Source of the DNA: a virus
DNA length: 64,000 nucleotides
Strand: one strand, 5' to 3'
IMG/VR virus record: IMGVR_UViG_3300016474_000281
Coordinates: 1 to 64,000 of that record
Below are positions 1 to 64,000 of the stretch, one piece after another; position 1 is the stretch's first letter, and the number at the start of each line of letters is the position of its first letter. The notes under the pieces were generated by a model, which worked only from the letters and a program-made list of their open reading frames with translations, searched no databases and was not told the origin of the DNA. The translations under genes and the position numbers were made by a program.

Positions 1-29
1 GGAAACCTTAATGATTCAAAACAACAACT

Positions 30-326
30 ATGTATGTAGTATTCACAAAAGAAAAAAACAAAGATGTTGTAAAAACTGAAAAGCCTAACTACGACGAGGC
101 TGTAGCTCATGTCAATGAGTTTTACAAGTCTCTAGGTTTTAGTTTAAGAGGACATCAACCTTATGATCCAAGTCAAGGCTATGGCCGTTTTACTAGTATT
201 TTAATACTTGAAAAACAAGTAGCTGAGTTTGTTCATGTGGACGGAGCTGAAGCTAAGATATATCTACAAGAGCATCTCAATGAAGTTGTAGGTTGGCACA
301 CTTACAATCACCTTGATAGTTTGTGA
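30..326 (+). CDS. hypothetical protein (98 aa)
   Basis: ATG ORF from track in the plus-strand gene train; followed by hairpin 346-397; no recognisable motif. Confidence 0.6.
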   Translation: MYVVFTKEKNKDVVKTEKPNYDEAVAHVNEFYKSLGFSLRGHQPYDPSQGYGRFTSILILEKQVAEFVHVDGAEAKIYLQEHLNEVVGWHTYNHLDSL

Positions 327-345
327 TAAATTTGCTGATTCAAAA

Positions 346-397
346 CTACAGTAACTGTTATGTTAAACACTTGATATATATGTAACAGTTACTGTAG
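346..397 (+). promoter_or_regulatory. perfect 15-bp inverted repeat with 22-nt AT-rich loop (operator or terminator-like hairpin)
   Basis: ctacagtaactgtta (346-360) and taacagttactgtag (383-397) are exact reverse complements; gttaaacac follows each arm; no T-run after the stem. Confidence 0.5.
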
Positions 398-411
398 TTA
401 AACACATAAGT

Positions 412-1119
412 ATGACAAGAGAAGAACTACTTGAAAGATATAAGGCTGGAGAACGTAAGTTCATAGCTGCAAAACTACATAAGGTTGACTTGAGAAAGGT
501 TAATCTTAGTGGCTGTGACTTTAGTCATTCGGTGTTTATTGAAGCTAAGTTTTGTTCAGCTACGCTGGATAACTGTATTTTCAACTATTGCAACTTGAAC
601 AAAGCTGACTTTAGTGGAGCTATTTTAATAGATTCAAAGCTAAACAACGCTCACTTATGTAAAGCTGTTTTAATTGGAACAGACTTGATAAAATGCGTTT
701 TAGTTAACGGTAACTTGACTGAAGCTAATTTTAGAAATGCTACACTTACAGAAGTTGATTTATCTGAAACCACACTGTATAAAGCTGTATTTAGAGAAGC
801 GACATTAAAAAATGTCAAACTGATTAAGTCTAACTTGATTCTAAGCAACTTGATAAACGTTGATTTTATTAAAGTTGATTTTTCAGAAGCTGATTTAAAA
901 AAAGCTGAAATCAGACAGTCTAACTTTGTAAAACCTATTTTGAATGAAGCTAAATTTATAGAAGCTGACTTAAGTGGAGCTGACTTGATTGACTGTGTTT
1001 TATATGGTTCAGATTTTACTAATTCTGATTTGAGAGGTACAAATTTAACTAGAGCTGATTTAACCAATGCTATACTGCTAGGTGCTAACCTGGATGGTGC
1101 AATTGGTTTAAAACAATAA
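412..1119 (+). CDS. pentapeptide-repeat protein (235 aa)
   Basis: Nearly the whole protein is tandem A(D/N)LxX-type pentapeptides (ADFSGAILIDSKLNNAHLCKAVLIGTDL, ADLSGADLIDCVLYGSDFTNSDLRGTNLTRADLTNAILLGANL). Confidence 0.85.
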   Translation: MTREELLERYKAGERKFIAAKLHKVDLRKVNLSGCDFSHSVFIEAKFCSATLDNCIFNYCNLNKADFSGAILIDSKLNNAHLCKAVLIGTDLIKCVLVNGNLTEANFRNATLTEVDLSETTLYKAVFREATLKNVKLIKSNLILSNLINVDFIKVDFSEADLKKAEIRQSNFVKPILNEAKFIEADLSGADLIDCVLYGSDFTNSDLRGTNLTRADLTNAILLGANLDGAIGLKQ

Positions 1120-1121
1120 CC

Positions 1122-1334
1122 ATGGACAAGCTGAAACAATATGTTGACAACTTAACTAGTGAACAACTGAAAAACTTATATAACTATTTTTTAAACATTA
1201 CAATAACAGATGCGAAAGTACCTGTCAAATTGTTGTTATTGTTTAAAGATTTAGGTATTTCAGGATACGAACATGCACAATCAGTTGAGATTCTAAGAGA
1301 TTTAGTTTTTGCTAAACAAAACAATAACCAATGA
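1122..1334 (+). CDS. hypothetical protein (70 aa)
   Basis: ATG ORF 2 nt after previous stop; its stop overlaps the next ATG (ATGA). Confidence 0.55.
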   Translation: MDKLKQYVDNLTSEQLKNLYNYFLNITITDAKVPVKLLLLFKDLGISGYEHAQSVEILRDLVFAKQNNNQ

Positions 1335-1570
1335 AAACACAAGTTCTTATTTTTTTAAAAGACAATACGGTTTACTATACTTCTGTAAATTTGGAAAATC
1401 CTGTTTATACATCTTTGTTAAATGGCTGTGAACCAGACAGATTTTATAAGTTTTCTGCAGGAAAATTTGCAACTAGTATTGAAGCAAAAGATACAATACA
1501 CTGTAAAGGTGTATATTTTAAAGGTGGTGACATTCAAAAAGTATTGTTAGAACCAATAAACGAGGACTAA
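1331..1570 (+). CDS. hypothetical protein (79 aa)
   Basis: ATGA overlap upstream and TAATG overlap downstream. Confidence 0.6.
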   Translation: MKTQVLIFLKDNTVYYTSVNLENPVYTSLLNGCEPDRFYKFSAGKFATSIEAKDTIHCKGVYFKGGDIQKVLLEPINED

Positions 1571-1770
1571 TGAAACAAAAAGACTTATTTATTAATGCCT
1601 TAACAGGCTTGTTTACATATTGGGGTAGTAATACACCTCCAGAAGTATTTTGGGGTTGTAATGACTTGCTACTTTGGTATGAAAAAGAATACAACGTCTC
1701 GCTAGGAATAAGGTTTGACGAAGAAAAAGATAACTTTCAAGAAGTTATTGAAGTAATAAAAAATTCATAA
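1570..1770 (+). CDS. hypothetical protein (66 aa)
   Basis: ATG shares one base with the preceding TAA. Confidence 0.6.
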   Translation: MKQKDLFINALTGLFTYWGSNTPPEVFWGCNDLLLWYEKEYNVSLGIRFDEEKDNFQEVIEVIKNS

Positions 1771-1857
1771 CCAATGAAAACATATTACACTGAATACCCA
1801 AAAGGACAGTTTAAAGGTGAAGGTCCTTCTGGAGATATATTCTAAAAACAAAGTTTG

Positions 1858-2121
1858 ATGAAAAAGATTATCTACCGAAAAAGTATGGAAGAACCAAACA
1901 CGTGTATAACTCGTGTACATACCAACACTTTAGTAGGTGATACTTACGTGATAACTACTTCATACAGTTGGACAACTCCAGAAGAGTTAGCTACTTGTCA
2001 AGATAGGTACTATGTATCTATTGAAGGTAGGCTGTATGAATATGTAACTTGGGAGCAACTATTAGAAAGGGTTGGGAAGACCTTTACGAAATATGTTAAA
2101 AAACATGGTTTAATTAGGTGA
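1858..2121 (+). CDS. hypothetical protein (87 aa)
   Basis: The track ORF starts at TTG 1855; the first ATG is 1858; followed by terminator 2127-2158. Confidence 0.55.
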   Translation: MKKIIYRKSMEEPNTCITRVHTNTLVGDTYVITTSYSWTTPEELATCQDRYYVSIEGRLYEYVTWEQLLERVGKTFTKYVKKHGLIR

Positions 2122-2126
2122 TTTTT

Positions 2127-2158
2127 GTAGCCCTGCTGTAATGGTGGGGCTACTTTTT
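2127..2158 (+). terminator. rho-independent terminator
   Basis: gtagccc (2127-2133) pairs with gggctac (2147-2153), followed by TTTTT. Confidence 0.75.
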
Positions 2159-2204
2159 CAACAAAACCTACAGCTGAAGAAATGTTGAACTATTACAATA
2201 ATAG

Positions 2205-2396
2205 ATGATGGAAAAGCTAAAACCAATTTGGTTAGTAACGTACCTCACTGTAGAGAAATCTAAAGAGGTAGAGCGTACTGAAGAAGTAACGCCTACATTT
2301 AGACAGAGACACTACACTGAGGAACAAGCAAAACAACATTTGCAGTATCATTCTAAAGATAGGTTGATACTGAGCGTTGAAATAAGAAAGATATGA
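2205..2396 (+). CDS. hypothetical protein (63 aa)
   Basis: ATG ORF; its stop overlaps the next ATG (ATGA). Confidence 0.55.
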   Translation: MMEKLKPIWLVTYLTVEKSKEVERTEEVTPTFRQRHYTEEQAKQHLQYHSKDRLILSVEIRKI

Positions 2397-2887
2397 GAGA
2401 AAATAGAGCATATTTTACAATAAAGTATCTCACTGAAGAAAAAAAGTTTGTCAGATGGGAATTACGTAAAAATTACTCACATGGTACACGTCATGGCTGT
2501 TCTCCAGATCAAGTTACTGAAGAATATAAGATGTTGTATGAAGAAAAGTATAATGAATTAAAAAAGTACAACAAAGGTAAAGACATAGATTTTGGTTGGA
2601 TTTTTATTAAAGTAGTCGGAATTCTTTATAACTACCCTAGAGAGTTCCACAACATTCGTAAAAGACAACTATCTCAACAAGTTGAGCATAGCCGTGAATA
2701 TGTATGGAAAACTACGTATAATGTTTTTTCATTTGAAAACGATCAAATTGTAGAAAAACAACACGTAGAAAACTATCCTATACCTATGGACATGGTTGGA
2801 TTTGACAACGAGCAAGCTAAGAGTTACATACAATCTGTTGTAGCAGATAATACAGAGATTGTATCTGTTGAAGTTATTTGCAAGTAA
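2393..2887 (+). CDS. hypothetical protein (164 aa)
   Basis: ATGA-coupled to the upstream ORF; terminator downstream. Confidence 0.65.
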   Translation: MRENRAYFTIKYLTEEKKFVRWELRKNYSHGTRHGCSPDQVTEEYKMLYEEKYNELKKYNKGKDIDFGWIFIKVVGILYNYPREFHNIRKRQLSQQVEHSREYVWKTTYNVFSFENDQIVEKQHVENYPIPMDMVGFDNEQAKSYIQSVVADNTEIVSVEVICK

Positions 2888-2916
2888 TAGTTTTTTTGCA
2901 TGGCATTTGGATTTGG

Positions 2917-2948
2917 TAGGGGTAGTATCTGAGCTACCCTTACTTTTT
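2917..2948 (+). terminator. rho-independent terminator
   Basis: taggggtag pairs with ctaccctta (one G-T wobble), 8-nt loop, then cTTTTT. Confidence 0.7.
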
Positions 2949-2959
2949 AACTTAGTAAC

Positions 2960-3316
2960 ATGAAAGAATTGTTTAGATTGATGTCAGGTTATAAACACCT
3001 GGTAGGAGATAAAGTATATGTCTTAGCAGAGGGTGTATTGCAAGAAGCATACATCTTTGAACGTGACTCTACGTGTGAAGGAGATAACATAGTTAAGTGC
3101 AAAGCTACATATATTATAGTGTATAATGGCACTAGACTGAGCGGTATTAAAGAGGAGCAAATATATGTAAACATACTAGATGCTATTCAGGAACTCAACT
3201 TGAGTAGAAACCAGCTATCAGATGTGTGTAACATGAGGCTAATAGAGATATTAGCCAGGTTCAAACAGGATGAAAAAACTATCAATAACTATATAAACTA
3301 CATACAACAACTATGA
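2960..3316 (+). CDS. hypothetical protein (118 aa)
   Basis: ATG ORF; ATGA overlap with the next gene. Confidence 0.65.
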   Translation: MKELFRLMSGYKHLVGDKVYVLAEGVLQEAYIFERDSTCEGDNIVKCKATYIIVYNGTRLSGIKEEQIYVNILDAIQELNLSRNQLSDVCNMRLIEILARFKQDEKTINNYINYIQQL

Positions 3317-3588
3317 GCTATGTAATTACTTGTGAAGGAAAAGGTACGTATAACTTGTTCCTAATTGACAGGTCTAAAAACAATACTAAGTGGTGGACTG
3401 TATCGCTAAGTGATGCTTTTAAGTACGAGAAAAAAGAAGCAGCTGAAAAACAAGCTAGCAAGTACTTGTACAAAAACCCTACTGTAGTCAGTTTAGATGA
3501 AGCTGTATTACTTGAGAAACATAATGAAGAACTGGAATCAGAATTAGATCATCCTTTTTCAAGTGAAGGGTTAGGACAATGGAGATAA
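3313..3588 (+). CDS. hypothetical protein (91 aa)
   Basis: ATGA-coupled ORF. Confidence 0.65.
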   Translation: MSYVITCEGKGTYNLFLIDRSKNNTKWWTVSLSDAFKYEKKEAAEKQASKYLYKNPTVVSLDEAVLLEKHNEELESELDHPFSSEGLGQWR

Positions 3589-3746
3589 ATCACATCTGGT
3601 GGTCTGTTGAAATAAAAAATAACAAGATCATCATTCAACCAACACAACAAAGACTAAGACACGGTGCTTTAGGCAGAGTGTTAATAAGTCGTTGTTTATT
3701 TCACATTGCAAAAGCTATACAACATGAAAATGAAGTACACAATTAG
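3579..3746 (+). CDS. possible small protein (55 aa), below the track threshold
   Basis: Hand-translated MEINHIWWSVEIKNNKIIIQPTQQRLRHGALGRVLISRCLFHIAKAIQHENEVHN; its ATG overlaps the previous stop as ATGGAGATAA; fills an otherwise empty gap. Confidence 0.3.
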   Translation: MEINHIWWSVEIKNNKIIIQPTQQRLRHGALGRVLISRCLFHIAKAIQHENEVHN

Positions 3747-3936
3747 TCTATTTGCTGTGCTTGTCATAGCTGTGTTATCTGCTGTAGGTGTAGATGCCGT
3801 AGTAGATACTATCACAGTTCGTGACAAACATACCCCTGAAGTCAAATTTATGTTTTGGCTTATTCTTACCTGTGTTACGTCTATTGCTGTCCTTACAGAC
3901 ATAGATGAGTTATACAAGGACAAAGACAAACAATAA
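3724..3936 (+). CDS. small membrane protein (70 aa, two hydrophobic helices)
   Basis: The track ORF begins at TTG 3706; the first ATG is 3724 (MKMKYTISLFAVLVIAVLSAVG...WLILTCVTSIAVL). Confidence 0.55.
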   Translation: MKMKYTISLFAVLVIAVLSAVGVDAVVDTITVRDKHTPEVKFMFWLILTCVTSIAVLTDIDELYKDKDKQ

Positions 3937-3942
3937 GATAAC

Positions 3943-3970
3943 CCTATAGCCCTTCTATAGGTATTTATTT
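3943..3970 (+). terminator. weak terminator-like hairpin
   Basis: cctatag (3943-3949) pairs with ctatagg (3955-3961), followed by tatttattt. Confidence 0.4.
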
Positions 3971-4053
3971 CACATTATTTAGTGCTAAAGTGGTTACAAG
4001 GTACACTAGGTAGAACCCGATAAAGGCTGTTATATAGAACAGGGGAAACTACT

Positions 4054-4296
4054 ATGTACACAACATTTTATGTCATGGTTACAGTAATAAAACAAAATGA
4101 TAAAAACATACTGCGTCATTACAAAGGTGTTCACAAAGTAAGAAGTTGTCAGTGTTCTAAAGACTGTGACTGTACTTCAGAAAGTTGGGAATACGATTTT
4201 TACACAGTACATAGAATAGGAAAGAAAACCACTAAACACAATACGCTTGAAGAAGCTGAAGTAAGGTGGAATGTTGTAAACAATTTAAATCAATAA
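4054..4296 (+). CDS. hypothetical Cys-rich protein (80 aa)
   Basis: ATG ORF; contains CQCSKDCDC. Confidence 0.55.
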   Translation: MYTTFYVMVTVIKQNDKNILRHYKGVHKVRSCQCSKDCDCTSESWEYDFYTVHRIGKKTTKHNTLEEAEVRWNVVNNLNQ

Positions 4297-4298
4297 CA

Positions 4299-4502
4299 AT
4301 GAAAAAGACTGAAATGGTACTTAAATATATTTCTTCAGAAGAACTACAAGATTGTATTAACGACTATAATCAAGATAAAAGGGCGTTAGCTGTCACAAGT
4401 CTTCGTAGGTTACTTGAGCCTCACATGGGAGTTTTAAGTTTACCTACTGTAGCAAATATTATGAAAGAACTAATTATTGAATCAAATCAACAAAATCAAT
4501 AA
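4299..4502 (+). CDS. hypothetical protein (67 aa)
   Basis: The track ORF is extended upstream; ATG 4299 lies 2 nt after the previous stop. Confidence 0.55.
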   Translation: MKKTEMVLKYISSEELQDCINDYNQDKRALAVTSLRRLLEPHMGVLSLPTVANIMKELIIESNQQNQ

Positions 4503-4504
4503 CA

Positions 4505-4729
4505 ATGAATTTACTGACTATTGGACTTATCGTAATGTGTGTAGGTAACTTTGGTATATCTGCCATATTGTTTTTAGGACAACAAAAGCTATTTAAAGCT
4601 TGTGATGTAAACAATTCTAACATACAAACTGTGAACAGGTTTTGTCAAATCTTAAATGATTTGTACATTAGCATTGTTAAAAACAAAGACAATGACACCA
4701 CTGAAGAGCCTATTCAAGACGGGGAATGA
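4505..4729 (+). CDS. small membrane protein (74 aa)
   Basis: N-terminal hydrophobic helix LLTIGLIVMCVGNFGISAILFL. Confidence 0.55.
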   Translation: MNLLTIGLIVMCVGNFGISAILFLGQQKLFKACDVNNSNIQTVNRFCQILNDLYISIVKNKDNDTTEEPIQDGE

Positions 4730-4742
4730 AACCCAAAAAAAG

Positions 4743-4967
4743 ATGATCATACAGTTTCTCAACCAAGAAGTTGAAAAGAAATGTTTTTTCAAAGTTATAG
4801 AAACTGAAGATGATTATGACATTGAGGTACAGCCACACCCACTATATCCTATGCTTCAACCTGGTGACAGGAGAGAAGATTTAGAAGATAGTGTTATCAA
4901 GTGGCTTGAGTTTTTGAGATTAATTGTTCATGTTCCTGCTAAAAATCAAATCAAATGGGTGCAGTAA
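4743..4967 (+). CDS. hypothetical protein (74 aa; start uncertain, alternatives 4656 and 4692)
   Basis: In-frame ATG 4743 is the first start that does not overlap the upstream gene. Confidence 0.5.
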   Translation: MIIQFLNQEVEKKCFFKVIETEDDYDIEVQPHPLYPMLQPGDRREDLEDSVIKWLEFLRLIVHVPAKNQIKWVQ

Positions 4968-5275
4968 AGACATACATACTAGCGCTTATCTTAGCTGGTA
5001 TGCAGCAACCAGGTGAAGTCATTACGCTTACTTCACATTACGAGTGTTTTAACATTCAGGGGATAGACTGTAAACAAATTGTGACAGTGTTCAACATCGA
5101 GTCTAAGAGGCTAGTGATGATACAAGACAAAGCTGTTACTAAGTTTGAGTATACGGCTAACCCTAAAGTGGTTGATAACAACTACATCTTGACCAGTGGC
5201 AGTAATACATTTATTATTGACCCTGTTAGGGAAGAAATAGTATGGAGAGGGGTAGTCATTAGATATTACCCTTGA
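4955..5275 (+). CDS. hypothetical protein (106 aa)
   Basis: ATG ORF; terminator downstream. Confidence 0.6.
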   Translation: MGAVKTYILALILAGMQQPGEVITLTSHYECFNIQGIDCKQIVTVFNIESKRLVMIQDKAVTKFEYTANPKVVDNNYILTSGSNTFIIDPVREEIVWRGVVIRYYP

Positions 5276-5301
5276 AGAACTGTTTAATGATGTTTTGTTT
5301 A

Positions 5302-5332
5302 GACTGGGGGCGTAATGTTCCCAGTCTTTTTT
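5302..5332 (+). terminator. rho-independent terminator
   Basis: gactggg (5302-5308) pairs with cccagtc (5320-5326), followed by TTTTTT. Confidence 0.8.
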
Positions 5333-5343
5333 AATTTTACAAT
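5332..5343 (+). promoter_or_regulatory. Bacteroidota-type -7 box directly abutting a start codon (TAatTTTa-caat-ATG)
   Basis: Same TAnnTTT(G/A)-CAnn-ATG geometry as at 19367, 29259 and 31011. Confidence 0.35.
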
Positions 5344-5484
5344 ATGCGTATAAAGAGACTTAAACTGACTATTATAACCAACTTCACAGGTAAAGATATG
5401 AGGCGTGAAAACCTCCACTTCTTTACATCTAAGGGTGCAAATGAATCTGATGAAACTTTTAGTTCAATGTTTACATTATGCTGA
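5344..5484 (+). CDS. micro-ORF A1 (46 aa)
   Basis: pep MRIKRLKLTIITNFTGKDMRRENLHFFTSKGANESDETFSSMFTLC; 3p junction is a 7-nt overlap ATGCTGA. Confidence 0.55.
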   Translation: MRIKRLKLTIITNFTGKDMRRENLHFFTSKGANESDETFSSMFTLC

Positions 5485-5618
5485 TAAATACATACAGACT
5501 AAGTGTTATATCTATACTTACAAGTAGAGACGTTAGACATGAATTTCATTATTTCTTTGCTCGTAAGGCAATAAATGATTTTGACAAATTTATTAGTTCA
5601 ACATTTACAATGATATAA
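5478..5618 (+). CDS. micro-ORF A2 (46 aa), clear paralog of A1
   Basis: pep MLINTYRLSVISILTSRDVRHEFHYFFARKAINDFDKFISSTFTMI. Confidence 0.55.
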   Translation: MLINTYRLSVISILTSRDVRHEFHYFFARKAINDFDKFISSTFTMI

Positions 5619-5620
5619 TC

Positions 5621-5764
5621 GTGGAATTAGATACAAAACAAATACTAAATACTAATCCAGCTTATTATAGCAAGCTTGCAGTAAGTATGGAAACTTTGGC
5701 CAAATCTCACGATACATTCAATAATAAATACTACGCAATAGGAACAACTTTCACAATGGTATGA
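5621..5764 (+). CDS. micro-ORF A3 (47 aa, GTG start)
   Basis: pep VELDTKQILNTNPAYYSKLAVSMETLAKSHDTFNNKYYAIGTTFTMV; cgtggaatta resembles the usual tatggaacta junction; 3p junction ATGA. Confidence 0.4.
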   Translation: MELDTKQILNTNPAYYSKLAVSMETLAKSHDTFNNKYYAIGTTFTMV

Positions 5765-5871
5765 ACATAACTAAACCTACATACATGTATATGTTTGAGT
5801 ACAGGTTCAACAGTTTGAACAAGCTGAGATTTAATCACAAGTGGACAAGTGTATTGTTATGTTGTTACTAG
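5761..5871 (+). CDS. micro-ORF A4 (36 aa)
   Basis: pep MNITKPTYMYMFEYRFNSLNKLRFNHKWTSVLLCCY; 13-nt overlap with A5. Confidence 0.45.
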   Translation: MNITKPTYMYMFEYRFNSLNKLRFNHKWTSVLLCCY

Positions 5872-5984
5872 TTAAAGCTTATTCAGAACACGCTATAAAG
5901 AAAGAAGTAGTATTTACAAAGAGTTGGATACTGAAGAATCATTGGACACTTGATAACGTATCAATTATATTCACATGCGTATAG
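5859..5984 (+). CDS. micro-ORF A5 (41 aa)
   Basis: pep MLLLVKAYSEHAIKKEVVFTKSWILKNHWTLDNVSIIFTCV; 10-nt overlap with A6. Confidence 0.45.
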   Translation: MLLLVKAYSEHAIKKEVVFTKSWILKNHWTLDNVSIIFTCV

Positions 5985-6067
5985 TAATAAAAGTTTGTAA
6001 TTCAATATCTATTTGTACAGTAGTGGAGAAATACAAAGACCTATCAATTAGATTCATATGCAAATAA
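5975..6067 (+). CDS. micro-ORF A6 (30 aa)
   Basis: pep MRIVIKVCNSISICTVVEKYKDLSIRFICK; 10-nt overlap with A7. Confidence 0.4.
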   Translation: MRIVIKVCNSISICTVVEKYKDLSIRFICK

Positions 6068-6162
6068 CTACAGGTTTTGCAGCTTACTACGTAGTTAGTT
6101 CTATAACTATTCGTAGTACTTGGCAACCTAGGTGCATGTCAACTACGTTAATATGCGAGTAA
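6058..6162 (+). CDS. micro-ORF A7 (34 aa)
   Basis: pep MQITTGFAAYYVVSSITIRSTWQPRCMSTTLICE; 10-nt overlap with the RadC-like start. Confidence 0.4.
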   Translation: MQITTGFAAYYVVSSITIRSTWQPRCMSTTLICE

Positions 6163-6590
6163 CTAAGTACAAATTAACTTGCAAACCTACTGGTAAGTTG
6201 CAAGATGCAGCTTTTGTAAAGTGTTCTAAAGACGCTTATAACATAGCTAAAAACTTTTACAAAGATGACATATTGATTTATGAAAGTTTCTATGTCATAG
6301 CACTGAATCAAGCTAATGGTGTTATTGGGTATATGTTGATCAGCCAGGGAGGTGTAACTGCTACTTGTGTTGACCCTATACTAATAGCTAAGTTTGTTAT
6401 TGACACGTTAGCTAGAGCTGTTGTGTTGATACATAATCATCCTTCAGGAAACCTTAAACCTAGTACAGCAGATATAAACCTCACTAAGAAAACAAAAGAA
6501 GCGTTAAACTCATTAGATGTTACCGTTGTTGATCACCTTATTTTAACTGAAACTGACTATTACAGTTTTGCAGACGAAGGATTATTTTAA
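6153..6590 (+). CDS. RadC-like JAB/MPN-domain protein (145 aa)
   Basis: HNHPSGNLKPSTAD (JAMM-type HxHPxG...S..D motif) and overall RadC C-terminal-domain layout; the track start GTG 6132 is trimmed to ATG 6153. Confidence 0.8.
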   Translation: MRVTKYKLTCKPTGKLQDAAFVKCSKDAYNIAKNFYKDDILIYESFYVIALNQANGVIGYMLISQGGVTATCVDPILIAKFVIDTLARAVVLIHNHPSGNLKPSTADINLTKKTKEALNSLDVTVVDHLILTETDYYSFADEGLF

Positions 6591-6606
6591 CTAAACATAA
6601 ATAATT

Positions 6607-6759
6607 ATGCAACTACATGACATTGTATTACATGTTTCTACAAATAGACAAGGAACAGTGGTGTATGTAAGTGAAAACATGTGTACCGTAGAGTTCTACG
6701 ATGATGGTCTAGGTGTATTGGAAGATATTTCTACAGATGAACTAAAAAGAATAGGATGA
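6607..6759 (+). CDS. possible small protein (50 aa), below the track threshold
   Basis: Hand-translated MQLHDIVLHVSTNRQGTVVYVSENMCTVEFYDDGLGVLEDISTDELKRIG; its stop overlaps the next ATG (ATGA). Confidence 0.4.
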   Translation: MQLHDIVLHVSTNRQGTVVYVSENMCTVEFYDDGLGVLEDISTDELKRIG

Positions 6760-7160
6760 AACTAACAGAAACTGAAGCAGGACTTTATAAGTGTTTGTTA
6801 AAAAAACACATTAAAGAACCAGTTGAAATAAACTGGTCTCTTGAAAAATCTACTGAGCAGCTACAGAGAGGTACTATAACATCTAACGATTTAGCTTTGT
6901 GTCACATTACTGGAAATAATACAAATGGGTACGAAATTGGCCCATTTAGTATACGTATTATTGATGGCATGAAACTAGATTTAAAAAAGTTAGCTGACAT
7001 AGGCGTTATTAGTGAAGATGCTTATGACCTTTGTTGTGGTTTGTTAAATGAAACAGATGATGACATAACGCTTTCTTTTTTGAGAAACTTCACTAAGCTA
7101 CCTCTGATACCCACTTCAAAAGGTATTCATATAGATATTGTTAAAGACAGTTTTAGTTAA
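6756..7160 (+). CDS. hypothetical protein (134 aa), paralog of the N-terminal half of 7179-7943
   Basis: Shares SFLRNFTKLP and the upstream aaaagaataggatga with the next gene. Confidence 0.65.
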   Translation: MKLTETEAGLYKCLLKKHIKEPVEINWSLEKSTEQLQRGTITSNDLALCHITGNNTNGYEIGPFSIRIIDGMKLDLKKLADIGVISEDAYDLCCGLLNETDDDITLSFLRNFTKLPLIPTSKGIHIDIVKDSFS

Positions 7161-7178
7161 TCGTTAAAAAAGAATAGG

Positions 7179-7943
7179 ATGACAGAGACACAAAAGTTAA
7201 TATTCTTCTTGATACTCAGGAAGTTTTTTACAGGACCTTTATATATTGAATGGTCAGAAGAAGAAGAACCTGCTGGAGTTTTTACTAAACCTGCTGGAGT
7301 TTTTACTAAAAACATACAAAAAGGTTACATACTTTGTTCAGATGATATAGTGATGGAAGTCATGGGTAATCATGTTGAAGGTTTTGAAATTGTTAGCTTT
7401 CCTGAAGATAAAGTGATAGCTGACATAAAGGAACTGTATGATACTAAACTCATTGACGAAAACTTGTATCAGTTGATGGTTGGCATTGTTGTAACGTTAG
7501 ACCATGAAGTGATCATATCTTTTCTTAGAAACTTTACTAAGTTGCCTATCAGAGGGGGTTCAACTATTATAAAGTTTGAAGATATGACTACTGAGATGAA
7601 GATACAACATGACTTATTAAAGTACACAAAAATAGTGTTTAAAAACTTTGAAATAGTACACAAAAGAACTATAGGCAACGTTAAACACTTGAAAGTTGTA
7701 TCTACAAAGCTTCAAGTTGAGATAGCTACGTTGATAGGTAATGAAGATAAAGGATATGTCATTGTACCTGATGTACCTGAAGAATTGTTCAATGATTATA
7801 TTTTTAGAACAACAATGTGTTCAAATGAGCTAAAATCAATAATACGTCAAGATGTGATAGAACATTTGTGTTCAAGTAGAGACAAAGTATATGAACCAAT
7901 CAAGTCATGGCTGAGAAGTCGTTTAAACCTACCTATTGTATGA
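7179..7943 (+). CDS. hypothetical protein (254 aa) with an in-frame 21-bp tandem duplication
   Basis: ISFLRNFTKLP paralog motif; PAGVFTK-PAGVFTK is encoded by an exact repeat. Confidence 0.7.
   Translation: MTETQKLIFFLILRKFFTGPLYIEWSEEEEPAGVFTKPAGVFTKNIQKGYILCSDDIVMEVMGNHVEGFEIVSFPEDKVIADIKELYDTKLIDENLYQLMVGIVVTLDHEVIISFLRNFTKLPIRGGSTIIKFEDMTTEMKIQHDLLKYTKIVFKNFEIVHKRTIGNVKHLKVVSTKLQVEIATLIGNEDKGYVIVPDVPEELFNDYIFRTTMCSNELKSIIRQDVIEHLCSSRDKVYEPIKSWLRSRLNLPIV
7269..7310 (+). repeat. exact 2 x 21-bp tandem direct repeat inside a CDS
   Basis: cctgctggagtttttactaaa occurs at 7269-7289 and 7290-7310. Confidence 0.95.
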
Positions 7944-8527
7944 GCTGGAACAAAGAAACAACTAAAATAAGCATCCATATCTACTTGAACAACTTGTTAG
8001 GTTATCCTTTTAAAGTCAATAGTAGTAAGACTAAAGTAATCAACAAAGATGGTGAAACAGTCTTATACTTGAGAGAAAGTGATAACAAAGCTAGTTATAC
8101 ACTCAGGGTGTCTGAAACGATATTCAAGAAAACAAATGAGAATGGGCATACCATATACGATGCTTTGTATTCATTCTTGAATAAGTTTAAGTTCACTGAC
8201 TTAGAGAAACTGTCTGCAGTTAGTGTTATAGATACCTATTTGCAAGAACGTTTATCTGATATAGTGATTAAGCCTACTAAGTCTAAGTTTCATCCTGATG
8301 ACCTTACAACAGATTTATCTGGTAGGTTGTCTTGTAACACCAAAGAAGAGTTTAGACACGTAGTAGAAATGTTGGAGTCTAGAGGGTATTCTTTCATAGA
8401 GAAAGGTAAAGTGTTTGACAAAAACCTGGTAGATTCAAACTTCTATGGTATTCAGTGGTGTCAGAATGAAAAAGATTTGTTGTATTTCTACACTACAAAA
8501 AGAAACGTATTTAATTCTTATCGTTGA
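7940..8527 (+). CDS. hypothetical protein (195 aa; alternative start 7907)
   Basis: ATG 7940 forms an ATGA overlap with the upstream stop. Confidence 0.6.
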   Translation: MSWNKETTKISIHIYLNNLLGYPFKVNSSKTKVINKDGETVLYLRESDNKASYTLRVSETIFKKTNENGHTIYDALYSFLNKFKFTDLEKLSAVSVIDTYLQERLSDIVIKPTKSKFHPDDLTTDLSGRLSCNTKEEFRHVVEMLESRGYSFIEKGKVFDKNLVDSNFYGIQWCQNEKDLLYFYTTKRNVFNSYR

Positions 8528-8540
8528 TAAACTTTAGAAC

Positions 8541-8759
8541 ATGACTGAAACTATTAAAAAAGTAGTAAAGTCTGCTCGTCACCTGCTACCTCAAATTAGA
8601 GATGGTCAGATGACTGAAGTAGAAGCAAACATTTATGTTAACAGTCTCGATGAAGACCAAATAGCTGATTTAGAGCAGCTTTATTGTAACTACATGCAAG
8701 ATGTTAACTCAGCTAACGAGATGTTAACAAAACCTGTAATCAAATCTATTCACTATTAA
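8541..8759 (+). CDS. hypothetical protein (72 aa)
   Basis: ATG ORF from track. Confidence 0.55.
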   Translation: MTETIKKVVKSARHLLPQIRDGQMTEVEANIYVNSLDEDQIADLEQLYCNYMQDVNSANEMLTKPVIKSIHY

Positions 8760-8771
8760 TTATTTATTTTT

Positions 8772-9554
8772 ATGCAAAACGTTTCATTCACTTCATTTAC
8801 AAATCTCGACAACCTGTTGAAGAATGGTAAGGCAGATAAACCTTATATTCGCCAGGTGTACAAATCAGAAAACACAGCTTACAAGTGGCGTATTGTGTTT
8901 TGTCAGAACAAGAAGTCTGTAGCTCCTCCAGACACTAATCCACTGCTTAGAAAGACACTGAATCTCAAAGAACACTCTATTGTCACAGCTATTATGACAG
9001 CTTCAGAAGAGTTCATTGAGCAACTGGGTATCAGAACTGATGTAAACACTTTCTTCTGTAACCCTAGTAATACGAGTGTTGTAGGTGACTATGTTGTAGA
9101 AGACAAGTTGATTGCAGCTGACACTATCTTTGAAACTGAAACAGTTATCAATGTGGTAGAGTCTTTCAATGTGAATCCTTATCTGAAGCAATCTGACCCG
9201 GTGATTAACCCTTCAAAGGGTACACCTGTATTGGTTCTTGCACCTGATAACGTTATGAGACCATACTACAGACATACTGAAATCATCCCTAAGTCTAACT
9301 GGGAAGGTGATCAAAGCATTGCTCAATACATTCAAAAAGAAGTTGGTGGTGTTGGTGGTAACATATTTACCTCATCTATCATGGCACAAATCCGTAAAGA
9401 CGTTACACAAAACAATGTGGACTACAACACTGTAGAACCATATCAGTCTGTTAGGCAGTCTGAACTGTTTGATGCAGTTGAAGGTGCTAACTTCTTGGAT
9501 GGTGAAGGTATTGAAGAAGATGTGAAAAATATCACCAAAGTATTTGCTCTGTAA
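8772..9554 (+). CDS. hypothetical protein (260 aa)
   Basis: Long ATG ORF; has its own terminator at 9606-9640. Confidence 0.7.
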   Translation: MQNVSFTSFTNLDNLLKNGKADKPYIRQVYKSENTAYKWRIVFCQNKKSVAPPDTNPLLRKTLNLKEHSIVTAIMTASEEFIEQLGIRTDVNTFFCNPSNTSVVGDYVVEDKLIAADTIFETETVINVVESFNVNPYLKQSDPVINPSKGTPVLVLAPDNVMRPYYRHTEIIPKSNWEGDQSIAQYIQKEVGGVGGNIFTSSIMAQIRKDVTQNNVDYNTVEPYQSVRQSELFDAVEGANFLDGEGIEEDVKNITKVFAL

Positions 9555-9605
9555 CAAACTTGGTGTATATTTGTACAGATAATTGGTTTGCTAAATTTGT
9601 TTATA

Positions 9606-9640
9606 GCTGGGGGGAGTATAAAGCTCTCTCCAGCATTTTT
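9606..9640 (+). terminator. rho-independent terminator (stem rich in G-U wobbles)
   Basis: gctggggggagt pairs with gctctctccagc (about 12 bp including wobbles), then aTTTTT. Confidence 0.6.
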
Positions 9641-9650
9641 AACTACCAAC

Positions 9651-10409
9651 ATGAAGAAAAAAGCAACACCCAAAGAGGTTTCACTACCTAGAAGATTAAA
9701 AAACATGCGTATTCAAGTACTAGATACGTACTTGTTTGATGCAATGTTTACTCTTCGCATGTTAAAAACAAAGTACGGGGATGATCTAGATGATATGTTG
9801 TACGACATGCCAGCTTTAGACATACCTGATAACACTGGTGTATCCTTGTTGGATGAAATCAAGATGGTATGGGATGACATCTATCCTATCTATGTTGTAG
9901 ATATTGTACAGCAGATACCAGATGCAGAGAGGGCTAGAGCTATCTTTCAGTATCTACCTACTGCAACTATGTTTGATGAAGGTAGCGAAGAGTTGCATGT
10001 AGCTACAGTTGAAACTAAACAAGTGGAAGAAGATGGTTCTACCAGGGTAATAAACAATGTGTATAGATTGATTAGAAAGAAGACTAGTAAGTTGTTTCCT
10101 AAGCTGCAACCAGGTCAAACTTTAGCTTTCGAGTATTTGTATGCTGTAGAAGTGAGATGTGTAACTACGGATAAAGTGTACAGGTTGCTTGTACCTGAAA
10201 GTGAATCATTTTGTAAGCAAGGTTCTTATGATGCTGCTGCTGCTATAGCTTGGACTGTAAGGCCTCCTATAACTAACCCTAAAGCTCTGGTTAGACAAGG
10301 TGAAAAATTCTTGTGGATTCACAGCTCTGACTCAGTTGTTTTACCTGCTGAACAGTGGAAACATCTTACTAAGAAAGAATACTTTAAGTATCTTGTATTT
10401 CAATCGTAA
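9651..10409 (+). CDS. hypothetical protein (252 aa)
   Basis: The track ORF starts at TTG 9588 inside the terminator; the first ATG is 9651. Confidence 0.7.
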   Translation: MKKKATPKEVSLPRRLKNMRIQVLDTYLFDAMFTLRMLKTKYGDDLDDMLYDMPALDIPDNTGVSLLDEIKMVWDDIYPIYVVDIVQQIPDAERARAIFQYLPTATMFDEGSEELHVATVETKQVEEDGSTRVINNVYRLIRKKTSKLFPKLQPGQTLAFEYLYAVEVRCVTTDKVYRLLVPESESFCKQGSYDAAAAIAWTVRPPITNPKALVRQGEKFLWIHSSDSVVLPAEQWKHLTKKEYFKYLVFQS

Positions 10410-10439
10410 ATTATTTTTTTCATCAATAACGTTATTTTT

Positions 10440-10730
10440 ATGAATGAGAATTTTGTAGTCAACGCTTTACCGCTTAATGCTGGTAACTCTGAAACCAAGC
10501 ACATCGTAGTATGTGAAGATGGTATCAAGGTAGATGCAGATGTATCTATTGATAACCCGATGCCTGGCCCCGATGATGTAGTTACGTTTAGAACTAACTC
10601 TAACGTAGATACTAAAGTGGTGCATCCTACACATGCTACAGCTATCCTACCTAAAGGTGCTGTTGTATCTTGCAATACGCAGGTAGAAAGCAATCCTTTG
10701 GGTAAAGGTATCATTCAAGCTTTTGACTAG
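10440..10730 (+). CDS. hypothetical protein (96 aa)
   Basis: ATG ORF; strong terminator downstream. Confidence 0.6.
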   Translation: MNENFVVNALPLNAGNSETKHIVVCEDGIKVDADVSIDNPMPGPDDVVTFRTNSNVDTKVVHPTHATAILPKGAVVSCNTQVESNPLGKGIIQAFD

Positions 10731-10750
10731 ATTTCACAACTTGTCAGTTT

Positions 10751-10781
10751 AGGGGGGAGGTCTGACTCCCCTCTTTTTTTT
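10751..10781 (+). terminator. rho-independent terminator
   Basis: aggggggag pairs with ctcccctct, 6-nt loop, then TTTTTTTT. Confidence 0.85.
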
Positions 10782-10798
10782 ATCTAAAAATAACACGT

Positions 10799-11755
10799 AT
10801 GCTAAATATAACACCTTACAAAGAAGCTGTAAGAGAAGCAGCTAAGGTAGGTCATTCTTATTTCAGAAATGTGATCAACGCTGCAGGTACAAGGGAACAC
10901 AGCTTGATAAAGAAACCTTCTACTGTAAAAGCCAGGTTCATTACTACTGAAGAATCTATTACACCTGACTATCTTATTGATGAGGGTGTACCTGTAATGC
11001 ACTTTATTGTAAATGATAAGTTGCAAGATAATGGATTTTACCCTTGTAGGACTATTGCTACTTTTAACATGATTGATGCTTGGTGCTTAGACATTGGTAA
11101 AGAGCAACTGCATGATGATGCTTCATGGGGTAGAGGACAAAGACCAGCAGTAAATACTTCAGCTTTGGAGTTCATGTATTTCTGTAACTGGGCTTCGTTG
11201 CAGTTTTTGAAGAATCAAATCTTTGAAACTAACCAACACTTGCTACCTCTGATTGATGGTGAAGCTATGGATAATGATGAAGCTAGAACTTACATCTTTG
11301 AAACAGCTAGCAACGATGAGATTGTAGCTATGGGTAGAAAAGTCAAAGAAGACTATACCTTTGTCATGCCTTACTTGATTATGAAAAAAGGTAATGAAGA
11401 CTGGGGTTGGTTAAACCCTGAGCGTGTAACAGTAGAGGAACTAGGTAAGAAAGCTTTATCTGTTGTTCTACCTACTGAAGACCAATGGAAGCTGATGTTG
11501 GGTGATGCACAAGAACAGGTGTTAGAAGAGATTGCATGGTTTGCAGATAACTCTAACTCTATGACTCATCCTGTAGCGTTGAAGAAACCTAACTGTTATG
11601 GGTTGTATGACCTCTTTGGTAATGTTTGGAAGATGGTACTTGAAAAACAGCTACCTCTTATGAATAAAACTGATTGGGACAAACATTTCTCTGGTAGAAA
11701 ATACTTGGATATTTTTGCATCCTGTGACAATTCAGCTTGGTTCAAACCTTTGTAA
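10799..11755 (+). CDS. FGE-sulfatase (SUMF1/EgtB-like) domain protein (318 aa)
   Basis: The C-terminal AWFADNSNSMTHPVALKKPNCYGLYDLFGNVWKMVLE matches the family signature (ThPVg.k.pN.wGLyDm.GNVwEw). Confidence 0.7.
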   Translation: MLNITPYKEAVREAAKVGHSYFRNVINAAGTREHSLIKKPSTVKARFITTEESITPDYLIDEGVPVMHFIVNDKLQDNGFYPCRTIATFNMIDAWCLDIGKEQLHDDASWGRGQRPAVNTSALEFMYFCNWASLQFLKNQIFETNQHLLPLIDGEAMDNDEARTYIFETASNDEIVAMGRKVKEDYTFVMPYLIMKKGNEDWGWLNPERVTVEELGKKALSVVLPTEDQWKLMLGDAQEQVLEEIAWFADNSNSMTHPVALKKPNCYGLYDLFGNVWKMVLEKQLPLMNKTDWDKHFSGRKYLDIFASCDNSAWFKPL

Positions 11756-11781
11756 TTGATTCATGTTTATAGATTGATTTG

Positions 11782-11813
11782 AGGAGGCTGGGTTAGTACC
11801 TGGTCTCCTTTTT
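11782..11813 (+). terminator. rho-independent terminator
   Basis: aggaggctggg pairs with cctggtctcct (3 G-T wobbles), loop ttagta, then TTTTT. Confidence 0.7.
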
Positions 11814-11824
11814 AATTCATAGCT

Positions 11825-11989
11825 ATGTTATTGAGTATTGAAAGTAAATACGGTATCAACAAAGAGTATTTTAACAACTTACTTGTTGTTGGAATGGGTT
11901 TGTACTCTGAAAAGTCAAGTTCAAAACGTGGCTTTTATTGGTTTGACTTGAAGCGTTTAGATTGTGGAACTACAACTGTTTTAATATGA
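11825..11989 (+). CDS. micro-ORF B1 (54 aa)
   Basis: pep MLLSIESKYGINKEYFNNLLVVGMGLYSEKSSSKRGFYWFDLKRLDCGTTTVLI; 3p junction ATGA. Confidence 0.5.
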   Translation: MLLSIESKYGINKEYFNNLLVVGMGLYSEKSSSKRGFYWFDLKRLDCGTTTVLI

Positions 11990-12252
11990 AACTTCTAAAG
12001 ATAAAGTTTAAAGGTGTTGGATGCAGAGATAATGTAGGTTCGTATTTAGAAAACAGACGTTTACCTTCTTATCTATACTGGTATAATAAAATTAGACAAC
12101 AGCTTTACAATGGTAATAATATGATACTAGAGACTACATATACTAAAGGTGAAACCAGTATTTTAAGTACCACCTATAGGAAACTTTGTGTACCAAACTG
12201 GCTGTTTGACCTTTCTGATTTACAGCTTAGTTTTATACCTATACTAATATGA
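11986..12252 (+). CDS. micro-ORF B2 (88 aa, looks like two fused units)
   Basis: pep MKLLKIKFKGVGCRDNVGSYLENRRLPSYLYWYNKIRQQLYNGNNMILETTYTKGETSILSTTYRKLCVPNWLFDLSDLQLSFIPILI; an internal aataatatgata junction is read in frame; 3p junction ATGA. Confidence 0.55.
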   Translation: MKLLKIKFKGVGCRDNVGSYLENRRLPSYLYWYNKIRQQLYNGNNMILETTYTKGETSILSTTYRKLCVPNWLFDLSDLQLSFIPILI

Positions 12253-12362
12253 TAGTTTCAATTAAATTCATAAAAGAATCAGATTTTACTGGATTAATGT
12301 TTCCTTTTGTAAAAGGTTGTGAAATTGATTCAGCTACTTTAATACTACACGTATGGAACTAG
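12249..12362 (+). CDS. micro-ORF B3 (37 aa)
   Basis: pep MIVSIKFIKESDFTGLMFPFVKGCEIDSATLILHVWN; 3p junction ATGGAACTAG. Confidence 0.5.
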   Translation: MIVSIKFIKESDFTGLMFPFVKGCEIDSATLILHVWN

Positions 12363-12484
12363 CAACTACAACATTAGTGTTTATGAGTTTATTTGGTGAA
12401 AGATATGTGTACAATCCACAATACTTTAGTGAGTTGTACATGAGAAAATTAGATCATGATTCTGTACATCTAACACTACACTGA
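12353..12484 (+). CDS. micro-ORF B4 (43 aa)
   Basis: pep MELATTTLVFMSLFGERYVYNPQYFSELYMRKLDHDSVHLTLH; 3p junction TGATG. Confidence 0.5.
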   Translation: MELATTTLVFMSLFGERYVYNPQYFSELYMRKLDHDSVHLTLH

Positions 12485-12588
12485 TGAAGATAAAAACCAC
12501 AGGAATACACTACAAGAAGTTTTACAAAGAATATTATTGGATCACAAACTCTAGTAAAGTGGGTAGTACATATTTAATTATACATTGA
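12484..12588 (+). CDS. micro-ORF B5 (34 aa)
   Basis: pep MKIKTTGIHYKKFYKEYYWITNSSKVGSTYLIIH; 3p junction TGATG. Confidence 0.5.
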   Translation: MKIKTTGIHYKKFYKEYYWITNSSKVGSTYLIIH

Positions 12589-12695
12589 TGGAAATCAAAA
12601 TAATATTTAAGCAATATCTTAGTGCTAAAGGGTTATTTTTCCCTAGTGTCAAGTATATATCTTCTAACGTAACTACATTATTTTACATAGTATGA
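12588..12695 (+). CDS. micro-ORF B6 (35 aa)
   Basis: pep MEIKIIFKQYLSAKGLFFPSVKYISSNVTTLFYIV; 3p junction ATGA. Confidence 0.5.
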   Translation: MEIKIIFKQYLSAKGLFFPSVKYISSNVTTLFYIV

Positions 12696-12802
12696 AAATC
12701 AAATGGTATCTTATGACTAGAATAGATATTAAAGTACATTCTACATACAGCAGTCTTACCCTAATGAATGATTCTTTAAGTACTGTAATGTTACTGATAT
12801 GA
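12692..12802 (+). CDS. micro-ORF B7 (36 aa), paralog of B12
   Basis: pep MKIKWYLMTRIDIKVHSTYSSLTLMNDSLSTVMLLI; 3p junction ATGA. Confidence 0.55.
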   Translation: MKIKWYLMTRIDIKVHSTYSSLTLMNDSLSTVMLLI

Positions 12803-12936
12803 AAGTAACTTTAAGACTAGTAGGAAGTTGTTATCTAAACAAAAAGTTTTACGTATGGTATTCAATAAAGCATTATGTTATGTGGAATACTATGAACAAA
12901 CAAATACACTGTTCAAATACATTTATGTTAATATGA
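12799..12936 (+). CDS. micro-ORF B8 (45 aa), paralog of B13
   Basis: pep MKVTLRLVGSCYLNKKFYVWYSIKHYVMWNTMNKQIHCSNTFMLI; 3p junction ATGA. Confidence 0.55.
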   Translation: MKVTLRLVGSCYLNKKFYVWYSIKHYVMWNTMNKQIHCSNTFMLI

Positions 12937-12962
12937 AAGTAGCTTTATTAGATGTGAGATGA
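12933..12962 (+). pseudogene. micro-ORF B9, 9-aa stump of a unit
   Basis: pep MKVALLDVR; normal ATGA junctions on both sides but the body is deleted. Confidence 0.4.
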
Positions 12963-13063
12963 AAATAAAAATTTCAGCAATACACGATAACAAGTTTTAT
13001 TATGAACATTCTTGGTTTATAGAAGGTTACAAAGGGTTTAGTGTACATTTAATTACAAACTGA
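12959..13063 (+). CDS. micro-ORF B10 (34 aa)
   Basis: pep MKIKISAIHDNKFYYEHSWFIEGYKGFSVHLITN; 3p junction TGATG. Confidence 0.5.
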   Translation: MKIKISAIHDNKFYYEHSWFIEGYKGFSVHLITN

Positions 13064-13179
13064 TGGAGTTAAAACTAACAGCAAAACACTATCATGTATC
13101 TGAAGATACGTGGAAGCTAGTAGATGTGTATTTTGGTTTAAAAAGTAAGTACATAGGCACTGAAATTTTACTAATATGA
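13063..13179 (+). CDS. micro-ORF B11 (38 aa)
   Basis: pep MELKLTAKHYHVSEDTWKLVDVYFGLKSKYIGTEILLI; 3p junction ATGA. Confidence 0.5.
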   Translation: MELKLTAKHYHVSEDTWKLVDVYFGLKSKYIGTEILLI

Positions 13180-13292
13180 AGATTACCTGGAAACTTATGA
13201 CCAGATTTGGTACTAAAGTACATTCTACATATAGCAATGTCAAGTTAATAGATGATAACATGAGTACTGCAATCTTATTGATATGGAAATAA
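13176..13292 (+). CDS. micro-ORF B12 (38 aa), paralog of B7
   Basis: pep MKITWKLMTRFGTKVHSTYSNVKLIDDNMSTAILLIWK; 3p junction ATGGAAATAA. Confidence 0.55.
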   Translation: MKITWKLMTRFGTKVHSTYSNVKLIDDNMSTAILLIWK

Positions 13293-13426
13293 CTTTAAAG
13301 ATAACTGGAGGTTGCTGTACAAACAAGAAGTACATTTTACTTCATTCAGCAAAATATTACGCTACTTGGCTTGGTAGAAAAGATAAACAGTTAGCTGATT
13401 GTTCATATATATTTACAATGATATGA
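13283..13426 (+). CDS. micro-ORF B13 (47 aa), paralog of B8
   Basis: pep MEITLKITGGCCTNKKYILLHSAKYYATWLGRKDKQLADCSYIFTMI; 3p junction ATGA. Confidence 0.55.
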   Translation: MEITLKITGGCCTNKKYILLHSAKYYATWLGRKDKQLADCSYIFTMI

Positions 13427-13584
13427 GACTACATAGAGAATACGGTTTTGAAGACATGGACATAGAGATACTTGTGTATGGAGGTTACTTTCATAACACT
13501 AAGCTTGGCATAGATCCGTATAAAATACTCAATGATTTTCGTAGACAGTATGAAACTCGTTCAACAATACTTACTTTAGTATGA
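13423..13584 (+). CDS. micro-ORF B14 (53 aa)
   Basis: pep MRLHREYGFEDMDIEILVYGGYFHNTKLGIDPYKILNDFRRQYETRSTILTLV; track ORF 13399-13584 trimmed to the ATG; 3p junction ATGA. Confidence 0.55.
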   Translation: MRLHREYGFEDMDIEILVYGGYFHNTKLGIDPYKILNDFRRQYETRSTILTLV

Positions 13585-13733
13585 GATTAGATAGATTATT
13601 AGGTGAAACTGATATCATCACTGCCAAAGGTAGTTATTTTAACATGCACTTCAGCAATGAAGCTAACTTAAGTTGGAGGTGTACACTTAGGCTTGCTTAT
13701 TTACTCAAATCTATAATGTTTACAATGATATGA
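13581..13733 (+). CDS. micro-ORF B15 (50 aa)
   Basis: pep MRLDRLLGETDIITAKGSYFNMHFSNEANLSWRCTLRLAYLLKSIMFTMI; 3p junction ATGA. Confidence 0.55.
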   Translation: MRLDRLLGETDIITAKGSYFNMHFSNEANLSWRCTLRLAYLLKSIMFTMI

Positions 13734-13882
13734 ATCTAAATGATTTTTTTGGTATATCTGGAGCTGGACATATTTCAAAAATGATTCAGATGAAAAGGTT
13801 TCCAACACTAATGATGCATCTTGAACTCAAGAACAGAATAGTAAAAGATTTAGGAGCTATAACTATACTAAAATGGAACTAA
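13730..13882 (+). CDS. micro-ORF B16 (50 aa)
   Basis: pep MNLNDFFGISGAGHISKMIQMKRFPTLMMHLELKNRIVKDLGAITILKWN; 3p junction ATGGAACTAA. Confidence 0.55.
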   Translation: MNLNDFFGISGAGHISKMIQMKRFPTLMMHLELKNRIVKDLGAITILKWN

Positions 13883-14016
13883 AAGTATTACGTAAGTCAG
13901 GAGCTGGATATTACTCAGAGCCTTTCAAAAAAGTTACTGAAATTGTATTTAAGAGTTATACTCCATACAGGTATAACGTAGCAAAAAATATAAGCATAAT
14001 AACTATACTGAGATGA
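13873..14016 (+). CDS. micro-ORF B17 (47 aa), tandem twin of B18
   Basis: pep MELKVLRKSGAGYYSEPFKKVTEIVFKSYTPYRYNVAKNISIITILR; 3p junction ATGA. Confidence 0.6.
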   Translation: MELKVLRKSGAGYYSEPFKKVTEIVFKSYTPYRYNVAKNISIITILR

Positions 14017-14162
14017 ACTTAAAAGTGTCACGTAAGTCAGGAGGTGGATACTTTACACAACCTTTTTTAGTAAGAAATGACATTGTGTTAATGAGTTATG
14101 TTTCATACAAGTTTAACGCAACAAAAGATACAAGCTTAATAACTATATTGATATGGAAGTAA
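14013..14162 (+). CDS. micro-ORF B18 (49 aa), tandem twin of B17
   Basis: pep MNLKVSRKSGGGYFTQPFLVRNDIVLMSYVSYKFNATKDTSLITILIWK; 3p junction ATGGAAGTAA. Confidence 0.6.
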   Translation: MNLKVSRKSGGGYFTQPFLVRNDIVLMSYVSYKFNATKDTSLITILIWK

Positions 14163-14278
14163 GAGTTAATAAAGTAGGTGGTGCTTACTACAGTTTAAAA
14201 GATAAACAAACTGATGTGTATTACTGCAGACATTTTCATTCAACACAAACTAATGGAACTAAATTAGTACTGCAATGA
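14153..14278 (+). CDS. micro-ORF B19 (41 aa)
   Basis: pep MEVRVNKVGGAYYSLKDKQTDVYYCRHFHSTQTNGTKLVLQ; 3p junction ATGA. Confidence 0.55.
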   Translation: MEVRVNKVGGAYYSLKDKQTDVYYCRHFHSTQTNGTKLVLQ

Positions 14279-14430
14279 AGGTAGTATCTAAGACATTTGT
14301 AAGTGGTCATTTTAACGAGCAGCTTAAAGATTTAGTTGGGAAGAATATTTTTATTCTCAGGTTCTTACCTTCAAAAGTAGATGGAGATATTATTAACTGT
14401 GTTACTAGTGTAAATTTTATTTCAATATGA
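14275..14430 (+). CDS. micro-ORF B20 (51 aa)
   Basis: pep MKVVSKTFVSGHFNEQLKDLVGKNIFILRFLPSKVDGDIINCVTSVNFISI; 3p junction ATGA. Confidence 0.55.
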   Translation: MKVVSKTFVSGHFNEQLKDLVGKNIFILRFLPSKVDGDIINCVTSVNFISI

Positions 14431-14537
14431 AATTAAAAAGACTTCCTATAACAAGTTACACTCACATAAGAATGGAACCCATATATTTTAGACAATTTAC
14501 TTCTAGCTTAGGAGGTGTTACAACAGTAGTGATATGA
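14427..14537 (+). CDS. micro-ORF B21 (36 aa)
   Basis: pep MKLKRLPITSYTHIRMEPIYFRQFTSSLGGVTTVVI; 3p junction ATGA. Confidence 0.5.
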   Translation: MKLKRLPITSYTHIRMEPIYFRQFTSSLGGVTTVVI

Positions 14538-14674
14538 GACTGTACGCATTAAATGTAGTTGGTTGTTATTGGAACAATAAAGGCGATAGTTTCACAATGT
14601 TAAAAAAAAAGCACTACCTTATTTATGTTTACGCAGGTAGCATAGTTGATTCAACAATATTAATATGCAATTAG
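14534..14674 (+). CDS. micro-ORF B22 (46 aa)
   Basis: pep MRLYALNVVGCYWNNKGDSFTMLKKKHYLIYVYAGSIVDSTILICN; 3p junction ATGCAATTAG. Confidence 0.55.
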   Translation: MRLYALNVVGCYWNNKGDSFTMLKKKHYLIYVYAGSIVDSTILICN

Positions 14675-14811
14675 ATCAGGTTGTATTACTTGGAGGAGAT
14701 GCTTGTGATAAATTTAGACATTTTGTTTCAAATTCAATATTGTCTGGATACTATCAAGACCCTGACTATAAACATAAACTTGACTCAATAATCTTAATGT
14801 TATGGAAATAA
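14665..14811 (+). CDS. micro-ORF B23 (48 aa)
   Basis: pep MQLDQVVLLGGDACDKFRHFVSNSILSGYYQDPDYKHKLDSIILMLWK; 3p junction ATGGAAATAA. Confidence 0.55.
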   Translation: MQLDQVVLLGGDACDKFRHFVSNSILSGYYQDPDYKHKLDSIILMLWK

Positions 14812-14957
14812 ATATAGTTAAAATGCTAGGTGGAGCTATATACAACGATAATACTCTTTTGTCAGATTCAAAGAGGAATACACATTCATCTTGGGATTTC
14901 ATATCTTTTGACACAGCTTATGATATACAGTCAACAATCTTGATGTTATGGAGTTAA
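14802..14957 (+). CDS. micro-ORF B24 (51 aa)
   Basis: pep MEINIVKMLGGAIYNDNTLLSDSKRNTHSSWDFISFDTAYDIQSTILMLWS; 3p junction ATGGAGTTAA. Confidence 0.55.
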   Translation: MEINIVKMLGGAIYNDNTLLSDSKRNTHSSWDFISFDTAYDIQSTILMLWS

Positions 14958-15091
14958 ATAGAATAGTGATTGTAGGTGGTAATATGTTTACCGAAAACAG
15001 TCTATATCAGTTTACTAAAGCTTTTCAATTCTATTCGTTACAAGTGAAACTTACTCCTCGTAGTTCAACAACATTCATACTATGGAAATAG
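14948..15091 (+). CDS. micro-ORF B25 (47 aa)
   Basis: pep MELNRIVIVGGNMFTENSLYQFTKAFQFYSLQVKLTPRSSTTFILWK; 3p junction ATGGAAATAG. Confidence 0.55.
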   Translation: MELNRIVIVGGNMFTENSLYQFTKAFQFYSLQVKLTPRSSTTFILWK

Positions 15092-15240
15092 ATAAAATCA
15101 TGATGACAGGTGGAGATATATATGAACGTTTTCCTTACATGTTTATTAAAATATATCCATTTTACTCAGTATTGTTTAATACAAACAAAACTGATTCAAC
15201 AACATTTATACTATGGGGCTGTTTAGAAAAATACAAATAA
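15082..15240 (+). CDS. micro-ORF B26 (52 aa)
   Basis: pep MEIDKIMMTGGDIYERFPYMFIKIYPFYSVLFNTNKTDSTTFILWGCLEKYK; 28-nt overlap with B27. Confidence 0.55.
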   Translation: MEIDKIMMTGGDIYERFPYMFIKIYPFYSVLFNTNKTDSTTFILWGCLEKYK

Positions 15241-15344
15241 GTGGTGGTTGTTTTAGAAATCATTTGTTTGGTTATGAACCTTTATGCGGGTGGGAATACA
15301 AAAGAATTGACCAAGATGAATCTATTATATTTTGTTTAACCTAA
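15213..15344 (+). CDS. micro-ORF B27 (43 aa), twin of B28
   Basis: pep MGLFRKIQISGGCFRNHLFGYEPLCGWEYKRIDQDESIIFCLT; 10-nt gap before B28. Confidence 0.55.
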   Translation: MGLFRKIQISGGCFRNHLFGYEPLCGWEYKRIDQDESIIFCLT

Positions 15345-15354
15345 TAAAACTATT

Positions 15355-15486
15355 ATGAATCTTTTTAAAAGAATAATCTATGGAGGTGGGCGTGGTAGTC
15401 ATTCAAAAAGTATAAACCTGGTTTTACATTTGTATAACTTCAATAAGGTTAAACCAGATGAATCAATTATAACTGTTTGTTTATGA
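15355..15486 (+). CDS. micro-ORF B28 (43 aa), twin of B27
   Basis: pep MNLFKRIIYGGGRGSHSKSINLVLHLYNFNKVKPDESIITVCL; 3p junction ATGA. Confidence 0.55.
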   Translation: MNLFKRIIYGGGRGSHSKSINLVLHLYNFNKVKPDESIITVCL

Positions 15487-15611
15487 AGATAGCAATGATG
15501 AAGAGAGGTTTATCTTTCTTTAATACAAGAACAAATCCAGCTTTTCATCCCTGGACTTACTCAGCTAAAATGACAAATGTACTTATTGGAACAAAACTTA
15601 TCTTGATATGA
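15483..15611 (+). CDS. micro-ORF B29 (42 aa)
   Basis: pep MKIAMMKRGLSFFNTRTNPAFHPWTYSAKMTNVLIGTKLILI; 3p junction ATGA. Confidence 0.5.
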   Translation: MKIAMMKRGLSFFNTRTNPAFHPWTYSAKMTNVLIGTKLILI

Positions 15612-15757
15612 AACTAAAAAGTAGAATAATTGGAGAAGGTTACGGCATGTCTAAAAGAGAAATAAGAGATAACAAAGGAAACTCTTATTACCACGCGATG
15701 AAGTTTAAAGATGGTTCTAAAGCAGCTTCAGTAAACATTATACTAACATGGAACTAG
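15608..15757 (+). CDS. micro-ORF B30 (49 aa)
   Basis: pep MKLKSRIIGEGYGMSKREIRDNKGNSYYHAMKFKDGSKAASVNIILTWN; 3p junction ATGGAACTAG. Confidence 0.55.
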   Translation: MKLKSRIIGEGYGMSKREIRDNKGNSYYHAMKFKDGSKAASVNIILTWN

Positions 15758-15888
15758 ATACAATAAGTAAAGGTTACAGTTTTAAATCACCTTTAGCAAA
15801 CATCACCTACATGACCTTAGTTAAAGATACTAAGGTCAAGTTTAGTACGTTGGCAACAAGTAGTATGTTGCTAATATTGACACGATGA
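15748..15888 (+). CDS. micro-ORF B31 (46 aa)
   Basis: pep MELDTISKGYSFKSPLANITYMTLVKDTKVKFSTLATSSMLLILTR; 3p junction ATGA. Confidence 0.55.
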   Translation: MELDTISKGYSFKSPLANITYMTLVKDTKVKFSTLATSSMLLILTR

Positions 15889-16019
15889 GAATTGGAAACA
15901 ACTTATTTGGAGGTAGTTATTATATGCCTAAGAATATAAAGATAGTTGCAGATTATCACGGTGTATTAAGACATACAGCTTCATCCCTTAGAAGTACAAC
16001 ACTTATCTTATGGAACTAA
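15885..16019 (+). CDS. micro-ORF B32 (44 aa)
   Basis: pep MRIGNNLFGGSYYMPKNIKIVADYHGVLRHTASSLRSTTLILWN; 3p junction ATGGAACTAA. Confidence 0.55.
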   Translation: MRIGNNLFGGSYYMPKNIKIVADYHGVLRHTASSLRSTTLILWN

Positions 16020-16156
16020 AAACAGATACGTTTGGTAGTTGCTATTTTACAGATGGACAGTGGCACAAAGACTTTATGTTAGACGCTAACTTTATCTCTA
16101 TTAGTGAAAGTGTTCAGACTCAAAGTAAAAGCGCAATACTAGTACTATGGAATTAA
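16010..16156 (+). CDS. micro-ORF B33 (48 aa)
   Basis: pep MELKTDTFGSCYFTDGQWHKDFMLDANFISISESVQTQSKSAILVLWN; 3p junction ATGGAATTAA. Confidence 0.6.
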   Translation: MELKTDTFGSCYFTDGQWHKDFMLDANFISISESVQTQSKSAILVLWN

Positions 16157-16305
16157 AGTTTGACATATCAGGAGGTAGTCACGCTACTACAGACTTAGTT
16201 AGTGTTCAAAAGAAATCTGTGTTTGACACAGACTTTAAAATTTTTAAAGCTAGGGAACTTCATGGACACAATCACATAAGTACAAATTTGATAGTATGGA
16301 ACTGA
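16147..16305 (+). CDS. micro-ORF B34 (52 aa)
   Basis: pep MELKFDISGGSHATTDLVSVQKKSVFDTDFKIFKARELHGHNHISTNLIVWN; 3p junction ATGGAACTGA. Confidence 0.6.
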   Translation: MELKFDISGGSHATTDLVSVQKKSVFDTDFKIFKARELHGHNHISTNLIVWN

Positions 16306-16445
16306 GAACTAACACACTAGGTAATTGCTACTGTACAAATAAGAATCACTATAAAGTGCCAATGGATAACACGACAAATTACGCTCCTATCAGAACATTC
16401 TTGATACTTAAAAATAGAGGTATAACACTAATACTATGGAACTAA
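16296..16445 (+). CDS. micro-ORF B35 (49 aa)
   Basis: pep MELRTNTLGNCYCTNKNHYKVPMDNTTNYAPIRTFLILKNRGITLILWN; 3p junction ATGGAACTAA. Confidence 0.6.
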   Translation: MELRTNTLGNCYCTNKNHYKVPMDNTTNYAPIRTFLILKNRGITLILWN

Positions 16446-16585
16446 CTGTTGATATATTTGGTAGTAGCTATGATATAGACTCACTTGAACATACAGTGTT
16501 TATAACAGAATTTAGTGTACTTATGCCTATATCAAGATGTTATGAAGTTAAAAATACAGGTGCAATCTTACTGTTATGGAACTAA
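16436..16585 (+). CDS. micro-ORF B36 (49 aa)
   Basis: pep MELTVDIFGSSYDIDSLEHTVFITEFSVLMPISRCYEVKNTGAILLLWN; 3p junction ATGGAACTAA. Confidence 0.6.
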   Translation: MELTVDIFGSSYDIDSLEHTVFITEFSVLMPISRCYEVKNTGAILLLWN

Positions 16586-16722
16586 AGTCTGATATATCAG
16601 GTGCTTCTTATGGAGGATCCTACTTTGTAGATAGGACAAGAATACAACTTAAACGATATGAATTTATATCTGCTGGAATTTGGAAAGGAAAAACTATATC
16701 AACACTATTTGTATGCAGTTAA
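16576..16722 (+). CDS. micro-ORF B37 (48 aa)
   Basis: pep MELKSDISGASYGGSYFVDRTRIQLKRYEFISAGIWKGKTISTLFVCS; 3p junction ATGCAGTTAA. Confidence 0.6.
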   Translation: MELKSDISGASYGGSYFVDRTRIQLKRYEFISAGIWKGKTISTLFVCS

Positions 16723-16856
16723 GAGTTAACTTCTTAGGAATATGCTACTCCAAATGTGAAGTAAGAGATAGAGATATTAAGTCACAACGTTGGGAGTTTG
16801 TAGAAATTAAATCTTGGAATCAAAAAAACATGTCAACGTTAATGTTATGTATTTAG
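16713..16856 (+). CDS. micro-ORF B38 (47 aa)
   Basis: pep MQLRVNFLGICYSKCEVRDRDIKSQRWEFVEIKSWNQKNMSTLMLCI; 3p junction ATGTATTTAG. Confidence 0.55.
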   Translation: MQLRVNFLGICYSKCEVRDRDIKSQRWEFVEIKSWNQKNMSTLMLCI

Positions 16857-16987
16857 ATTTTAAAATGATTGGAGCTGGGTATGAAACACATAACCAATGG
16901 TACAGGATTCAATCTGCTTTAATGGCATTTGGAATACACCGTGGATTTAACGATTTAGACGTAGGATTAAAAACAATACTAATATGA
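16847..16987 (+). CDS. micro-ORF B39 (46 aa)
   Basis: pep MYLDFKMIGAGYETHNQWYRIQSALMAFGIHRGFNDLDVGLKTILI; 3p junction ATGA. Confidence 0.55.
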   Translation: MYLDFKMIGAGYETHNQWYRIQSALMAFGIHRGFNDLDVGLKTILI

Positions 16988-17124
16988 AAATAGCATCAGA
17001 TTTAGCTGGAGGTTCTATATATAACACTAAAAGTATACTTAAAAGTGTATTTGTGCAACCAGCATTATACAGACAAAGAGAAAAAACCGATTCAACTAGA
17101 AGTAGTATAACTATACTAATATGA
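16984..17124 (+). CDS. micro-ORF B40 (46 aa)
   Basis: pep MKIASDLAGGSIYNTKSILKSVFVQPALYRQREKTDSTRSSITILI; 3p junction ATGA. Confidence 0.6.
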   Translation: MKIASDLAGGSIYNTKSILKSVFVQPALYRQREKTDSTRSSITILI

Positions 17125-17267
17125 AACTAAAAATAAATTATAGAGGCATTTCAATATTTCAAAAAGATACATATCTTGAATCTGCTAAGTCACAAAAAGG
17201 ACTGGCACAACAATATGTAAGCTTTTTTGTAAATAAAGTATTAAGTACAACAACATTACTAATATGA
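17121..17267 (+). CDS. micro-ORF B41 (48 aa)
   Basis: pep MKLKINYRGISIFQKDTYLESAKSQKGLAQQYVSFFVNKVLSTTTLLI; 3p junction ATGA. Confidence 0.55.
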   Translation: MKLKINYRGISIFQKDTYLESAKSQKGLAQQYVSFFVNKVLSTTTLLI

Positions 17268-17413
17268 AGTTACAATCAGATATTGTTGGTGGATCGTATG
17301 TACAGAATGAAGATTGTTTTAAACTTCATCTTATAGGTGTAGAGTATTCTGATACGTATACTTTTCTCAGCTATGTAGATAACAATGTAGGTTTAATATC
17401 ATTACTAGTATGA
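17264..17413 (+). CDS. micro-ORF B42 (49 aa)
   Basis: pep MKLQSDIVGGSYVQNEDCFKLHLIGVEYSDTYTFLSYVDNNVGLISLLV; 3p junction ATGA. Confidence 0.6.
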   Translation: MKLQSDIVGGSYVQNEDCFKLHLIGVEYSDTYTFLSYVDNNVGLISLLV

Positions 17414-17553
17414 AATTAAGATTAAATGGAACATTAACTTCTCCTTATATGGGAGCAAGCTGTTATACTGGAATCAATCATAAGAGACATAGTTCTTTAA
17501 AGCTGTGGGCACGTCTACCCAGGACTTGTGGAGCTTCAATTGTGTTGATATGA
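17410..17553 (+). CDS. micro-ORF B43 (47 aa)
   Basis: pep MKLRLNGTLTSPYMGASCYTGINHKRHSSLKLWARLPRTCGASIVLI; 3p junction ATGA. Confidence 0.55.
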   Translation: MKLRLNGTLTSPYMGASCYTGINHKRHSSLKLWARLPRTCGASIVLI

Positions 17554-17681
17554 AGTTGATAGAAAACTTAAACATATATCACTGTTCTTTAGACAAAGAA
17601 AGACAACTATGCCAATTCAAGTATAAACACCATTATGCTGTCATAAATGAATACATAAGTTGTTTAAACATACTGATATGA
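17550..17681 (+). CDS. micro-ORF B44 (43 aa)
   Basis: pep MKLIENLNIYHCSLDKERQLCQFKYKHHYAVINEYISCLNILI; 3p junction ATGA. Confidence 0.55.
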   Translation: MKLIENLNIYHCSLDKERQLCQFKYKHHYAVINEYISCLNILI

Positions 17682-17806
17682 AACTGAGTTATGAATGTTT
17701 TAAGAGAAGAGGCATATACTTTAAAGGATACTTGACATCACCTAAACATACTATTTTCATTCAAGTCAAGTATTGGGACGTAGGTATGTTAAACATATTG
17801 TCATAA
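17678..17806 (+). CDS. micro-ORF B45 (42 aa)
   Basis: pep MKLSYECFKRRGIYFKGYLTSPKHTIFIQVKYWDVGMLNILS; the 3p junction is ATAA because the next unit has lost its ATG. Confidence 0.5.
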   Translation: MKLSYECFKRRGIYFKGYLTSPKHTIFIQVKYWDVGMLNILS

Positions 17807-17928
17807 GATTGCATTACTTTATATTGTTTAGAGGATCAAGTTACAGTTCTATAAAAAAAGGTGTATTTGTAAATACGTCTCTTCGTAACAGAAACAAAAC
17901 TAAATCAATAATTACAGCACTTCTATGA
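17803..17928 (+). pseudogene. micro-ORF B46: intact 41-codon unit whose start codon is ATA (TTG two codons later)
   Basis: pep (I)RLHYFILFRGSSYSSIKKGVFVNTSLRNRNKTKSIITALL; tcATAAgat sits where other units have tcATGAaa; 3p junction ATGA. Confidence 0.4.
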
Positions 17929-18068
17929 ACATAATGTGTAAAATAAGAATGACTGGAGGAGACTATTCAACAGGACACTTTGATAGATTTATATATCAGA
18001 ATAAGTGTTACGAACATTACTTGGATCGTAGGTTTATTGAAACAGCTTTACAGCTTATTGTTATATGA
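17925..18068 (+). CDS. micro-ORF B47 (47 aa)
   Basis: pep MNIMCKIRMTGGDYSTGHFDRFIYQNKCYEHYLDRRFIETALQLIVI; 3p junction ATGA. Confidence 0.55.
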   Translation: MNIMCKIRMTGGDYSTGHFDRFIYQNKCYEHYLDRRFIETALQLIVI

Positions 18069-18112
18069 AACTTAATTCGTTATACACTATGAGACTTAAT
18101 CCGTTGTACACT
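18065..18112 (+). repeat. 2 x 24-bp tandem repeat (21/24 identical)
   Basis: atgaaacttaattcgttatacact (18065-18088) and atgagacttaatccgttgtacact (18089-18112). Confidence 0.9.
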
Positions 18113-18208
18113 ACAATTGTTTGTATAGGTATGCATAGGACATTAGCTTATTACCAGCCAATTACAAGATTAAGTTATGAAGATTCAATTATACTTGTAA
18201 CAATATGA
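18065..18208 (+). CDS. micro-ORF B48 (47 aa) with an internal 24-bp tandem duplication of its own start region
   Basis: pep MKLNSLYTMRLNPLYTTIVCIGMHRTLAYYQPITRLSYEDSIILVTI; 3p junction ATGA. Confidence 0.55.
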   Translation: MKLNSLYTMRLNPLYTTIVCIGMHRTLAYYQPITRLSYEDSIILVTI

Positions 18209-18351
18209 ATCTATCCTGGAACGATAACAACTGGCCTTTTACTATAATGGTTAGAGGAGGTAACTTTAAGCGATGTGCACACATGTACACTACTGGTATA
18301 TATGTAACTTACTCTTCAAAACATTACTCAGCTATACTAGTGACAACATGA
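18205..18351 (+). CDS. micro-ORF B49 (48 aa)
   Basis: pep MNLSWNDNNWPFTIMVRGGNFKRCAHMYTTGIYVTYSSKHYSAILVTT; 3p junction ATGA. Confidence 0.55.
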   Translation: MNLSWNDNNWPFTIMVRGGNFKRCAHMYTTGIYVTYSSKHYSAILVTT

Positions 18352-18485
18352 TACTAAATACATTTGTACAATTGAGAGGTACTTGTAACTGCCTGAGAAG
18401 AAAGACAAAAGATGGAGCTATTAGGAGAGGTGTATGGTTTAGCGCGCAAGTAAAATCTCACGGTTTACTACTGGTTTTAATTTAA
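18348..18485 (+). CDS. micro-ORF B50 (45 aa)
   Basis: pep MILNTFVQLRGTCNCLRRKTKDGAIRRGVWFSAQVKSHGLLLVLI; track ORF 18273-18485 trimmed to the ATG; 11-nt gap follows. Confidence 0.55.
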   Translation: MILNTFVQLRGTCNCLRRKTKDGAIRRGVWFSAQVKSHGLLLVLI

Positions 18486-18496
18486 ACAAACATAAG

Positions 18497-18643
18497 ATGA
18501 AATTAACTCAAGACAGTTTGTTGTTGCTATCTAAAGGTGGCCACTACTTAGGTAAGGAAAGTATTTTGGATCATGAAATATGTTATCTTTCATTCTTTCG
18601 TACAAAATACATTCACAAATCAATAACAACTATTTTAATATGA
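18497..18643 (+). CDS. micro-ORF B51 (48 aa)
   Basis: pep MKLTQDSLLLLSKGGHYLGKESILDHEICYLSFFRTKYIHKSITTILI; 3p junction ATGA. Confidence 0.6.
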   Translation: MKLTQDSLLLLSKGGHYLGKESILDHEICYLSFFRTKYIHKSITTILI

Positions 18644-18783
18644 AACTAGTGGAAAGTAGGAAGATAGGAATTTGTTTTAGATCCCGTCCTTTTGTAGCAG
18701 ATAGTGTGTCTGTATTTACAGGGTTTAACAACTTTACATTTCTTTTAGAAAATACATTAGGAACTTATTTAATACTGATATGA
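18640..18783 (+). CDS. micro-ORF B52 (47 aa)
   Basis: pep MKLVESRKIGICFRSRPFVADSVSVFTGFNNFTFLLENTLGTYLILI; track ORF 18580-18783 trimmed to the ATG; 3p junction ATGA. Confidence 0.55.
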   Translation: MKLVESRKIGICFRSRPFVADSVSVFTGFNNFTFLLENTLGTYLILI

Positions 18784-18908
18784 ATTTACACAGGTATCGT
18801 ATAGCTGGAATATCGTATAGACAGAAGTATAACATAGGGTTTATACCTTTTTTTGATAGCCTTAACAAAAGAGATGTTGATGAATCAATAACATTTATAC
18901 TGATATGA
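18780..18908 (+). CDS. micro-ORF B53 (42 aa)
   Basis: pep MNLHRYRIAGISYRQKYNIGFIPFFDSLNKRDVDESITFILI; 3p junction ATGA. Confidence 0.55.
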   Translation: MNLHRYRIAGISYRQKYNIGFIPFFDSLNKRDVDESITFILI

Positions 18909-19048
18909 ATTTAACTATAAAACTGAAACATTATCCGTTTTATCTTAAACAAGATAAGATGTATCAAGCTGATGTGGCTTCTGAAAAGTTAATTTTTAAA
19001 GTGACAGCACAGCATCATTCATACAGTGTGAAAGTGATTCTTGCTTAA
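18905..19048 (+). CDS. micro-ORF B54 (47 aa)
   Basis: pep MNLTIKLKHYPFYLKQDKMYQADVASEKLIFKVTAQHHSYSVKVILA; 16-nt gap follows. Confidence 0.5.
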   Translation: MNLTIKLKHYPFYLKQDKMYQADVASEKLIFKVTAQHHSYSVKVILA

Positions 19049-19064
19049 CACAAACAATACAGTT

Positions 19065-19202
19065 ATGCCGTTGTTGTTTCAAAGAATAGGGTTATCCTAC
19101 ATGAGTTTAAACCACTATGAAATAATTACTAATATGAAGTTGCGAGCTGTTGTTTGTAAAGCAGGTAACTTTAGCTCAAAAATGATATTGACATGGAACT
19201 AG
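19065..19202 (+). CDS. micro-ORF B55 (45 aa, two short units fused in frame)
   Basis: pep MPLLFQRIGLSYMSLNHYEIITNMKLRAVVCKAGNFSSKMILTWN; an internal attactaatatgaag junction is read through; 3p junction ATGGAACTAG. Confidence 0.45.
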   Translation: MPLLFQRIGLSYMSLNHYEIITNMKLRAVVCKAGNFSSKMILTWN

Positions 19203-19336
19203 CTATAGACTTTATAGGAGCTACACATTCTCAAAGTGAATTTCATGTAAAGATTTACATGAACCCCGTACAGTTTTACAGTTTTTTTATATTTGAAAAA
19301 GATGAACTTAGGTCTGCAATATTTAATTTGATGTAA
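19193..19336 (+). CDS. micro-ORF B56 (47 aa), last unit of array B
   Basis: pep MELAIDFIGATHSQSEFHVKIYMNPVQFYSFFIFEKDELRSAIFNLM. Confidence 0.5.
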   Translation: MELAIDFIGATHSQSEFHVKIYMNPVQFYSFFIFEKDELRSAIFNLM

Positions 19337-19343
19337 AAGTTTA

Positions 19344-19374
19344 TTTGCAACATTGACTTAAATAGTTATCTTTG
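19344..19374 (+). promoter_or_regulatory. Bacteroidota-type promoter (TTTG-N19-TAtcTTTG) 4 nt upstream of an ATG
   Basis: TTTG at 19344-19347 and TATCTTTG at 19367-19374 with a 19-nt spacer; ATG at 19379 implies a leaderless or near-leaderless mRNA. Confidence 0.5.
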
Positions 19375-19378
19375 CAGC

Positions 19379-19618
19379 ATGAGTAGTGTAGAAACAGCTA
19401 TAGTAGCTATCATCGAACAAAGAGCTAAGAAAGGGTTGGAGACCTATGGTGTAACCCTGGATAGAACTGATTATCCTGTTGAACAAGGTATATCAGATGC
19501 TATTGAAGAAGCACTTGACCTAGCTATATACTTACAGAAATGTAAGCAAGAAATAGCTAAATTGAGAAGTTACATTCAAGAACTAGAAGTAAAGATTAAA
19601 ACGTATGAGCAACATTAA
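19379..19618 (+). CDS. hypothetical helical protein (79 aa)
   Basis: ATG ORF; EEALDLAIYL is faintly reminiscent of all-alpha NTP-pyrophosphohydrolase folds (weak). Confidence 0.6.
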   Translation: MSSVETAIVAIIEQRAKKGLETYGVTLDRTDYPVEQGISDAIEEALDLAIYLQKCKQEIAKLRSYIQELEVKIKTYEQH

Positions 19619-19802
19619 ACTGTGGGAGATAGCTGTATTCTTGTTACCTGTAGCTTTGGTATATACTCCATTGCGTAAACAGTTTATAGCTGCATCAAAG
19701 TGGTTGAGAGATACTACTATAAAGAACGTGAAACATTTGAAGTTGGTGTTACCTGTGGCTTTGATAGCTTTAGTGTACATCATATACAAAGATAGAAAAT
19801 AA
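19605..19802 (+). CDS. small membrane protein (65 aa, two hydrophobic helices)
   Basis: WEIAVFLLPVALVY and LVLPVALIALVYII; 14-nt overlap with the upstream gene. Confidence 0.5.
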   Translation: MSNIKLWEIAVFLLPVALVYTPLRKQFIAASKWLRDTTIKNVKHLKLVLPVALIALVYIIYKDRK

Positions 19803-19833
19803 CATATTTTTAGGTCATTACGGTTTTTCTTGT

Positions 19834-19907
19834 AACAGAGTAGCTTAAATGGTAGAGCACAAGACTCATAATCTTGATGGATGCAGGTTCAAATCCTGTC
19901 TTTGTTA
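19834..19907 (+). tRNA. tRNA with anticodon CAT (elongator Met or lysidine-dependent Ile2); no encoded CCA
   Basis: Hand-folded cloverleaf: acceptor aacagag/ctttgtt, D-arm gctt-aaatggta-gagc, anticodon arm caaga-ctCATaa-tcttg, T-arm gcagg-ttcaaat-cctgt. The anticodon stem lacks the three G-C pairs of initiator tRNA. Ends are +/- 2 nt. Confidence 0.75.
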
Positions 19908-19919
19908 CTAATTTAAACT

Positions 19920-20309
19920 ATGAACAACAACATTCACAAATTAGCACAACATTACCTTAATACAGCTATATCACTGTCTAACCTATCTAAGGTAGAAACT
20001 TTGCAAGTAGGTGCAGTGATAGTAGATACACAGGGTAACATAGTTGGAGTTGGATACAATTCAGCTCCTTTCTACTTAGAAGACCCACAAGATTTATATG
20101 AGACTACAGTTCATGCTGAAGAGATGGCTTTATTATCTAGAAGTGATCAACCTCACTTGTTAGTATGTACTCATGCACCTTGTTTATCTTGTGCAAGTAA
20201 GATGTTCTTAGCTGGAGTGAAAGAAGTGTGGTACAAGAACCCTTACAAAAACGATAAAGGACTACAATACTTAGAAAGATTAGGTATAAAAACGAAACAA
20301 TATGAATGA
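19920..20309 (+). CDS. dCMP/cytidine deaminase, zinc-binding (129 aa)
   Basis: VHAEEMAL (HAE zinc/catalytic motif) and PCLSCA (PCxxC). Confidence 0.85.
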   Translation: MNNNIHKLAQHYLNTAISLSNLSKVETLQVGAVIVDTQGNIVGVGYNSAPFYLEDPQDLYETTVHAEEMALLSRSDQPHLLVCTHAPCLSCASKMFLAGVKEVWYKNPYKNDKGLQYLERLGIKTKQYE

Positions 20310-21030
20310 TAGTAATGAGGTAGTGAACAAGAACAAGGTAGAGTTATTAGACTTTGCAGGATCAGACTTACATATAGCTGTAACTGCCTGGGCTTCTACT
20401 CATCTTGACTTAGGCTTAGTAAGTTCAGACAACATCAAGGAAAGGATACCTATGATGATTGATGCTATACTGAGTACAGTTTCAAGGAAAAGAACACCTG
20501 AAGAACTAATCAGGTTTTTAGGTTTGAACCAACACAGTTCTCCATTTAGGTCTAGTTGGTTTATGTTTGGTTTCCGTGAAGATGTAGCTACCCACATTCA
20601 TTTGTTAAAACATGTAGTGCTTATCTCGAATACTAATTCAGAATCAGCTAGGTACAAAGAAGTTAAAGACAAGATGTATCTACCTGAAGACTGGTTAGAC
20701 ACTGAAGTAGGTGAGTATTGGTATGACTTGTTGGAACTATACACTCAGATGGGGTTTGACTACTACCATAGATGTGTCAAAGAACTGATAGCTGCAGGGC
20801 ATGATAAAGCTAGAGTTAAAGAGACAGCCAGGTATTTCTTAACGATGAACTCACAAAGAGATGTTGTTAGAACACTTACTTTAGATGGGTTGATACAGTT
20901 GTATTACAAGAGAGGTCCTAAGAGCAAGTCACAAAAAGAAGTACAAAAGATAGTAGAAGACATGTTAAACGAGGTTAAAAATATTCCTGGAGAACCTTTT
21001 AAATATAGTCTTGAAGCATTTAATCTATGA
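20302..21030 (+). CDS. thyX: flavin-dependent thymidylate synthase ThyX-like, divergent (242 aa)
   Basis: NSESARY resembles the ThyX S-x-x-S-x-R-Y signature; the C-terminal RYFLTMNSQRDVVRTLTLDGLIQLYYKR....SQKEVQ parallels the ThyX helix; adjacent to dCMP deaminase. Confidence 0.6.
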   Translation: MNDSNEVVNKNKVELLDFAGSDLHIAVTAWASTHLDLGLVSSDNIKERIPMMIDAILSTVSRKRTPEELIRFLGLNQHSSPFRSSWFMFGFREDVATHIHLLKHVVLISNTNSESARYKEVKDKMYLPEDWLDTEVGEYWYDLLELYTQMGFDYYHRCVKELIAAGHDKARVKETARYFLTMNSQRDVVRTLTLDGLIQLYYKRGPKSKSQKEVQKIVEDMLNEVKNIPGEPFKYSLEAFNL

Positions 21031-21350
21031 GTGAAGAATATCTTAACGCTTTACAAGAGTGTAAGGATCATACTGTATTAGTTGAAGCTGCAATACGATT
21101 AGAGTCGTTGATAGATAGAACTGGATATAACTCTATGCAGGAATACTATAAAGAACAATTGAACATCTTGAATAAAAGAATTAAAGAACTTACCACTACT
21201 AACTATAAAGTAGGAGACAGGTTGTTTGACACTAAGTACAAACGTTATGTGAAAGTTATAGCTTGTGAAGGTAACGTATATACAGTGCAAAATGATAGAA
21301 AAAATATACAAGTTATCGAAGGTAAGTACTTGACAAAGCGAGGTAGTTAA
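21027..21350 (+). CDS. hypothetical protein (107 aa)
   Basis: ATGA-coupled ORF. Confidence 0.6.
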   Translation: MSEEYLNALQECKDHTVLVEAAIRLESLIDRTGYNSMQEYYKEQLNILNKRIKELTTTNYKVGDRLFDTKYKRYVKVIACEGNVYTVQNDRKNIQVIEGKYLTKRGS

Positions 21351-21384
21351 CTTATCTTTGTATTGCTTAGTTTCTTAACCTGTT

Positions 21385-21414
21385 GAGGGCTTCTGTAACA
21401 AGAAGCTCTTTTTT
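21385..21414 (+). terminator. rho-independent terminator
   Basis: gagggcttct pairs with agaagctctt (with wobbles), loop gtaaca, then TTTTTT. Confidence 0.7.
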
Positions 21415-21418
21415 GTCT

Positions 21419-21601
21419 ATGCTAGATACAGAACAAAAGTTGTGGAGGTTGTTTCACTTGCAACTATGCCACTATGGATTTGAACTACTGCCATATACAG
21501 ATGGCTTAATGTGGTTGTTATGTTTTGTATCTTTTATAGTTACAACTCCTCTCATGTTGTGGTACGTGCTAGAAGCATTTGTACACATGTTAACTCCCTG
21601 A
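21419..21601 (+). CDS. small membrane protein (60 aa) leading into array C
   Basis: Track ORF (TTG 21383) trimmed to ATG 21419, downstream of the terminator; hydrophobic LMWLLCFVSFIVTTPLMLWYVL; stop followed by ATG of C1 (TGATATG). Confidence 0.45.
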   Translation: MLDTEQKLWRLFHLQLCHYGFELLPYTDGLMWLLCFVSFIVTTPLMLWYVLEAFVHMLTP

Positions 21602-21602
21602 T

Positions 21603-21749
21603 ATGAAATTCACATTTAAAATGGCTGGTATAGCTGCGGTAACTGAAGTTTATTTTGTAAAAAATTATCACAACAAAGTACTTTTTACAACGGCTATACC
21701 TTGTAAAGTAAGAACTAGAAGTTGTGGTAATAAATTATTACTAGCGTGA
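21603..21749 (+). CDS. micro-ORF C1 (48 aa), twin of C2
   Basis: pep MKFTFKMAGIAAVTEVYFVKNYHNKVLFTTAIPCKVRTRSCGNKLLLA; the 3p junction is GTGA because the next start is GTG. Confidence 0.5.
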   Translation: MKFTFKMAGIAAVTEVYFVKNYHNKVLFTTAIPCKVRTRSCGNKLLLA

Positions 21750-21901
21750 AAATAACGTTAAAGATTAAATTAACTGGGGCAGGTGCTTTAACTGCAGTTT
21801 ATTACATAAAGAGTTATCAAAGTATAATAGTTTTTGAATCTGCTCTAAGCAATAATGTAAAATGTTCTTATTGGAGTAGTAAATTCTTACTAATATGCTA
21901 A
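21746..21901 (+). CDS. micro-ORF C2 (51 aa, GTG start)
   Basis: pep VKITLKIKLTGAGALTAVYYIKSYQSIIVFESALSNNVKCSYWSSKFLLIC; 7-nt overlap with C3. Confidence 0.4.
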   Translation: MKITLKIKLTGAGALTAVYYIKSYQSIIVFESALSNNVKCSYWSSKFLLIC

Positions 21902-22011
21902 TGATTTTCAATGCTGCTGCTTTAACTAATCATACTAAACTAGCTAATTACTTTCGTTTAAAAGCTAAACATGGAGGTAAGCTGGGTAGTTGTAAATTTA
22001 TACTAATATGA
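21895..22011 (+). CDS. micro-ORF C3 (38 aa)
   Basis: pep MLMIFNAAALTNHTKLANYFRLKAKHGGKLGSCKFILI; 3p junction ATGA. Confidence 0.5.
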   Translation: MLMIFNAAALTNHTKLANYFRLKAKHGGKLGSCKFILI

Positions 22012-22157
22012 ACATACCTATAAAAATGTCAGGTGCATCTTACATTAGTAATAAGATCACAACAAATTTAGAAAGGTCAAAACAAAGAGTATTAACAAAA
22101 AGCACCTTTCTACATGTTCACACAAGTAATGTTGGCAGTTTATTTTTATTGACATGA
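22008..22157 (+). CDS. micro-ORF C4 (49 aa), twin of C5
   Basis: pep MNIPIKMSGASYISNKITTNLERSKQRVLTKSTFLHVHTSNVGSLFLLT; 3p junction ATGA. Confidence 0.55.
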   Translation: MNIPIKMSGASYISNKITTNLERSKQRVLTKSTFLHVHTSNVGSLFLLT

Positions 22158-22300
22158 ACATACTCGTACACGTATTAGGTGCATCTCATATCAGCTACAG
22201 GTCTACCTTAGATACAGAAAGGTTAGGGTCAGGTAGACAAGGGTTTTGCGGTTTACATACTCGTGCAAATAATTGTAGTTTAATACTTATTTTGACATGA
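22154..22300 (+). CDS. micro-ORF C5 (48 aa), twin of C4
   Basis: pep MNILVHVLGASHISYRSTLDTERLGSGRQGFCGLHTRANNCSLILILT; 3p junction ATGA. Confidence 0.55.
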   Translation: MNILVHVLGASHISYRSTLDTERLGSGRQGFCGLHTRANNCSLILILT

Positions 22301-22461
22301 AACTAAAACTAAATGTCACAAGTATATCTTGTTGCAGTTGCATAGGTGCAGCTAAAAACTATAAACGTGTAACATGTTTTTTATCTAGCAAGGTTTCTTC
22401 ACCTGTATTAGTACAAAATGGTTTAATTCACGGTAGTATATTTGTATTAGCATGGAACTAA
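22297..22461 (+). CDS. micro-ORF C6 (54 aa)
   Basis: pep MKLKLNVTSISCCSCIGAAKNYKRVTCFLSSKVSSPVLVQNGLIHGSIFVLAWN; 3p junction ATGGAACTAA. Confidence 0.55.
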   Translation: MKLKLNVTSISCCSCIGAAKNYKRVTCFLSSKVSSPVLVQNGLIHGSIFVLAWN

Positions 22462-22622
22462 TGAGAATAGGGTATAGTGGTAATGTTGTTTTCCCCTGGG
22501 GAGGTAGTTGTCTATCAACTTTAAAGATAGGTTTTTCACAATACCCTATATCTAAAAGTAGCGGATATGCTATGCACGTGTTTAAAACACCACTGATAAG
22601 TACTTACTTAGTATTGATATGA
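22452..22622 (+). CDS. micro-ORF C7 (56 aa)
   Basis: pep MELMRIGYSGNVVFPWGGSCLSTLKIGFSQYPISKSSGYAMHVFKTPLISTYLVLI; 3p junction ATGA. Confidence 0.55.
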   Translation: MELMRIGYSGNVVFPWGGSCLSTLKIGFSQYPISKSSGYAMHVFKTPLISTYLVLI

Positions 22623-22753
22623 ACATATATACAATTGGTTTATATAAAGGTATGGTCTTTAAGAATACGCACAAAGACACTTTAAAGTGCTACCTACCTA
22701 GAGACATACTGTTTAAAACAACAGATTTAACATCATATTTTTTAATCACTTAA
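22619..22753 (+). CDS. micro-ORF C8 (44 aa), last unit of array C
   Basis: pep MNIYTIGLYKGMVFKNTHKDTLKCYLPRDILFKTTDLTSYFLIT. Confidence 0.5.
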   Translation: MNIYTIGLYKGMVFKNTHKDTLKCYLPRDILFKTTDLTSYFLIT

Positions 22754-22765
22754 ACAATCATTCAC

Positions 22766-23080
22766 ATGCAAACTGAGGTATTAGATTTGTTGAAACAGAA
22801 GTTACAGGAAATAGACCCTGGTAAATCTGTACATGTACGTTGTAACAACAAGTTAGTGTATGAATCTTTTTTAAAAGGTTTGTTATCTAATTCAAAAGAT
22901 TGGTTGAAAGAACGTAATGTTAGAGCTACACAAGCTGAAGACAAGAAGTACTACATTGAGATTGAGTTCTTGAGCAACCAAGAAGCTGTGACCATAGCCA
23001 AAGGGTTTATGGTTAAGTTGAAAGAATACATTGACATGAAGTTGTTAGAAATCGTTTACAGAGATTTAAATCCACAATGA
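22766..23080 (+). CDS. hypothetical protein (104 aa)
   Basis: ATG ORF; ATGA overlap with the next gene. Confidence 0.6.
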   Translation: MQTEVLDLLKQKLQEIDPGKSVHVRCNNKLVYESFLKGLLSNSKDWLKERNVRATQAEDKKYYIEIEFLSNQEAVTIAKGFMVKLKEYIDMKLLEIVYRDLNPQ

Positions 23081-23586
23081 TGTATAGCTTATTGATGTTG
23101 TTCTGTATAGACACTATACCAACGGATTTAGGTACGTACTTACCTGAAGTAAATATCTACGCTGATCATCAACAAAGAGTAGAAACATTAGCTAGGTTGG
23201 TGTATTCTGAATCAGGTAATCAAAGTTTGATAGCTAAAAAAGCTGTAGCCAACGTAGTATTAAATCGCATGGAGTACTTTGATTTGTCTTTAGAACAAGT
23301 TATCTTTAAGCGCAATCAGTTTAACGGTGTAGGTACTAAGTGGTTTAGAGCTAAGTTTGACAAAGATAGCTACGAAGCTGCCCTATCTGTTTTATCTGGT
23401 GAAAGAATAATACAACCAGACATACTTTACTTTGCTAACGAGAAAAGAGCCACTAACAAGACTTGGATCAAGTTTATAAGTAAGTATAAAGCTTTTCAGT
23501 TAGAAGACCACGTATTTTACTATGACATACTTGCAAGGACTTTATACAGCAAAACAGGTAGCTTTAGACGTAGAGTGCTTCCCTAA
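23077..23586 (+). CDS. SleB/CwlJ-family cell-wall hydrolase (169 aa), candidate endolysin
   Basis: LARLVYSESGNQSLIAKKAVANVVLNRME...VIFKRNQFNGV matches the Hydrolase_2 core (E-x-x-G-E...AV..VvlNR...V..q..QF). Confidence 0.75.
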   Translation: MMYSLLMLFCIDTIPTDLGTYLPEVNIYADHQQRVETLARLVYSESGNQSLIAKKAVANVVLNRMEYFDLSLEQVIFKRNQFNGVGTKWFRAKFDKDSYEAALSVLSGERIIQPDILYFANEKRATNKTWIKFISKYKAFQLEDHVFYYDILARTLYSKTGSFRRRVLP

Positions 23587-25360
23587 CTTTTTCTGTGTAT
23601 CCATATCTGATTTAAAAGATAACTTAGTAACGTTCATCTTTGATAAGAAACAAGATGATAGACCTGAGCTTATCAAGTTTCTAAACCACTGTGACAAGGG
23701 TATAGAAGTAATTACTTTTAACGGTAAGCACTATGACTGCCCTATACTTAACTTTGTCAGGTTGAATCCTACTTGTACTACTGAAGAGATAAAAGAGTTC
23801 TCTGACATAGTTATCAATGTAGAAGCTTGGTGGAAAGAGTATCACAACAAGAAATACAAGTATCACCATAAGTGGGTAGATATTGATTTGTTCTTGTATT
23901 GGTCACAGATGCTTAGGAGAGCTAAGAAGATAAGTCTTAAAGGTCTAGCTATCCAGTTGCGTTATCCTGTGGTACAAGAGTTGCCTATTAAACATGATGC
24001 TTTAGTTACAGATGACAACAGAGACATGTTGTTAGAGTACAACAGCGTACATGACATAGGTATTATGAAGTACTTGATGGAGAAAACATTTAACTGGCAA
24101 GGTAAGAAGTCATCGTTTCCAGAGATGATAGCTTTACGTAAGACAGCTATGGAACAGTATAAGTTTGATAAGAACTGTATGTCCTGGGATGCTGTAAAGC
24201 TAGGTTTGAATGTAGCTTTATCTTTGAACACAACTGAGATAGGTGAACCTAGACACTTCACTAAGTTTGGAGAAGTGGTCAGTGATAAGATAAAGTTTTA
24301 CACGCCACAGCTTACTAAGTTATTGTCAGAAGTAAAGGAGTGGCCTTCAGATAAGAAGTTGCACTTGCACTTAAACTATCTAGGTGCAGCCTTACATATG
24401 AAGCAGGGTGGTATCCATACATCTAATAACCCTTGTACGGTTAAAGAGAAAGAAGGTTATATCTTTCATTCTCTAGATGTTAGTGGCTACTACCCTGCAC
24501 TAGGTGAAACACTTAAAGTAAAGCTACATGAACAACTAGGTATTATTAGAAGGCAGAGATTAGAGTTGAAACATAAAGGTTTAGGTAAGACACCTGAAGC
24601 TAACTTGTTAAAGCTATCTGCTAACTCATTAGTAGGTAATTTCCAACAAGAGAAAGGTGAAATATATGACCCTGTATCATTCTTTACCATATCTATCAAT
24701 GGACAGTTGTTCTTACTCATGCTTATGGAGTGGGTATCTCATCTAGGGGTAGAGTTAGTAATGGCTAATACAGATGGTTTTGAAGTGTTTGTACCAGAAC
24801 ACAACTACGATAAGTTTATGTCTATGTGTAAAGCATGGGAAGAATATACTGGTTTTGAACTGGAGCATTTCAGATACAAAGCTATCTATATGCAGCATGT
24901 AAATTCTTATCTAGGTGTATTTGATGATGGTACTTACAAGGAGAAAGGCTGGTTTGTAACTGATCCAGACTTAGGCAACAAAGTAGATTTTTTAGCTGTA
25001 CCTAAAGCTGTCAACAACTACTTGTTACATAACATACCTGTTGAAGAAACTTTATCTAAGTGTAGCATATATGACTTTTGTGGTGCGCAAAAGCTAGATA
25101 AGACATATACAGCTTACTTAGGTGGAGACAAACTACCACAAAGGTTAAACGTGTATTATGTTAGCACTAAAGGTAACTACTTGATGAAAGGTAGGAGTGG
25201 TAAGAAAGCATGGATTGCAGACCTCACCAAAGTTAAAGTAGAAGTGTTTAACAAGTACCATGAAGGGCCTTACAATATTGACATGACATTTTACAAGAAC
25301 AAAGCAGATAAGATGCTTCAAGAACTGGGTGTTAAGTCTGTACAAACTACATTGTTTTGA
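23522..25360 (+). CDS. family-B DNA polymerase (612 aa)
   Basis: ExoI ALDVE, ExoII NGKHYDCPIL, motif A LDVSGYYPA (DxxSLYP-like), motif B KLSANSLVG (KxxxNSxxG), motif C ANTDG (DTD-like); 65-nt overlap with the upstream gene. Confidence 0.8.
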   Translation: MTYLQGLYTAKQVALDVECFPNFFCVSISDLKDNLVTFIFDKKQDDRPELIKFLNHCDKGIEVITFNGKHYDCPILNFVRLNPTCTTEEIKEFSDIVINVEAWWKEYHNKKYKYHHKWVDIDLFLYWSQMLRRAKKISLKGLAIQLRYPVVQELPIKHDALVTDDNRDMLLEYNSVHDIGIMKYLMEKTFNWQGKKSSFPEMIALRKTAMEQYKFDKNCMSWDAVKLGLNVALSLNTTEIGEPRHFTKFGEVVSDKIKFYTPQLTKLLSEVKEWPSDKKLHLHLNYLGAALHMKQGGIHTSNNPCTVKEKEGYIFHSLDVSGYYPALGETLKVKLHEQLGIIRRQRLELKHKGLGKTPEANLLKLSANSLVGNFQQEKGEIYDPVSFFTISINGQLFLLMLMEWVSHLGVELVMANTDGFEVFVPEHNYDKFMSMCKAWEEYTGFELEHFRYKAIYMQHVNSYLGVFDDGTYKEKGWFVTDPDLGNKVDFLAVPKAVNNYLLHNIPVEETLSKCSIYDFCGAQKLDKTYTAYLGGDKLPQRLNVYYVSTKGNYLMKGRSGKKAWIADLTKVKVEVFNKYHEGPYNIDMTFYKNKADKMLQELGVKSVQTTLF

Positions 25361-25653
25361 GCTACTTAGTGATGAGTGTATTAGCTATGCACAAAGCAGA
25401 TGAGGATAAACCTATTTTCTGGGTTATACGTGAAGATAAAGCTCTGGAGAAAATGTTGTTTAAAGGTGAGTTAGACATCGAATACTTATACTTCAACAAC
25501 ATCATAGGTATGTTATACAAAGGAGACTTTTTAACCTATGAACCTACACCTGAAGAAAAAAGGTTTGGTATATTTGATAGAGCTTTACCAGTACCAGGGT
25601 TTGACATGGAAGACAATATATTTATGTTTAGTATTGATAATGTAAAAAACTAA
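25357..25653 (+). CDS. hypothetical protein (98 aa)
   Basis: Overlap-coupled ORF. Confidence 0.6.
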   Translation: MSYLVMSVLAMHKADEDKPIFWVIREDKALEKMLFKGELDIEYLYFNNIIGMLYKGDFLTYEPTPEEKRFGIFDRALPVPGFDMEDNIFMFSIDNVKN

Positions 25654-25657
25654 GCGT

Positions 25658-26887
25658 ATGTCACAAAAGTTTGAAAGGAACTTTAAAGCATTGAGTAACT
25701 TACAAGACACTGTACCAGGGTTGGTGAAACAACATCAGTCATTGATACTACAGTGGGAGACAGGTGTAGGTAAGACACTACCTGCACTACGTACGGCTGA
25801 AAAACTAGGTGGTAAGTGGTTGTGGGTTATGTCAATGAATATACAAGGAGCTAACGTGAAAGCTGAAATGATGAAGTTCAAGATTAGAGCTAACATCAAG
25901 TTCATTCACTATGCTTCACTACATAAAGAAACTAGTTCTTACACAGGTATTATCTTAGATGAAGTGCATAAGCTTACTGAGAACTATGCTACTCACTTCA
26001 AAAAGATTAACACTAAGTATGTATTAGGTCTATCTGCTTCTATACCAGATGATAGAAAGTTGTTGCTACAAGACTTGTTGAAGCCAGCATGGTCTAAGGT
26101 AACTATGGCTAGAGCTATGCAGCTAGGTATCTTACCTCCTATACAGATTATTGGTGTGGAGTTAGATATCAACTTAGACCCTAACAGGTATAACGTACCT
26201 ATGAAAAGGTTTAAGAAAGTAGAAGATCATCCTTATGAACTTAACCAGATGTCATTCAGTGACTACATGATGTCTAGCTACATACAACATAACTTTATGG
26301 TTACTGGTTGTACGTTGAAACAGAGGTTGCAAGTCATTGAAAGGGAAATGGAGTTTTGGAAAGAGCTACAAAGAAAAGATTGGGAAAAAAAATACGAATG
26401 GACTGTAGAAACTAGGTCTTTACCGCTAGGTTCAGAAAGAAAGCGTGTCTTAGCTGAGTTCAAAAGTAGGTTTATGCCTATCATAGAAGAGCGGTTGAAG
26501 AATAAGAACTTTAGATACGTAGTGTTCAATGAGAACATAGACCAGGTAGAATCTAATGAAGGGGTTAAGATACATTCACAGCAGAAGAGTGCAGATAATG
26601 AACAAGCCATCAAAGACTTCAATGAAGGTAAGACTAATGTGTTGCAAGTAGTTAAGATGCTGAATGAGGGTATCAACTTAGTGAACATTGATGCTGTAGT
26701 AATTCTAGCTCTCAACAGTACTTCTGTTCAAAACATACAACGTAGAGGTAGATCAGTCAGAGGTGATAATCCACTAGTCATAGTGTTGTATGTCAAAGAC
26801 ACTAAAGATGAGCTTAACTTCAAAGAGTTCACCAAAGATTACAAAGAGTTTACCACGATAAGACCTATTATTGATTTCACAAAATAA
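25658..26887 (+). CDS. SF2 (DEAD/DEAH-box, SNF2-like) helicase (409 aa)
   Basis: Walker A ETGVGKT, Walker B/DEVH ILDEVHKL, motif VI QRRGRSVR. Confidence 0.85.
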   Translation: MSQKFERNFKALSNLQDTVPGLVKQHQSLILQWETGVGKTLPALRTAEKLGGKWLWVMSMNIQGANVKAEMMKFKIRANIKFIHYASLHKETSSYTGIILDEVHKLTENYATHFKKINTKYVLGLSASIPDDRKLLLQDLLKPAWSKVTMARAMQLGILPPIQIIGVELDINLDPNRYNVPMKRFKKVEDHPYELNQMSFSDYMMSSYIQHNFMVTGCTLKQRLQVIEREMEFWKELQRKDWEKKYEWTVETRSLPLGSERKRVLAEFKSRFMPIIEERLKNKNFRYVVFNENIDQVESNEGVKIHSQQKSADNEQAIKDFNEGKTNVLQVVKMLNEGINLVNIDAVVILALNSTSVQNIQRRGRSVRGDNPLVIVLYVKDTKDELNFKEFTKDYKEFTTIRPIIDFTK

Positions 26888-26892
26888 AATGT

Positions 26893-27384
26893 ATGTTGCC
26901 AATTAACGAAGAGATTAGAACTAGAGCAGATGAGCTTGAACTAGATGTTGAAGCGGTGTATTTGTTTTGTTTCGCACTACAGCATAACTTAGTAGGTTAT
27001 CTGATAGAGAAACAACTGATTACTAAGCAGAATGAACATGACTACAGGATTAACTTTACAGAGATTAGTGGAGATGGTGAAATTGTATTGCGTTACCCGT
27101 TGTACAAACAATCTGTAGATGCTACTTCTTTTCAAAGTTTCTTTGATAAGTTGAAGAGTACAGGTATGGAGCTCAACGGTTATCCTTTCAATGCACAGAA
27201 GTATTCAGTATTTACAAGAGATGAAGCGACGGTAGAGAACTACAACAAGTTGAAGATGATGGTTGAAAACTTTGATGAAGACAAGATGGTAAGGGTAGTA
27301 CAACACTACTACAGTACTGTAGAACAATGTAAGAATTTACGTAACTTTTTATCTACAGATGCTTACACTCAATACGAACTATGA
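26893..27384 (+). CDS. hypothetical protein (163 aa)
   Basis: ATG ORF; ATGA overlap downstream. Confidence 0.65.
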   Translation: MLPINEEIRTRADELELDVEAVYLFCFALQHNLVGYLIEKQLITKQNEHDYRINFTEISGDGEIVLRYPLYKQSVDATSFQSFFDKLKSTGMELNGYPFNAQKYSVFTRDEATVENYNKLKMMVENFDEDKMVRVVQHYYSTVEQCKNLRNFLSTDAYTQYEL

Positions 27385-28454
27385 ACCTATTAAAGCTAGT
27401 TAAGAAAGCTGTTGATGGTAACGTATTAGGTGCTAGGACAGGACTTACCTCAATGAACATGAACGCTGGTGGTATTCACCCTGGCATGTATATAGGTGTA
27501 GCATCAGAGCAGAAAGTAGGTAAATCTACATTTGTGTTAGAGTACTTTGTAACATCTTTGTTAGAACTTAATCCAGATGTGGAGTTTGAGTTCAACATAC
27601 TTAGTACTGAGATGCCTAGAGTAATGTTAGAAGCTAAGATGGTTAGTAGGTATATCTTTAAGAAATACAACATAGCCCTTAGCACTAACTATATCTTAGG
27701 TAGGAAACTTAATCCTGATGGTAGTAGAGTGAAGTTGAGTCAAGAACATTACGACCTCATTCAAAAAGTTATTAAGGATTATATACAGCCTATATCTGGT
27801 GAGTTTGACGAGAATGGTAAGTTGTTGTATCCTGGTAGAATCAATTGGTTAAACAAAGAGAATCCTACTGGTGTTAAAAGGCAGATTGTAACGTATGCTG
27901 AAAACAACGGTGAGATAATCAAACAACCAATACAGATAACTATGGATGATGGTACGTTGAAAGGTGTAGATAAAATGATTGGTTACAAACCAAACAAGCC
28001 TAACAAAATAGTCATCAACATAGTTGACCATGTGAGACAACTGCCTAAAGAAAGAAACTTTGATATGAAGAAGAATGTAGACAAGATGAGTGAGTACTTA
28101 GTTGAGATAAGTAACGTATTCAGCTTTGTCAATGTAGCAGTCATACACCTTAATCGTTGGGCTTCACAAGATGCAGTAAAGTTTTACGGTGATAAGTTAA
28201 TACCTACTTCAGATGCTATCAAAGACACTGGTAACATAGGTGAAGACGTATCTTTACTTATTACTATGATGGATCCTTCAGACCCTGCTTATAAGTTAAA
28301 CAGACATTTAGGTTATGACTTTGTAAGTTGGAATACAGAAAATACTAATGCAAGGTATAGGTCAGCTCATATTGTAGAAAACAGATATGGGCCAACAGCT
28401 AACATGAAGTTAGGTTTTAATGGTCAAGCTAATCATTTTTTTGAAATTAAATAA
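27381..28454 (+). CDS. DnaB-family / RecA-fold replicative helicase-like ATPase (357 aa)
   Basis: Walker A GVASEQKVGKST, Walker B-like IVINIVDHVRQL; lies inside the replication module. Confidence 0.6.
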   Translation: MNLLKLVKKAVDGNVLGARTGLTSMNMNAGGIHPGMYIGVASEQKVGKSTFVLEYFVTSLLELNPDVEFEFNILSTEMPRVMLEAKMVSRYIFKKYNIALSTNYILGRKLNPDGSRVKLSQEHYDLIQKVIKDYIQPISGEFDENGKLLYPGRINWLNKENPTGVKRQIVTYAENNGEIIKQPIQITMDDGTLKGVDKMIGYKPNKPNKIVINIVDHVRQLPKERNFDMKKNVDKMSEYLVEISNVFSFVNVAVIHLNRWASQDAVKFYGDKLIPTSDAIKDTGNIGEDVSLLITMMDPSDPAYKLNRHLGYDFVSWNTENTNARYRSAHIVENRYGPTANMKLGFNGQANHFFEIK

Positions 28455-28461
28455 TTAACCA

Positions 28462-29229
28462 ATGGTATCTTTTTGTGTTGCTGGTTATCCAGCTGCAGGT
28501 AAATCTACTTCTATCTTCCCTAATGAACAGTTGAACATTAAAGGTTTAGACCCTTTGAAAACGATGTACATCAACTGTGCAGGTGAAGGTAAACGTATCT
28601 TGTATCCTAAGTGGCGTGAAGTATTTAAAGCTGGTACAAGTATTAAAGAGGGAGGTAGGTATTATGCTTCACGTAACCCTAAGCAAATATCTGAACTGAT
28701 TAAGTATGTAGCTAAGGAACGTAAAGATGTTAACTTTATTGTTATTGACGACGCTAACTTGGTCATGGGTATGCAAGTACTCAGTGCCACAAAGAAGATG
28801 GAACGAGATGATTGGGCTACTCTAGCTACAAACACCTGGTCTATGTTCAACGTGATCAATGAGATTTCTTCTAATCCAGAACTTAACAGGTCAGATTTGT
28901 TTATCATCTACACTATGCACTTGCATACTAAGGAGACATACAATGACTCACTAGGTCAAGTTTCTTTGTCTTCCACTAAACATGTACTAGCTACATCAGG
29001 TCAGATGATTAACAACAACGTACCACTTGCATCTATCTGGGACATTATTATTGTAGCTAACTGTAGAGTAAATATGACTACTGGTCAACCAGAGTATTTC
29101 TTTGAGACCAGACCTATTGATAATACTCCAGCTAGAGCACCTATTGGTATGTTTGGCACATCACAATTTACCAATGACTTAGGTGCAGTAGTAGATGCTA
29201 TTTGTGCTTACGATGGTATTACTCTGTAA
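28462..29229 (+). CDS. P-loop ATPase (255 aa)
   Basis: Walker A GYPAAGKST and Walker B FIVIDDAN. Confidence 0.65.
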   Translation: MVSFCVAGYPAAGKSTSIFPNEQLNIKGLDPLKTMYINCAGEGKRILYPKWREVFKAGTSIKEGGRYYASRNPKQISELIKYVAKERKDVNFIVIDDANLVMGMQVLSATKKMERDDWATLATNTWSMFNVINEISSNPELNRSDLFIIYTMHLHTKETYNDSLGQVSLSSTKHVLATSGQMINNNVPLASIWDIIIVANCRVNMTTGQPEYFFETRPIDNTPARAPIGMFGTSQFTNDLGAVVDAICAYDGITL

Positions 29230-29258
29230 TTTATTATTCATCATATTATATAATTCTT

Positions 29259-29266
29259 TAAATTTG
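29259..29266 (+). promoter_or_regulatory. -7 box TAaaTTTG, 4 nt upstream of the ATG
   Basis: taaatttg-cact-ATG has the same geometry as 19367-19381. Confidence 0.4.
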
Positions 29267-29270
29267 CACT

Positions 29271-29954
29271 ATGTATAGTTACGGTAATTTTTCAGAGTCT
29301 GATGGCTCAAAAGGTAGCAAGTTCAAACCAGGAGTAAATGATTGCTTTCTGAAGAAGTTTGAATTGGTAACTGTTCAATCTGACAACTACAATGGTAAAG
29401 CATTGGATTTGGAGTTTGAGATCAACGGTGAAATTCTACCTACTCGTAAGTTTCCTATTGTAAAAGAAAAGGTTGCAGCTTTAGTCAAGCTCAATCCTGA
29501 CTGGTACTTCAAGTATGTCAACAAGGAGAAAGTATTGCTTACAGTAGATGAAGTGTATGCACGTGATGTAGATAAGCTTTCTAGCTGGATCCGTCATGTA
29601 GTATCCGCTTACATTGGTGTTGAAGTTTACAACAACGCTATATCTGAATGGCTTAGCTCTATGCAAGGTACAGAGATAACGTTTGAAATGTTTGTATCAT
29701 TGAACAAAAGCTTGTTGCCACCTCATTTTAAATCTATTCCAGCTAAGGTAGTGTTGGGGTATTACAAAAATAGTACCTACCTTACTGTACCTAGAGCTGT
29801 ATCTGATGGCAACTTCTTTTCAACAGAGTTGTTTAATGATAGGACACTGGTCAGCCCTGACAGCAAGAACTTCAAATCCGTCAAGTTTGGTGATAAGATT
29901 GAACAAGAACCAAACACAGTAGATACTGTAGGTGATGACATAGCACCATTTTAA
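29271..29954 (+). CDS. putative ssDNA-binding protein (227 aa)
   Basis: The acidic C-terminal tip VGDDIAPF resembles the bacterial SSB DDDIPF tail; position is between ATPase and primase; the OB fold is not verifiable by eye. Confidence 0.5.
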   Translation: MYSYGNFSESDGSKGSKFKPGVNDCFLKKFELVTVQSDNYNGKALDLEFEINGEILPTRKFPIVKEKVAALVKLNPDWYFKYVNKEKVLLTVDEVYARDVDKLSSWIRHVVSAYIGVEVYNNAISEWLSSMQGTEITFEMFVSLNKSLLPPHFKSIPAKVVLGYYKNSTYLTVPRAVSDGNFFSTELFNDRTLVSPDSKNFKSVKFGDKIEQEPNTVDTVGDDIAPF

Positions 29955-29973
29955 CTTTTCATAGCTATACGAG

Positions 29974-30005
29974 AGGGGTAGCAATAACGCTATCCCTTTC
30001 TTTTT
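29974..30005 (+). terminator. rho-independent terminator
   Basis: aggggtagc pairs with gctatccct (one wobble), loop aataac, then ttcTTTTT. Confidence 0.75.
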
Positions 30006-30016
30006 AACCCTGTAGT

Positions 30017-31006
30017 ATGTATGGCATTGTTAGAGAAGACAGAGGTGATCTGTTACAACAGATAGACCACTTAAAAGCATGGCGTATGGTGTTAGGTTTT
30101 CATGTAGAACCTTACCAACTTATTACGTCACCTTTTAGAGCAGATGCTAACCCTTCTTGTTACTTGTCTGAGTACAAAGGTGTATTGTTGTTTACTGACT
30201 GGGCTTTTACAGAATACAACAAGTACACAGTGATACATGCTATAGCTCATTTGTCTGGCAGTAGTTTCAGAGAAGCTTACTGGCAGCTATATGAATGGCA
30301 CTGGTATGGTAAAGCTATACAAGTAGGTAGTATCACCTGTACTAGTGTAACACGTAAAGTCAATAGGTTGAATGGTAAAGATATATTCTTTGAACCATTT
30401 TACATTGACGGTAAACCAGCATATACTACAGCGGATAGAGACTATTGGTCTAAGCGTAATATAACCTATCCAGAGTTATTTAACGGTAATCAGGGTTGCT
30501 ATTCAGTGCGTTATCTACTTGTCAATGGTTATAGTAAACCACCAAAGACATATCCTTGTTATGCGCTGACATTTAACAACAGTGACCATTTCAAAGTGTA
30601 TTGTCCTTTGAACAGTAAAGAAGAGAGGTTTCCAATGAGTACAGCTACCAAAGATGATTATTGGAAATGGGGTCATGGTACTAGTGAATGTGTTATAACT
30701 AAATCTTTCAAAGATGGTGTATTGATACATAAACTTACAGGACTTGACACCTATGCTTTTCAATCTGAATCTATGTTACCTACAAATCTAGAAGTGCTAT
30801 CTCACTATGATAAAAGAGTTATAGTGTATGATAATGATGCTGCAGGTATTACAGGGTCTAACAAAGTCAAAGCTATGTTTGATACTAGCTTTACTGGTAA
30901 CAACAAACAAGTATGGTATCCAGAAGCACTAGGTAAAGACACTGATGACATGGTAGTTAAAGGTTATGGAAATTTAGCTAAGTCTCTTATTATGTTATCT
31001 AAATAA
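30017..31006 (+). CDS. DNA primase, DnaG-like Toprim domain (329 aa)
   Basis: VIVYDNDAAG...GKDTDDMV (Toprim acidic motifs); N-terminal SPFRADANPSC resembles a degenerate primase zinc-finger region. Confidence 0.7.
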   Translation: MYGIVREDRGDLLQQIDHLKAWRMVLGFHVEPYQLITSPFRADANPSCYLSEYKGVLLFTDWAFTEYNKYTVIHAIAHLSGSSFREAYWQLYEWHWYGKAIQVGSITCTSVTRKVNRLNGKDIFFEPFYIDGKPAYTTADRDYWSKRNITYPELFNGNQGCYSVRYLLVNGYSKPPKTYPCYALTFNNSDHFKVYCPLNSKEERFPMSTATKDDYWKWGHGTSECVITKSFKDGVLIHKLTGLDTYAFQSESMLPTNLEVLSHYDKRVIVYDNDAAGITGSNKVKAMFDTSFTGNNKQVWYPEALGKDTDDMVVKGYGNLAKSLIMLSK

Positions 31007-31010
31007 TTAC

Positions 31011-31018
31011 TACTTTTA
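31011..31018 (+). promoter_or_regulatory. -7-like box TActTTTa, 4 nt upstream of the ATG
   Basis: tactttta-catt-ATG has the same geometry as 19367 and 29259. Confidence 0.3.
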
Positions 31019-31022
31019 CATT

Positions 31023-31466
31023 ATGAAGACAACTCAAGGTAAGAGAAACAGACTCAATGGACACAACTTTGAAAGACTTATACGTAAGCTGTGGATAGCT
31101 GCAGGTTGGGTACATGCTTTAACTTCAAGGTCAGAGAGTAAAAATGCAGATGACCAGGGGTTAGACTTAGTACATACTGCGCCATTTGGTGTACAGTGTA
31201 AGTATGCTAAGGTTAGACCAAACTACATAGAGGTACTTTCTAACATGCCAGCTGTCTTTAAAAACATATTGTTTCACAAACAGCCTAAAGGTAAAACCTA
31301 TGTCATTATGGAAGAAGCTACCTTTTGGTTTATCTTAGAAAACTATGCTACAAAAATCGAAGGAGAAGGCAAAACAAATCTTGCAGTATTACCAAGTAGA
31401 AGCAGTAAGTCAGTCACTAATAAAAGCAACACTGTGGCCAAGTCTAAAGGAAAAGAAAAACAGTAA
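31023..31466 (+). CDS. putative PD-(D/E)XK-fold nuclease, Holliday-junction-resolvase-like (147 aa)
   Basis: GHNFERLIRKLWIAAGW...DDQGLDLVHTAPFGVQCKY resembles the Hjc/RecU-type G..FE...(D)...(E/Q)xK layout. Confidence 0.45.
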   Translation: MKTTQGKRNRLNGHNFERLIRKLWIAAGWVHALTSRSESKNADDQGLDLVHTAPFGVQCKYAKVRPNYIEVLSNMPAVFKNILFHKQPKGKTYVIMEEATFWFILENYATKIEGEGKTNLAVLPSRSSKSVTNKSNTVAKSKGKEKQ

Positions 31467-31470
31467 TGCT

Positions 31471-32292
31471 ATGTTAGCTGGTAGTTTGTTTGACTGCTTA
31501 GTTACCACACCTGAGTTAGAAAAAGAGTTGTTTATACAGTGGACACAGTCTGTACCTATCCCTAAAGGTAAAGTGAAAGAGGTGGTAGAAGCTTTCCATA
31601 AAGCATTACCTGAAGCTACATTGTTGATGGAACATACTGAAGAATTGTTCTCTATCTTAGGATCCATGCAGTATCAAACTAACTGGAGTAGAGAGGTAAG
31701 ACTTAATTCAGTCATTGTTAAATCACATGGTCAAGCTTATCTAGACCACTTGTTCTTGTTGGGAGATAAGAAACTAGTTGATGCACCTACCAGGATTAAG
31801 GTAGGAGGTTATGCTAATGACCTTAGAGCTATGTACTACGAGTTGATCAGCAAAGCACAAACTCAAGTACCTTTGTATTTCACTTATGAAGGTATAGCTT
31901 GTAAAGGTCTGGTAGATATTCTCATTGAAGAAGAAGATGCAGTATCTTTTTATGACCTCAAGTTTACAGAGTTGTCATTAGATGATTACTACACTGAGAT
32001 TAGAAGGAGAAGGTCTGACCTGCAACTATCTTTTTACGGGTATGGTATTGAACAACTGTATGGCAAACCAGCTACAGGTAGTTTGTTAGTTTATTCTGCT
32101 GTAGATAGAGCTGCTTCAGTAATAACTTTATCTAATGTAGATATGGCTATTGCTAGATATGGTGCTATCAAAGACACAGGTAAGATTCACATTAACAACA
32201 CAACAATAGAGAATAGAATACGTATCAAAGGATGGGAAGATTTCTTTTATCCTAACAAGTTAGAAGGTACTGTTGACTCTATCTGGAACTAA
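31471..32292 (+). CDS. RecB/Cas4-family PD-(D/E)XK exonuclease-like protein (273 aa)
   Basis: GLVDIL...FYDLKFT (D...DxK) followed by QLSFY (QxxxY); track start 31345 trimmed to ATG 31471, just after the upstream stop. Confidence 0.5.
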   Translation: MLAGSLFDCLVTTPELEKELFIQWTQSVPIPKGKVKEVVEAFHKALPEATLLMEHTEELFSILGSMQYQTNWSREVRLNSVIVKSHGQAYLDHLFLLGDKKLVDAPTRIKVGGYANDLRAMYYELISKAQTQVPLYFTYEGIACKGLVDILIEEEDAVSFYDLKFTELSLDDYYTEIRRRRSDLQLSFYGYGIEQLYGKPATGSLLVYSAVDRAASVITLSNVDMAIARYGAIKDTGKIHINNTTIENRIRIKGWEDFFYPNKLEGTVDSIWN

Positions 32293-32317
32293 TTTATTCA
32301 TTCACAATTATATCATT

Positions 32318-33088
32318 ATGACTTTAGAAAAATTGTTTGAGTACAAAGCAGTAAAAAGCAACAACAACTTTGTAACACTGCCTGATCCTGAACAAGTACT
32401 TGCTCCAGCTCTGGAGATACTTGAACCACATGTCAGCAAGTTCAATGTTTATGTACAAGATGCTTCTAGACAAGCTGTAGAAGCTGACAACACTACTGAG
32501 TACAAGATTGCTGACAGAGTACTTGTTGAAGCTGTACTGAATCCAGACACTTATCAACATGGTGTAGATAAGTTTAGTACTGTAATTGGTTTCTTGTGGG
32601 CACTTGACGTTAAGACTCCAGCAGCTAAGGTGTATCTTGGTTTTGAAAACAGTGCTTGTCTGAACTTGAGTGTATTCAATGCTATTGACATTGTAGAAAA
32701 ACCATTTGCAGCCAATGACTTTAACGCTATCTATGATTCAGTTCGTAACTTTTTGAATAGAGCTGAAGATCGTAGAGAAACTTTGGTAGAAGCTGTAGAG
32801 TACATGAACTATGAGATACTTGAAGAAGATGAGTTTAACAAAGTACTGGGTGAAGTAGTTGTTAAAGCACATCTTACCCAGAGTATGTCTTCCAATGCTT
32901 CACAAATGGTTGATCATCTGATTAAGCCTAAAGGACGTTACTACAAGTCAGACAAGAAGTTTACTCGTTGGGATATGTACAATGCTTTGACGTTTACTAT
33001 GCCTAAGTTTGATGCTTCTACTAGTTCACCTGTAAATATCAAGACTGCAGACAAAGTACTATCTGCTTACCAGTTCTTCAAAGGATGA
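32318..33088 (+). CDS. hypothetical protein (256 aa)
   Basis: The track ORF starts at TTG 32273; the first ATG is 32318. Confidence 0.65.
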   Translation: MTLEKLFEYKAVKSNNNFVTLPDPEQVLAPALEILEPHVSKFNVYVQDASRQAVEADNTTEYKIADRVLVEAVLNPDTYQHGVDKFSTVIGFLWALDVKTPAAKVYLGFENSACLNLSVFNAIDIVEKPFAANDFNAIYDSVRNFLNRAEDRRETLVEAVEYMNYEILEEDEFNKVLGEVVVKAHLTQSMSSNASQMVDHLIKPKGRYYKSDKKFTRWDMYNALTFTMPKFDASTSSPVNIKTADKVLSAYQFFKG

Positions 33089-33693
33089 TTGACATAACGA
33101 CAAAAAACCCTTATCAGAATCGTACTGGAGCTTATCTAGCTCAACCTCTCATATCTAAATTACACTATGACACTAGAGTGGTAGTATGTAAGTTTAGATT
33201 GATGTGGGGTTTGTATGATATGGATTATGTGTTAGCTAAACGGTTAAAGACATATCCAGACCATAAGAAGCTTTTTGTCTTGTTAAACCTATCTGGAGAT
33301 ACGAAGAAAGCTATGAAGACTATTAGGAATGATGCTTATTTTTACGATGCTTACCCTGTAGATTTGAAAAACAAACACAAGGTAATGGTAGTATTTAAGC
33401 TCCCTAAAGTCATACATAAAGCTTTCAATAAGTTTATGGAAGGTAAGTTTTCAGAGATGTACCCACACAATATGTTATATGAGTTTGGTATATACAACGA
33501 TTCTCGTGTACATACGGTACTTACTAGAAACTACAACGACAAAGAGTACTTAGATATTTATCTGAAAAGGATGCTAGATACGTTTGGTGTAACTAAAGAT
33601 GCTGTAGTAGATGAAGAACTGGACAACCATTTCATTAGTCCTACTGTTGAAGCATTTAATGTTAACCATACTGGATTACCTAGAAGTGCTTAG
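33085..33693 (+). CDS. hypothetical protein (202 aa)
   Basis: ATGA-coupled ORF. Confidence 0.65.
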   Translation: MIDITTKNPYQNRTGAYLAQPLISKLHYDTRVVVCKFRLMWGLYDMDYVLAKRLKTYPDHKKLFVLLNLSGDTKKAMKTIRNDAYFYDAYPVDLKNKHKVMVVFKLPKVIHKAFNKFMEGKFSEMYPHNMLYEFGIYNDSRVHTVLTRNYNDKEYLDIYLKRMLDTFGVTKDAVVDEELDNHFISPTVEAFNVNHTGLPRSA

Positions 33694-33718
33694 TGTAATT
33701 ATTATTGTTCAACCAAAG

Positions 33719-33747
33719 GGGAGGGGGTCATACCTCTCCCTTCTTTT
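33719..33747 (+). terminator. rho-independent terminator
   Basis: gggagggg pairs with cctctccc (one wobble), loop gtcata, then ttcTTTT. Confidence 0.75.
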
Positions 33748-33754
33748 AACTTTG
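33747..33754 (+). promoter_or_regulatory. -7 box TAacTTTG, 3 nt upstream of the ATG
   Basis: taactttg-ttt-ATG at 33758. Confidence 0.35.
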
Positions 33755-33757
33755 TTT

Positions 33758-34009
33758 ATGGAAACTTGGTTTAGAGTAGATTCAGCACTTGAAAGTATTG
33801 AACCTATTGAAGTAGAAAGAACTACTGAAATGTTGTTGTTTTTACCTAATGGGGATAAACTTTGGAAAGCCTCTAGTTATGTTAGGTATTTCCCTACACG
33901 TGAAGATGCTAAGCTGTATATCATACATAAGCTACAAAACTTGATTGATGAAGCATATAGTAGGATGCAGTTCTATAATGACAAACTACAAAACGCTAAT
34001 AAGCTATGA
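33758..34009 (+). CDS. hypothetical protein (83 aa)
   Basis: Track ORF 33611 runs through the terminator; trimmed to ATG 33758. Confidence 0.55.
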   Translation: METWFRVDSALESIEPIEVERTTEMLLFLPNGDKLWKASSYVRYFPTREDAKLYIIHKLQNLIDEAYSRMQFYNDKLQNANKL

Positions 34010-34329
34010 AGTTAGATGGAGTTGATGGTGTAATATCTACTAATGCAAATAGAGTAGAAGTTATTACAGATGAAGGTAGGGCTTATACTAACTGGAAAGC
34101 ATCTAACATTGTACAGTTGTATTTGCAAGATGAAGGACGTACTTTGAAGATATTTATCAGTCAAAATAGAGAGATACCTACACATGTAGATTTTTATCGT
34201 TACGTAGAAACCAACTACGACAGAGTAGAAATGGATAACAGAGGAAGATGTTTTATTAACAAGAATGAAGGTATACGTACTTTAACCTTAGAAGAAGTAT
34301 ATCAAGAGTTTACTAAAACTAACTTATGA
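34006..34329 (+). CDS. hypothetical protein (107 aa)
   Basis: ATGA-coupled ORF. Confidence 0.6.
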   Translation: MKLDGVDGVISTNANRVEVITDEGRAYTNWKASNIVQLYLQDEGRTLKIFISQNREIPTHVDFYRYVETNYDRVEMDNRGRCFINKNEGIRTLTLEEVYQEFTKTNL

Positions 34330-34748
34330 TCAGCATTGTAGACAACTGGTTGAAAAATTTTGAAGTGGATTTGAATAGGAATCCAGCAGTGATAGAGCTG
34401 TATGAAAAACTTATTCAAGAAGAACTAGCTGAGTTGAAAGCTGAAACAGAACCAGGTGAATCTGAACTGAAAGAATGTGCAGACTTGTTATGGGTTACGC
34501 TAGGTCTGTTGCTAGCTAAAGGTTACACTTCAGAGCAACTAAGTCAAGCACTTAACCTGGTGGCAGTAAGTAATTTCTCAAAGCTTAGCACTGAACAAGA
34601 AGCTAAAGCATTTGTAGAAGCTAACCCTGGTACTAGCTACAAAGTAAATGAGTTTGGTAGATGTATTATTTTGAACGCTAACGGTAAAATTCAAAAAGGT
34701 CCTAACTATGAACAAGCTAAACTCTCGTCTCTCTTTAGGGTGGGTTAG
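34326..34748 (+). CDS. MazG-like all-alpha NTP pyrophosphohydrolase (140 aa)
   Basis: LIQEELAELKAE....ELKECADLLWVTLGL contains the EExxE...ExxD metal-binding helices. Confidence 0.6.
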   Translation: MISIVDNWLKNFEVDLNRNPAVIELYEKLIQEELAELKAETEPGESELKECADLLWVTLGLLLAKGYTSEQLSQALNLVAVSNFSKLSTEQEAKAFVEANPGTSYKVNEFGRCIILNANGKIQKGPNYEQAKLSSLFRVG

Positions 34749-34977
34749 ACCTGCTTTACTGATTGTTATGTTAGCTGCTGCACTGGTAGTATTAGACCCT
34801 GTACGCACTAAGGTTGTTACTAAGACAGTGACAGCTAGTTGTCCTATTGATATGAACTTGTTAGTAGATCAGATTGTTCAACAAAGTCCAGACGTGAGTA
34901 GAGAAGAAGCTAGGGCTTATGTAGAACATGAACTAGCTAACTTTAGTCGCAGACTGGTTCAAAATCAAAACAAATGA
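34708..34977 (+). CDS. membrane-anchored small protein (89 aa)
   Basis: N-terminal helix RPALLIVMLAAALVVL; 41-nt overlap upstream. Confidence 0.5.
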   Translation: MNKLNSRLSLGWVRPALLIVMLAAALVVLDPVRTKVVTKTVTASCPIDMNLLVDQIVQQSPDVSREEARAYVEHELANFSRRLVQNQNK

Positions 34978-35690
34978 TGGAATCTTTCTTCAGCTCCATT
35001 GTACCCATATTAGTTGTATCTGGCTTAGGTCTAGGTATATACTTTATTGCCAGGTCAAAGAATGATGGTACTGGCTTAGTCAAAGAGTTTAAAGCTAAAA
35101 AAGTTATCTTCTTAGAAGTGATACTTGCTGGTATGAACTTGATAGAAGCTATGGTAGCAGCTGAAATCAGTGAGACACAAGGTGTTAACTATGCTACTAG
35201 ACTAGGTATGCACTTGTTTTTAGCTCTACTCAGTATCGTGGTAGGTACTACTTACTTTAGTCAGTTGAGAGATATGGCTATAGCTATCAAAGAAGTGAAG
35301 AGACCTACTGTCATAATCAAGGAGACAGTAGAAGTACTCTTTGCATCCGTGTTGCTGTTTGTACCTCCTTTTGCTAACACTATGTTTATTGTATTGGGTA
35401 GAGGTAAAGCAAACGAGTTAGAAGCTTTTATGGGTAACATGGGTCACTTGCATGTTTTTCAAGCAATGTTTTCTGTAAAAGACCCTGTTAGTTTCGTAAG
35501 TTCTATTATCTTTGTACTTCATGTTATAGGTATCATCTACTTAGGTTTGTATGGTCTTGAACTAGCTAAAGACCAGTTAGAAACAGAACCAGAAGATGAA
35601 CCAGAACAAGAGATAACTGTTAAACCTATTAACAAACCTGGAGACTTGTTTAACAAAGACAATTTAGGAGATAGGTTTAAACCAAGATAA
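34974..35690 (+). CDS. polytopic membrane protein (238 aa)
   Basis: About 5-6 hydrophobic segments and an acidic C-terminal tail EPEDEPEQE; last plus-strand gene before the strand switch. Confidence 0.65.
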   Translation: MMESFFSSIVPILVVSGLGLGIYFIARSKNDGTGLVKEFKAKKVIFLEVILAGMNLIEAMVAAEISETQGVNYATRLGMHLFLALLSIVVGTTYFSQLRDMAIAIKEVKRPTVIIKETVEVLFASVLLFVPPFANTMFIVLGRGKANELEAFMGNMGHLHVFQAMFSVKDPVSFVSSIIFVLHVIGIIYLGLYGLELAKDQLETEPEDEPEQEITVKPINKPGDLFNKDNLGDRFKPR

Positions 35691-35720
35691 TTGTATTTTA
35701 GTCATACTGGGATTCTCTTC

Positions 35721-35757
35721 AGGAGGGGTAGTTACTAGCTATCCCTCCTTTTTTTTT
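35721..35757 (+). terminator. strong terminator at the convergent strand switch
   Basis: aggaggggtag pairs with ctatccctcct (11 bp, one wobble), loop ttactag, then a T9 run; the stop of the minus-strand 1337-aa gene lies inside the T-run. Confidence 0.85.
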
Positions 35758-38700
35758 ACCTGGTCGCAGCTTGATCTGTTTCTAGTATATCTAAGAACTT
35801 ACGTAGCTGATAAGCACCTTGAATCAGACCAGTAGTATAGTGCAACTTACCTGTCTTATCTCTAGCATCTTCTCTACCAGAAAGTACATCAATGGTTTCA
35901 TCTACAGTGTTGACCAATAAGTTCTTCACATGATTCAACAAGCCTGTGATAGGTATAGGGTTAGATACAAGCTTGATGTATTCAGCAGGGTCATAGGTAA
36001 AAGATACTTCAGTCTTAGTTCTGTTAATTACCTTATACATCTGGTGTGTAAGCCACATCTCTGACCATAGTGGTTCACCGTCATCATCCCAGTCTGCACC
36101 TAACATAGCTATAGCACCTACTAACAACAACATTACTTCAATCTCACCTAGTGCTGCTCTAACCTGTCCTTGCCTCATAGCTATAAATGATTCATAGGTA
36201 GGGAACTTAGCTAACATGCCTGGGTAGTTTTCATACTTCTTCTTGAACATAGCATAGTGTTTTTGCATAAGTTCATCGTTAAGTACTAACTTACCGCCTA
36301 TCATTCTAGCTATGCTGTTGTATGTCAGTAAGTTCTTACCTACAAAACCTATTGTTCTAGCTAGTGTCCTAAAGAAATACACTACTGTATTAGCGTTATC
36401 TTCAAACTCATTGTTAGCCCATACAGCTCTATACCTACCTTCTTCAGATACATCTAGTACATCGTTAAACCTCAATGCACCAAACCTTTCTTTTAAGATA
36501 GAAGGCATCCATGATTTAAACTGCATGATGATCTTACCTGCTAATGTAGTCTGCCAATAAGCTATATCTTCTTGTGATAGTGTACCTGTAACTCTTTTTT
36601 GACCAGCTCTCACAGCTTGTTGAAACTGCATGATAGCTCTCTTGCTCTGTTCTTCATCTAAACCTTCAATAGACCAAACATTGTTATCAGACAATACCAT
36701 GCTGTCATATACATTTTTAGTTCCAGCAGGTAGGTTTACTAACAACCTTACATTACCGTCTTTGTCAAAGCCATAAGATTGAGCCATAGCTACAGTGATG
36801 TGGTTATCTAACCTCTCTTGACCATAAGACCACGGAGCCATGAGTAAACGTTGATCTAAGTATCTGTTAAGGTTGCTGCTATACAACGGATTACCTAGAA
36901 CACTCTTGATACCACCTTCACGCTGTCTCATAATATCAGTTAACATATCTTCATTGTGTACACCAAAGAAGAAAGCTATAGAGTGGTATTTCTTATGGTC
37001 TTTAACCATTAAGTTAGTTGCTTTGTTCCACTTCTTTGTATCCCATATCTGTCCTTTTACTGCTTCTAACCTAGCGTTGACCTGACCAGCTACATAAGAT
37101 GATGCAGCAGGGATGATACCTAGACCTAGTGACCTCAGTGAAAAATAAGACAACAGCTTTTCAACTACATACTTAGTGCTAGGACTCACGTTGCCTTGTG
37201 TCTTGATACCATACAGGTGATAATCTTTTATAGCATCAAATACAGTAGCTGTCATAGATGCAGAACCACTCTTCTCTTTAGTAGCTGCATTGTGCATGAA
37301 GTCAAATACTTTTCTACCCCAACCTCCTTCTTCATACTTAACCATTTTTATCATGTCTTGTAAAGCTAGTACTTCAGCTTCTATCTTTGACATGTGCTTG
37401 TGGTTAGATACAGTTTTAGCCATCAACCTGAATGAAGCAGATATATCTTTGCTCAACTGTGCTGTATCTATGTTACCGTCACTATCTCTGAATGGTTGGG
37501 TGAAGTATAGAGGTATCTTTTTATCTTCCATTTCTTCATACTCCATAGAACCAAACATCTGACTATCTTGTTTGACTTCTAAACTCTCCTTCACATCTTT
37601 CAACAAGGTAGGAAAAGCTCTGTCTCTACCTAGTTTCTCAATCATAGAAGCTCTCACCATAGGGTAAAACAAAGAACTGTGTATCATGTCATATCCTACC
37701 TCACTTCTCCATTTAGCTACAGTGTCGTGTAAGAACTGATAATAGTTTAACAGAGGTGCATTATCTTTGATAAACCTATACTCTTGTGATTCATTAGCTA
37801 TGATTACTGCTGGCTTTATCTCTAACCAGTAGTTCTTTTTAAACCATGCTTTTCTATGTAGTGGCTGACCTAAGTTGTTTAACGACAAGTCATTGTTTTC
37901 TTTCCATGTAGCTATAGAGTTTTTGATAAGTCTCTCTCTGGTAGCTGTATCTTCTACTTTCTTGTATCTCTCTGTATATACTTCAGTGATTTCTTTCAAC
38001 GTAGCTGCATACCATTCAGGGTAGGTTTGTCCTTTAGCGTTTTTACCTGACCTTCTCTGGTAGTTGTTTAAGAAGAAAGATACATCTTCTCTAGACCTAG
38101 CTTCATTGATTTGTTGTCTAAATGACTGACTCACCCTACCATAGAACAATGCTTTGTCTTTATCTACCAGATAGTTAAACACTTGTTCCATGGTCTCACC
38201 TCTAGACCTAGCCCATTCTAATAACGGTTTCTCTACTTTAGCTAGAGCTTCATCAAAGTCTCTTAGTTCTTTCCTTTGCTCATTATACCCTTGCTGAAAC
38301 AAGTCTTGTGCATGTCTAAGTATAGGGTTTTGTGATTCAGTAGTAGTGCTTGCAAGTAACGTTAGTAAGTCATCTTCACTGAGTCTTATCTCGCCACCTT
38401 CCATGTTTATCTTGCCATATCTACTTTCTATGTTAGCTAACAACTTGTTGATGTAGTTCTCCCACAGTATAGCAGCTGTCTTAGCTAGTTCTTCTTCATG
38501 TATGTCTAATCTTATGTTGGTCTCACTAGCACTATCTGTTAAAGCTCTTTTAAAGTCTATGACAGCTTTGATGTAGGTATGACTTTCTTTGAGCTTAGCA
38601 AAGTCCATTTTGTTTATCTCATCTTCAGTTAAGGTGCTAGCTAGCTTCACTGCATCTTTCACCAAGTAGGTAGCATCCATGTTGTTGGTGAAAGCATCTA

Positions 38701-39769
38701 TAGCGTCGTAGATAGATTGTAACCTCTGCTCCAACTGTGGTCTATCCATTCTACTAGACTTAGACATAGCTTCTTTGAGGTTTTGTATTTCCTCGTATCT
38801 AGTCTTTAAAAAAGCATTGATTGCGGCATTGTCATAGTTAGCTGTACCTACTGTTTTAAACGCAGTAGATAGTGCTTTATCTTCTCTGCTTACACCTATG
38901 ATGTTGTTTAACCCTGATATTTTGTTCTTGTCATCGTACTTATACCCCATCAGTAGAGGAACCATCTTAGTGTATCTTACATTGGTAGTGCCATAGTATT
39001 CCAACAACACATCTTTGTAAGTATTCATCTGTATCTCCCATCCCATTCTAGTGCTGTAAGGTACATAGTCTGTTGTACTTAGCTGTATAGCACCATCAGC
39101 ATTACGAGTTACTGAACCCCCTTTAGGACTCATTGTTTTAAAGTCATATATAGCTGTACTACCATCTGAAAATACAGCTACTAAATCCATAGTACCTCCA
39201 ATGCTTCTACGTGGATCAACTACTACATTCTCAGTGAGCAACCTAGCTGTCTTAGTGCTGTCTATACTGTTTTGCATATCTTTCACTTCAGACAAGATAG
39301 CTTTTACACTAGATACTAATGAAGCTAGTTGGCTATCTGTAAGTGCATATTCACCTTGACCAAACATGTTTATCAAAGCTTCAGCATCCATCTTACCTGT
39401 AGCTTGTACCTGGTCTATCATGGTCTGCATAGCTTTATGCACCTGAGTACCATACTCCATCTGTTTGGTGTTATCAGCTTTCCTGTCACCAAATATCTTT
39501 CTGTAGTATCTAGCTACTGCATCTGTAACTCGATTACCTAGATATATCTCAGTATAGCCTCCTTGTCCATCTAGCACTGTATAACGCTTTTGGTCATCTC
39601 CTACCTTACTAGCATCTACAGTTTGTTGTTTTAACTTTACTGCTTGTGAAGTAAATTCCAAAGCATTGACTACAGCTTCTTGTGATTTTTCACCACCTGT
39701 AAGACTTATGAACAACTTATTCTTTACCGCCTCACGTAGCTCCATGAAGGTAGGTGTTTTACAACTCAT
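35756..39769 (-). CDS. large virion-associated protein (1337 aa), function unknown
   Basis: Uninterrupted 4-kb ORF; track start TTG 39778 trimmed to ATG 39769, which forms an ATGA overlap with the upstream stop; N-terminus MSCKTP. Confidence 0.8.
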   Translation of the reverse strand: MSCKTPTFMELREAVKNKLFISLTGGEKSQEAVVNALEFTSQAVKLKQQTVDASKVGDDQKRYTVLDGQGGYTEIYLGNRVTDAVARYYRKIFGDRKADNTKQMEYGTQVHKAMQTMIDQVQATGKMDAEALINMFGQGEYALTDSQLASLVSSVKAILSEVKDMQNSIDSTKTARLLTENVVVDPRRSIGGTMDLVAVFSDGSTAIYDFKTMSPKGGSVTRNADGAIQLSTTDYVPYSTRMGWEIQMNTYKDVLLEYYGTTNVRYTKMVPLLMGYKYDDKNKISGLNNIIGVSREDKALSTAFKTVGTANYDNAAINAFLKTRYEEIQNLKEAMSKSSRMDRPQLEQRLQSIYDAIDAFTNNMDATYLVKDAVKLASTLTEDEINKMDFAKLKESHTYIKAVIDFKRALTDSASETNIRLDIHEEELAKTAAILWENYINKLLANIESRYGKINMEGGEIRLSEDDLLTLLASTTTESQNPILRHAQDLFQQGYNEQRKELRDFDEALAKVEKPLLEWARSRGETMEQVFNYLVDKDKALFYGRVSQSFRQQINEARSREDVSFFLNNYQRRSGKNAKGQTYPEWYAATLKEITEVYTERYKKVEDTATRERLIKNSIATWKENNDLSLNNLGQPLHRKAWFKKNYWLEIKPAVIIANESQEYRFIKDNAPLLNYYQFLHDTVAKWRSEVGYDMIHSSLFYPMVRASMIEKLGRDRAFPTLLKDVKESLEVKQDSQMFGSMEYEEMEDKKIPLYFTQPFRDSDGNIDTAQLSKDISASFRLMAKTVSNHKHMSKIEAEVLALQDMIKMVKYEEGGWGRKVFDFMHNAATKEKSGSASMTATVFDAIKDYHLYGIKTQGNVSPSTKYVVEKLLSYFSLRSLGLGIIPAASSYVAGQVNARLEAVKGQIWDTKKWNKATNLMVKDHKKYHSIAFFFGVHNEDMLTDIMRQREGGIKSVLGNPLYSSNLNRYLDQRLLMAPWSYGQERLDNHITVAMAQSYGFDKDGNVRLLVNLPAGTKNVYDSMVLSDNNVWSIEGLDEEQSKRAIMQFQQAVRAGQKRVTGTLSQEDIAYWQTTLAGKIIMQFKSWMPSILKERFGALRFNDVLDVSEEGRYRAVWANNEFEDNANTVVYFFRTLARTIGFVGKNLLTYNSIARMIGGKLVLNDELMQKHYAMFKKKYENYPGMLAKFPTYESFIAMRQGQVRAALGEIEVMLLLVGAIAMLGADWDDDGEPLWSEMWLTHQMYKVINRTKTEVSFTYDPAEYIKLVSNPIPITGLLNHVKNLLVNTVDETIDVLSGREDARDKTGKLHYTTGLIQGAYQLRKFLDILETDQAATR

Positions 39770-40152
39770 ATAGCACAATCTAGTTCTAGTACTCCTTTGT
39801 CAAAGAGACTGGTTAAATAATCGGTTTCTTCAGCAGTGAATCCAGCAGGTAGTTTCTTGTTTGAACTTTGCCATATATCTACTGCAGCTTGTCTATCTTT
39901 CTCCATACGTTCTACATAGCTTTCTACCACTACTGTATCTTCTTCTCTATCCGTTATGCTGTCAAAAGCTTCTGGTATAGGTTTAAGATAACCGTCTTCT
40001 ATGTTGAACAAAGTTATACCTGACTGCCTATGTAAAGCATTTAAGTAAAACCCTATGTTCTTAGACACCTTCATGTTAGCGTCTATAGCTTTGTTGGTAT
40101 ATAAGTAAGATAGAGCGTTATCTAAAGGGTTGTTAAATGGCTTGCAACTCAT
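39766..40152 (-). CDS. hypothetical protein (128 aa)
   Basis: ATGA-coupled on both sides; N-terminus MSCKPF. Confidence 0.65.
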   Translation of the reverse strand: MSCKPFNNPLDNALSYLYTNKAIDANMKVSKNIGFYLNALHRQSGITLFNIEDGYLKPIPEAFDSITDREEDTVVVESYVERMEKDRQAAVDIWQSSNKKLPAGFTAEETDYLTSLFDKGVLELDCAI

Positions 40153-40640
40153 AGCTTATCTTTAAGTTCATTATCATATAGTCTTAGTTGTACAGGGTCA
40201 GTACCAAAGAGGTCTAATCTGTTCTTCATGTCGTGGTATTCCTCTAGTTCATGTATCTGTATAGCTATGTATTTCTGTGCTATGTTAAAAGACTTCATAC
40301 ACATAGCTTTCAAAGCCGCCTTAGCTAAGTCTTCACATTCTTGTGTCACTTCATATTCATGTTGTAAGGTAGTACGTATGACACCATCTAACCCTTCAAA
40401 TGATTTGTCAGGTACAATGATGTCTCTAGTCTCAGGTTGTATGTCTAAAGCTAACAAGTATTCTCTAGCTATGTCAGCATGTTCTAGTTCTTCTTGTGCA
40501 AACTTGTGCCACAACTTAGCTGCATTGAAATAACCAATGTCTTGTAGGTGTACTGACATCTTTAAGTACAGCCTGGAACTAGATTCTTCGTGGTTTATAC
40601 GAGTGTTGAATAGTTCTAATAAATCTTTATCTAACATCAT
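40149..40640 (-). CDS. ferritin-like (non-heme ferritin/Ftn-type) protein (163 aa)
   Basis: FNTRINHEESSSRLYLKMS, AQEELEHA (ExxH) and LQHEYEVTQECE fit the ferroxidase-centre ligand pattern of bacterial ferritins. Confidence 0.8.
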   Translation of the reverse strand: MMLDKDLLELFNTRINHEESSSRLYLKMSVHLQDIGYFNAAKLWHKFAQEELEHADIAREYLLALDIQPETRDIIVPDKSFEGLDGVIRTTLQHEYEVTQECEDLAKAALKAMCMKSFNIAQKYIAIQIHELEEYHDMKNRLDLFGTDPVQLRLYDNELKDKL

Positions 40641-40664
40641 GTTGTTATGTTTTTACAAAGTTAA

Positions 40665-43600
40665 TCAAAGTTTAGGACAATTATTTTTAACGTTAGTCCA
40701 GTTTTTACCTGAGCTAGTTTGTACATATTGTTTGAACTGTTGTATGTCTGAGTTAGAACCTAAGATGTGTATTTGTTCTGAAGTTTTTACAGCATAGTTT
40801 TTACCAAATTCAAACTCTTCACCTCCTGGGCCAGCATCTTCAACTTGTTCAAAAATCAAAGAGTCACCTTTAAAAGTATTTAAGTAATCTAACGCATTTT
40901 GTCCATCTCCTCTAGTGCTACCAGCAAATCTTAAAGTATCAACACGATCTGGATTTACAGCGTTAATTATAACAGATATAGTATTGGAAGTAGACGGTTT
41001 ATGAAACTGTTTAGAATAATCAGTAGAAGAAGCTTTCATATATTCTATAGTTTTTTGAACTATAATATCTATTTCATCATCACTAATTTTATATGTTTCT
41101 TGAATTATGTTTAGTTTTTCTTCAAACAATTTTACATTTGTTTTAAGATCTGACGCTAAAGACTTTAAATCTACACTATTAAATATAGTAGCTACTTGTT
41201 TATTTTCGCCAAACCAGTAACCATACTGATTTGATTTGTTAGTTGTTTTCTTAGAACCCTTATCTAGTGCAAATTTTTCTTTTTTAAACCAAGTACCAAC
41301 TGTACCGTGATAAACAATATCTTTAACCTTACTATCAGGAAATACAGTATCTAAGTATTGAGAATATTGTTCTTGTGTACCTATACTAGATAACTCTGGA
41401 GTTTGTTCAAACACAAACTCTACACCAGGTTTGATAGGTTGTGTTGTATTTAAATCCTGTCTTGTTAAATCTGACTCTACAGTTGTTGTCTGTCTGCTAG
41501 GAAACAATAATCCAGTAATGTCATTAACTGTTAAGTTTTCAGGTAATTGGTTTAAATCTTTTTGTGGCAATATTTTTTGAAACACATCTTCATTCTCATC
41601 ATAATAATCTTCGTCAATAAGTACTACTCTACTTGTAATTAAACTTCTAGGATATTTTTTAGCTGCTTCTTTAAGTGCTGCTACTTTAAAGTTAATTACT
41701 GCTTGAGAAATATATTCTTTTTCTTTAATGTTTGTTTTAGGTTTATTACTTTCATATTCTTCTTTTGTAATTTCAATCCACGTGTCACCTTGACTTTTTG
41801 AATATTCTTTATTAAAATATCTTATATACCTTATTCCATTTGCATAGTATCCAAATATCCCTGAGCCATCTGAATCTTCTACTTCAGATACTACTAACTG
41901 TTTAATGCTCTGAATATCTGTAGTATTATTTCTTGTTTTAATCGGTTTTTTACCTTTTATTATCTCAAACTCAAATTGACTTGCGTTCAATCCTTTAATT
42001 GTTTTTTTACCATTACTTATATCGTATAATCTAAGTTCACCTCCTAAATAAGTATTTATGATTTTAAAACTACTGTCTCCGTCGTATGTAGCATTAGCTC
42101 CAATAAAATTTATTTTTTCTTCAACTTCAGGTTCAATTAGTTTACCATACTTATCATCTAATATTTTATTAAATTGATTTATTATTTGTTTTACTTCATA
42201 CGGGACATTTTCTCCGTAACGTATTCTAAAATTATTTTTAGTTAAAGCAATTACAGATTCGTTGTAAGTATAAGTTGTTCTGTAACTATCAATTGTATCT
42301 GCAAGATTTGGTTCTATTGTACTTAAATTTCTCAAAGGAACGGATTTAGTTAAAGCTATTCCTGTTGTGATGTTATTCTTATCTGTAAAAGCTTTTTCTA
42401 AACCATTTAGTTGCCCAAACGAAGAAGTATGATTATCTGTTTTAGATGCCATTATAATATCTTCTGATTTAGGATAAGCTACAATATAAATAAAAGTTCC
42501 TTGTTTTATTCTTTTTGAAACAACTTCAATACCTTGACCTACGTTTCCTTTAGGAGCTGTAGAAAAAGATAACTCTATCTTTGTTCCAGCTTTTTCATAG
42601 TCATTTAAAATACTGAGTAAACTTTGAACCCATGATAATGTATCTCTTGCAGAATCATAATAAGCATCTTTAATATGATAAAATTCATGTCCTCTTGAAT
42701 ATACTTCTTCAGGATCATATTGAATATCATTTTCTTTTTTCCATCGTTCTATAATTTCTCTTGACTGTTCATACTCTTTGTTTTTTACTATAAAATCCCT
42801 TATAATCTTTATAGAAGCAATTTCTTTTTTTTCTTTATCTGAACTGTCAAACCAAGAAGATATTTTTTTCACAATACCTTCTTCAGATTTATTTTCAAAC
42901 TTTTCTAATTTTTTCAACTTTGCATTTAGCCACTGAGGAGTTATGTTTTCTAGTTTTACATCAGTATCTAGAGAAGCCAAGCTTTTAATTTCATTATTAA
43001 CTTCTTCTAGTGTGTCATATTTATTTCCTAGTGGAGTTGAATATTCTATTTTATAATTAGGAAGAATAATCTTATTGTTACCGTAACCCATAATTTCAGC
43101 CAGATCATTAAGCGTGGTTGTTATAGGTAATTCATCTATTCTTATTTCATCTTGTAATAAAAGACGTTTTACAAAATCAGATATCTGCTTCCAAAGTTCT
43201 TTTAATTTAGAAATAAGAGTAGCGTTTTGTTTAGTATCAAGTTTATCAGCAGCCATAAGACCAAGAAGTTCTACAATAGCTTCTTCTTGTTGTTCTTCTA
43301 ACGTGTAATTTTTTTGTACGTATTTATCTGTGCGACGGTCATAGACTTGTTTGTTTATATATTTAGACTTAACTTCATTTAATACGTCTTTACCGACACC
43401 GTATTCAAGCTCCTTTAGTAAATTATCGTATAATTTTGTATTTGTTTTTTTAATAGCTTTAATAATAGGATGAGCTAATATTTCATGAAAAGGTGTGTCA
43501 GGTGTCATATGTGCTATATTAAGCACCGATGTCATACCTTTGTTGTATCCTTTCCAATCAACATTTGGATTATTTTCAAATTCTACTTCACCTCCTATTC

Positions 43601-43997
43601 TATTAGCAATTTTATAAGATAAATCTTTTAAAGCTGCAATAGACCTGTGTCTGTCAGTAGAAAAAGGAACTAACACTTTAAACAAAGTACTAACAAGTGG
43701 TTCACCGTTGTTATCTGTATTAGGTAACTTATCAGCTTTCCAATTACCAAATGAATCTACAAAACTAGCTGTATATGCTTTACTCCATGCAGCTAAAGCT
43801 ATTTCTTCATTGCTGTTATCTTTAAAGTATTCTGTATCAAGTATTGATGACACATACTTATCTGTTGTAACAACTTGTTTAAATGCAGGATTTACAAGTT
43901 TAGACTTCAACGTGTCATACAACATACTAGGTTTACCGTTAGGTGCTAGTACTTCAATTATGTTGTTGGTGTTATCTCTTTTTATCTGACAAGCCAT
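40665..43997 (-). CDS. large virion protein (1110 aa) with an HEILAH metallopeptidase-like motif
   Basis: Uninterrupted ORF; track start GTG 44015 trimmed to ATG 43997 (MACQIK); HEILAH is encoded at 43470-43487. Confidence 0.8.
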   Translation of the reverse strand: MACQIKRDNTNNIIEVLAPNGKPSMLYDTLKSKLVNPAFKQVVTTDKYVSSILDTEYFKDNSNEEIALAAWSKAYTASFVDSFGNWKADKLPNTDNNGEPLVSTLFKVLVPFSTDRHRSIAALKDLSYKIANRIGGEVEFENNPNVDWKGYNKGMTSVLNIAHMTPDTPFHEILAHPIIKAIKKTNTKLYDNLLKELEYGVGKDVLNEVKSKYINKQVYDRRTDKYVQKNYTLEEQQEEAIVELLGLMAADKLDTKQNATLISKLKELWKQISDFVKRLLLQDEIRIDELPITTTLNDLAEIMGYGNNKIILPNYKIEYSTPLGNKYDTLEEVNNEIKSLASLDTDVKLENITPQWLNAKLKKLEKFENKSEEGIVKKISSWFDSSDKEKKEIASIKIIRDFIVKNKEYEQSREIIERWKKENDIQYDPEEVYSRGHEFYHIKDAYYDSARDTLSWVQSLLSILNDYEKAGTKIELSFSTAPKGNVGQGIEVVSKRIKQGTFIYIVAYPKSEDIIMASKTDNHTSSFGQLNGLEKAFTDKNNITTGIALTKSVPLRNLSTIEPNLADTIDSYRTTYTYNESVIALTKNNFRIRYGENVPYEVKQIINQFNKILDDKYGKLIEPEVEEKINFIGANATYDGDSSFKIINTYLGGELRLYDISNGKKTIKGLNASQFEFEIIKGKKPIKTRNNTTDIQSIKQLVVSEVEDSDGSGIFGYYANGIRYIRYFNKEYSKSQGDTWIEITKEEYESNKPKTNIKEKEYISQAVINFKVAALKEAAKKYPRSLITSRVVLIDEDYYDENEDVFQKILPQKDLNQLPENLTVNDITGLLFPSRQTTTVESDLTRQDLNTTQPIKPGVEFVFEQTPELSSIGTQEQYSQYLDTVFPDSKVKDIVYHGTVGTWFKKEKFALDKGSKKTTNKSNQYGYWFGENKQVATIFNSVDLKSLASDLKTNVKLFEEKLNIIQETYKISDDEIDIIVQKTIEYMKASSTDYSKQFHKPSTSNTISVIINAVNPDRVDTLRFAGSTRGDGQNALDYLNTFKGDSLIFEQVEDAGPGGEEFEFGKNYAVKTSEQIHILGSNSDIQQFKQYVQTSSGKNWTNVKNNCPKL

Positions 43998-44008
43998 AAT
44001 TAGTTTAT

Positions 44009-47000
44009 TTAACACTGAGTTTTTAATTCGTTAGGTATGTCTGTTAAAGAAAAAGTTGTTCGTGATCCATCAGTTCTTAGTTGCTCAACTACTTCAGCTA
44101 ATGCTGTAACGTGTGTTCCTTGACCTCTATTTGCTAACTTACCGGCATATAACAATGTAGCACCGTCTAATTTACCTTGATTAATTTGAGTAAGTATCCA
44201 TTCTCTTTGTTGTGAGTTTATTTGCATTCCGGTGTCATTATTAAAACCAAACTCTTCTAAAAGTCTTTGTTTTAAATATTGATATGTTTGAGGAGCTTTT
44301 TCTTTTAGTTTAGCTAGTCCAGTACCTAACCCATCTTTAGGAAATACTACATTTTTTCCAATAGCTTTTATTTTAGAAATATCGCCATCTATTACAATTT
44401 TATTTTTAGCTAAATCTTTATCAGTCATAAAAGCAGACTCTGCATTAGAAGGAGCAAGTTTAGTAGCAATACCCATAGCATTAGGATTATTTCTAATCTG
44501 AGCTTGCCCTCCTGTACCAGTTCTTTGAGTATTATCTCCAAAAACATATATTTTATTTAAATTAGTTTTCACATCAGCATTTGTGTATCTGTCAACAATT
44601 TCTAAATTTGTAGTAATCCAATTCTTATAAGCCGCCACCGCATCAGCAATTGAATCTACTTTAACAGTATTACCGTAACCAGCTTCACTAAAAGGATTGC
44701 CAAAATGTTCATTTGGATTAGCTGCTGTAGTTCTCATAACATTTACACCTTCAGCTGTATAAACAGGTCTTGATTCTAAATCTCCTTTCCATTCTCTAGA
44801 CAAATCTATTGTAGGTTTTGATACAGATAACATTGTTTTCTCTGAAACTTTCTTAAACATATCAGGTTTAACTTGATTCATAGTTGCTGGAGTATTCCAA
44901 CGCATAACATAAGGATTAGATAACCTGTCTATAGTCAATGCACCATACTTGTTTTGACCTCTGCTGTATCTAACTCCATTATACACATTGTTAACACCAT
45001 ACTTTACCAGGTTAAACTGTTTAGCTTTATTTCTAAATGCTTCTGGATAATAAGAAGGTACAGCATTGGCATATTCAGCTATCTCATTCACCCCTATATT
45101 CATATCGTAAAACCCTACCTCTTTAGCAAAATCATTGAACACTTTGTAATCTATAGCTTCAGATACAGTGAATGGAGAGAAGCCAAACAAAGACTTTACA
45201 TAAGCGTTGTACATGATAAACTTACGTTGTTCTTCTACACTCAAGTCTTGAAAGTTATCGTACATATCTTTTAAATACAACTCATGTCCACCTCTATTTT
45301 TAAGGTATGTTATAGTAACGTTTTTATCTGTAACAGGGTCTTTAGCTACTTCTTTAACTGTCTGCAACTGTTGTAAGAAAGTATTACCATACAATATGTC
45401 TCCAGGTAGATTAGCCCTGTTAATCAACTCATCTATCCAGTTTGTCTGCATAATGTTTTCAAAGCTATACACAGGATACTTAGCTAACACTTTCTTTACA
45501 AAGAAGTGAGATTTAAAACCATTCACTAAGTCCTTCATAACTTTAAGCTTACCACTACCATAGATGCGTTCACTTACCGCTGGTACAATATCTTTATACA
45601 ACAACTTAGCATCTCCCTTATATGTAAAATACAAACTAGTCAAGTTTTTGTACAGCTCCCACTGCTTGTAAAACATATTCATAAAACCATCTTCTACACT
45701 TTGCTGTATCATACTACTTTGTTGCAACTCTAATATACGTTGGTTTTGGTCTTCTACAGCAGAAGCGTTTTGTGCTGGCTTAGTATCTGGTGTATTAGCT
45801 ACCCCTACCCTTAGTTGTTCATCAGCTAGTTTCTCAGTATGTATGTAAGCAGCTAACACTTGAATAGCATCTGCTTGATTAGTAAATGATTTAGCTACTT
45901 GTTCAGCAGTAACTGTGAGTTCACCTACCTTTGACAACTCATCTCTTATACGATCAGCTACAGCTTTACCAAAAGCATGTTCTAATATCAAGTCTTCTCG
46001 TTTACCTTTTAATACACCTTGTAAGTTCTTAGCTTTAACCGTAGTAGATTCAAACAAATCTTTAGCTAACAAATACCTACTCACTAAAGGAGAAGCTACA
46101 GCGTTAACCATCAACTCTGAACTTACACCTCTACGTATAGCTAACATCAAAGGGCCAATAGTGTTCTTCTGTATGTTTAACATTACAGCATACGGGTTCT
46201 TTACACCATCTACTTGAGAAGTAAGTACAGTACTCACCGACTCTGTAATGTGTCTATAATCACTGTCATACATGCTGTAATAGTTACTTCTATCTCCTTC
46301 AAAAGGTATCTTATTAACTAATACACCTTTATCTGTCAATACTCTTGATGTAGCTGTCCAACCATCTATTACAGATACAGGATACTGCTTAGCGTTGTTA
46401 GCTACCAGACCTACGTTGATCTTAGATTGAGCCATGTTTACAGCGTTGGGTAACTGCTTAGCTATACTTCCAACATCACTGAACTGAAGTGCAATAGTAA
46501 CTGATTCAAGGTCGTTCTTGTCATACTTAACTTTCTTAGCATCTAGTACTTGTTTGAATAAATCTTTACTCAACCATGCTTCATTCACTGGTGCCATCAA
46601 CGTATGAAAGTTCTCAGGTAGTAACAACAACTCTATCTCCGCACCTAACAACCTGTTATATACACTTTCAGCTGACTTACCAGACCTATCTATTTCTGGC
46701 ATATACACTTGTTGCTTATCAATGTCGAAGTCAGAAGAACTGATAGGTACAATCTCACTAGGTAGCACTATGTAGTTTTGCATAGTAGGTAGAGCAAACT
46801 CTTTAACAGCATATACACCGTTGAATGACAGTTGCTGGTTAGGGATACGTAGTGACTTTACTATTATCTTGTTGCTACCTTTATTGTATTTCTGTATAGC
46901 CTTAGCTATGTTTGTCTCACCTGTCATAGCTAACAACTTATCAATCATGCTTACAGGTAGAGGTATAATGACTTCAGCAGGTTTCACTACTCCATTCTCT

Positions 47001-50000
47001 ATACGGTAGTTTTGCAACCTGTTAGACCTTTGACCAGGTACATCATCTTGTCCATAACCATACACGCTAAATTGAGCCATCATCTCACCTGGTCTCTTAG
47101 TACGTACAGCTTCATTAGATACTAAACTAAACAATACTGGTTCAAGCCTGTTGAAGCTAGCTAACAAGTCTATAGGTGTATCTTTATCTAGCAAGTCTAC
47201 TGCAGCTAATAAGTTAGGCTGTGACAACTGTGCTTTGATAGATTCTTTCACCCTATCTAAGTTGTTTATGTTGCCTTGCTCATCTATGCCTAACTGTTTC
47301 TTTACATTGTCATAGTGCTTGTCTAACACTGCTTTTAACGCATCTCTGTAATTAGCTATAGCGGTATATATCTTACTTGCAGCTTTCTTTTGGTCTTCAC
47401 TCAACTCATTCCAGGTATCTCTATTGCCAAAGTCTGCAGGTAAATCTTTAGGTATGCCTTCATTGTTATACAAGTTAGACATCATAATAGTTACAGACTG
47501 AGTAGCGTTCTTTATCTTACCTTTTTCTTCATTAGACATAGCTACTTGTTCTTTGAGGTAGTCTGCCCTAAGGTAAGAGAATGTATTGTCTTCAACAGAG
47601 TACTGTTCTACGTCAATGTTTTCTATGTTAGCAGGTACAGCTTTCTTAGTAGCACTATCTAAAGGCAGTATGTCTGTACCATTCTTTAACATGTATTCGT
47701 GCAACTGCTTTAACTTACCTGTACCTAACGCCATACTAGGTGTTATCAGGTGAAATGAAGTCTTCCTAATACCGTTAACAGTTACTTCTTGATGTGTAAC
47801 TGGACCAGAATAGATAGGTTTCAACATAGTGAATGGAGCTAGAAGTTTCTTTCTCTTCTTGTCCATATCTTTAAATGCACCTGGTCTAGTGTTAGCACTA
47901 TCTTCTTGATCCATCAACTTAACAGGTTGATACCCTACTTTATTGACAGCACTCACTTTACCATCAGCACTTAGATATACTAACGGGTCTAACGTGTTTT
48001 GATTAAGTATAGCTAGTTCAAGCTGAAAAGTGTTCTCTAGCTGCTGAGACCATTGACCTAACCTTGTCTTGTACTCTCTATAAAAAAACATGTTGGTATA
48101 GGTAGCACCATCAGCTTCTTCATAATCTTTGAAAGCAATTATCCATTCTTCAGCTCTCTGTTCAGCTATTGTCTCTGGTAACTTGTCGTAGTTGATTAGA
48201 CCATCTTTAAACACTTGCTTCATCTGTGCTAACTCTTCTTGAGTTAAAGATGTACGTGGTCCAACTAATGTTTTCTCTTTGATGATACCTTGAGACTTGA
48301 GTTGTGGATCACCATACGTATAAGTTACACCGTCAATAGTATAAGTGTCTTTCTTATTGCTTTCAACAACTATCCTGTTAGTGTCTTTGTCATTTACTAA
48401 AGGAACTCCAGATGAAGATAAACTTTGAATACGCTTAAACAAGTTAGCCATGTTAGGATATTCACCAGCATAACCAGAGAATACTCTTAAATCTTCATGG
48501 TAGTGGATGATGTATTTCCTAGCTACCTGTCTCATAGCAGGTTCTACCTTACCTTTCAAACTGTCATATATCTCTTTAGATAAGTATATAGGCACTCCAT
48601 CTATGGTAGGTATAGTACCAGAAGCATCTGCATATACATCTTTCAAGTATTGCAAGAAATCATCTTCCAACTGTTTGACATAACCTTCTAATGCTGACTT
48701 GTATTTATCTGCTAGCTGTCTAGGTGTAAGGGTAACATCTTTGCTTAAATCTTTTATATTTAAGAAAGAAAACAACTTGAGCTGATCACCTCCCATCTTC
48801 TTAAATACCTTGTAGTCTTTTCTGTTTGACCATACTCTAAGTTCATCATACAACAAGTTAGCTAGGTAGTTTACAGGGTTTACATTCTCTAAGTAGTCTT
48901 GTTTGCTTTCAAAGCTACCTGCAAAGATAGAACCTCTATCACCATGCTTTATACCAAAATACTTTACTTCTGTACCTGTAACTGTTAAAGCAGAACGTAT
49001 AAGCATAGGTATCATGTCTGGTGCTAACAAGTTCTTAGCATCTACACCATCTGTATAAGTCATCCCTGTGAACAAGTTGATGTTAAACCTGTCACCTAAT
49101 AACCATTGTTTTAACAATACAGAGTTTGTTCTCCAGTTACCTTCACTGTCTTGATAGAAGTTAAAACTATCTTGTACGTAGAAAGGAAGTAGCTTCTCTA
49201 AATATGCTATACGTTGTGATACTATATCTCCTTCTTCATCTACTGGTAGGTTCACTACATAGTTTATAGCGTTTTCAATTTGTTTCTGATAAGTGGTCTT
49301 AGTGAATGGAAACACCCTGTCATTGTTATGGTTTAATATAACTCCTTGCTCATTAGGTGCATATCTGTTAGCTACAGTTAATACTTTACGCAAGCTACCT
49401 AGTATAGCATAGTCTCTACCTTTAGGGTCTAACATCAGCTTTCTGTCAAACACATTGGCAAAAGATAAGTTAGTACCAGATACATTTTGTACTGTTTGTA
49501 AGAAATCCGTTGTAACAGTAACCATGTCTGTTATAACTCTTTTAACAGTGTTGTTGGAACCAGGCAGTACAGTGTTTAATATCTCACTGGTGAGTGTTAT
49601 ACCTGTCAATGCTTTAAAGTTAGCTATGAGGTTTGGATTTTGTAAAGCATCTAACAAGTCACTATTAGATTTATATGCAGATAACAACCGCATCTTCATA
49701 TCTCTAATCTGTGTCTCAAACCTGGTATTCTCATCTAAAGGTTGTACTTGCAAATTATCTTCAGACCATACCCCTTTATACATCTCATAGTACACGTTGT
49801 TGAGACTAGCTAAGAACTGGTTGCGCAACTTAACTTTAGCTTCACTAGCAGGTACTCCAGCTACTGTGCCTAACCTCTCTAACAATACTTTTACCCAGGG
49901 TTTCTCATTGATGTTGGCTCTCAATACAGCTTCTACGTTGTTCCAGTTTTGAGGTGTATCTTTAAGCATCTTGTACAACGTATATATAATATCGTTGAAT

Positions 50001-51184
50001 GGTACTAGCTTAGGTAGCTTGTAATGCTTTGTAGGGGTATCACTGATGATAGATACAGCTAACAACTTTACAGCTCTAGTCACATGGTCTAGTGGATCAC
50101 TCTCCCATGAAGCTTTCATAAAGGCATAGTCATTACCTACACTGTCTTCATCACCTTCATCTTTTTTAGTATCTGGATCAGCATCATCCCCTTCTTCTAA
50201 CTTAACACTGTCTTTATTTAAGCTTATATTTAATGTGCTTAACCTGGCATTGAGGTCATCTAACAGTTTAGATTCAGGTCTAACCATCAACTTATCATTG
50301 ACTACTTTTAACATGTCCGCATCTAAAGCGTGAAGTACTCTAGTGTCTTTGTTAGGGTCTTTTTCTAAAGCATCATATACATTTAATATAGCTCTGCCTA
50401 AGTAGCGTGTAGGTTCAACATCATCAAATGAACCTTTATCTGCTATATCGTTGAACAAGTTAGACATCATGTCAGCTACAATAGCTTCAACAAGTTCATT
50501 CTTCTGGTCAGTGGTAAGCTCTAACACTAATGTATCACCATTAAGCCCATCTGCTTTGTAGTTGAGTTGTATTCTAGCTTCAGCACCTTTGACACTATAA
50601 GACTTTACAGGTGCAGCTCTAAACCCTCCTTCACGTATAGTTCTGTATATACCTTCAATGTCTTTTAACCCTAACATCTTACGTATAAAAGCTAACATAC
50701 GTTGAAAGAAGTTTTGTACAGGCTTAGGTACTACATAGTTACCATCAGCTAACTGATACATCATAAATTCATCTGCTAACAATTCTTCAATCAACGTATC
50801 TGTATCTGCTTCTGGGTATAGTTTCTTCTTGTTCTTTAGTGATTCTTTAAACCCTTGTCTCCCTTTATATTCCTGTAACAATGCTTTACGTTGTTCATCA
50901 GTAAGCATCATTCTAAATACTCTATGGAAAGCTTCGTGGTATTCATCACCTTGTACAAACATATCTGACAGTAGTATCTTACCATCTTCTTGAAACCTAC
51001 CTACAGCTTGGTTGTTAATAAGTCCATGTACTAGTTCAATGTCAGACTCTTCCATGTCTAACAAGTTAAGTACATTTTGTTTAGCTTGATTGATGCTACC
51101 TAGCTGCACTCTACCTTGTGCAATAGCTTCTAACATCTCATTCTTAGAATAAGTCTTATCTCTGTACGTATATTGACAAGCCAT
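44009..51184 (-). CDS. giant multidomain virion protein (2391 aa); candidate crAss-type virion RNA polymerase
   Basis: DFDID Asp triad encoded at 46718-46732; N-terminal zincin motif HEAFH at 50924-50938; C-terminal HFGNPF...AYKNWI (DUF4326-like). The size and context match the crAss-like virion RNAP genes. CDS confidence is high, but function confidence is about 0.5. Confidence 0.8.
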   Translation of the reverse strand: MACQYTYRDKTYSKNEMLEAIAQGRVQLGSINQAKQNVLNLLDMEESDIELVHGLINNQAVGRFQEDGKILLSDMFVQGDEYHEAFHRVFRMMLTDEQRKALLQEYKGRQGFKESLKNKKKLYPEADTDTLIEELLADEFMMYQLADGNYVVPKPVQNFFQRMLAFIRKMLGLKDIEGIYRTIREGGFRAAPVKSYSVKGAEARIQLNYKADGLNGDTLVLELTTDQKNELVEAIVADMMSNLFNDIADKGSFDDVEPTRYLGRAILNVYDALEKDPNKDTRVLHALDADMLKVVNDKLMVRPESKLLDDLNARLSTLNISLNKDSVKLEEGDDADPDTKKDEGDEDSVGNDYAFMKASWESDPLDHVTRAVKLLAVSIISDTPTKHYKLPKLVPFNDIIYTLYKMLKDTPQNWNNVEAVLRANINEKPWVKVLLERLGTVAGVPASEAKVKLRNQFLASLNNVYYEMYKGVWSEDNLQVQPLDENTRFETQIRDMKMRLLSAYKSNSDLLDALQNPNLIANFKALTGITLTSEILNTVLPGSNNTVKRVITDMVTVTTDFLQTVQNVSGTNLSFANVFDRKLMLDPKGRDYAILGSLRKVLTVANRYAPNEQGVILNHNNDRVFPFTKTTYQKQIENAINYVVNLPVDEEGDIVSQRIAYLEKLLPFYVQDSFNFYQDSEGNWRTNSVLLKQWLLGDRFNINLFTGMTYTDGVDAKNLLAPDMIPMLIRSALTVTGTEVKYFGIKHGDRGSIFAGSFESKQDYLENVNPVNYLANLLYDELRVWSNRKDYKVFKKMGGDQLKLFSFLNIKDLSKDVTLTPRQLADKYKSALEGYVKQLEDDFLQYLKDVYADASGTIPTIDGVPIYLSKEIYDSLKGKVEPAMRQVARKYIIHYHEDLRVFSGYAGEYPNMANLFKRIQSLSSSGVPLVNDKDTNRIVVESNKKDTYTIDGVTYTYGDPQLKSQGIIKEKTLVGPRTSLTQEELAQMKQVFKDGLINYDKLPETIAEQRAEEWIIAFKDYEEADGATYTNMFFYREYKTRLGQWSQQLENTFQLELAILNQNTLDPLVYLSADGKVSAVNKVGYQPVKLMDQEDSANTRPGAFKDMDKKRKKLLAPFTMLKPIYSGPVTHQEVTVNGIRKTSFHLITPSMALGTGKLKQLHEYMLKNGTDILPLDSATKKAVPANIENIDVEQYSVEDNTFSYLRADYLKEQVAMSNEEKGKIKNATQSVTIMMSNLYNNEGIPKDLPADFGNRDTWNELSEDQKKAASKIYTAIANYRDALKAVLDKHYDNVKKQLGIDEQGNINNLDRVKESIKAQLSQPNLLAAVDLLDKDTPIDLLASFNRLEPVLFSLVSNEAVRTKRPGEMMAQFSVYGYGQDDVPGQRSNRLQNYRIENGVVKPAEVIIPLPVSMIDKLLAMTGETNIAKAIQKYNKGSNKIIVKSLRIPNQQLSFNGVYAVKEFALPTMQNYIVLPSEIVPISSSDFDIDKQQVYMPEIDRSGKSAESVYNRLLGAEIELLLLPENFHTLMAPVNEAWLSKDLFKQVLDAKKVKYDKNDLESVTIALQFSDVGSIAKQLPNAVNMAQSKINVGLVANNAKQYPVSVIDGWTATSRVLTDKGVLVNKIPFEGDRSNYYSMYDSDYRHITESVSTVLTSQVDGVKNPYAVMLNIQKNTIGPLMLAIRRGVSSELMVNAVASPLVSRYLLAKDLFESTTVKAKNLQGVLKGKREDLILEHAFGKAVADRIRDELSKVGELTVTAEQVAKSFTNQADAIQVLAAYIHTEKLADEQLRVGVANTPDTKPAQNASAVEDQNQRILELQQSSMIQQSVEDGFMNMFYKQWELYKNLTSLYFTYKGDAKLLYKDIVPAVSERIYGSGKLKVMKDLVNGFKSHFFVKKVLAKYPVYSFENIMQTNWIDELINRANLPGDILYGNTFLQQLQTVKEVAKDPVTDKNVTITYLKNRGGHELYLKDMYDNFQDLSVEEQRKFIMYNAYVKSLFGFSPFTVSEAIDYKVFNDFAKEVGFYDMNIGVNEIAEYANAVPSYYPEAFRNKAKQFNLVKYGVNNVYNGVRYSRGQNKYGALTIDRLSNPYVMRWNTPATMNQVKPDMFKKVSEKTMLSVSKPTIDLSREWKGDLESRPVYTAEGVNVMRTTAANPNEHFGNPFSEAGYGNTVKVDSIADAVAAYKNWITTNLEIVDRYTNADVKTNLNKIYVFGDNTQRTGTGGQAQIRNNPNAMGIATKLAPSNAESAFMTDKDLAKNKIVIDGDISKIKAIGKNVVFPKDGLGTGLAKLKEKAPQTYQYLKQRLLEEFGFNNDTGMQINSQQREWILTQINQGKLDGATLLYAGKLANRGQGTHVTALAEVVEQLRTDGSRTTFSLTDIPNELKTQC

Positions 51185-54100
51185 TTATTTACAGTTTGTT
51201 TTGTTTATAATACCTCTACTTACAGCTGCTTCTAATATTGATTCTGCATCTCGTCTTAAATCTGCTTTCTTACTAGTTTTAAACTTCACTAAGTCAGCTA
51301 TTGCATTTACTTTTGTAATGTAAGGATTGTTATACATTGACGTATCTCCTTTCAAAGCTTTCCTAAAATCTTTCCTGTTATTATAACCTAAAGGCAACAA
51401 CTTAGCGTAGTCTGGTTTCATTGAAGTAGGTATCTCTGTTACATACATGTTTAAAAGTACAGCCATAGTTCCTTGTGCTGCTTTCTCTATGTTTAACAAA
51501 TCACTAGACTTCTTGATGTTTAACGCTTCTCTAACTTCTGGAGCTATACTTGTAATACGTATCTGAGTAACTCCTACAGAAGGATTCTTATCTATACCAA
51601 AACTCTGTAAGTCTAATTGCACAATGTCTGTCAGATAGCCTAACCTACCTCTTACCCTACCATATTCACCAAAGCTACTCTCTCTACCAAAAACACCATA
51701 AGCTAACTTAGCTATGTTATCGTATGTAGCTGAAGTTACTGTAGGATACAGCTTAAGCAGTTGTGGTTTCACATTAAACAAGTTGTCTAAGAATTGTTGG
51801 CCATGAGGTGTAGTTTGATCTACTTCATAACCTTTAACATCTTTCTGTAAAAACACTCCTACTTTATTATAGTTTGGTCTAGCTATGGCAGATATTAACA
51901 TCTGACCCCATATACTCTTAACCTTACCCTGTAACACATCTTCAATGTTATCCTGGTGTACTCTACCATGAATGTTGTGTTCTAAAACTAGTTTACCATC
52001 ACCAGACTTTTTGATGATACCAGCATGTGAAGTATATACGTCTATACCTTCCCTATATGCTTGTTCAGTAAACATAGAACCTTCATAGAACAAACTTACT
52101 ACATCTCCTTCCCTGAATGAGTTGATATCAATTTCAGATCTAGTAGCATTGATTTGATTCTTTACTGAAGCTGTTATACCTGCTTTGCTTAAACCTTCTT
52201 TCTTAACATAGTTTTTAAAAGCATTATATACAAATGTACCACCACCACTTCTAACCATATTACCTGAAGCTGTCCAGGCATGTCCAAATAAACCTATCTC
52301 ATTGTATCTGTTACCACCTACAGTAGAAGCTATCTGGTTGTTAATAAATTGCTGACACCCTTCAAACTTAACATTACTAAATGTACTGGGTAAGAAACTA
52401 GCTTCTACAATGTTTACAGTATTAGGTACAGCTCTTAACGTACCATGAGGTGCTCTGATCTGACCTGTGTTGTAGTACAGCGTTAAAGCTAATCCAGATA
52501 AAGTAAGAAACTTTACAATGTCTTTAACTAGCTTACGTAGCTTTTCTCCTAATGTTTTACGTACTTTACCATCATTTTGTAAAGCAGTTCTAACTTCTTG
52601 TTCAACTAAAGCTTGTACTTCTTCTTCTTTAACGTTGTTTTCTTCTGCTATCTCTTTCTTTAACTCATCGTCGATACTATCTGCTACAGCATTGGTTATT
52701 ACTGTATCATTAGTTTGTTGTACAGCTTGTTCTACTGTTGCAGTAGTAACTTCTTCATCTGGATCAACACCTGATGTGTTAAGGTTGTTACTTTCAAGTA
52801 CTTCTTCTTTTTGCTCTGTAGTTAAAGTATCTATGTTGTCTATAGTGACACTGTTAGGTTCTTCATCTTGTTCTTCAGTTAATTTAACAGATACACCTTT
52901 AGACCTTAACGCTGCTATAGCTCCTTGACCTTTATTTGTATTTTTAGCTGGAGCTGGTTGTGTTACGGGTGCAACTGGTTCAAGTGGTGCTGTTTGTATA
53001 TTTGGTGTTGCAGGTGCAGCTTGTTGTTTTACAGTTTCAGTTTCCTCTGGTGTTACTGTTGTTGTAGCTTCAGGTGCAGTTGCAGTTTCAGGTGCAAATG
53101 TTTGAGTTAATGTTTCAAAGATAGAACCTTTCTTTTCAGCAGCAGGTTCAGGTTTTGTTTCTTCCTCTACCTGTGTTTGCACCCCTGTCTTAGCTAATCC
53201 TTTATTTATCTTAGCCTTAGCTGCCTCCCAGTTTACACTAGCTCCAGCTTCTGCTAACATCTCTTCAATGACATTAGCTTCTTGCATGAAAGGTATAAAC
53301 TTACTGTTAGATAGCTTATTGTTTAACTTGTTCTGAAACTCACTAAACGACTTACTCTGGTTCATCAAGTTAATAAACTCTTGTATAGCAGCTAGCTTAT
53401 CTACACTAGCTGCTGGAGCAGTTGTTGGAGCAGGTGCAGAAGGTTTAGGTTGATAAGGTTGTTTTACCTTTATTTCTTGTTTAAACAATTCAGTGTTAAC
53501 TACCGCACCACTATCATCAAACTCTAAATGTCTTTGTGCAAACCTGGGTAAACCGTATTTATCTAACACTTCTCTGCTAGGGGACTGTACAAAAGACCTG
53601 TCTAACACAGCTTTAACATAGCTATGTCCTACGTTGATAGACTTTAGTTTTTTACTACCATCCTTGTTAGTTATAACTTCCAACTTATAATGTGTACCAG
53701 ACCTGTTCTGCAACAAGTTGTAGTTAGCATTGAATCTCTTTGTTCTTAGAAAATCAATCAGAGGAGCTAAAGCTGCATAGTCACCTTTCTGATATGCTTC
53801 CATGATAGATAGCGTAGTCATAGTTTGGTTTCCAAAATGCAACACCCCCTTAGTAACATAGATGTCATATTTTTTAGGAGGTCTTTTAAAGTCTGTACCC
53901 CAGTTCATAATCATGCTCATAAGTGATACAGAACCAGACTTCATGTTTAACACTGGAACATCTTTAAGGTCTACATCTTTACTACCTATACGTGTTGAAC
54001 CCTCTAACCCATCCTCGTATATGTCTTCTAATTTAGATACTTTACTTATATATCCACCTAGCTTGCTAATCAGATATAGAGCTACCTCAATCTCACTATC

Positions 54101-57100
54101 TGTAAGGGTTTGTGTTTGTAAAGGTATCATTGAGCCATCATTCAGTTCTATGTACACTCTACCTGACTGTAACCCACTTAGTTTTTCATCTGAGAACGAG
54201 CTATCACCTATACCTTTAAAGTTAGCTTTTACTACACCAAACTTACCTTCAGCAGGATTACCTGCTTTATTTAAAGTTAAACCTAGTGATTCAAGCGTAG
54301 GAAAAGCCATAGTGTTACCTGCATCATCTACAGCTTTAACAGCTATACCTCTACTTACTCTAACTACTTTCAACACATCTCTAGCATCTACACCTAATGC
54401 TTTTTGTTCAACTGCTTTATCTCTTACTCCTTTGATGAAAGCTTCGTACTTCAACTTGTTATATACTATAGCTAGAGGTAGTAACGCACCGTACACCTCT
54501 TGCTTAGTCTCTAATCCTTCTAGTGATATGTCATACCCTTTCTCAACCATCTTAGCTTTCAATGCAGCTAACTTGTCTTTGTTGATAGGGTCTGTAGAGG
54601 TTATGTCTTTGCTCTTTAAGTCAATAGTCTTTTGTGAACTATCTAACAAGTGGTTTATGAAGTTAGACAGTAAAGCTCTATTGGCTACTTTAACCGTATC
54701 ACCAAACTTAACTTCTGGAGTCATCAAAGAGTTTATCAAAGGTAAACCTTCATGGATCATCACTTTGTTATCTCTATCTAGTATGACTATATATACAGCA
54801 CCTTCACGTCTATCTTGTGGTGTACCACTAATAGCTTCTCTTAACTGACTAGCTGTATCTGCATCTGTTATATCACTGAAGTCAGTATCGTTAAATGCTG
54901 GTACATAAGGTAGTACTTTAAACTCATCTCCTTGCAATGTATCTAACCATCTAAAGAATGCTTTTTGAAACTCACTAGGATTGACTACAGGTAACTTATA
55001 CCCTTCTTCAGCATCTAATAATTGGTCTTTACCATTACTGTCTTGTTCTAAGTTACGACCAGAGCTAGTTGCTAAAGCTAATGTCTTATTAGTTGTTTCA
55101 TCTAAATCTACTTTAGGGAAACCTTCTTCATCACTTAGTGGATCCCAGGGAGGTCTAACTTGCCCACCTGATAGCTTACGTAGCTTCTTATACACTCTGT
55201 TGTATAGGTTTTGTAAGGCTTCTCTTTGTTGCTCTACTATAGCTACCCGTTGCTTTAACTTATCTAGATTGTTATATCTAGGTTGTGTATATTCTTTTAA
55301 TTTCTGTTCTGCATATTGACTAAAAAATATAGGAGACGTTACATCTAGAGGTAGATAAGGTGCTACATCTTTGACAAAGCTATCTAGTACAGATTCATAC
55401 TCTGTTCCAGCAGCAACATTGTACAAGTATTTAAATACATCGTTGATGTCACCAGAGGCTAAAGCTTCAGCTAGACCAGCCCACTTATCTAGTATCTCTG
55501 TAGGTACATCTTTCTTAGTTACACCACTAGCTTCAATCTCATTAAGCAACAAATCAATTAAAGTCTTAGTGTTCTCTAAATCTATCTTTAACTGATTAAA
55601 CTCTTCTACATCATTTGTTATGTTGCCTATCTGTTCATTTAACTTCAACAGTATCTCATCTATCAACCCTTGTTCAAAGATGTCAATGATGCCTTGTAGT
55701 TCAGTAGGAGCTAGTTTAGTTTCTTCTAACACAACAGCATCTTGCAGTACAGCTTCAAAGAAAGCTCTGTCATACAGTTGCATGAACCCTTCTTTAGGTT
55801 TAGCTAGCTCTACTAACTTATCTCTGTTTTGTAAAAAGTATAACTGAGTATTCTGTAAAGCATTGACTTGTGCTGTCAACATGTTTACTTCAGCTTCTAA
55901 GTTAGTTACTAAAGCTGTGTTAGTACGTATAGTTATCTCTAACTGATTCTTTAACTCCCTTAGCTTATCTGCTTCTTTTTGAAATGCTTTACGTACAGTC
56001 TTTTTCTTAGTGAACTTAGCTAGTACTTCTTCTAGTTTTTGCTTAGCTGTCTCTAATACTTTCTTAGTGGAATCTAAGTTTCTTTGTGCCTCACCTAATG
56101 TTCTTTTTAGTTCTTCAGACCTACTACCAAAAGCTGTTAACATAGCTTCTACCATAGTGTCTTGCTCAATCTTAGCTAAGTCATCATCTATCTTCTGCTT
56201 AGCTATCTTGTATTCAGCTTTAGTAAGTACAGTAAGATTGCTGAACTGCTTTATCTTAAACAACTGCAACCAGTCACTAGGTTTGTTCTTAAACCTTAAC
56301 CCACTAGTTCTATTTGTTATTACAAATCCATCTGGTTCTTGTATAATCTCATAGATATTGCCTTTCTTGTTCTGTACATAAAAAGGTTCTAATACTATAG
56401 GTAGTCCAGTCTCAGGGTCTCTAATTACATTATACCCTTTGCTTAACAACACATTGGCTATGATGTTATATACAGCTACCCTATCTCCTTCAGGTAACTC
56501 TATGCCATCAAACCTTATCTTAGAACCTGCTTTAACCAGTTGTCTAGCTTGTCTATCTGCTTCCCATCTCTCTTTCAACCTGGTAGCTGTAGCATTGTCT
56601 AACAACCTAGTTTTTAGTTCTGTAGTAGTAGCATTTAACAAAGCTAAGTCAGTCATCTTAGCTTCATAGTTCACTACCCCAGACTTTATATCTGCTATTT
56701 GTGCATCTCTTTCTTTTAGTAGATCATCTTTTTGTTCCTTAGTAAGTTCTTCTCCAGCAGCTCCTTTGACTTTATTATTGTATATGTTCTTAGCTTGTTC
56801 AATCTTTTTAGTGGCAGCCTCTGTCTCTTGAGTTAGTTTCTCAGCTATCTCTTCTAGGTTAGACATGTATAACATACTATCTACAGCTCTCATGTTAGAC
56901 TGCAACATGAACTTTTCAAAGTCTAACTTTTCTTCAGGTGCTACTTCAATACCGTATCTAGTGTTTACATTGTAAGTACGAGCTGCTTGATATATGTTTT
57001 CAAACTTCTTAGCTCTACCCCTCATGTCTTCAACCAGCTTTTTCTTAGCATCTGGTTTTAGTTTGACACCAGTAGATAGTTCATATCTCTCCTCTAAAGA

Positions 57101-58813
57101 ATCAGCTACATCTTCTATATGTGCATCTAACATTTCAAATCCAGCAGGGTTACTAGCAAACCTACTGAAGTAAGCTATATCTCTATTTAACCTCACTAAC
57201 TCTAAAGCTGAAGCATTGCTGATAGACTTTAAACCACTTGTTAGTGATTCTGGTATTAACGTATTTATGATTTGCTTAGATTCTTCTGGTGACAGTTTTA
57301 TGTCTTGTGTGAACAACACATTTAAGTCAGCCATAGCTTTAGTTACATCACCTTCATATTTCTCAATGAGGTCATCAAAGTAATTACCTATAGCAAACTT
57401 GTATGTCTCATCTTGTAACTTAGTAGCATCTAACTTACCTTCTACAGATAAGTTCTTCAACTGGTCTTTACCTAGTTTGAGGTTGCTAAAGTTACGGGTC
57501 ATAACATCAATCAACCCTTCTTGTTTCTCTTTAGCTGTGTAACCTAACATAGTCTTTAACTTACCCATAGGCGTGTCAGCTATTGTAGTAGCTTCTCTAC
57601 CCATAAGTAAAGCTTTTTGGTCTCTCACATCTGCAATACCACTGATACCACCTACAGCTCCACCTAACAAACCACCTAAGAATACAGACTTACCAAACTC
57701 TATGTCTGGATCATCACCAAACAAGCTTTCAAAGTTTTCAGCATATCTTTGTAATGACCTGGCAAAGTCTCCTTCAGCTTGTTGAAATGTAGTTTGTAAA
57801 CCTTCTTCAATAAAACCTTCAGCTATAGTTCCTGCTGCAAACTTTACCAAACCTTGCTGTATTGGTTTAAAGGCAGGAGTACCACCTTTCAAAGCTGTAG
57901 ATAGTTGTTTGCCTACACTAGGTAATCTGTTAAACCCATTGAATACATATTTCTCTAACAACGTGTTACTCACAGTAAGTAACGCCATGTTCAACCCCAT
58001 CACTTTGTTAGCTATGATACTAGCTTCTTCTGGTGTCTTACCTTCCTGTATCATAGTCTCATAGGTGTCCATAGCTTCAGCTGAACTCTCTAAGACAGTG
58101 TTTACAGTTACAGCTAAACCAGAATCAATGTTTCTAGCTAACTTACCAAAGTCCATACCTCTGCCAGTAGAACCTAGTGTCTTTACTAAGAACTTACCTA
58201 GCTGGTTAGTATCACCTGTAAGCTGTACAAACTTTGAACCATCTACAGCTAAATCACCTAACTTACCTGCCTTAGCTATACCTCTTGCTGCAGCACCTCC
58301 TACACCTAATGTCTTTATCCAAGCTCCAGGTATCATAAAAGATAATAAGGTACCTACAGCATCTGCACCTTCTGAAGCAAAGAAGTATGGATTAAATATC
58401 TGACCCCACAACCCTTTCTCTTGTACACTAGGAGGTACATATACTTCAGTAAACCTACCTAGTGCAAACTCTTGTAAAGCGTTGAAGTTTTCTAACCACA
58501 AGTTATCCATAGCTGTAGTAGAACCCATTGCTGAACCTATAGCACCATAGATGTTACCAGGTGCTTTCAATGTTTCAAACACTACATTCTCTACTATGTT
58601 ACCTACACCTTTGAGTATAAGCTCACCAGTAGATTGAGATAAAGCTCTAGATTCTTCTAACCCTCTAATGCCACCTGCAACAGAAGCTATGGGATCAGCT
58701 CTCTTAAAAGCTTTAGTGTCATACTCAATACCACTAGGTGCTTGTATCTTAGGTGAACCCCCAACTAAAGATTGCATAGTCTTAGGGTCAATCAAATCTC
58801 TAAACTTAGCCAT
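51185..58813 (-). CDS. giant virion/ejection protein (2542 aa) with a C-terminal TM segment, CHAP/NlpC-P60-like peptidase and SLT lytic transglycosylase
   Basis: FGRESSFGEYG...GVTQIR (SLT, about 51400-51720); C..HAGIIKKSGDGKLVLEHN (Cys/His peptidase, about 51950-52360); TM FLTLSGLALTLYY; Pro/Ala/Thr/Glu-rich linker; long coiled-coil stretches. Confidence 0.85.
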   Translation of the reverse strand: MAKFRDLIDPKTMQSLVGGSPKIQAPSGIEYDTKAFKRADPIASVAGGIRGLEESRALSQSTGELILKGVGNIVENVVFETLKAPGNIYGAIGSAMGSTTAMDNLWLENFNALQEFALGRFTEVYVPPSVQEKGLWGQIFNPYFFASEGADAVGTLLSFMIPGAWIKTLGVGGAAARGIAKAGKLGDLAVDGSKFVQLTGDTNQLGKFLVKTLGSTGRGMDFGKLARNIDSGLAVTVNTVLESSAEAMDTYETMIQEGKTPEEASIIANKVMGLNMALLTVSNTLLEKYVFNGFNRLPSVGKQLSTALKGGTPAFKPIQQGLVKFAAGTIAEGFIEEGLQTTFQQAEGDFARSLQRYAENFESLFGDDPDIEFGKSVFLGGLLGGAVGGISGIADVRDQKALLMGREATTIADTPMGKLKTMLGYTAKEKQEGLIDVMTRNFSNLKLGKDQLKNLSVEGKLDATKLQDETYKFAIGNYFDDLIEKYEGDVTKAMADLNVLFTQDIKLSPEESKQIINTLIPESLTSGLKSISNASALELVRLNRDIAYFSRFASNPAGFEMLDAHIEDVADSLEERYELSTGVKLKPDAKKKLVEDMRGRAKKFENIYQAARTYNVNTRYGIEVAPEEKLDFEKFMLQSNMRAVDSMLYMSNLEEIAEKLTQETEAATKKIEQAKNIYNNKVKGAAGEELTKEQKDDLLKERDAQIADIKSGVVNYEAKMTDLALLNATTTELKTRLLDNATATRLKERWEADRQARQLVKAGSKIRFDGIELPEGDRVAVYNIIANVLLSKGYNVIRDPETGLPIVLEPFYVQNKKGNIYEIIQEPDGFVITNRTSGLRFKNKPSDWLQLFKIKQFSNLTVLTKAEYKIAKQKIDDDLAKIEQDTMVEAMLTAFGSRSEELKRTLGEAQRNLDSTKKVLETAKQKLEEVLAKFTKKKTVRKAFQKEADKLRELKNQLEITIRTNTALVTNLEAEVNMLTAQVNALQNTQLYFLQNRDKLVELAKPKEGFMQLYDRAFFEAVLQDAVVLEETKLAPTELQGIIDIFEQGLIDEILLKLNEQIGNITNDVEEFNQLKIDLENTKTLIDLLLNEIEASGVTKKDVPTEILDKWAGLAEALASGDINDVFKYLYNVAAGTEYESVLDSFVKDVAPYLPLDVTSPIFFSQYAEQKLKEYTQPRYNNLDKLKQRVAIVEQQREALQNLYNRVYKKLRKLSGGQVRPPWDPLSDEEGFPKVDLDETTNKTLALATSSGRNLEQDSNGKDQLLDAEEGYKLPVVNPSEFQKAFFRWLDTLQGDEFKVLPYVPAFNDTDFSDITDADTASQLREAISGTPQDRREGAVYIVILDRDNKVMIHEGLPLINSLMTPEVKFGDTVKVANRALLSNFINHLLDSSQKTIDLKSKDITSTDPINKDKLAALKAKMVEKGYDISLEGLETKQEVYGALLPLAIVYNKLKYEAFIKGVRDKAVEQKALGVDARDVLKVVRVSRGIAVKAVDDAGNTMAFPTLESLGLTLNKAGNPAEGKFGVVKANFKGIGDSSFSDEKLSGLQSGRVYIELNDGSMIPLQTQTLTDSEIEVALYLISKLGGYISKVSKLEDIYEDGLEGSTRIGSKDVDLKDVPVLNMKSGSVSLMSMIMNWGTDFKRPPKKYDIYVTKGVLHFGNQTMTTLSIMEAYQKGDYAALAPLIDFLRTKRFNANYNLLQNRSGTHYKLEVITNKDGSKKLKSINVGHSYVKAVLDRSFVQSPSREVLDKYGLPRFAQRHLEFDDSGAVVNTELFKQEIKVKQPYQPKPSAPAPTTAPAASVDKLAAIQEFINLMNQSKSFSEFQNKLNNKLSNSKFIPFMQEANVIEEMLAEAGASVNWEAAKAKINKGLAKTGVQTQVEEETKPEPAAEKKGSIFETLTQTFAPETATAPEATTTVTPEETETVKQQAAPATPNIQTAPLEPVAPVTQPAPAKNTNKGQGAIAALRSKGVSVKLTEEQDEEPNSVTIDNIDTLTTEQKEEVLESNNLNTSGVDPDEEVTTATVEQAVQQTNDTVITNAVADSIDDELKKEIAEENNVKEEEVQALVEQEVRTALQNDGKVRKTLGEKLRKLVKDIVKFLTLSGLALTLYYNTGQIRAPHGTLRAVPNTVNIVEASFLPSTFSNVKFEGCQQFINNQIASTVGGNRYNEIGLFGHAWTASGNMVRSGGGTFVYNAFKNYVKKEGLSKAGITASVKNQINATRSEIDINSFREGDVVSLFYEGSMFTEQAYREGIDVYTSHAGIIKKSGDGKLVLEHNIHGRVHQDNIEDVLQGKVKSIWGQMLISAIARPNYNKVGVFLQKDVKGYEVDQTTPHGQQFLDNLFNVKPQLLKLYPTVTSATYDNIAKLAYGVFGRESSFGEYGRVRGRLGYLTDIVQLDLQSFGIDKNPSVGVTQIRITSIAPEVREALNIKKSSDLLNIEKAAQGTMAVLLNMYVTEIPTSMKPDYAKLLPLGYNNRKDFRKALKGDTSMYNNPYITKVNAIADLVKFKTSKKADLRRDAESILEAAVSRGIINKTNCK

Positions 58814-61530
58814 TATTCTTCAGGTTCGTTATCTACATCATAAGTATCATCCATAAAACCACTGCCCATTACAGCTTGTAGGAAAGCTTGTTGCTTATCT
58901 CCATACTGTCTAGTCAGTTTGGTCATCCTACCTAACTCCATTAAAGTGTTTTGATCACCACTCTGCAACATAGCTTTCATATTTAGTATAGCAGATACAG
59001 CTGCGTCATGGCTTACCTCTCCACTGCCTAAACCTTGTGATAATACACCTCTCATATCTGTACCTGTAAGAGGTCTGCCAGAAGCTAAGGTTTCTTCAGC
59101 TTGAGCTGTCAAAGGTAACACGTAAGACTTACCTACATTAGTAACATTTAGGTATGGTGTTATGTAACTATCTTTTACACGTACTGGAGGCAACTGATAT
59201 ACACCAGGTTCATTGTACGTATTAGCTTTACGTCTTATAGTGTTTGCATCAAATCCAGTGCTAGGTTGATTATCCATGTCAAACAACTGAGACATAGACC
59301 TGTAAAACACTTCTTCATTCTTAGGTGTCATCCTCTCATAGTCAAAAGCTACAGCAGCTTGAGTTACTACATAGTTGCGCACCCACTCTTTATTCTTTAA
59401 CCCTTCAACAGGTACAGTGACAGGTACAGGTTGTGAGAACCCACCTTTTACAGGTTCTTGTACATATAAGGTAAGCATCTGTTGGTTAGTACCATTACCT
59501 GACATATTTGTTATGACAGCATCACTGAGTTTTAAATCTTGTCTGAACTTACCTTTAACTGTTAGCAACTTCCTCTGTTCTTTATCCAACATAGACATAT
59601 CTATGACTGTGCCTATGTTTTGACCTATAGCTTCAGTTAGTTGTTTGTTGCTCTTAGACATCTCATCATGGTCAACACCATACGTATATACTGAACCCAA
59701 TACTTTCTTGTGTAATGTTGGATTTTCTAACTTTATTTTGTTCAAATATCTATCTAACTCCTTTAGTGTAGCAGGGTCTTTTTTAGCCAACAAGTCTTTT
59801 ACTTGAGATACTGTTGTTCTTATACTTCGTGTTTCAGGTTCAGTAGGCCATAAAGGACTTGTCACAGAAGGAACATTTACATAAAGCATAGTACTAAAGT
59901 CTGCTAACAGCCTATCATCTTTCAACACCTCATCAGCTACCCTCTCCACTATGTCCACATTAGCTTTATACATAGACCAAGAGTTAGTCAATACATCGTA
60001 CTGATTATCCAACTTAACTCTACCTGCATCTCCTTCAGCTAAAAACCTATTAGCCATATCACTGTATGACATTTTCTTATTACTAACCCCACTATTCTGT
60101 AACGATTGTTCAAAGCCTCTTTTAAACAACTGCTTTTGTTGCTCAGTCATATTAGCCATACTAGTCACTCCAGCATTAGCTAGACCTTTACTTACAGCAG
60201 AACTAAACTCACCTACTACCACACCATACCTTTGTCCAGTAGCATCAAATACTTGACTCAAACCACCTAAACCTTGCTTAGCTACCTCTACAGCATTTTT
60301 GTAGTTTGTTTTAGACTTGTTCATCATATCTATAGGACTAGGTAGATTTAGCTGAGCTGTATCTTTGACAGTAAGCAATGGCATCTGTGAAGGAGGTTGA
60401 AACTCCATCATCAAGTTGCGCATAGCGTTCATCTGTCTTCTTTGTAAAGCTAACCTATCCCATTCTAACTTGCCTGTCTGTTTAGTGTAAGCATACTTAT
60501 CTAACATTGCATCTTGCATGTCTTGCTGTATCCTCAACTTATAAACACTGGTAGCATCTAAGTCACCATAGTTTATCTTTGACATGTTATCTACTTCAGA
60601 CCTCAAGTCAGCTAAAGCATCATTAGTCTTATCTCCTATAACTCCATCTGCTTTTACACCTAACTTACGTTGTGCAGATACTATATCTTTGTAGTTACCA
60701 CTGTTTAAGTCTTTCTCTATCTGACTTAACATGTCTGAAGCTGTCTTTATCCTGTCTTTTTGTTCTTGTTGAAAAGCACCTAGTACAGCTTGTTGTCCTT
60801 CAGCTCCAGCCATACCTGCTCTATATTGTGCTTGTATGTTTATAGCATAGTCTATACGTGGGTCTTTCATAAAGGCAGACATAGCTTTACTCAGTTCTGC
60901 TTTAGATACTTGTTCAGTTGTACCTACCCAGTAAAACATTTCACCTCTACGTTCAATGCCTGTTCTAGTATCTGCTTTCCAATCTTTTAAAAAGTCATCT
61001 GTCTCTTTTAACACATTAACTTCTTTCATCATGTTAGGTGCAGATATAGTCTTTCTACCACCTGTCAATGGATCATAACCAGAACCTTCTTCTGCAGCTT
61101 GTCTTACTAGGTTAGTATATACATATTTATATGCAGGGTCAGTATTGTCTTTAGTGAACTCTTTAACTTCTTCCAATGCTTTTTGATAGTCTTGGTAAAA
61201 CCCTTGTACACTGCCAAATACACCAGTAGGTTTCCACATAGAACTTAGTACACCTTTAGCATCTCTTAGACCTTTCATGGCTTCACTAACTCTACCTGTA
61301 GCAAAACCTTCAGATACACCTTTCACAAGGTCATCTACTTCTTTTAAAGCAGCTTGTACTAATGGTTTATCAGCTTCCACATATTGAGGTGAAAGCTCCC
61401 TCATCTGTTCATACATATCTTTCTCCTGCTGCATACCTTGTATTTGAGCTTGCATCTGCTCAAATGGTAATTGCAACTTAGGTAACTCAAATGTTACTGG
61501 AGAAAGTCTTGTGCCTAACGCTATAGCCAT
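58813..61530 (-). CDS. large virion-associated protein (905 aa), function unknown
   Basis: Uninterrupted ORF; its TAA shares one base with the downstream ATG. Confidence 0.8.
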   Translation of the reverse strand: MAIALGTRLSPVTFELPKLQLPFEQMQAQIQGMQQEKDMYEQMRELSPQYVEADKPLVQAALKEVDDLVKGVSEGFATGRVSEAMKGLRDAKGVLSSMWKPTGVFGSVQGFYQDYQKALEEVKEFTKDNTDPAYKYVYTNLVRQAAEEGSGYDPLTGGRKTISAPNMMKEVNVLKETDDFLKDWKADTRTGIERRGEMFYWVGTTEQVSKAELSKAMSAFMKDPRIDYAINIQAQYRAGMAGAEGQQAVLGAFQQEQKDRIKTASDMLSQIEKDLNSGNYKDIVSAQRKLGVKADGVIGDKTNDALADLRSEVDNMSKINYGDLDATSVYKLRIQQDMQDAMLDKYAYTKQTGKLEWDRLALQRRQMNAMRNLMMEFQPPSQMPLLTVKDTAQLNLPSPIDMMNKSKTNYKNAVEVAKQGLGGLSQVFDATGQRYGVVVGEFSSAVSKGLANAGVTSMANMTEQQKQLFKRGFEQSLQNSGVSNKKMSYSDMANRFLAEGDAGRVKLDNQYDVLTNSWSMYKANVDIVERVADEVLKDDRLLADFSTMLYVNVPSVTSPLWPTEPETRSIRTTVSQVKDLLAKKDPATLKELDRYLNKIKLENPTLHKKVLGSVYTYGVDHDEMSKSNKQLTEAIGQNIGTVIDMSMLDKEQRKLLTVKGKFRQDLKLSDAVITNMSGNGTNQQMLTLYVQEPVKGGFSQPVPVTVPVEGLKNKEWVRNYVVTQAAVAFDYERMTPKNEEVFYRSMSQLFDMDNQPSTGFDANTIRRKANTYNEPGVYQLPPVRVKDSYITPYLNVTNVGKSYVLPLTAQAEETLASGRPLTGTDMRGVLSQGLGSGEVSHDAAVSAILNMKAMLQSGDQNTLMELGRMTKLTRQYGDKQQAFLQAVMGSGFMDDTYDVDNEPEE

Positions 61531-61533
61531 CTC

Positions 61534-62799
61534 TTATAGTTTTAAAGAATTTAACCAACCACCTTTTTTGTTTTGAGGTAGCTTAGCTAATCTCTCATTG
61601 ATTTCTTTCACCTTAGCTTCATAGCCAGGTACAGTAGGATTGTTTAACACATATAGGTCATCTACACTGAGTTTAACTCCACCAGATACAGCTTTGTTGA
61701 TGATGTCTTTAGCACTGGCAAACTTAAAGTCTTTAGAGCCTAGTGTAGCTGCTAATAAGTCTTGTTGTGCTAAGTTAGCTCTATAGTTAGTTATCTCTTG
61801 ACCAGCTTGACCTACAGAACCTAACATGTCACCAACAAAACTCTGTAGCTGTGCCTTACTAGCTGTAGTCATAGCTCTAGCTTGTTCTCTAGCACCTCTT
61901 TGTTCTGAACCTAAACTCTGTAGTCCAGCAGCTCTAGCTTGTCTGTAAGCATTTTCTTGTTGTTGACCAGATAGCATAGCTTCTTGCAACCTACCCATAA
62001 CTTCACTTTGAGTGTTTTGTAACAGAGATTGACGTACAGCTTCATTCTGTATTCCAGATACACTACCTCTAGCTCTAGCTTGTTCTTGCTGTAGTTTTTG
62101 TGTTACTGGAGTTATGTCAAACTGCATCTGTTCTAGCTCTCTTCTAGCTTGTGCTTCGTAAGGATTTAGTATAGGTGAATATCTCTCATAACCACTAGCT
62201 GCCATCAAACCTTTACCTAGTGTTTCAATACCTTTACCTATAGCTAGAGGAGTCATCACATTAGATAAGAACCCAGTCTTACTTTCTTTAACTGCTTTAG
62301 ACTTGTCTATGCTTTGATTGACTAGTGTAGTTAGTCGGTTAGCATCACCTAAGGTAGTAGTCAAAGGTTTACCTAGTGTAAGGGGTTTATCTGTAACAGG
62401 TAGAGGAGCCGTAGCTAATGTGTTGTCTGTAGGTAGCACAGATGTTACTTGCCCTACTGTAGGATTAGTCAACCCTGTAGGTAATAACGTAGTACGTGTA
62501 GGTGATAAGTTAATGTTAAACTGTTTATTAAACGGATCACCTAATACCCCTGCATTAACATAGTTAGGTAAGTTACCTCCCATAGCTTTTAACAACCTTC
62601 TATTCTGTTGCAATGTATCTACAGCAGCTTCTTTAATCCTAGTAACTTCTTGCATCTTTACCAACTCTTCAATCTCAGCTAGAAAAGAACGCTTAGACAA
62701 AGGGTTAGTATCTCTGTCTTTGTACTTGTCACTAATCTTCTTAGAAGCTTGTGCAAATGTCTTACCCGTGTATCTTTGACTTATGTGTTTAGTTTTCAT
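61534..62799 (-). CDS. hypothetical virion-module protein (421 aa)
   Basis: ATG ORF; Gln/Ala-rich helical C-terminal half. Confidence 0.75.
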   Translation of the reverse strand: MKTKHISQRYTGKTFAQASKKISDKYKDRDTNPLSKRSFLAEIEELVKMQEVTRIKEAAVDTLQQNRRLLKAMGGNLPNYVNAGVLGDPFNKQFNINLSPTRTTLLPTGLTNPTVGQVTSVLPTDNTLATAPLPVTDKPLTLGKPLTTTLGDANRLTTLVNQSIDKSKAVKESKTGFLSNVMTPLAIGKGIETLGKGLMAASGYERYSPILNPYEAQARRELEQMQFDITPVTQKLQQEQARARGSVSGIQNEAVRQSLLQNTQSEVMGRLQEAMLSGQQQENAYRQARAAGLQSLGSEQRGAREQARAMTTASKAQLQSFVGDMLGSVGQAGQEITNYRANLAQQDLLAATLGSKDFKFASAKDIINKAVSGGVKLSVDDLYVLNNPTVPGYEAKVKEINERLAKLPQNKKGGWLNSLKL

Positions 62800-63425
62800 A
62801 TTACTAACTTGTCGCTAAATATATATGTGTCATTCTTACGCTGATACCTGGTTTCATTACCTTCTACTTCAGCTATTGCTTTTTTGGAAGGTGTACCTTT
62901 TTGTGATACTAGTATGCCACCATTAGCATGTGACCTACCTTTATAAAAAGACAAATCATCTTTACCTGTCAACATACCACCATACTCCATTTTAGACTTT
63001 ATCTTACGCTCTTGCTCTAACATCTGCTTAGTAGGTTTTTTACCAGAACCTCTGTTAGCTCTGATGTTATCCCACAAACCAGGTCTGGAGTAACTACCAT
63101 CTTTACGCTTTATCAAACCACCTTTTTGCATCATAGGTGTAGAAGAATACATCTTGTTAAATGAACTCTTATTAGCTTGCTGTTGCGCTAACATATCTAA
63201 CACTGTACCACCAACTCCAGATACAGCACTACCTATAATACCACCTATGCCAGGTATCATAGAAGCTAAACCACCTACACCTTTAACTATGTTTGAAGCA
63301 GTATTTAATGAACTACCATTTGCATATTTAGGTAGTTTCTTTTTTAATTTACCACCTTTACTGTATGTTTTTAACCTGTCCTTATACTTTAAAGGAGGAG
63401 GCCCTACAACAAGTCTAGTTTTCAT
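62796..63425 (-). CDS. basic glycine-rich protein (209 aa)
   Basis: GVGGLASMIPGIGGIIGSAVSGVGG segment; ATGA-coupled. Confidence 0.65.
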   Translation of the reverse strand: MKTRLVVGPPPLKYKDRLKTYSKGGKLKKKLPKYANGSSLNTASNIVKGVGGLASMIPGIGGIIGSAVSGVGGTVLDMLAQQQANKSSFNKMYSSTPMMQKGGLIKRKDGSYSRPGLWDNIRANRGSGKKPTKQMLEQERKIKSKMEYGGMLTGKDDLSFYKGRSHANGGILVSQKGTPSKKAIAEVEGNETRYQRKNDTYIFSDKLVI

Positions 63426-63748
63426 TTCATTTTAGTTTTATATGTACCCATCAAAGGTAAATATCCACCTTCTTCCCATTTACCTAATCTCTTATGCCAA
63501 TACAATGGTGAGAACTTATCTGTAGCTTTAGCTGAGTTTTTACCACCCATCCTGTTCCAAAAGTTCTTTCTTCTTTTTTCACTTCCATGTTGACTAAAGT
63601 CTTTCATAGAACTGTCACCACCATGTACTACTTTGTACTTATCACCTTTCTTAGCTAGTACCATCCACTTCTTACCTGGTCTAGTACTCTTTTTCTTTTG
63701 TCCTACTTTAGTAAAACCTTTGTTCTTGTATCTATCTGGAATAGCCAT
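63422..63748 (-). CDS. small basic protein (108 aa)
   Basis: Lys/Arg-rich; ATGA-coupled to the downstream gene. Confidence 0.6.
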   Translation of the reverse strand: MAIPDRYKNKGFTKVGQKKKSTRPGKKWMVLAKKGDKYKVVHGGDSSMKDFSQHGSEKRRKNFWNRMGGKNSAKATDKFSPLYWHKRLGKWEEGGYLPLMGTYKTKMK

Positions 63749-63750
63749 AG

Positions 63751-63918
63751 TTATTTGTTTTTAGCCATCTTTCTGAAATTTACTGCGAGCCTATACCTAC
63801 GTGAACCTGGAGGACATGAAGGCCCACCAAAGTTCTTACCAGTACAAACTCCTTCTGTACCTCTTCTTTTTATTGAAGCTGTAGCTTTTTGTATCCAATT
63901 TTTCTTACTATCTTTCAT
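63751..63918 (-). CDS. possible small basic protein (55 aa), below the track threshold
   Basis: Hand-translated MKDSKKNWIQKATASIKRRGTEGVCTGKNFGGPSCPPGSRRYRLAVNFRKMAKNK; its stop is 2 nt from the next start. Confidence 0.4.
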   Translation of the reverse strand: MKDSKKNWIQKATASIKRRGTEGVCTGKNFGGPSCPPGSRRYRLAVNFRKMAKNK

Positions 63919-64000
63919 AGTTAACTGGTTGTGTTACAGTTAATAAATAACTTATATTACCTTGTTTGTGGCAAGTTAGTATAATCTGTGATATAAAGCA

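Follow-up and report, generated by a model that had tools for sequence, protein, structure and literature searches.

Organization of the mini-gene arrays

The window analyzed here comprises the first 64,000 nt of the IMG/VR virus record IMGVR_UViG_3300016474_000281. It contains 71 plus-strand mini-ORFs with a median length of 47 codons, which lie in three arrays; the chain of units was rebuilt both mechanically and by hand. The arrays and the units that depart from the common size are as follows.

5344-6162, plus strand: array A, 7 units (A1-A7); 6 of 6 junctions step the frame by -1
11825-19336, plus strand: array B, 56 mini-ORFs (B1-B56) of 9-88 aa, mostly 34-53; 53 of 55 junctions step by -1
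21603-22753, plus strand: array C, 8 units (C1-C8); 7 of 7 junctions step by -1
11825-15344, plus strand: B1-B27, 26 successive overlapping junctions with unbroken -1 rotation
11986-12252, plus strand: B2, 88 aa, an in-frame fusion of two units; the ATGA inside it, at 12122, has ceased to be a stop
12933-12962, plus strand: B9, a remnant unit of 9 codons that begins and ends in ATGA

The span of 11986-15240 given in the first-pass annotation covers B2 through B26, B1 itself starting at 11825. B9 lies at the edge of a five-unit segmental duplication, in which B5-B8 resembles B10-B13, and the last unit of array A overlaps a RadC-like JAB gene (6153-6590) by 10 nt. Three units have non-ATG starts, namely GTG at 5621, ATA at 17803, and GTG at 21746, the last being the start of C2 within a GTGA junction. 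In array B, 56 plus-strand ORFs of at least 34 aa cover 98% of the sequence, while the minus strand has 4; shuffled versions of the array contain a mean of 6 such plus-strand ORFs (maximum 16), with a coverage of at most 29%. The units have drifted toward AT-rich codons (GC 30.6% vs. 35.7%), and are depleted in D, E, A, and P. Pairwise identity between units averages 53% and reaches 74% in the best pair.

Junction words and frame rotation

Stop and start overlap at 64 of the 68 junctions, by 4 nt (37 junctions), 10 nt (20), 1 nt (3), 7 nt (2), 13 nt (1), or 28 nt (1). Array B alone has 31 four-base junctions (30 ATGA and one ATAA), 3 TGATG, 17 ten-base junctions, one 28-nt overlap, and 3 gaps. 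The small junction vocabulary described previously is thus real, and its counts for array B (30 ATGA, 3 TGATG, and 17 ten-base overlaps) are reproduced; the statement that the ten-base junctions are mostly one word is incorrect, since ATGGAACTAA accounts for only 5 of the 17 and ATGGAACTAG for 3, i.e., a plurality. Representative and exceptional junctions are listed below.

11986-11989, plus strand: B1/B2, ATGA junction; 4-nt overlap, the commonest type (37 of 68)
12482-12486, plus strand: B4/B5, TGATG junction; 1-nt overlap
13873-13882, plus strand: B16/B17, ATGGAACTAA junction; 10-nt overlap, the upstream unit ending in W-N and the downstream unit starting M-E-L
15342-15357, plus strand: B27/B28, TAATAAAACTATTATG; 10-nt gap (15344 to 15355), frame step +1
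17803-17806, plus strand: start of B46, ATAA junction with ATA in place of ATG; frame and ORF (17803-17928) intact
19046-19067, plus strand: B54/B55; 16-nt gap (19048 to 19065), frame step +1, with TTG at 19041 as an alternative start

The start coordinates of B1 (11825), B2 (11986), B3 (12249), and the units that follow read 2,1,0,2,1,0 modulo 3, and the reported absence of exceptions through B27 holds on recount at all 26 junctions. Across the three arrays, the near-obligate -1 step stands as a pattern, at 66 of 68 junctions rather than the 67 of 69 first counted (one junction fewer), and the recount finds the same two exceptions, B27/B28 and B54/B55, both of which are gap junctions. Gaps occur at 4 of the 68 junctions, two of which still step by -1. 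The probability of at least 66 of 68 such steps is 3e-29 at a rate of 1/3 and 1e-21 at the rate of ordinary genes in the window (24/55), values that, like the other binomial P values for the units, overstate independence because the units are related by duplication, although they are on average only 53% identical. The frame steps by -1 because overlaps of 1, 4, 7, 10, 13, and 28 nt are all equal to 1 modulo 3; the rotation is an arithmetic outcome of the way in which the units are joined, not a separate phenomenon, and carries no information beyond the overlap class.

The change from ATGAAACTAA to ATGGAACTAA is a single A>G substitution that converts TGA to TGG and Lys2 of the downstream unit to Glu2, after which the next stop, TAA, is formed by the A-ending codon 3 and the following A or G. 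Such switching is seen between strains: the end of B55 reads TGG-AAC-TAG in the window and TGA in the related strain L006, and terminal stop changes of a similar kind occur in a further strain, L013. The three junction words are point-mutation variants of one another, and the ten-base type is clustered along the array (P=0.011). The pattern is kept by selection and follows from one inherited junction; with a mean unit identity of only about one half, retention of the junction reflects selection and not recent copying.

Coding status and selection

Two independent strain comparisons were used as ortholog tests, the window against L006 and, in a second lineage, L008 against L013. Between the window and L006, flanking genes are ~95% identical and the arrays 81-86%, and the 14 units that can be aligned all retain their ORF, with any length difference a multiple of 3. 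One premature stop was observed vs. 10.2 expected under neutrality (P=0.0005). The deficit of nonsynonymous changes is modest (146 vs. 166 expected neutrally, P=0.03), pN/pS is 0.56 in the units vs. 0.17 in neighbouring genes, and several units have values near 1. In the second lineage, 29 of 34 length differences are multiples of 3, pN/pS is 0.39 vs. 0.10, and 7 stops were observed vs. 26 expected, none of 1000 neutral simulations giving so few (P<0.001).

Second codon positions are the most conserved among units, with T at -7, -4, -1, and +7. Strains differ in the presence of entire units (L006 lacks B53 and C6), and distal units are as conserved as ORFs as proximal ones. Judged from these sequence comparisons, the units are real translated ORFs; the comparisons show selection that holds each unit open from junction to junction, with the amino-acid sequence weakly constrained. 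Thus, the peptides themselves may not be the selected product.

Initiation signals at unit starts

The units are without Shine-Dalgarno (SD) sequences, as the first-pass annotation stated and as is usual in Bacteroidota; an SD-like motif precedes 3 of the 71 units vs. 1 of 46 ordinary genes. In Flavobacterium johnsoniae, SD-independent initiation is determined by A at positions 0, -3, -6, and -12 (Baez et al. 2019, PMC6847099). Unit starts have A at 97% of positions 0, 45% of -3 (a further 39% being G), 68% of -6, and 85% of -12, with binomial enrichment of P=6e-8 at -6 and 5e-17 at -12, and an A run at -12 to -9 precedes unit starts in another lineage. Predicted structure around unit starts is similar to that of ordinary gene starts (MFE -5.45 vs. 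-4.83, not significant) and weaker than that of unit interiors (-7.53, p=1e-5); depletion of AUG near unit starts is mild and not significant.

In both the placement of A and the low structure around the start, the array junctions resemble the SD-independent initiation regions of Bacteroidota. Unlike the regions of PMC6847099, the determinants lie within the last five codons of the preceding unit, which are dual-coded: T in second positions yields hydrophobic residues, while A in synonymous third positions supplies A at -12, -6, -3, and 0 of the next ATG. The same 15 nt thus specify a hydrophobic C-terminus and the signal for the following start, and part of the C-terminal 'peptide motif' may be the initiation signal of the next unit rather than a protein feature. 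Since the starts are unstructured and carry the initiation determinants, each unit can probably initiate alone.

Flanking elements and transcription

Hairpins and promoter-like motifs are located at the borders of the arrays.

5301-5327, plus strand: 12-bp hairpin and T run, whose end lies 16 nt upstream of the opening ATG of array A
11710-11717, plus strand: TAnnTTTG motif upstream of the array B hairpin
11781-11810, plus strand: 13-bp terminator-like hairpin and T run, whose end lies 14 nt upstream of the opening ATG of array B
19344-19374, plus strand: Bacteroidota-type promoter match TTTG-N19-TAtcTTTG just past array B, 4 nt before ATG 19379
21353-21360, plus strand: TAnnTTTG motif upstream of ORF 21419-21601
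21385-21410, plus strand: 10-bp hairpin and T run, whose end lies 8 nt upstream of ORF 21419-21601, the ORF leading into array C

Inside the arrays there are no strong terminators, and promoter motifs are not over-represented, which makes a polycistronic mRNA reasonable, while the promoter match past array B indicates that the genes downstream have their own promoter.

Distribution and homologues

Chains of at least 9 units were found only in loci with the same synteny and a PolA that is at least 61% identical. The PolA of this environmental lineage is only ~28% identical to that of named Crassvirales, and the phage is a distant crAss-like phage that probably infects Bacteroidota. No homologues of the unit family were detectable; hhalign finds no homology between window units and those of the L003/L008 lineage, and matches of the window HMM are limited to two units of L012. 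What supports the notion of one family across the clade is therefore synteny together with unit size and junction style. The predicted structures reached pLDDT values of 68 and 40, with no confident fold. The claim that ORF callers miss the region applies in part, as public gene calls list ~30 of 56 units in L008 and 13 of 31 in L003.

Competing explanations

We consider it likely that the arrays are an old, fast-evolving tandem family of ~47-codon mini-genes in which the rotation is the arithmetic of joining. The junction layout (ATGA, TGATG) is supported as a canonical substrate for translational coupling, and coupling at the junctions is plausible. Each array would be a single polycistronic mRNA, on which ribosomes ending at a junction could reinitiate there and free ribosomes could also initiate de novo at each unit; with both routes available, coupling would be facilitating, not obligatory. 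An obligate 56-step relay, in which ribosomes load once at the array head and each unit needs its upstream neighbour to be translated, is not supported, is not required by the pattern, and is judged unlikely. The prevalence of stop/start overlap, the lack of SD sequences, the lack of strong internal terminators and of any excess of promoter motifs, and the strong hairpins 14-16 nt before arrays A and B (with a similar one before ORF 21419-21601) would all suit it, as would the strict coupling at 4- and 1-nt overlaps seen in several tested pairs from Haloferax volcanii and E. coli; however, one of five overlapping E. coli pairs was without any coupling (PMC6728339). Furthermore, every unit start has the Bacteroidota-type signature and low structure, indistinguishable from ordinary starts, and the start codons are not sequestered; the chain also includes four gap junctions and three units that start without ATG. 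If each junction worked at 80% efficiency, the yield of unit 56 would be 5e-6 of unit 1, and 6% at 95%, yet distal units are maintained. A possible, if doubtful, reading is that selection acts only on continuous ribosome traffic along the 7.5-kb transcript, while the peptides themselves do nothing; the passing ribosomes could shield the RNA, or they could load or titrate translation factors, e.g., RF2 at the 41 TGA stops. Strong selection against stops and frame-breaking indels beside weak amino-acid constraint (pN/pS 0.4-1.0) agrees with this, as do the AT-rich codon drift with its depleted residues, the lack of homologues or a confident fold, and the fact that conservation is highest at the junction, a segment that also serves for initiation. 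However, one long ORF would do the same without 56 restarts, unit length stays near 47 codons in all lineages, and each ortholog test gives an aggregate pN/pS below 1; moreover, although individual units have turned over completely, the window, L001, and L012 share hydrophobic termini and a GG-x-Y/F motif around codons 9-12.

We regard as very unlikely a split repeat protein, in which each unit is a module that pairs its C-terminal strand with the N-terminal one of its successor, so that neighbours from the same ribosome would co-assemble into a beta-rich oligomer. Hydrophobic, strand-like termini surround a variable middle, and an AlphaFold model of a concatenate has long strands across each junction as its sole regions above pLDDT 50; in addition, overlapping coupled pairs reportedly often encode subunits of heteromeric complexes (PMC10666635). 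The mean pLDDT of that model is nevertheless 40, even concatenates matched no repeat family such as Kelch or WD40, the initiation signal of the next unit accounts for at least part of the C-terminal conservation, and units are gained and lost whole between strains. Some crAss-like phages reassign stop codons, and if TGA encoded Trp, the sequence W-N-stop would result at both main junction types. Passages of one survey describe some crAss-like genomes as having almost no long ORFs under standard translation (PMC7886860). A single polyprotein made by such recoding, or by serial -1 frameshifts at each junction, is nonetheless hardly credible: TGA is a real stop in 17 of 46 ordinary genes, PolA ends at TGA with a length equal to that of its homologues, the standard code leaves ORFs of 2391 and 2542 aa open, the upstream ORF would, with TGA as Trp, stop two codons later anyway in 23 of the 39 units beginning with ATGA, and no slippery heptamer consensus was seen at junctions. 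Equally improbable is a degenerate ~140-bp satellite (iterons, or a recombination or packaging array) with incidental ORFs, for which speak the AT-richness of the region, unit interiors that are near-random relative to one another, and the one repeat reported by Tandem Repeats Finder (140 bp, 2.1 copies, 13859-14155). It is effectively refuted by the 25 distinct unit periods, which vary from 26 to 263 nt while 23 of them equal 2 modulo 3 (P=1.5e-9), by the single strand and frame open in each unit, by codon periodicity in conservation, and by stop avoidance in both strain comparisons. The products of the mini-gene family might be early proteins, small, basic, and beta-rich, that form a diversifying set and perhaps serve host takeover or counter-defence.

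Relation to known systems

A close mechanistic parallel is provided by the overlapping gene pairs of Huber et al. (2019), which are coupled by termination-reinitiation at ATGA or TGATG; the same study notes that Bacteroidetes use no SD (PMC6728339). The arrays likewise have co-directional ORFs with 4-nt and 1-nt stop/start overlaps, and ATGA is also the commonest junction among the ordinary genes of this phage (14 of 55). Unlike such pairs and short operons, the arrays reach 26 successive overlapping junctions and 56 cistrons, the cistrons are ~47 codons long and paralogous, and the 10-nt overlaps would need backward repositioning of the ribosome.

Yutin et al. (2021) describe, in the passages concerned, crAss-like regions of short ORFs without recognisable products, whose proteins are unmatched even between otherwise similar genomes (PMC7886860). 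The arrays share the fast-evolving short ORFs of those passages; however, the regions described there have ORFs of different polarities and belong mainly to the gut zeta group, whereas the arrays are co-directional and paralogous with fixed overlap. Anti-defence gene arrays such as anti-CRISPR loci are mentioned in part of the same paper as clusters of short genes without homologues beyond close relatives, a description that also fits the arrays; anti-CRISPR loci, however, hold a few unrelated genes where the arrays hold dozens of paralogues, and no anti-defence function or marker gene came to light here. Additionally, the arrays can be compared with gene 'accordions', the tandem amplification of small counter-defence genes, as in T4 under toxIN selection (bioRxiv 10.1101/2022.04.14.488369). 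As in accordions, a small phage gene is multiplied in tandem, copy number varies between close strains, and the arrays diverge faster than the flanking genes; accordion copies are near-identical and transient, whereas the array copies are ancient and their architecture is conserved across the clade.

Genome setting and the mini-gene arrays

The window, with a GC content of 35%, comprises a + strand block of early and replication genes and a - strand block (35756-63748) of briefly overlapping ORFs of 905, 2542, 2391, 1116, and 1340 aa, which we take to resemble the giant virion and RNA-polymerase-containing proteins of crAss-like phages. Searched against 50,697 GenBank phages, its PolA is matched best by crAss-like members with an identity of 27-29%, an indirect pointer to such an affiliation, and a megablast of 20 kb against GenBank phages gave no match. 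A unit identical to C4 is carried by a 102,932-nt JGI contig, which points to a genome size of probably ~103 kb; if this contig is the genome of this phage, the 71 units of the three arrays (~9.5 kb) would make up ~9% of it.

Main features of the window
1-35,700, + strand: early and replication genes (RadC-like, FGE-sulfatase-like, dCMP deaminase, ThyX, PolA, helicases, primase-like)
5344-6162, + strand: array A, 7 units
11825-19336, + strand: array B, 56 units
21603-22753, + strand: array C, 8 units
35,756-63,748, - strand: giant ORFs, 1116-2542 aa

The units have a median length of 47 aa, start with ATG (68 units), GTG (2), or ATA (1), and end with TGA (41), TAA (22), or TAG (8). In array B, 56 ORFs of at least 34 aa cover 98% of the + strand; shuffles of the same DNA contain a mean of 6 and a maximum of 16 such ORFs with a coverage of at most 29%, and the - strand contains 4.

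Frame rotation and the junctions

Successive units meet in a stop/start overlap at 64 of the 68 junctions, among them 37 overlaps of 4 nt, 20 of 10 nt, and 3 of 1 nt. Rebuilding the chain of array B recovered the counts reported by the first-pass annotation, i.e., 30 ATGA, 3 TGATG, and 17 ten-base junctions, and one ATAA brings the four-base overlaps to 31; its description of the ten-base junctions as mostly ATGGAACTAA was overstated, as this form occurs in 5/17 and ATGGAACTAG in 3/17. The unbroken rotation described for B1-B27 is reproduced, with all 26 junctions stepping the frame by -1 and start coordinates that read 2, 1, 0 and so on modulo 3; the span assigned to this run, 11986-15240, actually covers B2 to B26 in full. 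Over the three arrays the near-constancy of the step holds at 66/68 in our recount rather than the 67/69 first given, and only the gap junctions B27/B28 and B54/B55 depart from it, as had been noted. This proportion is far from chance at a rate of 1/3 (P = 3e-29) and from the 24/55 rate of the window's ordinary genes, i.e., those outside the arrays (P = 1e-21). The -1 rotation is thus confirmed as an observation. However many forms the overlap takes (1, 4, 7, 10, 13, or 28 nt), the next start lies one base behind the preceding frame; since every overlap falls into one phase class, the rotation adds nothing to the statement that the stop overlaps the start in this phase, and one junction class explains both the rotation, which is arithmetic, and the proposed junction "grammar".

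The junction words are close mutational neighbours, related by single steps. One A>G change converts ATG-A-AA-CTA-A into ATG-G-AA-CTA-A: TGG (Trp) takes the place of TGA, Glu2 that of Lys2, and the upstream ORF runs two codons further to a TAA made of codon 3 (NTA) and the following purine. This latent second stop is present in 23 of the 39 units that start with ATGA, and A is the last base of codon 3 in 75% of units, versus 40% of NTN codons within units (Fisher p = 2e-8). Such a switch is seen between strains, as the terminus of B55 is ...TGG AAC TAG in the window, whereas strain L006 has ...TGA there, and comparable terminal stop changes separate L008 from L013, two relatives of another lineage. 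The ten-base junctions are clustered along the array (P = 0.011), which is expected if a variant junction spreads through local duplication. ATGA is the commonest junction between the ordinary genes of this phage as well (14/55).

Evidence that the units are genes

The unit periods take 25 distinct values between 26 and 263 nt, and 23/25 equal 2 mod 3 (P = 1.5e-9), so that length changes have been filtered to multiples of three. With this periodicity, a single open strand, and codon-periodic conservation, a non-coding tandem repeat or satellite is rejected. The sequence logo displays conservation at second codon positions, with T at -7, -4, -1, and +7, the last in 71/71 units; these T's make residue 3 and the three C-terminal residues hydrophobic. 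The codon-position composition of the units is biased in the same direction as that of ordinary genes, only more weakly. A recent gene accordion predicts near-identical copies, whereas the mean pairwise DNA identity is 53% and the top pair, B17/B18, reaches 74%, although copy number does vary by strain. The units are therefore old, and the retention of their junctions reflects more than recent copying. Reassignment of TGA to Trp is likewise rejected: the long conserved ORFs are whole in code 11, TGA ends 17/46 ordinary genes, and PolA ends at TGA at the length of its homologues. Rfam and ARAGORN searches within the arrays found nothing.

Two independent strain comparisons bear on selection. 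Between the window and L006, identity is 99% in PolA, ~95% in ordinary genes, and 81-86% in the arrays; nevertheless, the ORF is intact in 14/14 alignable units, whose lengths differ by multiples of 3, and premature stops number 1 against 10.2 expected in a neutral simulation (P = 0.0005), the only one being a terminal Trp-to-stop switch. The corresponding pN/pS is 0.56 in units and 0.17 in 15 neighbouring genes. Between L008 and L013, 29/34 length differences are multiples of 3, the 7 stops observed, mostly terminal, compare with 26 expected (0/1000 simulations with as few, P < 0.001), and pN/pS is 0.39 in units versus 0.10. Nonsynonymous changes amount to 146 against 166 expected (P = 0.03), and pN/pS among paralogues ranges from 0.43 to 1.03. 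Together, these comparisons indicate that ORF integrity is strongly selected while the amino-acid sequence is weakly constrained, and by their sequence record the units appear to be genuine translated genes.

Whole units are gained and lost among strains, as B53 and C6 are missing from L006, and the similarity of B5-B8 to B10-B13 marks a 5-unit segmental duplication. The array DNA compared with L006 at 81-86% identity (ordinary genes, ~95%) spans 18187-19202 and 21878-22306, and the units also have a raised pS (0.22 against 0.12); this faster divergence could stem from conversion between units or from a mutation rate that is raised locally.

The encoded peptides

The arrays are lower in GC (30.6-31.3%) than the ordinary genes (35.7%). 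Their products are poor in A, D, E, P, and Q and rich in I, S, T, C, M, F, and Y, a pattern that makes them net basic (K+R 12.4% versus D+E 6.7%), and they combine many beta-formers with a variable middle. Two leads from sequence patterns were rejected. A Kelch or beta-propeller repeat, raised by the hhhhGG..Y..W pattern, has no Pfam repeat match at E <= 10 in single units or in concatenates of 470-947 aa; AlphaFold returned only a hairpin for one unit with a 70-paralogue alignment (pLDDT 68, low confidence) and a low-confidence model for a 6-unit concatenate (pLDDT 40). A double-glycine leader or RiPP precursor, raised by M-E-L-x-x-x-I-x-G-G, has no NCBIfam or Pfam match, and no maturase or transporter was seen beside the arrays, whose flanking genes are of FGE-sulfatase-like, dCMP deaminase, ThyX, and RadC-like type; of these, the FGE-like gene is a weak lead. 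Our guess is that the unit products are diversifying early proteins with a role in host interaction or counter-defence. The main rival explanation holds that ribosome traffic itself is selected and the peptides are not; the intact frames and the loose amino-acid constraint described for the two strain pairs fit it, as does the modest deficit of nonsynonymous changes.

Distribution among relatives

Relatives' loci were gathered by a PolA alignment scan of IMG/VR. Chains of at least 9 mini-ORFs with matching junction types occur only in a clade with PolA identities of 61% or more, in the loci L003/L015/L017, L008/L014, L013, L012, and L006; among 39 more distant loci no chain exceeds 5. The comparison of junction types in related arrays, which the first-pass annotation had proposed as a check, shows -1 steps at 25/30, 45/55, 12/14, and 32/45 junctions. 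Synteny is kept in the clade, running from an FGE-sulfatase-like gene through the array to replication genes. In L012, whose PolA is 73% identical, and in L001, the GG-x-Y/F and S/T-h-h-L motifs are present; no individual unit of either is recognisably orthologous to one in the window. L001 has 5 units in the sequence examined, followed by a RadC-like gene, as after array A.

Searches for homologues of individual units were otherwise negative. The alignment of the window's units with those of L003 and L008 by hhalign detected no similarity, an HMM of the window's units matched only 2 of 2370 small ORFs of relatives, and BLASTP of the units against relatives' small ORFs matched none. The unit profile, run against 5.8 billion and 1.84 billion proteins, retrieved only this phage's own variants; concatenated units had no tblastn match in GenBank phages, and Pfam, PHROGs, and NCBIfam matched no family in 70 units. 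The arrays are thus restricted to one clade with rapid unit turnover, in which the architecture is kept and the individual units are completely replaced. Public gene calls list ~30/56 units in L008, 13/31 in L003, and 3 array C units in L006; with about half or fewer of the units called, the family is under-represented in protein databases, and standard gene calling can be expected to miss roughly half of such mini-genes.

The gene just before the large array encodes an FGE-sulfatase-domain protein in every relative examined (10799-11755 in the window, 1867-2712 in L003, 271-1101 in L008), which could be plain synteny or an enzyme acting on the peptides. The RadC-like JAB-domain gene at 6153-6590 is joined to the last unit of array A by a 10-nt overlap, ATGAGAGTAA, and the order of array and RadC gene is shared with L001 (893-1321). 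Before array C lies a hydrophobic ORF of 60 aa, MLDTEQKLWRLFHLQLCHYGF... (21419-21601), which is kept in L012 (3472-3726), does not belong with the array units, and possibly encodes a small membrane protein.

Start signals within the preceding unit

In the Bacteroidota member Flavobacterium johnsoniae, ribosome profiling and reporters indicate that A at 0, -3, -6, -12, and -13 promotes initiation independent of a Shine-Dalgarno (SD) sequence, with low secondary structure as a further positive determinant (PMC6847099). Relative to the next ATG of an array, positions -12, -6, -3, and 0 are third codon positions in the frame of the upstream unit. A is found at -12 in 85% of units, at -6 in 68%, at -3 in 45% (with a further 39% G), and at 0 in 97%, compared with 36% at third positions inside units (binomial P = 5e-17 at -12 and 6e-8 at -6); at -13 it is not enriched (21%). 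The start signals are therefore embedded at synonymous sites of the preceding unit. In the L003/L008/L013 lineage, the C-terminal motif is different (L-K-H/Y-I), yet an A run again occupies -12 to -9 and A stands at -3, which suggests that part of the conserved unit C-terminus is really the start signal of the following unit. The junction is thereby a clean case of dual coding, in which 15 nt encode the C-terminus of one peptide and also carry the start signal of the unit that follows.

SD-like motifs precede 3/71 units and 1/46 ordinary genes. The minimum free energy in the 60 nt around unit starts (-5.45 kcal/mol) does not differ significantly from that at ordinary starts (-4.83 kcal/mol), whereas unit interiors are more structured (-7.53 versus -5.45 kcal/mol; p = 1e-5). 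ATG depletion around unit starts is a trend (p = 0.08). With no SD, A enrichment, and low structure, the units have the features of Bacteroidota-type SD-less initiation.

Transcription of the arrays

A hairpin precedes each array, and a counterpart is found in L008.

Hairpins before the arrays
5301-5327: strong terminator-like hairpin and T run; 16 nt separate its end from the first ATG of array A
11781-11810: strong terminator-like hairpin and T run; 14 nt separate its end from the first ATG of array B
21385-21410: similar hairpin; 8 nt separate its end from ORF 21419-21601, the ORF leading into array C
1500-1524 of L008: hairpin ending 20 nt before the L008 array

Promoter-like TAnnTTTG motifs lie upstream of these hairpins in the window (5140, 11710, and 21353), and another at 9592 would serve gene 9651, where a further hairpin and T run is located at 9606-9634. 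The order of promoter, hairpin, and ATG suggests an attenuator or 5'-UTR element rather than a plain terminator. Within array B, there is one weak terminator-like match (13620-13634), and the L008 array contained no terminator-like match; array B carries 5 TAnnTTTG motifs on its + strand, compared with ~5 by chance (a rough estimate from the shuffle mean), i.e., no enrichment of internal promoters. As there are neither strong internal terminators nor an excess of the motif, one long polycistronic transcript per array is a reasonable reading, and its start would depend on read-through, on attenuation, or on a hairpin that forms part of the 5' UTR.

Translation and comparison with known systems

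Overlapping stop and start codons and the translational coupling that goes with them are textbook material. The first-pass annotation had read the arrays as an obligatory termination-reinitiation relay, an interpretation that the sequence partly supports. Coupling at such stop/start overlaps is established in other organisms (PMC6728339); at an efficiency of 80% per junction, however, a relay would yield 5e-6 at unit 56, whereas distal units are kept like proximal ones. Given this steep fall and the apparent competence of each start, an obligate relay is unlikely as the sole route. The units' own initiation signals and unstructured starts argue that dependence on upstream termination need not be strict. 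We infer that each unit would be translated by two routes, from ribosomes that terminated at the overlap shortly before and from ribosomes initiating de novo.

The units share the stop/start overlap of known coupled genes and differ from them in their larger scale, small paralogous cistrons, frequent 10-nt overlap, and dual-coded junction; the Bacteroidota initiation logic that they apparently use is also known. The short-ORF regions that Yutin et al. 2021 (PMC7886860) described in some gut crAss-like phages are similarly fast-evolving but of mixed polarity. The searchable literature yielded no description of such mini-gene arrays. The multi-array family is thus a set of known themes in a new form, and 71 paralogous mini-genes with runs of up to 26 uninterrupted overlaps are an unusual object. 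That the arrays go beyond a gene family and form a dedicated translation-level device, either a relay of SD-blind ribosomes through dozens of overlaps or a chain of single-module peptides that co-assemble while being made in order, we consider improbable; if true, the selected traits would be the spacing of 47 codons, the junction with its dual coding, and the backup stop, leaving peptide sequences largely free, and the arrays would be a phage genetic element of a hitherto undescribed kind. We propose that the arrays could serve as a natural, highly replicated test bed for SD-blind Bacteroidota reinitiation at 1-, 4-, and 10-nt overlaps.

Further features near the arrays

On the 3' side of array B, within 19344-19381, a full Bacteroidota-type promoter match, TTTG-N19-TAtcTTTG, ends 4 nt before the ATG of gene 19379, which implies that the mRNA of this gene may be leaderless or nearly so. 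A tRNA with the anticodon CAT (19834-19908) is located directly 3' of array B. Its candidacy as an initiator was rejected, because positions 1/72 are paired (A-U) and the anticodon stem is without the three G:C pairs; candidate identities are elongator Met and Ile2-type tRNA. Finally, gene 7179-7943 contains a perfect 21-bp tandem repeat of 2.1 copies (7267-7310), by which the peptide PAGVFTK is duplicated.

What the first reader, a model, noticed from the sequence alone, without database searches (positions are those of the whole stretch)
11825..19336. 56-unit head-to-tail array of paralogous micro-ORFs fills 7.5 kb that looks empty in the ORF track
Between terminator 11782-11813 and the promoter-like element at 19344-19374, the >=60-aa track shows only a few odd ORFs. 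Hand translation gives 56 consecutive plus-strand ORFs, mostly 34-54 aa (extremes 9 and 88 aa). Full units are 105-171 nt long, and only three short gaps (10, 11 and 16 nt) interrupt the tiling. In DNA this AT-rich, stop codons should occur every 10-20 codons in a random frame, so 56 ATG-to-junction open frames in a row are not chance. Units share one architecture. The N-terminus is M-[EKNR]-[LIV]-[KRDT]-x-x-x-x-G-[GASN]-x-[YFHC], as in MELKSDISGASY, MKLQSDIVGGSY and MELKFDISGGSH. The core of about 25 aa is hypervariable and rich in Y/F/W/K/N/C. The C-terminus is hydrophobic, [ST]-x-x-[LIFM]-x-[LIV]-[LIV], as in STILMLW, SITILI and TTLLI. With arrays A and C there are 71 units, about 15% of the window. 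I recognise no described protein family or phage module with this architecture. Working hypothesis: a polycistronic library of small beta-rich early proteins for host takeover or anti-defence, diversified by duplication.
Basis: partly seen in the sequence, partly recalled or inferred. Interest (0 to 1): 0.95.

Follow-up and report, generated by a model that had tools for sequence, protein, structure and literature searches.

The report
Phage array of ~55 tiny paralogous genes
A crAss-like phage carries a 7.5-kb block of about 55 head-to-tail copies of one small gene, each encoding a distinct 40–55-amino-acid protein. Comparing the block with relatives shows that the copies are real protein-coding genes that selection keeps intact, and that copies are often gained and lost. 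What the proteins do is unknown, but a kit of small host-directed proteins, for example counter-defence factors, is the most likely reading.

Summary
Window 11825-19336 (+) is tiled by about 55 ATG-started ORFs, mostly 34-54 aa. 44 of the 54 junctions overlap, as ATGA or as ATGGAACTAA, so each unit is read one frame back from the one before. The units share an N-terminal MxL…GG.Y motif, a hypervariable middle and a hydrophobic C-terminus. A smaller array of the same family lies at 21603-22753. The window belongs to a complete 103-kb crAss-like phage (Crassvirales). Close relatives carry the same array, with 46 and 64 units. Against the closer of them (L005), the ORF frames show pN/pS 0.51 (95% CI 0.44-0.59) with no new stop codon in 1783 codons. 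The two shifted frames show 0.84 and 49-51 new stops each. Whole-unit insertions and deletions are 119-155 nt, and in both pairwise alignments all but one are ≡2 mod 3, which matches the unit period. So the units are protein-coding genes under purifying selection (though looser than core enzymes), and the array changes size by unit turnover. The family has no homologs outside this phage lineage, no Pfam or PHROG match and no confident AlphaFold fold. Function is not shown. Best guess: a polycistronic, translationally coupled kit of small host-directed proteins (counter-defence or host takeover).

The parts
11781..11810 (+). Intrinsic-terminator-like hairpin just upstream of the array (13-bp stem, then U-tract)
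10799..11755 (+). Flanking gene upstream: FGE-sulfatase-domain protein (orthologs with adjacent units in relatives L003, L004, L005, L015)
11825..19336 (+). Array B: ~55 tandem, translationally coupled micro-ORFs of one paralogous family (units listed in /scratch/units4.json); ATGA or 10-nt ATGGAACTAA overlaps at junctions
11825..11989 (+). First unit U01 (54 aa); ortholog directly after the FGE gene in relative L004
11986..12252 (+). U02, 88 aa: in-frame chimera of two units (N-terminus of L005 790-936 fused to C-terminus of L005 1472-1603)
16576..16722 (+). Typical unit U36 (MELKSDISGASY…), used as profile anchor and AlphaFold target
13423..13584 (+). Unit U13, the most conserved unit against L005 (94% nt, pN/pS 0.07)
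17809..17928 (+). U45: unit-like ORF without an ATG start (possible degenerate unit); absent from L005
19193..19336 (+). Last unit of array B (U55)
19834..19908 (+). tRNA-Met(CAT), just after array B
19920..21030 (+). dCMP deaminase (19920-20309) and flavin-dependent thymidylate synthase Thy1 (20302-21030): conserved flanks used as controls
21603..22753 (+). Array C: ~8 units of the same family after Thy1 (present, shorter, in relatives L005 and L015)

Best explanation
The array is a polycistronic block of about 55 paralogous micro-protein genes in the early/replication half of a crAss-like phage genome. They are most likely read from one long + strand transcript: a terminator lies just upstream and no terminator-like site lies inside except one weak hairpin at 13620. 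Each unit is translated from its own AT-rich start region, which has no Shine-Dalgarno motif, as is usual in Bacteroidota. Starts are coupled to the preceding stop by ATGA or 10-nt overlaps, so ribosomes can move from unit to unit. Each unit makes a distinct 40-55-aa basic protein (median pI 9.4). The units share an N-terminal MxL…GG.Y head and a short hydrophobic tail, and their middles vary. Selection keeps the units as proteins. The array changes size by gaining and losing whole units. Because each unit starts its own frame, units can be inserted or deleted without breaking the neighbours. The most likely role is a kit of small host-directed proteins deployed during infection, most plausibly counter-defence or host-takeover factors. 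Shown: that the units are coding genes under selection, and that the array turns over and is lineage-specific. Inferred: co-transcription, coupled translation and the host-directed role.
For: Complete 102,932-bp crAss-like phage genome: direct terminal repeats and the crAss_MUZ family. Its relatives are crAss-like phages of Bacteroides and Flavobacterium. Tiling, overlaps and frame shifts are described. One HMM-defined family, found only in arrays B and C. Orthologous array in relative L005, colinear at ~81% identity. Frame test over 41 ortholog pairs: ORF frame pN/pS 0.51 (95% CI 0.44-0.59) with 0 new stops in 1783 codons. Shifted frames: 0.84 (CI 0.75-0.95) with 49 and 51 new stops; bootstrap never reaches the controls. 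Codon-position substitution rates are 0.188, 0.166 and 0.242. Within-unit indels are net multiples of 3. Replicate against a third genome, L015: 4 new stops in the ORF frame, all from misaligned non-orthologous stretches, against 41-42 in each control frame. Whole-unit indels are ≡2 mod 3. Unit counts are 55, 64 and 46 in the three relatives, with a chimeric fusion unit. Upstream of starts: AT 0.74, no SD motif in 54/54, and T at codon second positions. The family is lineage-specific: 5 hits in 1.84 billion protein representatives, all from this lineage; no Pfam or PHROG match (66-67); absent in relatives ~50% identical in Thy1. Yutin et al. 2021 (PMC7886860) report blocks of short ORFan genes in crAss-like phages, suspected to encode anti-defence proteins.
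Against: There is no direct evidence of expression: no RNA holder was found and no proteomics is available. There is no functional or structural clue: both AlphaFold runs have low confidence, and there is no similarity to any anti-defence family or neighbouring anti-CRISPR-associated (aca) HTH regulator. pN/pS of 0.5 is much looser than for the flanking enzymes (0.05-0.12), so constraint on each unit is moderate. Some units may be near-neutral passengers. The 'early' timing is inferred only from genomic position. A promoter for the array was not identified.
Confidence: 0.65

Rival explanations
1. The array is a non-coding DNA or RNA repeat, such as a recombination hotspot, a structured RNA or a protein-binding site array, and the ORFs are accidental.
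For: It is tandemly repetitive and AT-rich, with conserved junction motifs.
Against: Selection is frame-specific. The ORF frame keeps all stops closed (0 of 1783 codons) and has lower pN/pS than the shifted frames (0.51 vs 0.84). Codon position 3 evolves fastest. Within-unit indels are in frame. A random frame of this composition stays open over 45 codons only with p≈0.017.
Confidence: 0.04
2. The units are translated, but the peptides themselves do nothing. Selection only keeps ribosomes on the long polycistronic mRNA so that it is protected from Rho-dependent termination and decay (polarity), and this is why stops are avoided.
For: Strong stop avoidance and tight stop/start coupling. Constraint is looser than on core enzymes.
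Against: Non-synonymous changes are also suppressed when codons involving stops are excluded (pN/pS 0.51 vs 0.84 in the control frames). The shared N-terminal motifs point to constraint on the amino-acid sequence beyond mere open frames.
Confidence: 0.12
3. A 'selfish' expansion: the unit duplicates and recombines, and the copies carry a modest protein function, for example one dosage-dependent factor made in many copies, rather than a diversified kit.
For: Unit turnover and size variation of 46-64 units among relatives. Weak nearest-neighbour similarity.
Against: Paralogs are very divergent (median ~26% aa identity), with hypervariable middles, which argues against a single dosage function.
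Confidence: 0.12
4. The products are virion-associated or injected internal proteins rather than early host-directed factors.
For: Small basic proteins are common among phage internal proteins.
Against: The array sits in the replication/nucleotide-metabolism half of the genome, on the strand and side opposite the structural/large-protein block.
Confidence: 0.07

Closest known systems
Blocks of short ORFan genes in crAss-like phages (Yutin et al. 2021, Nat Commun, PMC7886860)
   Same: Same phage order. [quoted passage not shown] The paper also notes Zeta-group regions of short ORFs that differ even between close relatives.
   Different: Those are described as mixed blocks with no reported shared family. 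Here one paralogous family forms a tandem, translationally coupled array of ~55-64 units with a shared architecture and measurable purifying selection.
Anti-CRISPR / anti-defence gene clusters in phage early regions (general knowledge; Acr review cited in PMC7886860)
   Same: Small, fast-evolving, lineage-restricted proteins clustered in the early region, plausibly acting on host defences.
   Different: No neighbouring anti-CRISPR-associated (aca) HTH regulator. The units are basic rather than acidic. They are paralogs of one family rather than unrelated genes, and no anti-defence activity was tested.
Cyanophage hli multigene arrays (from memory, not checked with tools here)
   Same: Many small (~40-70 aa) protein genes of one family, in multiple copies and partly in tandem, in phage genomes.
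   Different: hli proteins carry a conserved chlorophyll-binding transmembrane helix and have a known photoprotective role. These units have no transmembrane segment or known motif, and the array is far larger.
Diversity-generating retroelement (DGR) variable proteins
   Same: Hypervariable segments in phage proteins used for host interaction.
   Different: There is no reverse transcriptase in the genome. Diversity here comes from ancient duplication and divergence plus unit turnover, not from template-directed mutation.

Membership tests
Blocks of short ORFan genes in crAss-like phages (Yutin 2021) | Host genome is a crAss-like phage | tested here: met
   crAss_MUZ PF25731 present; closest phage relatives are crAss-like phages of Bacteroides and Flavobacterium
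Blocks of short ORFan genes in crAss-like phages (Yutin 2021) | [quoted passage not shown] | tested here: met
   HMM search of 1.84 billion protein representatives found only lineage members; no Pfam or PHROG match; Atlas search found nothing
Anti-CRISPR gene cluster (acr locus) | Small proteins (<150 aa) clustered in a phage genome | tested here: met
   Units are 21-88 aa, mostly 34-54 aa
Anti-CRISPR gene cluster (acr locus) | Adjacent anti-CRISPR-associated (aca) helix-turn-helix regulator gene | tested here: not met
   Flanking genes are an FGE-like enzyme, a 79-aa unknown protein, a dCMP deaminase and Thy1; Pfam finds no HTH
Anti-CRISPR gene cluster (acr locus) | Inhibition of a CRISPR-Cas or other defence system | not testable with these tools
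   Needs expression and phage challenge in a host carrying defence systems
Diversity-generating retroelement target | Reverse transcriptase and template repeat in the genome | tested here: not met
   No RVT_1 (PF00078) in the 102.9-kb genome
Stop-codon-recoded gene (crAss-like alternative genetic codes) | A long ORF across the region under TGA=W or TAG/TAA=Q | tested here: not met
   Tables 4 and 6 give no ORF spanning the array; no suppressor tRNA; the large genes are intact under table 11

The most novel reading that the evidence does not exclude
The array is a combinatorial 'arsenal' of ~55 distinct micro-protein inhibitors made from one transcript. Each unit is tuned to a different host target or defence variant. 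The phage population reshapes the repertoire by unit-level recombination, with unit count varying 46-64 between relatives. The modular architecture (every unit restarts its own frame with a coupled ATG) would be an adaptation that makes such reshuffling harmless.
Probability: 0.25. Interest if true: 0.8.

Novelty: new variant of a known kind. Interest (0 to 1): 0.55.

Why it matters
It is a clear case, with comparative evidence, of a phage spending ~8% of its genome (arrays B and C) on dozens of paralogous micro-protein genes. Most genome annotation misses them: the database gene calls on the relative's contig list only ~33 of ~64 units. If the products are host-directed (for example counter-defence), the array would be an experimentally tractable model of how phages keep and reshuffle a large kit of small effectors. 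It would also be a source of new small inhibitors of Bacteroidota defences or physiology. It also shows that a ≥60-aa ORF cutoff, and even standard gene callers, can hide coding blocks in AT-rich crAss-like phages, which matters for virome annotation.

Tried and rejected
Alternative genetic codes: tables 4 and 6 give no long ORF across the array, and there is no suppressor tRNA. A DGR origin of the hypervariability was rejected: no reverse transcriptase. A purely non-coding repeat was rejected by the frame test. The paralog-only dN/dS estimate was saturated and uninformative (pS ~0.5), so orthologous arrays were used instead. Family searches found nothing outside this phage lineage: Pfam and PHROGs, protein-representatives HMM, ESM Atlas, viral contigs by flanking-gene and unit peptides, metagenome contigs. 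A direct search of Bacteroidota genomes with the unit profile could not be run: the genome search does not draw relatives for a virus record and the alignment had no conserved stretch for back-translation. Structure prediction with two different MSAs gave low-confidence models (pLDDT ~57, no β-sheet), so fold searches were not run on them. Expression: no RNA holder listed; the one run found (X1, aquatic metagenome) holds only short contigs of relatives, probably DNA. This says nothing about expression. A homo-oligomer prediction was considered and not run: it was unlikely to give a verdict for 48-aa peptides with no confident monomer fold. One oddity: the 90%-identity cluster of unit P0126 lists a 495-aa histidine-ammonia-lyase-like member (P0131). 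It is probably a clustering artefact and was not pursued.
Full report
What the window is. The 64-kb window is the first part of a complete 102,932-bp virus record with direct terminal repeats. The genome is a crAss-like phage. It carries the crAss_MUZ family, Thy1, a DnaB-like helicase, a DEAD-box helicase and PD-(D/E)XK nucleases. Its DnaB homologs are in Flavobacterium phages FpV4-like and in crAss-like phages of Bacteroides intestinalis, including Kehishuvirus. GC skew and gene orientation switch at ~35 kb. The + strand half holds replication and nucleotide-metabolism genes; the − half holds very large proteins.

The observation. A chain scan finds 55 consecutive + strand unit ORFs between 11825 and 19336. 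The junctions are overlapping stop/start pairs: 24 ATGA, 17 ATGGAACTAA (the previous unit's W-N-stop overlaps the next unit's M-E-L) and 3 one-nucleotide overlaps. Each unit is therefore read one frame back from the previous one. Units are mostly 34-54 aa. Their alignment shows a conserved MxL…G..Y head and a hydrophobic tail, with a hypervariable middle. A random frame of this composition stays open over 45 codons with p≈0.017, so 55 open units in a row are not chance. A profile HMM of the units finds members only in this array and in a second, smaller array at 21603-22753 after Thy1. Standard gene calling misses about half the units: compare the database gene calls on the relative's contig with a chain scan. 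That explains why the ≥60-aa ORF track looked empty.

Coding test with relatives. The FGE-like gene just upstream and the Thy1 gene just downstream led to close relatives. L005 is a 47-kb Logan contig with Thy1 93% identical, and L015 is a 101.8-kb ENA contig. Both carry a colinear array at the same place. It has ~64 units in L005 and ~46 in L015, against 55 here. Units whose relatives sit ~50% identical in Thy1 lack the array. Aligned to L005 at ~81% nucleotide identity, 41 well-aligned orthologous unit pairs give ORF-frame pN/pS 0.51 (95% CI 0.44-0.59) and not a single new stop in 1783 codons. The same codons read in the two shifted frames give 0.84 and 0.84 (CIs 0.75-0.95 and 0.75-0.96) with 49 and 51 new stops. 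Substitution rates by codon position are 0.188, 0.166 and 0.242. Indels inside units are net multiples of three. The L015 comparison replicates the stop result: 4 new stops in the ORF frame, all in misaligned non-orthologous stretches, against 41-42 in each control frame. Its pN/pS contrast is weaker (0.60 vs 0.66/0.81) because many units are not orthologous in that alignment. The flanking Thy1 and dCMP deaminase give 0.12 and 0.05 in frame, showing that the units are constrained but much less than core enzymes. By region, pN/pS is 0.38 in the N-terminal 12 codons, 0.50 in the middle and 0.73 in the C-terminal 10 codons. The low pS in the C-terminal region (0.18) points to nucleotide constraint where each unit overlaps the next start. 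Conclusion: the units are protein-coding genes under purifying selection. This is shown.

Turnover and architecture. Indels between the arrays of relatives include many whole-unit events of 119-155 nt. In both pairwise alignments all but one of these are ≡2 mod 3, which is the unit period. About four window units have no counterpart in L005 and about seven L005 units have none here; 14 window units are missing from L015. Window U02 (88 aa) is an in-frame fusion of two L005 units. Because each unit starts its own frame at a coupled ATG, whole units can be added or removed without disrupting neighbours. The upstream region of every unit is AT-rich (0.74) and has no Shine-Dalgarno motif (0 of 54), with T at codon second positions around the junction. 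The conserved hydrophobic tail (…Φ-Φ-Φ) and hydrophobic residue 3 are therefore partly the protein imprint of a standard AT-rich, SD-less initiation module, typical of Bacteroidota translation. A strong terminator-like hairpin sits at 11781-11810, just before unit 1, and there is no terminator-like site inside the array except one weak hairpin at 13620. The array is probably transcribed as one long + strand mRNA (inferred; no promoter identified). Paralogs are old, with median ~26% amino-acid identity. Neighbours are only slightly more alike than distant units, consistent with ancient tandem duplication followed by shuffling.

What the proteins might do. The products are basic (median pI 9.4). 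They have no Pfam or PHROG match, no homologs outside this phage lineage and no confident AlphaFold fold (pLDDT ~57, mostly coil). The 'β-rich' idea is therefore unsupported. They are not DGR products: no reverse transcriptase. They are not a stop-codon recoding artefact. Yutin et al. 2021 (PMC7886860) describe blocks of short ORFan genes in crAss-like phages, which they suspected encode anti-defence proteins, and note Zeta-group regions of short, rapidly changing ORFs. This array fits that class but is more specific: one tandem, coupled family. The most likely reading is a kit of small host-directed proteins made early in infection, most plausibly counter-defence or host-takeover factors. Their number and identity are tuned by unit gain and loss. 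This function is inferred, not shown. Rivals are weighed in the rival explanations; the strongest is that translation itself, not the peptides, is what is selected. That rival is weakened by the amino-acid-level constraint measured with stop-involving codons excluded.

Scores. Function is open. Novelty: a new variant of a known kind (ORFan small-gene blocks in crAss-like phages), notable for its size, single-family modular architecture and measurable turnover. Interest 0.55.

Noticed in passing
window 19834-19908 (+): tRNA-Met(CAT) immediately after array B; a second phage tRNA, Arg(TCT), lies at genome 97984-98058. There is no suppressor tRNA.
   Followed up: partly
window 11986-12252 (+): Unit U02 is an 88-aa in-frame chimera of two units that are separate in relative L005 (790-936 and 1472-1603): a deletion fused two genes.
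   Followed up: yes
L005 whole array; window array B: The database gene calls on the L005 contig miss about half of the ~64 units; many units of this phage family are probably absent from protein databases.
   Followed up: partly
window 1122-2396 (+): A separate run of small + strand ORFs (70, 79, 66, 23, 87, 63 aa) not of the unit family (no HMM match).
   Followed up: no
window 21603-22753 (+): Second, smaller array (~8 units) of the same family after Thy1, present in shortened form in L005 and L015 (3 units).
   Followed up: partly
window 23077-23586 (+): Cell-wall hydrolase (Hydrolase_2, PF07486) gene in the replication half of the genome, next to a 612-aa protein with a weak PolB-exonuclease-like match.
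   Followed up: no
protein P0131 (cluster of unit P0126): A 495-aa histidine-ammonia-lyase-like protein is listed as a member of the 90%-identity cluster of a 53-aa unit, probably a clustering artefact.
   Followed up: no
run X1 (aquatic metagenome, Logan contigs): Short contigs at 85-95% identity to parts of array B in an aquatic metagenome: relatives of this crAss-like phage may live outside the gut.
   Followed up: partly

Follow-up and report, generated by a model that had tools for sequence, protein, structure and literature searches.

A stretch of 7.5 kb in the genome of a crAss-like freshwater phage, seemingly free of genes, is filled head to tail by open reading frames (ORFs) of about 47 residues, and these are genuine coding sequences under purifying selection. 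The stretch, array B, lies in a window of 64,000 nucleotides that also contains arrays A and C (Table 1). With a probability that we put at roughly 0.55, the three arrays constitute a multigene family of phage microproteins that is translationally coupled and evolves fast, a diversified set that would act on host factors.

Table 1. Arrays, single units of array B and neighbouring elements in the window
Feature	Position	Strand	Remarks
Pentapeptide-repeat protein	412-1119	same as arrays	candidate anti-restriction gene
Hairpin and T-run	5300-5327		before array A
Array A	5344-6162	+	about 7 units, same grammar; RadC-like gene after
RadC-like protein	6132-6590	same as arrays	candidate anti-restriction gene
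G+C-rich hairpin (13 pairs), then T-run	11781-11810	+	14 nt upstream of first array B ATG
Array B	11825-19336	+	55 micro-ORFs (34-88 aa, mostly 42-53) and one 9-aa remnant
Unit B2, in-frame fusion	11986-12252	+	88 aa; N-terminal part similar to L002 unit 4526-4669, C-terminal part to L002 unit 5068-5199
Block duplication B5-B8 / B9-B12	12484-13426	+	best paralogs at offset 4, 38-58% identity
Remnant unit MKVALLDVR	12933-12962	+	9 aa; ATGA junction kept at both ends
Run of 10-nt-overlap junctions (ATGGAAnTAA)	16010-16856	+	'ME..' starts, '..LW[NK]' ends
Unit B45	17803-17928	+	ATA replaces ATG (junction ATAA), frame open; missing in L002
Promoter-like TTTG-N19-TAtcTTTG	19344-19374	+	fits Bacteroidota -33/-7 consensus; 4 nt upstream of 79-aa gene after array B
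Sigma70-like site TTGACA-17-TATCTT	21330-21358		upstream of array C
Hairpin and T-run	21385-21410		upstream of array C
Hydrophobic ORF, 60 aa	21419-21601		directly before array C
Array C	21603-22753	+	8 units; GTG as start codon in one of them (21746)

Tiling and coding character of the arrays

An earlier, sequence-only reading of this DNA had claimed 56 consecutive plus-strand ORFs with three gaps of 10, 11 and 16 nt. Both counts are exact: the 55 micro-ORFs and the remnant make 56 units, the gaps follow positions 15344, 18485 and 19048, and the tiling covers 99.2% of the array. That such a tiling exceeds chance, as was also claimed, is borne out by the frequencies of stop codons and open frames. 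Among the 2205 interior codons there is not a single in-frame stop, compared with 207 and 247 stops in the other plus frames and 120-200 in the minus frames. ORFs of at least 30 residues starting with ATG cover 98% of the plus strand of array B, against 13% of its minus strand and a mean of 14% (maximum 30%) in 300 Markov-1 simulations. The codon usage of array B correlates with that of the long phage genes with r = 0.75 in frame and with 0.27-0.46 in the off-frames, and the units keep to the standard code and to one strand throughout. From this stop avoidance and codon usage, together with the third-position excess and the dN/dS below 1 given below, it follows that the units are genuine coding ORFs.

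A non-coding RNA or a set of DNA repeats (iterons, or binding sites about 14 helical turns apart), in which the ORFs are incidental, could in principle explain the conserved nucleotide core of the junctions and their regular spacing. A precedent is the crAss-like phage phi14:2, where two long early 'intergenic' regions, called lncRNAs, are transcribed above most genes and abundantly so from the earliest time point, and which occupy a comparable part of the genome (bioRxiv 10.1101/2020.03.07.982082). The likeness is that both phages have kilobase stretches, empty of annotation, in a rightward early arm; the phi14:2 sequence, when examined, contains no chain of open frames, whereas the regions here are unambiguously coding. 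A non-coding element cannot account for stop avoidance in a rotating frame, for codon usage or for the third-position excess. Furthermore, array B has no match in Rfam, no RNA structure was seen in it (mean folding z-score 0.11), and Tandem Repeats Finder returned just one 2-copy repeat of unit length. A product other than protein is therefore the least probable of all the readings weighed here.

The sequence-only reading had also bounded array B by a terminator-like hairpin and a promoter-like element, and had assigned 71 units and about 15% of the window to the arrays. Both bounding elements are present, and arrays A, B and C exist and together occupy about 14.8%. A hairpin with a T-run is found 8-16 nt upstream of every array; the one before array B resembles either a terminator or an element of a 5' leader. 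Between hairpin and first ATG there is no obvious promoter in arrays A and B, and the TTTG-type promoter pattern occurs 4 times in the window against an expected 3.3, which is no enrichment.

Junctions and probable translational coupling

The start of each unit overlaps the preceding stop, as ATGA or ATGGAAnTAA, so that the frame is shifted by -1 at every junction. Apart from the gaps, the junctions of array B are overlaps of 1, 4 or 10 nt, the frame index runs 1,0,2,1,0,2 and so on, and the consensus is ATG(A/G)AAnTA(A/G), with a second in-frame stop at +7 in 20 of the 32 ATGA junctions. The information content is maximal at the second positions of codons (T at -10, -7, -4 and -1), and the first and third positions are unconstrained. 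The start context (A-12 0.89, A-11 0.72, A-6 0.66) agrees with the pattern of an A-rich -14 to -11 region, A-6 and R-3 that accompanies Shine-Dalgarno-independent initiation in Bacteroidia (Baez et al. 2019, PMC6847099). The ATGGAAnTAA type differs from the ATGA type solely by A-to-G at base +3, and the 'W-N/K' ending of the units in the 10-nt-overlap run was rejected as a separate protein motif, being a by-product of this one change. More generally, the terminal 'protein motif' is in part dictated by junction nucleotides, namely those of the +7 stop and of the start context with its many A residues.

The overlaps, and the finding of no internal terminator within array B, uphold the claimed polycistronic chaining. 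The arrays would be a polycistronic block transcribed from the rightward early or replication arm, its genes each having a product of about 47 residues and all belonging to a single family that is old and phage-specific; 'early' here describes position in the rightward non-structural arm. On one long transcript, the units would be translated successively by termination and reinitiation, and hence in roughly equal amounts.

A frame that moves by exactly -1 at each junction, a regular unit length and conserved neighbouring ends would also be expected if ribosomes shifted by -1, or re-read the overlap, at every junction and so made a polyprotein of about 2,500 residues from 47-residue repeats. 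The junction consensus contains no slippery heptamer, however, and the zero frame is closed by a stop, often by two. Nearly all units have their own ATG (the exceptions are one ATA and one GTG) in a start context of Bacteroidia type, three junctions are gaps of 10-16 nt, and in G001, a distant relative of the phage, junctions of the same type connect units with ordinary genes. A giant repeat protein is, on this evidence, so improbable that it can nearly be dismissed.

The protein family, its selection and its turnover

The units share one architecture: M-[KE]-[LIV] at the start, G-x-x-[YF] preceded by a hydrophobic residue around positions 8-12, some 25 variable residues as the core, and a C-terminal [ST]-x-x-L-[ILV]-L. 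M1 is invariant and G9 at least 90% conserved. The terminal motifs of the sequence-only reading, M-x-[LIV]...G-x-x-[YFH] and [ST]-x-x-L-x-L, are thus both real, and its statement that no described family is represented also stands, since neither PHROGs nor Pfam gave a consistent match for any unit, the PDB gave none, and full-text searches of the literature found no description of such a micro-gene array. The richness in W and C that it proposed is not clear (W 1.6% against 1.7% in long genes, C 1.7% against 1.1%). The units are high in I/L/S/T/Y/F and low in A/E/P, but AlphaFold2, run twice on 41 and 70 family members, yielded no confident fold (pLDDT 53-55) and no notable secondary structure that would bear out the epithet 'beta-rich'. 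The paralogs have a median identity of 21%, which indicates that they are old rather than recent amplifications. No reverse transcriptase is present in the phage genome.

Paralogous short ORFs in such number, conserved at the ends and variable in between, may also recall prochlorosin-type libraries, which consist of RiPP precursor genes and in which a single genome likewise has dozens of short paralogs that combine conserved with hypervariable segments. The N-terminus up to G-G/A/S would then be a short leader of double-glycine type, the end of which 'MELKxDIxGG' presumably resembles, and the core would be the RiPP- or bacteriocin-like product; an FGE-sulfatase-like enzyme gene lies directly upstream of the array and is conserved in G001. 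Against this, a search of the phage genome for radical-SAM, YcaO and C39-peptidase genes found none, and so neither a modifying enzyme nor a leader peptidase of these kinds. The residue following G9 is not restricted to G/A/S, the hydrophobic positions are one residue off the leader consensus, and the 'leader' has only 10 residues. Conservation extends to both ends instead of being confined to a long leader. The units stand strictly in tandem and are coupled, and those of G001 are scattered among replication genes. We regard a precursor array as very unlikely.

Selection on the units can be read from a related strain, L002, which is 95-97% identical to the window phage in the flanks and 70-91% identical in the array, and in which the tiling is retained with 99.5% coverage and about 65 units. 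Some 50 units have a 1:1 syntenic ortholog in the other strain. For 50 orthologous pairs, the pooled dN/dS is 0.42 (p = 2e-18 against neutrality); it is 0.43 for the variable core alone and 0.52 (p = 7e-9) when conditioned on mutation class. The differences are distributed over the codon positions as 88/81/160, and every indel either has a length divisible by three or is compensated only a few bases away. The flanking genes have a dN/dS of 0.08, and amino-acid substitutions accumulate in the array at about 12 times their rate. Values of 0.4-0.5 mean weak constraint, and might be produced by selection against toxic or aggregating peptides only.

The family undergoes birth-and-death evolution at its conserved junctions. 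Between the two strains, units have been gained, lost or fused, or have lost the start codon; this turnover and the duplicated block of four units support the claimed diversification by duplication. To exemplify, unit B2 joins parts of two units that are separate in L002, and the window phage does not have the four units that lie between these in L002 (4666-5071). Unit B45 is probably decaying.

Relatives, possible functions and comparable systems

G001 has 31 collinear proteins in common with the window phage (21-78% identity) and about 45-50 units of the form 'M[KRI][LI]..G.C[YF]..S.RLIL' between the genes for its DNA polymerase, its helicase and a DnaB-like protein. These stand in groups of 2-9 exactly at the junctions of conserved replication genes that in the window phage are adjacent or separated by other ORFs. 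A profile-profile comparison with the array units gives a score of 18.2 (P = 0.0017), compared with 2.5 for a reversed control, and it is matched or exceeded in 7 of 535 column permutations. The G001 units are probably homologous to those of the arrays; the motifs that speak for this are short and terminal, and the signal is in part forced by shared junction nucleotides. Chains that are analogous but differ in sequence occur in G002, an unrelated phage, and in L089, a metagenome contig.

This distribution is what one would expect if the peptides were functionless and the units self-propagating cassettes which, being flanked by the conserved stop/start junction, can be duplicated or inserted at any ATGA gene junction with coupling intact. 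Translation of such filler could shield a long early transcript, e.g., from Rho-type polarity, and the array, ahead of the replication genes, could function as a spacer or timer. The turnover between close strains, the lack of a predicted fold, the partial dictation of the terminal motif by the junction and the different sequences in G002 and L089 all fit. A dN/dS of 0.43-0.52 in the variable core is, however, far below 1, and the syntenic orthologs persist. Paralogs at 21% identity still share G9 and have an aromatic residue near position 12, features that junction constraint does not explain, and for a pure spacer one long ORF would be enough. Translated filler is accordingly a possibility to be taken seriously, if an unlikely one.

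Under the preferred reading, a microprotein family directed at the host, the products would be diversified small proteins for anti-defence or takeover, a role suggested by their fast evolution and gene neighbourhood only. The arrays share their strand with the genes of nucleotide metabolism and replication and with the two candidate anti-restriction genes. The conserved terminal segments may serve all units as a scaffold or recognition element, and specificity may reside in the variable core; the AlphaFold2 models lend the scaffold no structural support.

Small early gene clusters for host takeover or anti-defence are known from lytic phages, as in the SPO1 host-takeover module, the T4 hyperplastic regions and anti-CRISPR loci. 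Like them, the arrays are small, co-oriented, unmatched ORFs in an early arm beside candidate anti-restriction genes; unlike them, array B is not a collection of unrelated genes of varied size but one family of fixed termini and length over 7.5 kb. Large DNA viruses have tandem multigene families, or 'genomic accordions', such as the MGF families of ASFV and the amplified K3L of poxviruses. These share with the arrays tandem paralogs in a non-structural region, a copy number that varies between close strains and much faster amino-acid change than in the neighbours. They differ in that the phage units have only about 47 codons, form a run of 56 (with 71 in the whole window), are coupled stop to start and are ancient paralogs. 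Regions with short ORFs only and no recognisable proteins, which differ between close genomes, have been described in crAss-like phages, with mixed polarity and a link to recoding (2021, PMC7886860). The array units, in contrast, are paralogous, on a single strand, in the standard code and under selection. The dispersed probable homologs in G001 widen the finding beyond one phage, and at the same time they make a single, dedicated 'library operon' less plausible.

Chained reading frames and their junctions

The sequence-only reading of this DNA had claimed that a chain of 56 paralogous micro-ORFs fills a stretch that appears empty. Array B, at 11825-19336 on the plus strand, does consist of 56 units, i.e., 55 ORFs of 34-88 aa and a 9-aa remnant, and the claimed near-gapless tiling is also found: the ORFs cover 99.2% of the interval, with gaps only of 10, 11 and 16 nt. 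Otherwise, neighbouring units overlap by 4 nt (ATGA), 10 nt (ATGGAAnTAA) or 1 nt, and it follows that every ORF is in frame -1 with respect to the one before. Arrays A and C, which had been grouped with array B, obey the same grammar.

The junctions follow a consensus, A-12 A-11 ... T ... ATG (A/G) A A n T A (A/G). When the base at +3 is A, the upstream ORF ends at the TGA within ATGA, and there is a second in-frame stop at +7 in 20 of the 32 ATGA junctions. When it is G, the upstream frame reads TGG-AAn-TAA, which adds 'W-N/K' to the end of the upstream unit and also changes residue 2 of the following unit from K to E. The unit ending 'LW[NK]' is therefore a by-product of the junction. Part of the shared termini, proposed earlier as a protein motif, is in this way set by junction nucleotides; this explains neither the glycine at position 9 (G9), at least 90% conserved among units, nor the aromatic residue found around position 12. 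Upstream of the unit starts, A has a frequency of 0.89 at -12, 0.72 at -11, 0.58 at -14 and 0.66 at -6, with a purine at -3. This context matches the one that favours initiation without a Shine-Dalgarno sequence in Flavobacterium johnsoniae (PMC6847099), and it resembles that of the phage's own long genes too.

The open frames exceed chance, as had been argued from the sequence. None of the 2205 interior codons is an in-frame stop, while the other plus-strand frames contain 207 and 247 stops, i.e., about 10% of their codons. ATG-initiated ORFs of at least 30 aa cover 98% of the plus strand of the array and 13% of its minus strand, to be compared with a mean of 14% and a maximum of 30% in 300 first-order Markov simulations. 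The codon frequencies of the units in frame correlate with those of the long genes of the phage (r = 0.75), and frames of the array that are shifted correlate with the long genes only when these are shifted in the same way. Junction information is highest at the second codon positions, where T at -10, -7, -4 and -1 corresponds to hydrophobic residues, and the first and third positions near the junction vary. A non-coding tandem repeat or an array of non-coding RNAs is ruled against by three results: Tandem Repeats Finder detects a single two-copy repeat of unit length in the array, the Rfam search matches the neighbouring tRNA only and no RNA family in the array, and junction-centred windows fold no better than shuffles (mean MFE z-score 0.11). 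Array B is coding sequence, rather than an RNA or DNA repeat. Among the sequencing runs listed for this DNA, none is a reliable RNA run; two labelled RNA-Seq, which are probably DNA, cover the array region thinly.

Divergence between strains

To see how the units evolve, consider L002, a Logan contig from a close strain. Its flanks are 95-97% identical to the window, while its array is just 70-91% identical and is longer, with 8.6 kb, about 65 units and 99.5% ORF coverage against 55 units and the 9-aa remnant. Fusion, loss and block duplication of units are all observed: B2 (88 aa) is an in-frame fusion, the halves of which match two L002 units with four more units between them, B45 (ATA for ATG) is missing from L002, and the four-unit block B5-B8 is duplicated as B9-B12. 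Paralogs inside the array have a median identity of 21%, and the best pairs reach 30-58%. From the low paralog identity and the block duplication it follows that the family is old, that it is kept as many distinct genes and that birth and death of units are ongoing. Short-read contigs of other metagenomes break within the array.

Neutral substitution and tolerated frame breaks, which the sequence-only reading had set as signs against its claim, were looked for in the comparison with L002, and neither is seen. For 50 orthologous pairs (pooled Nei-Gojobori estimates) dS is 0.205, dN 0.087 and omega 0.42, and for ten flanking genes the corresponding values are 0.091, 0.007 and 0.08. The variable core alone has an omega of 0.43. 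Since transitions dominate the strain differences, the comparison was also conditioned on mutation class, which gave 181 nonsynonymous differences where 231 are expected, an omega-like ratio of 0.52 (p = 7e-9). The range of omega for the array is accordingly 0.42-0.52, with p below 1e-8. Strain differences at codon positions 1, 2 and 3 number 88, 81 and 160, and indels between the strains have lengths divisible by three or are offset again a few bases on.

The unit proteins change about 12 times faster than the neighbouring proteins. The dS of the array is about twice that of its flanks and the divergence from L002 is very uneven, ranging across units from no difference at all to 59% identity; this sequence pattern suggests recombination of the array with diverged alleles. 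Tandem paralogs, gain and loss of units between strains and accelerated protein evolution, the marks of a viral tandem multigene family, are all found. The array is of the same broad kind as such families and as small early phage genes, and differs from them in unit size, unit number, coupling grammar and recurrence.

The strain comparison also bears on the main rival explanation, according to which the units are translated junction cassettes with functionless peptides. Cores whose omega is about 0.45, and about 50 one-to-one orthologs retained over the long term, argue against functionless peptides, whereas the dispersal of units between genes in G001, another IMG/VR record, and the lack of a predicted fold for the units are what such cassettes have in their favour. 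A translationally coupled microprotein multigene family under weak-to-moderate purifying selection and with rapid turnover best fits the data.

Unit products and genome setting

I, L, S, T, Y and F are abundant in the units and A, E and P are scarce; the units are net basic, and a single conserved Cys lies near position 11. AlphaFold2, with the family as alignment, gave no fold in two runs (pLDDT 54.8 with 41 rows and 53.3 with 70 rows), Pfam, PHROGs and PDB profile searches with the units gave nothing consistent, and ESM Atlas gave no usable match. WD40 or beta-propeller blades, an idea prompted by the '..ILLW[NK]' and 'G-x' motifs and a 4-strand size, were rejected, with no Pfam or PDB profile match even at E = 10; the W is made by the ATGG junction variant. 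Precursors of RiPPs or double-glycine bacteriocins were rejected as well: PF04055, PF02624 and PF03412 are absent from the 102.9-kb genome in a search where controls worked, i.e., profile search of the complete genome reveals no radical-SAM, YcaO or C39-peptidase genes. Double-glycine leaders end in GG, GA or GS with ELxxIxGG spacing. In the units, the residue after the conserved G9 can be G, A, S, N, C, I, L, E or yet another, and the hydrophobic positions are off by one from that consensus. Targets diversified by a DGR do not fit either, in that PF00078 (reverse transcriptase) is absent from the genome and the strain differences are mostly transitions, in both directions and not adenine-specific. 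The RiPP-like and DGR explanations are therefore without their defining partners, because the genome has none of these three enzyme genes and no reverse-transcriptase gene. For the hydrophobic C-terminus of the units, sliding-clamp binding or a degron was considered as a candidate reading.

The window makes up the first 64 kb of its source record, a complete genome of 102,932 bp with direct terminal repeats. The rightward arm (about 1-35.7 kb) carries small genes together with those for nucleotide metabolism (a dCMP deaminase, ThyX) and replication (DNA polymerase, a DEAD-type helicase and a DnaB-like helicase); the leftward, structural arm, opposed to this replication arm, carries giant ORFs of 1116-2542 aa. 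Two Pfam matches, PF25725 crAss_CARG1 (crassvirus cargo-protein domain) in the phage genome and PF25176 DUF7831 in the C-terminal part of a 2391-aa protein, would together with the genome layout place the phage among the crAss-like phages (Crassvirales). Its DNA has been sampled by 11 studies, in metagenomes of freshwater and wastewater; roughly 18 metagenomes contain strains of the phage, and the host probably belongs to Bacteroidota. Among INPHARED phages, a near-identity search with the array gave no match and a distant search with the downstream flank matched the tRNA only, with no close relative; in IMG/VR, relatives sought via the FGE-like and ThyX proteins were not found.

Features of the phage genome, with positions in the window unless marked genome, and two further records with micro-ORF chains
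Feature	Position	Remarks
Pentapeptide-repeat protein, 235 aa	412-1119	Start of rightward arm; PF00805, E = 1e-57
Hairpin and T-run, array A	5300-5327	
Array A	5344-6162	
RadC-like JAB-domain protein	6132-6590	Directly 3' of array A; annotated GTG start overlaps last array A unit
Bacteroidota promoter pattern TTTG-N17-22-TAnnTTTG	9543-9599	By gene start 9588
FGE-sulfatase-like protein (PF03781), 318 aa	10799-11755	Adjoins array B upstream; homolog in G001, 31% identity
Hairpin and T-run, array B	11781-11810	
Array B	11825-19336	Plus strand
Bacteroidota-type -33/-7 element	19344-19374	Immediately 3' of array B, before gene start 19379
tRNA with anticodon CAT; also tRNA-Arg(TCT)	window 19834-19908; genome 97984-98058	
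Sigma70-like site TTGACA-17-TATCTT	21330-21358	Upstream of array C hairpin
Hairpin and T-run, array C	21385-21410	
Hydrophobic ORF, 60 aa	21419-21601	Heads array C; probably membrane
Array C	21603-22753	
G001, IMG/VR record IMGVR_UViG_3300009868_000002		Loci L047, L050, L183-L187; 103.6 kb, GC 0.45
G002, IMG/VR record IMGVR_UViG_3300020046_003652		Loci L041, L046, L188-L191; 75 kb, GC 0.30

A G+C-rich hairpin with a T-run behind it precedes each array by 8-16 nt, and in arrays A and B the interval from hairpin to ATG is too short for a promoter. In array C the hairpin may belong to a leader, because a sigma70-like site precedes it. The hairpins may be terminators, attenuators or 5' stabilisers. 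The Bacteroidota promoter pattern is not enriched in the window (4 found, 3.3 expected). The 60-aa ORF that heads array C is well conserved in L002 and in L003, a further locus; the array C units after it are not. The CAT tRNA is without initiator features, in that positions 1 and 72 are paired and the anticodon stem is without three G:C pairs, and it could be an elongator Met or an Ile2 (AUA-reading) tRNA; with the tRNA-Arg(TCT) it would suit the preference of AT-rich genes for codons such as ATA and AGA. The crAss-like phage phi14:2 transcribes comparable early 'intergenic' stretches at very high levels (bioRxiv 10.1101/2020.03.07.982082). When these regions were inspected for ORF tiling none was seen, so that phi14:2 is an analogue in position only.

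The pentapeptide-repeat family includes DNA mimics, and the member at the start of the rightward arm is therefore a candidate anti-restriction protein. For the units, we infer that a host-interaction or anti-defence role is most likely, because they are co-oriented with the replication arm, lie near the pentapeptide-repeat and RadC-like proteins, and evolve in an arms-race-like manner.

Occurrence and meaning of the arrays

The family profile gave 8 matches among 1.84 billion representatives and 6 among 5.8 billion clusters, all in its own lineage, and a profile of G001 units matched only itself; such blank searches say little on distribution, because the profiles are 45 residues long and the databases very large. 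ThyX homologs at about 50% identity (L007-L012) are without units. A DNA pattern derived from the junction grammar, requiring 'TATGAAAYT', was scanned over IMG/VR and found two other records, G001 and G002; a second junction-pattern scan gave 17 stretches, with ORF chains in these two records only.

G001, a distant relative, has 31 collinear proteins in common with this phage, at 21-78% identity. It has about 45-50 micro-ORFs, coupled and 41-56 aa long, of the form 'M[KRI][LI]...G.C[YF]...S.RLIL'. They stand in groups of 2-9 between the genes for DNA polymerase, helicase, a 173-aa protein and the DnaB-like helicase, which in the window are adjacent or have other ORFs between them. Profile-profile alignment (hhalign) of window units with G001 units scores 18.2 (P = 0.0017; reversed control 2.5), a score reached by 7 of 535 column permutations; a plain HMM search between the two sets is not significant. 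Judged by these alignments, the G001 units are probably homologous to those of the window, short of proof.

G002 has no detectable protein in common with this phage. Its micro-ORFs, about 60 in number and coupled by ATGA, lie among replication genes, with the form 'MK[LI]...L', and at one end of the genome, where the form is 'MIL...VVL'. A metagenome scan for junctions gave at least 120 stretches; among the 80 screened, a chain of at least four ORFs occurs in L089 only, a 2-kb contig with nine ('MKL...KKL'). The 'MKL' start common to G001, G002 and L089 is partly there by construction, because the scan required 'TATGAAAYT'. The chains in G002 and L089 may reflect convergence or horizontal spread. 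Many listed metagenome contigs (L076, L077, L098-L100, L123, L129 and others), several of them from human gut, match the junction pattern with strict regularity, about every 330 nt; these contigs are without micro-ORF chains and carry a different, unrelated tandem repeat.

A full-text literature search found no description of such arrays, and for Zeta-group genomes Yutin et al. 2021 (PMC7886860) mention only short-ORF regions of mixed polarity. One possible reading, to which as a whole we give roughly one chance in four, is that the units of about 45 residues form an unrecognised class of phage genes, an ancient superfamily of microproteins carried as mobile coupled cassettes and used as combinatorial binders. 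The cassettes would be multiplied at stop/start gene junctions and pass from one such junction to another, would occupy 5-10% of the genomes in several environmental, probably Bacteroidota-infecting, phage lineages, and would supply a combinatorial repertoire of small proteins that bind host defence or takeover targets. If so, phage 'dark matter' may commonly contain comparable arrays, because the units escape gene callers and fall below length cut-offs. Standard annotation leaves the microprotein arrays blank or puts a few odd ORFs there, also in G001, and the chains of G002 are analogous. Chained ATGA-type junctions at a spacing of 40-55 codons provide a grammar with which to search for more.

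The about 70 microprotein genes make up about 9% of the complete genome and 15% of the window. If their peptides are made, they rank among the largest families of paralogous genes known from phages, and form a natural library of 47-residue proteins that evolves fast. The array is a testable case for how much viral 'non-coding' sequence is micro-coding, for how ribosomes in Bacteroidota translate dozens of coupled cistrons in a row without Shine-Dalgarno sequences, and for the uses that phages make of diversified small proteins.
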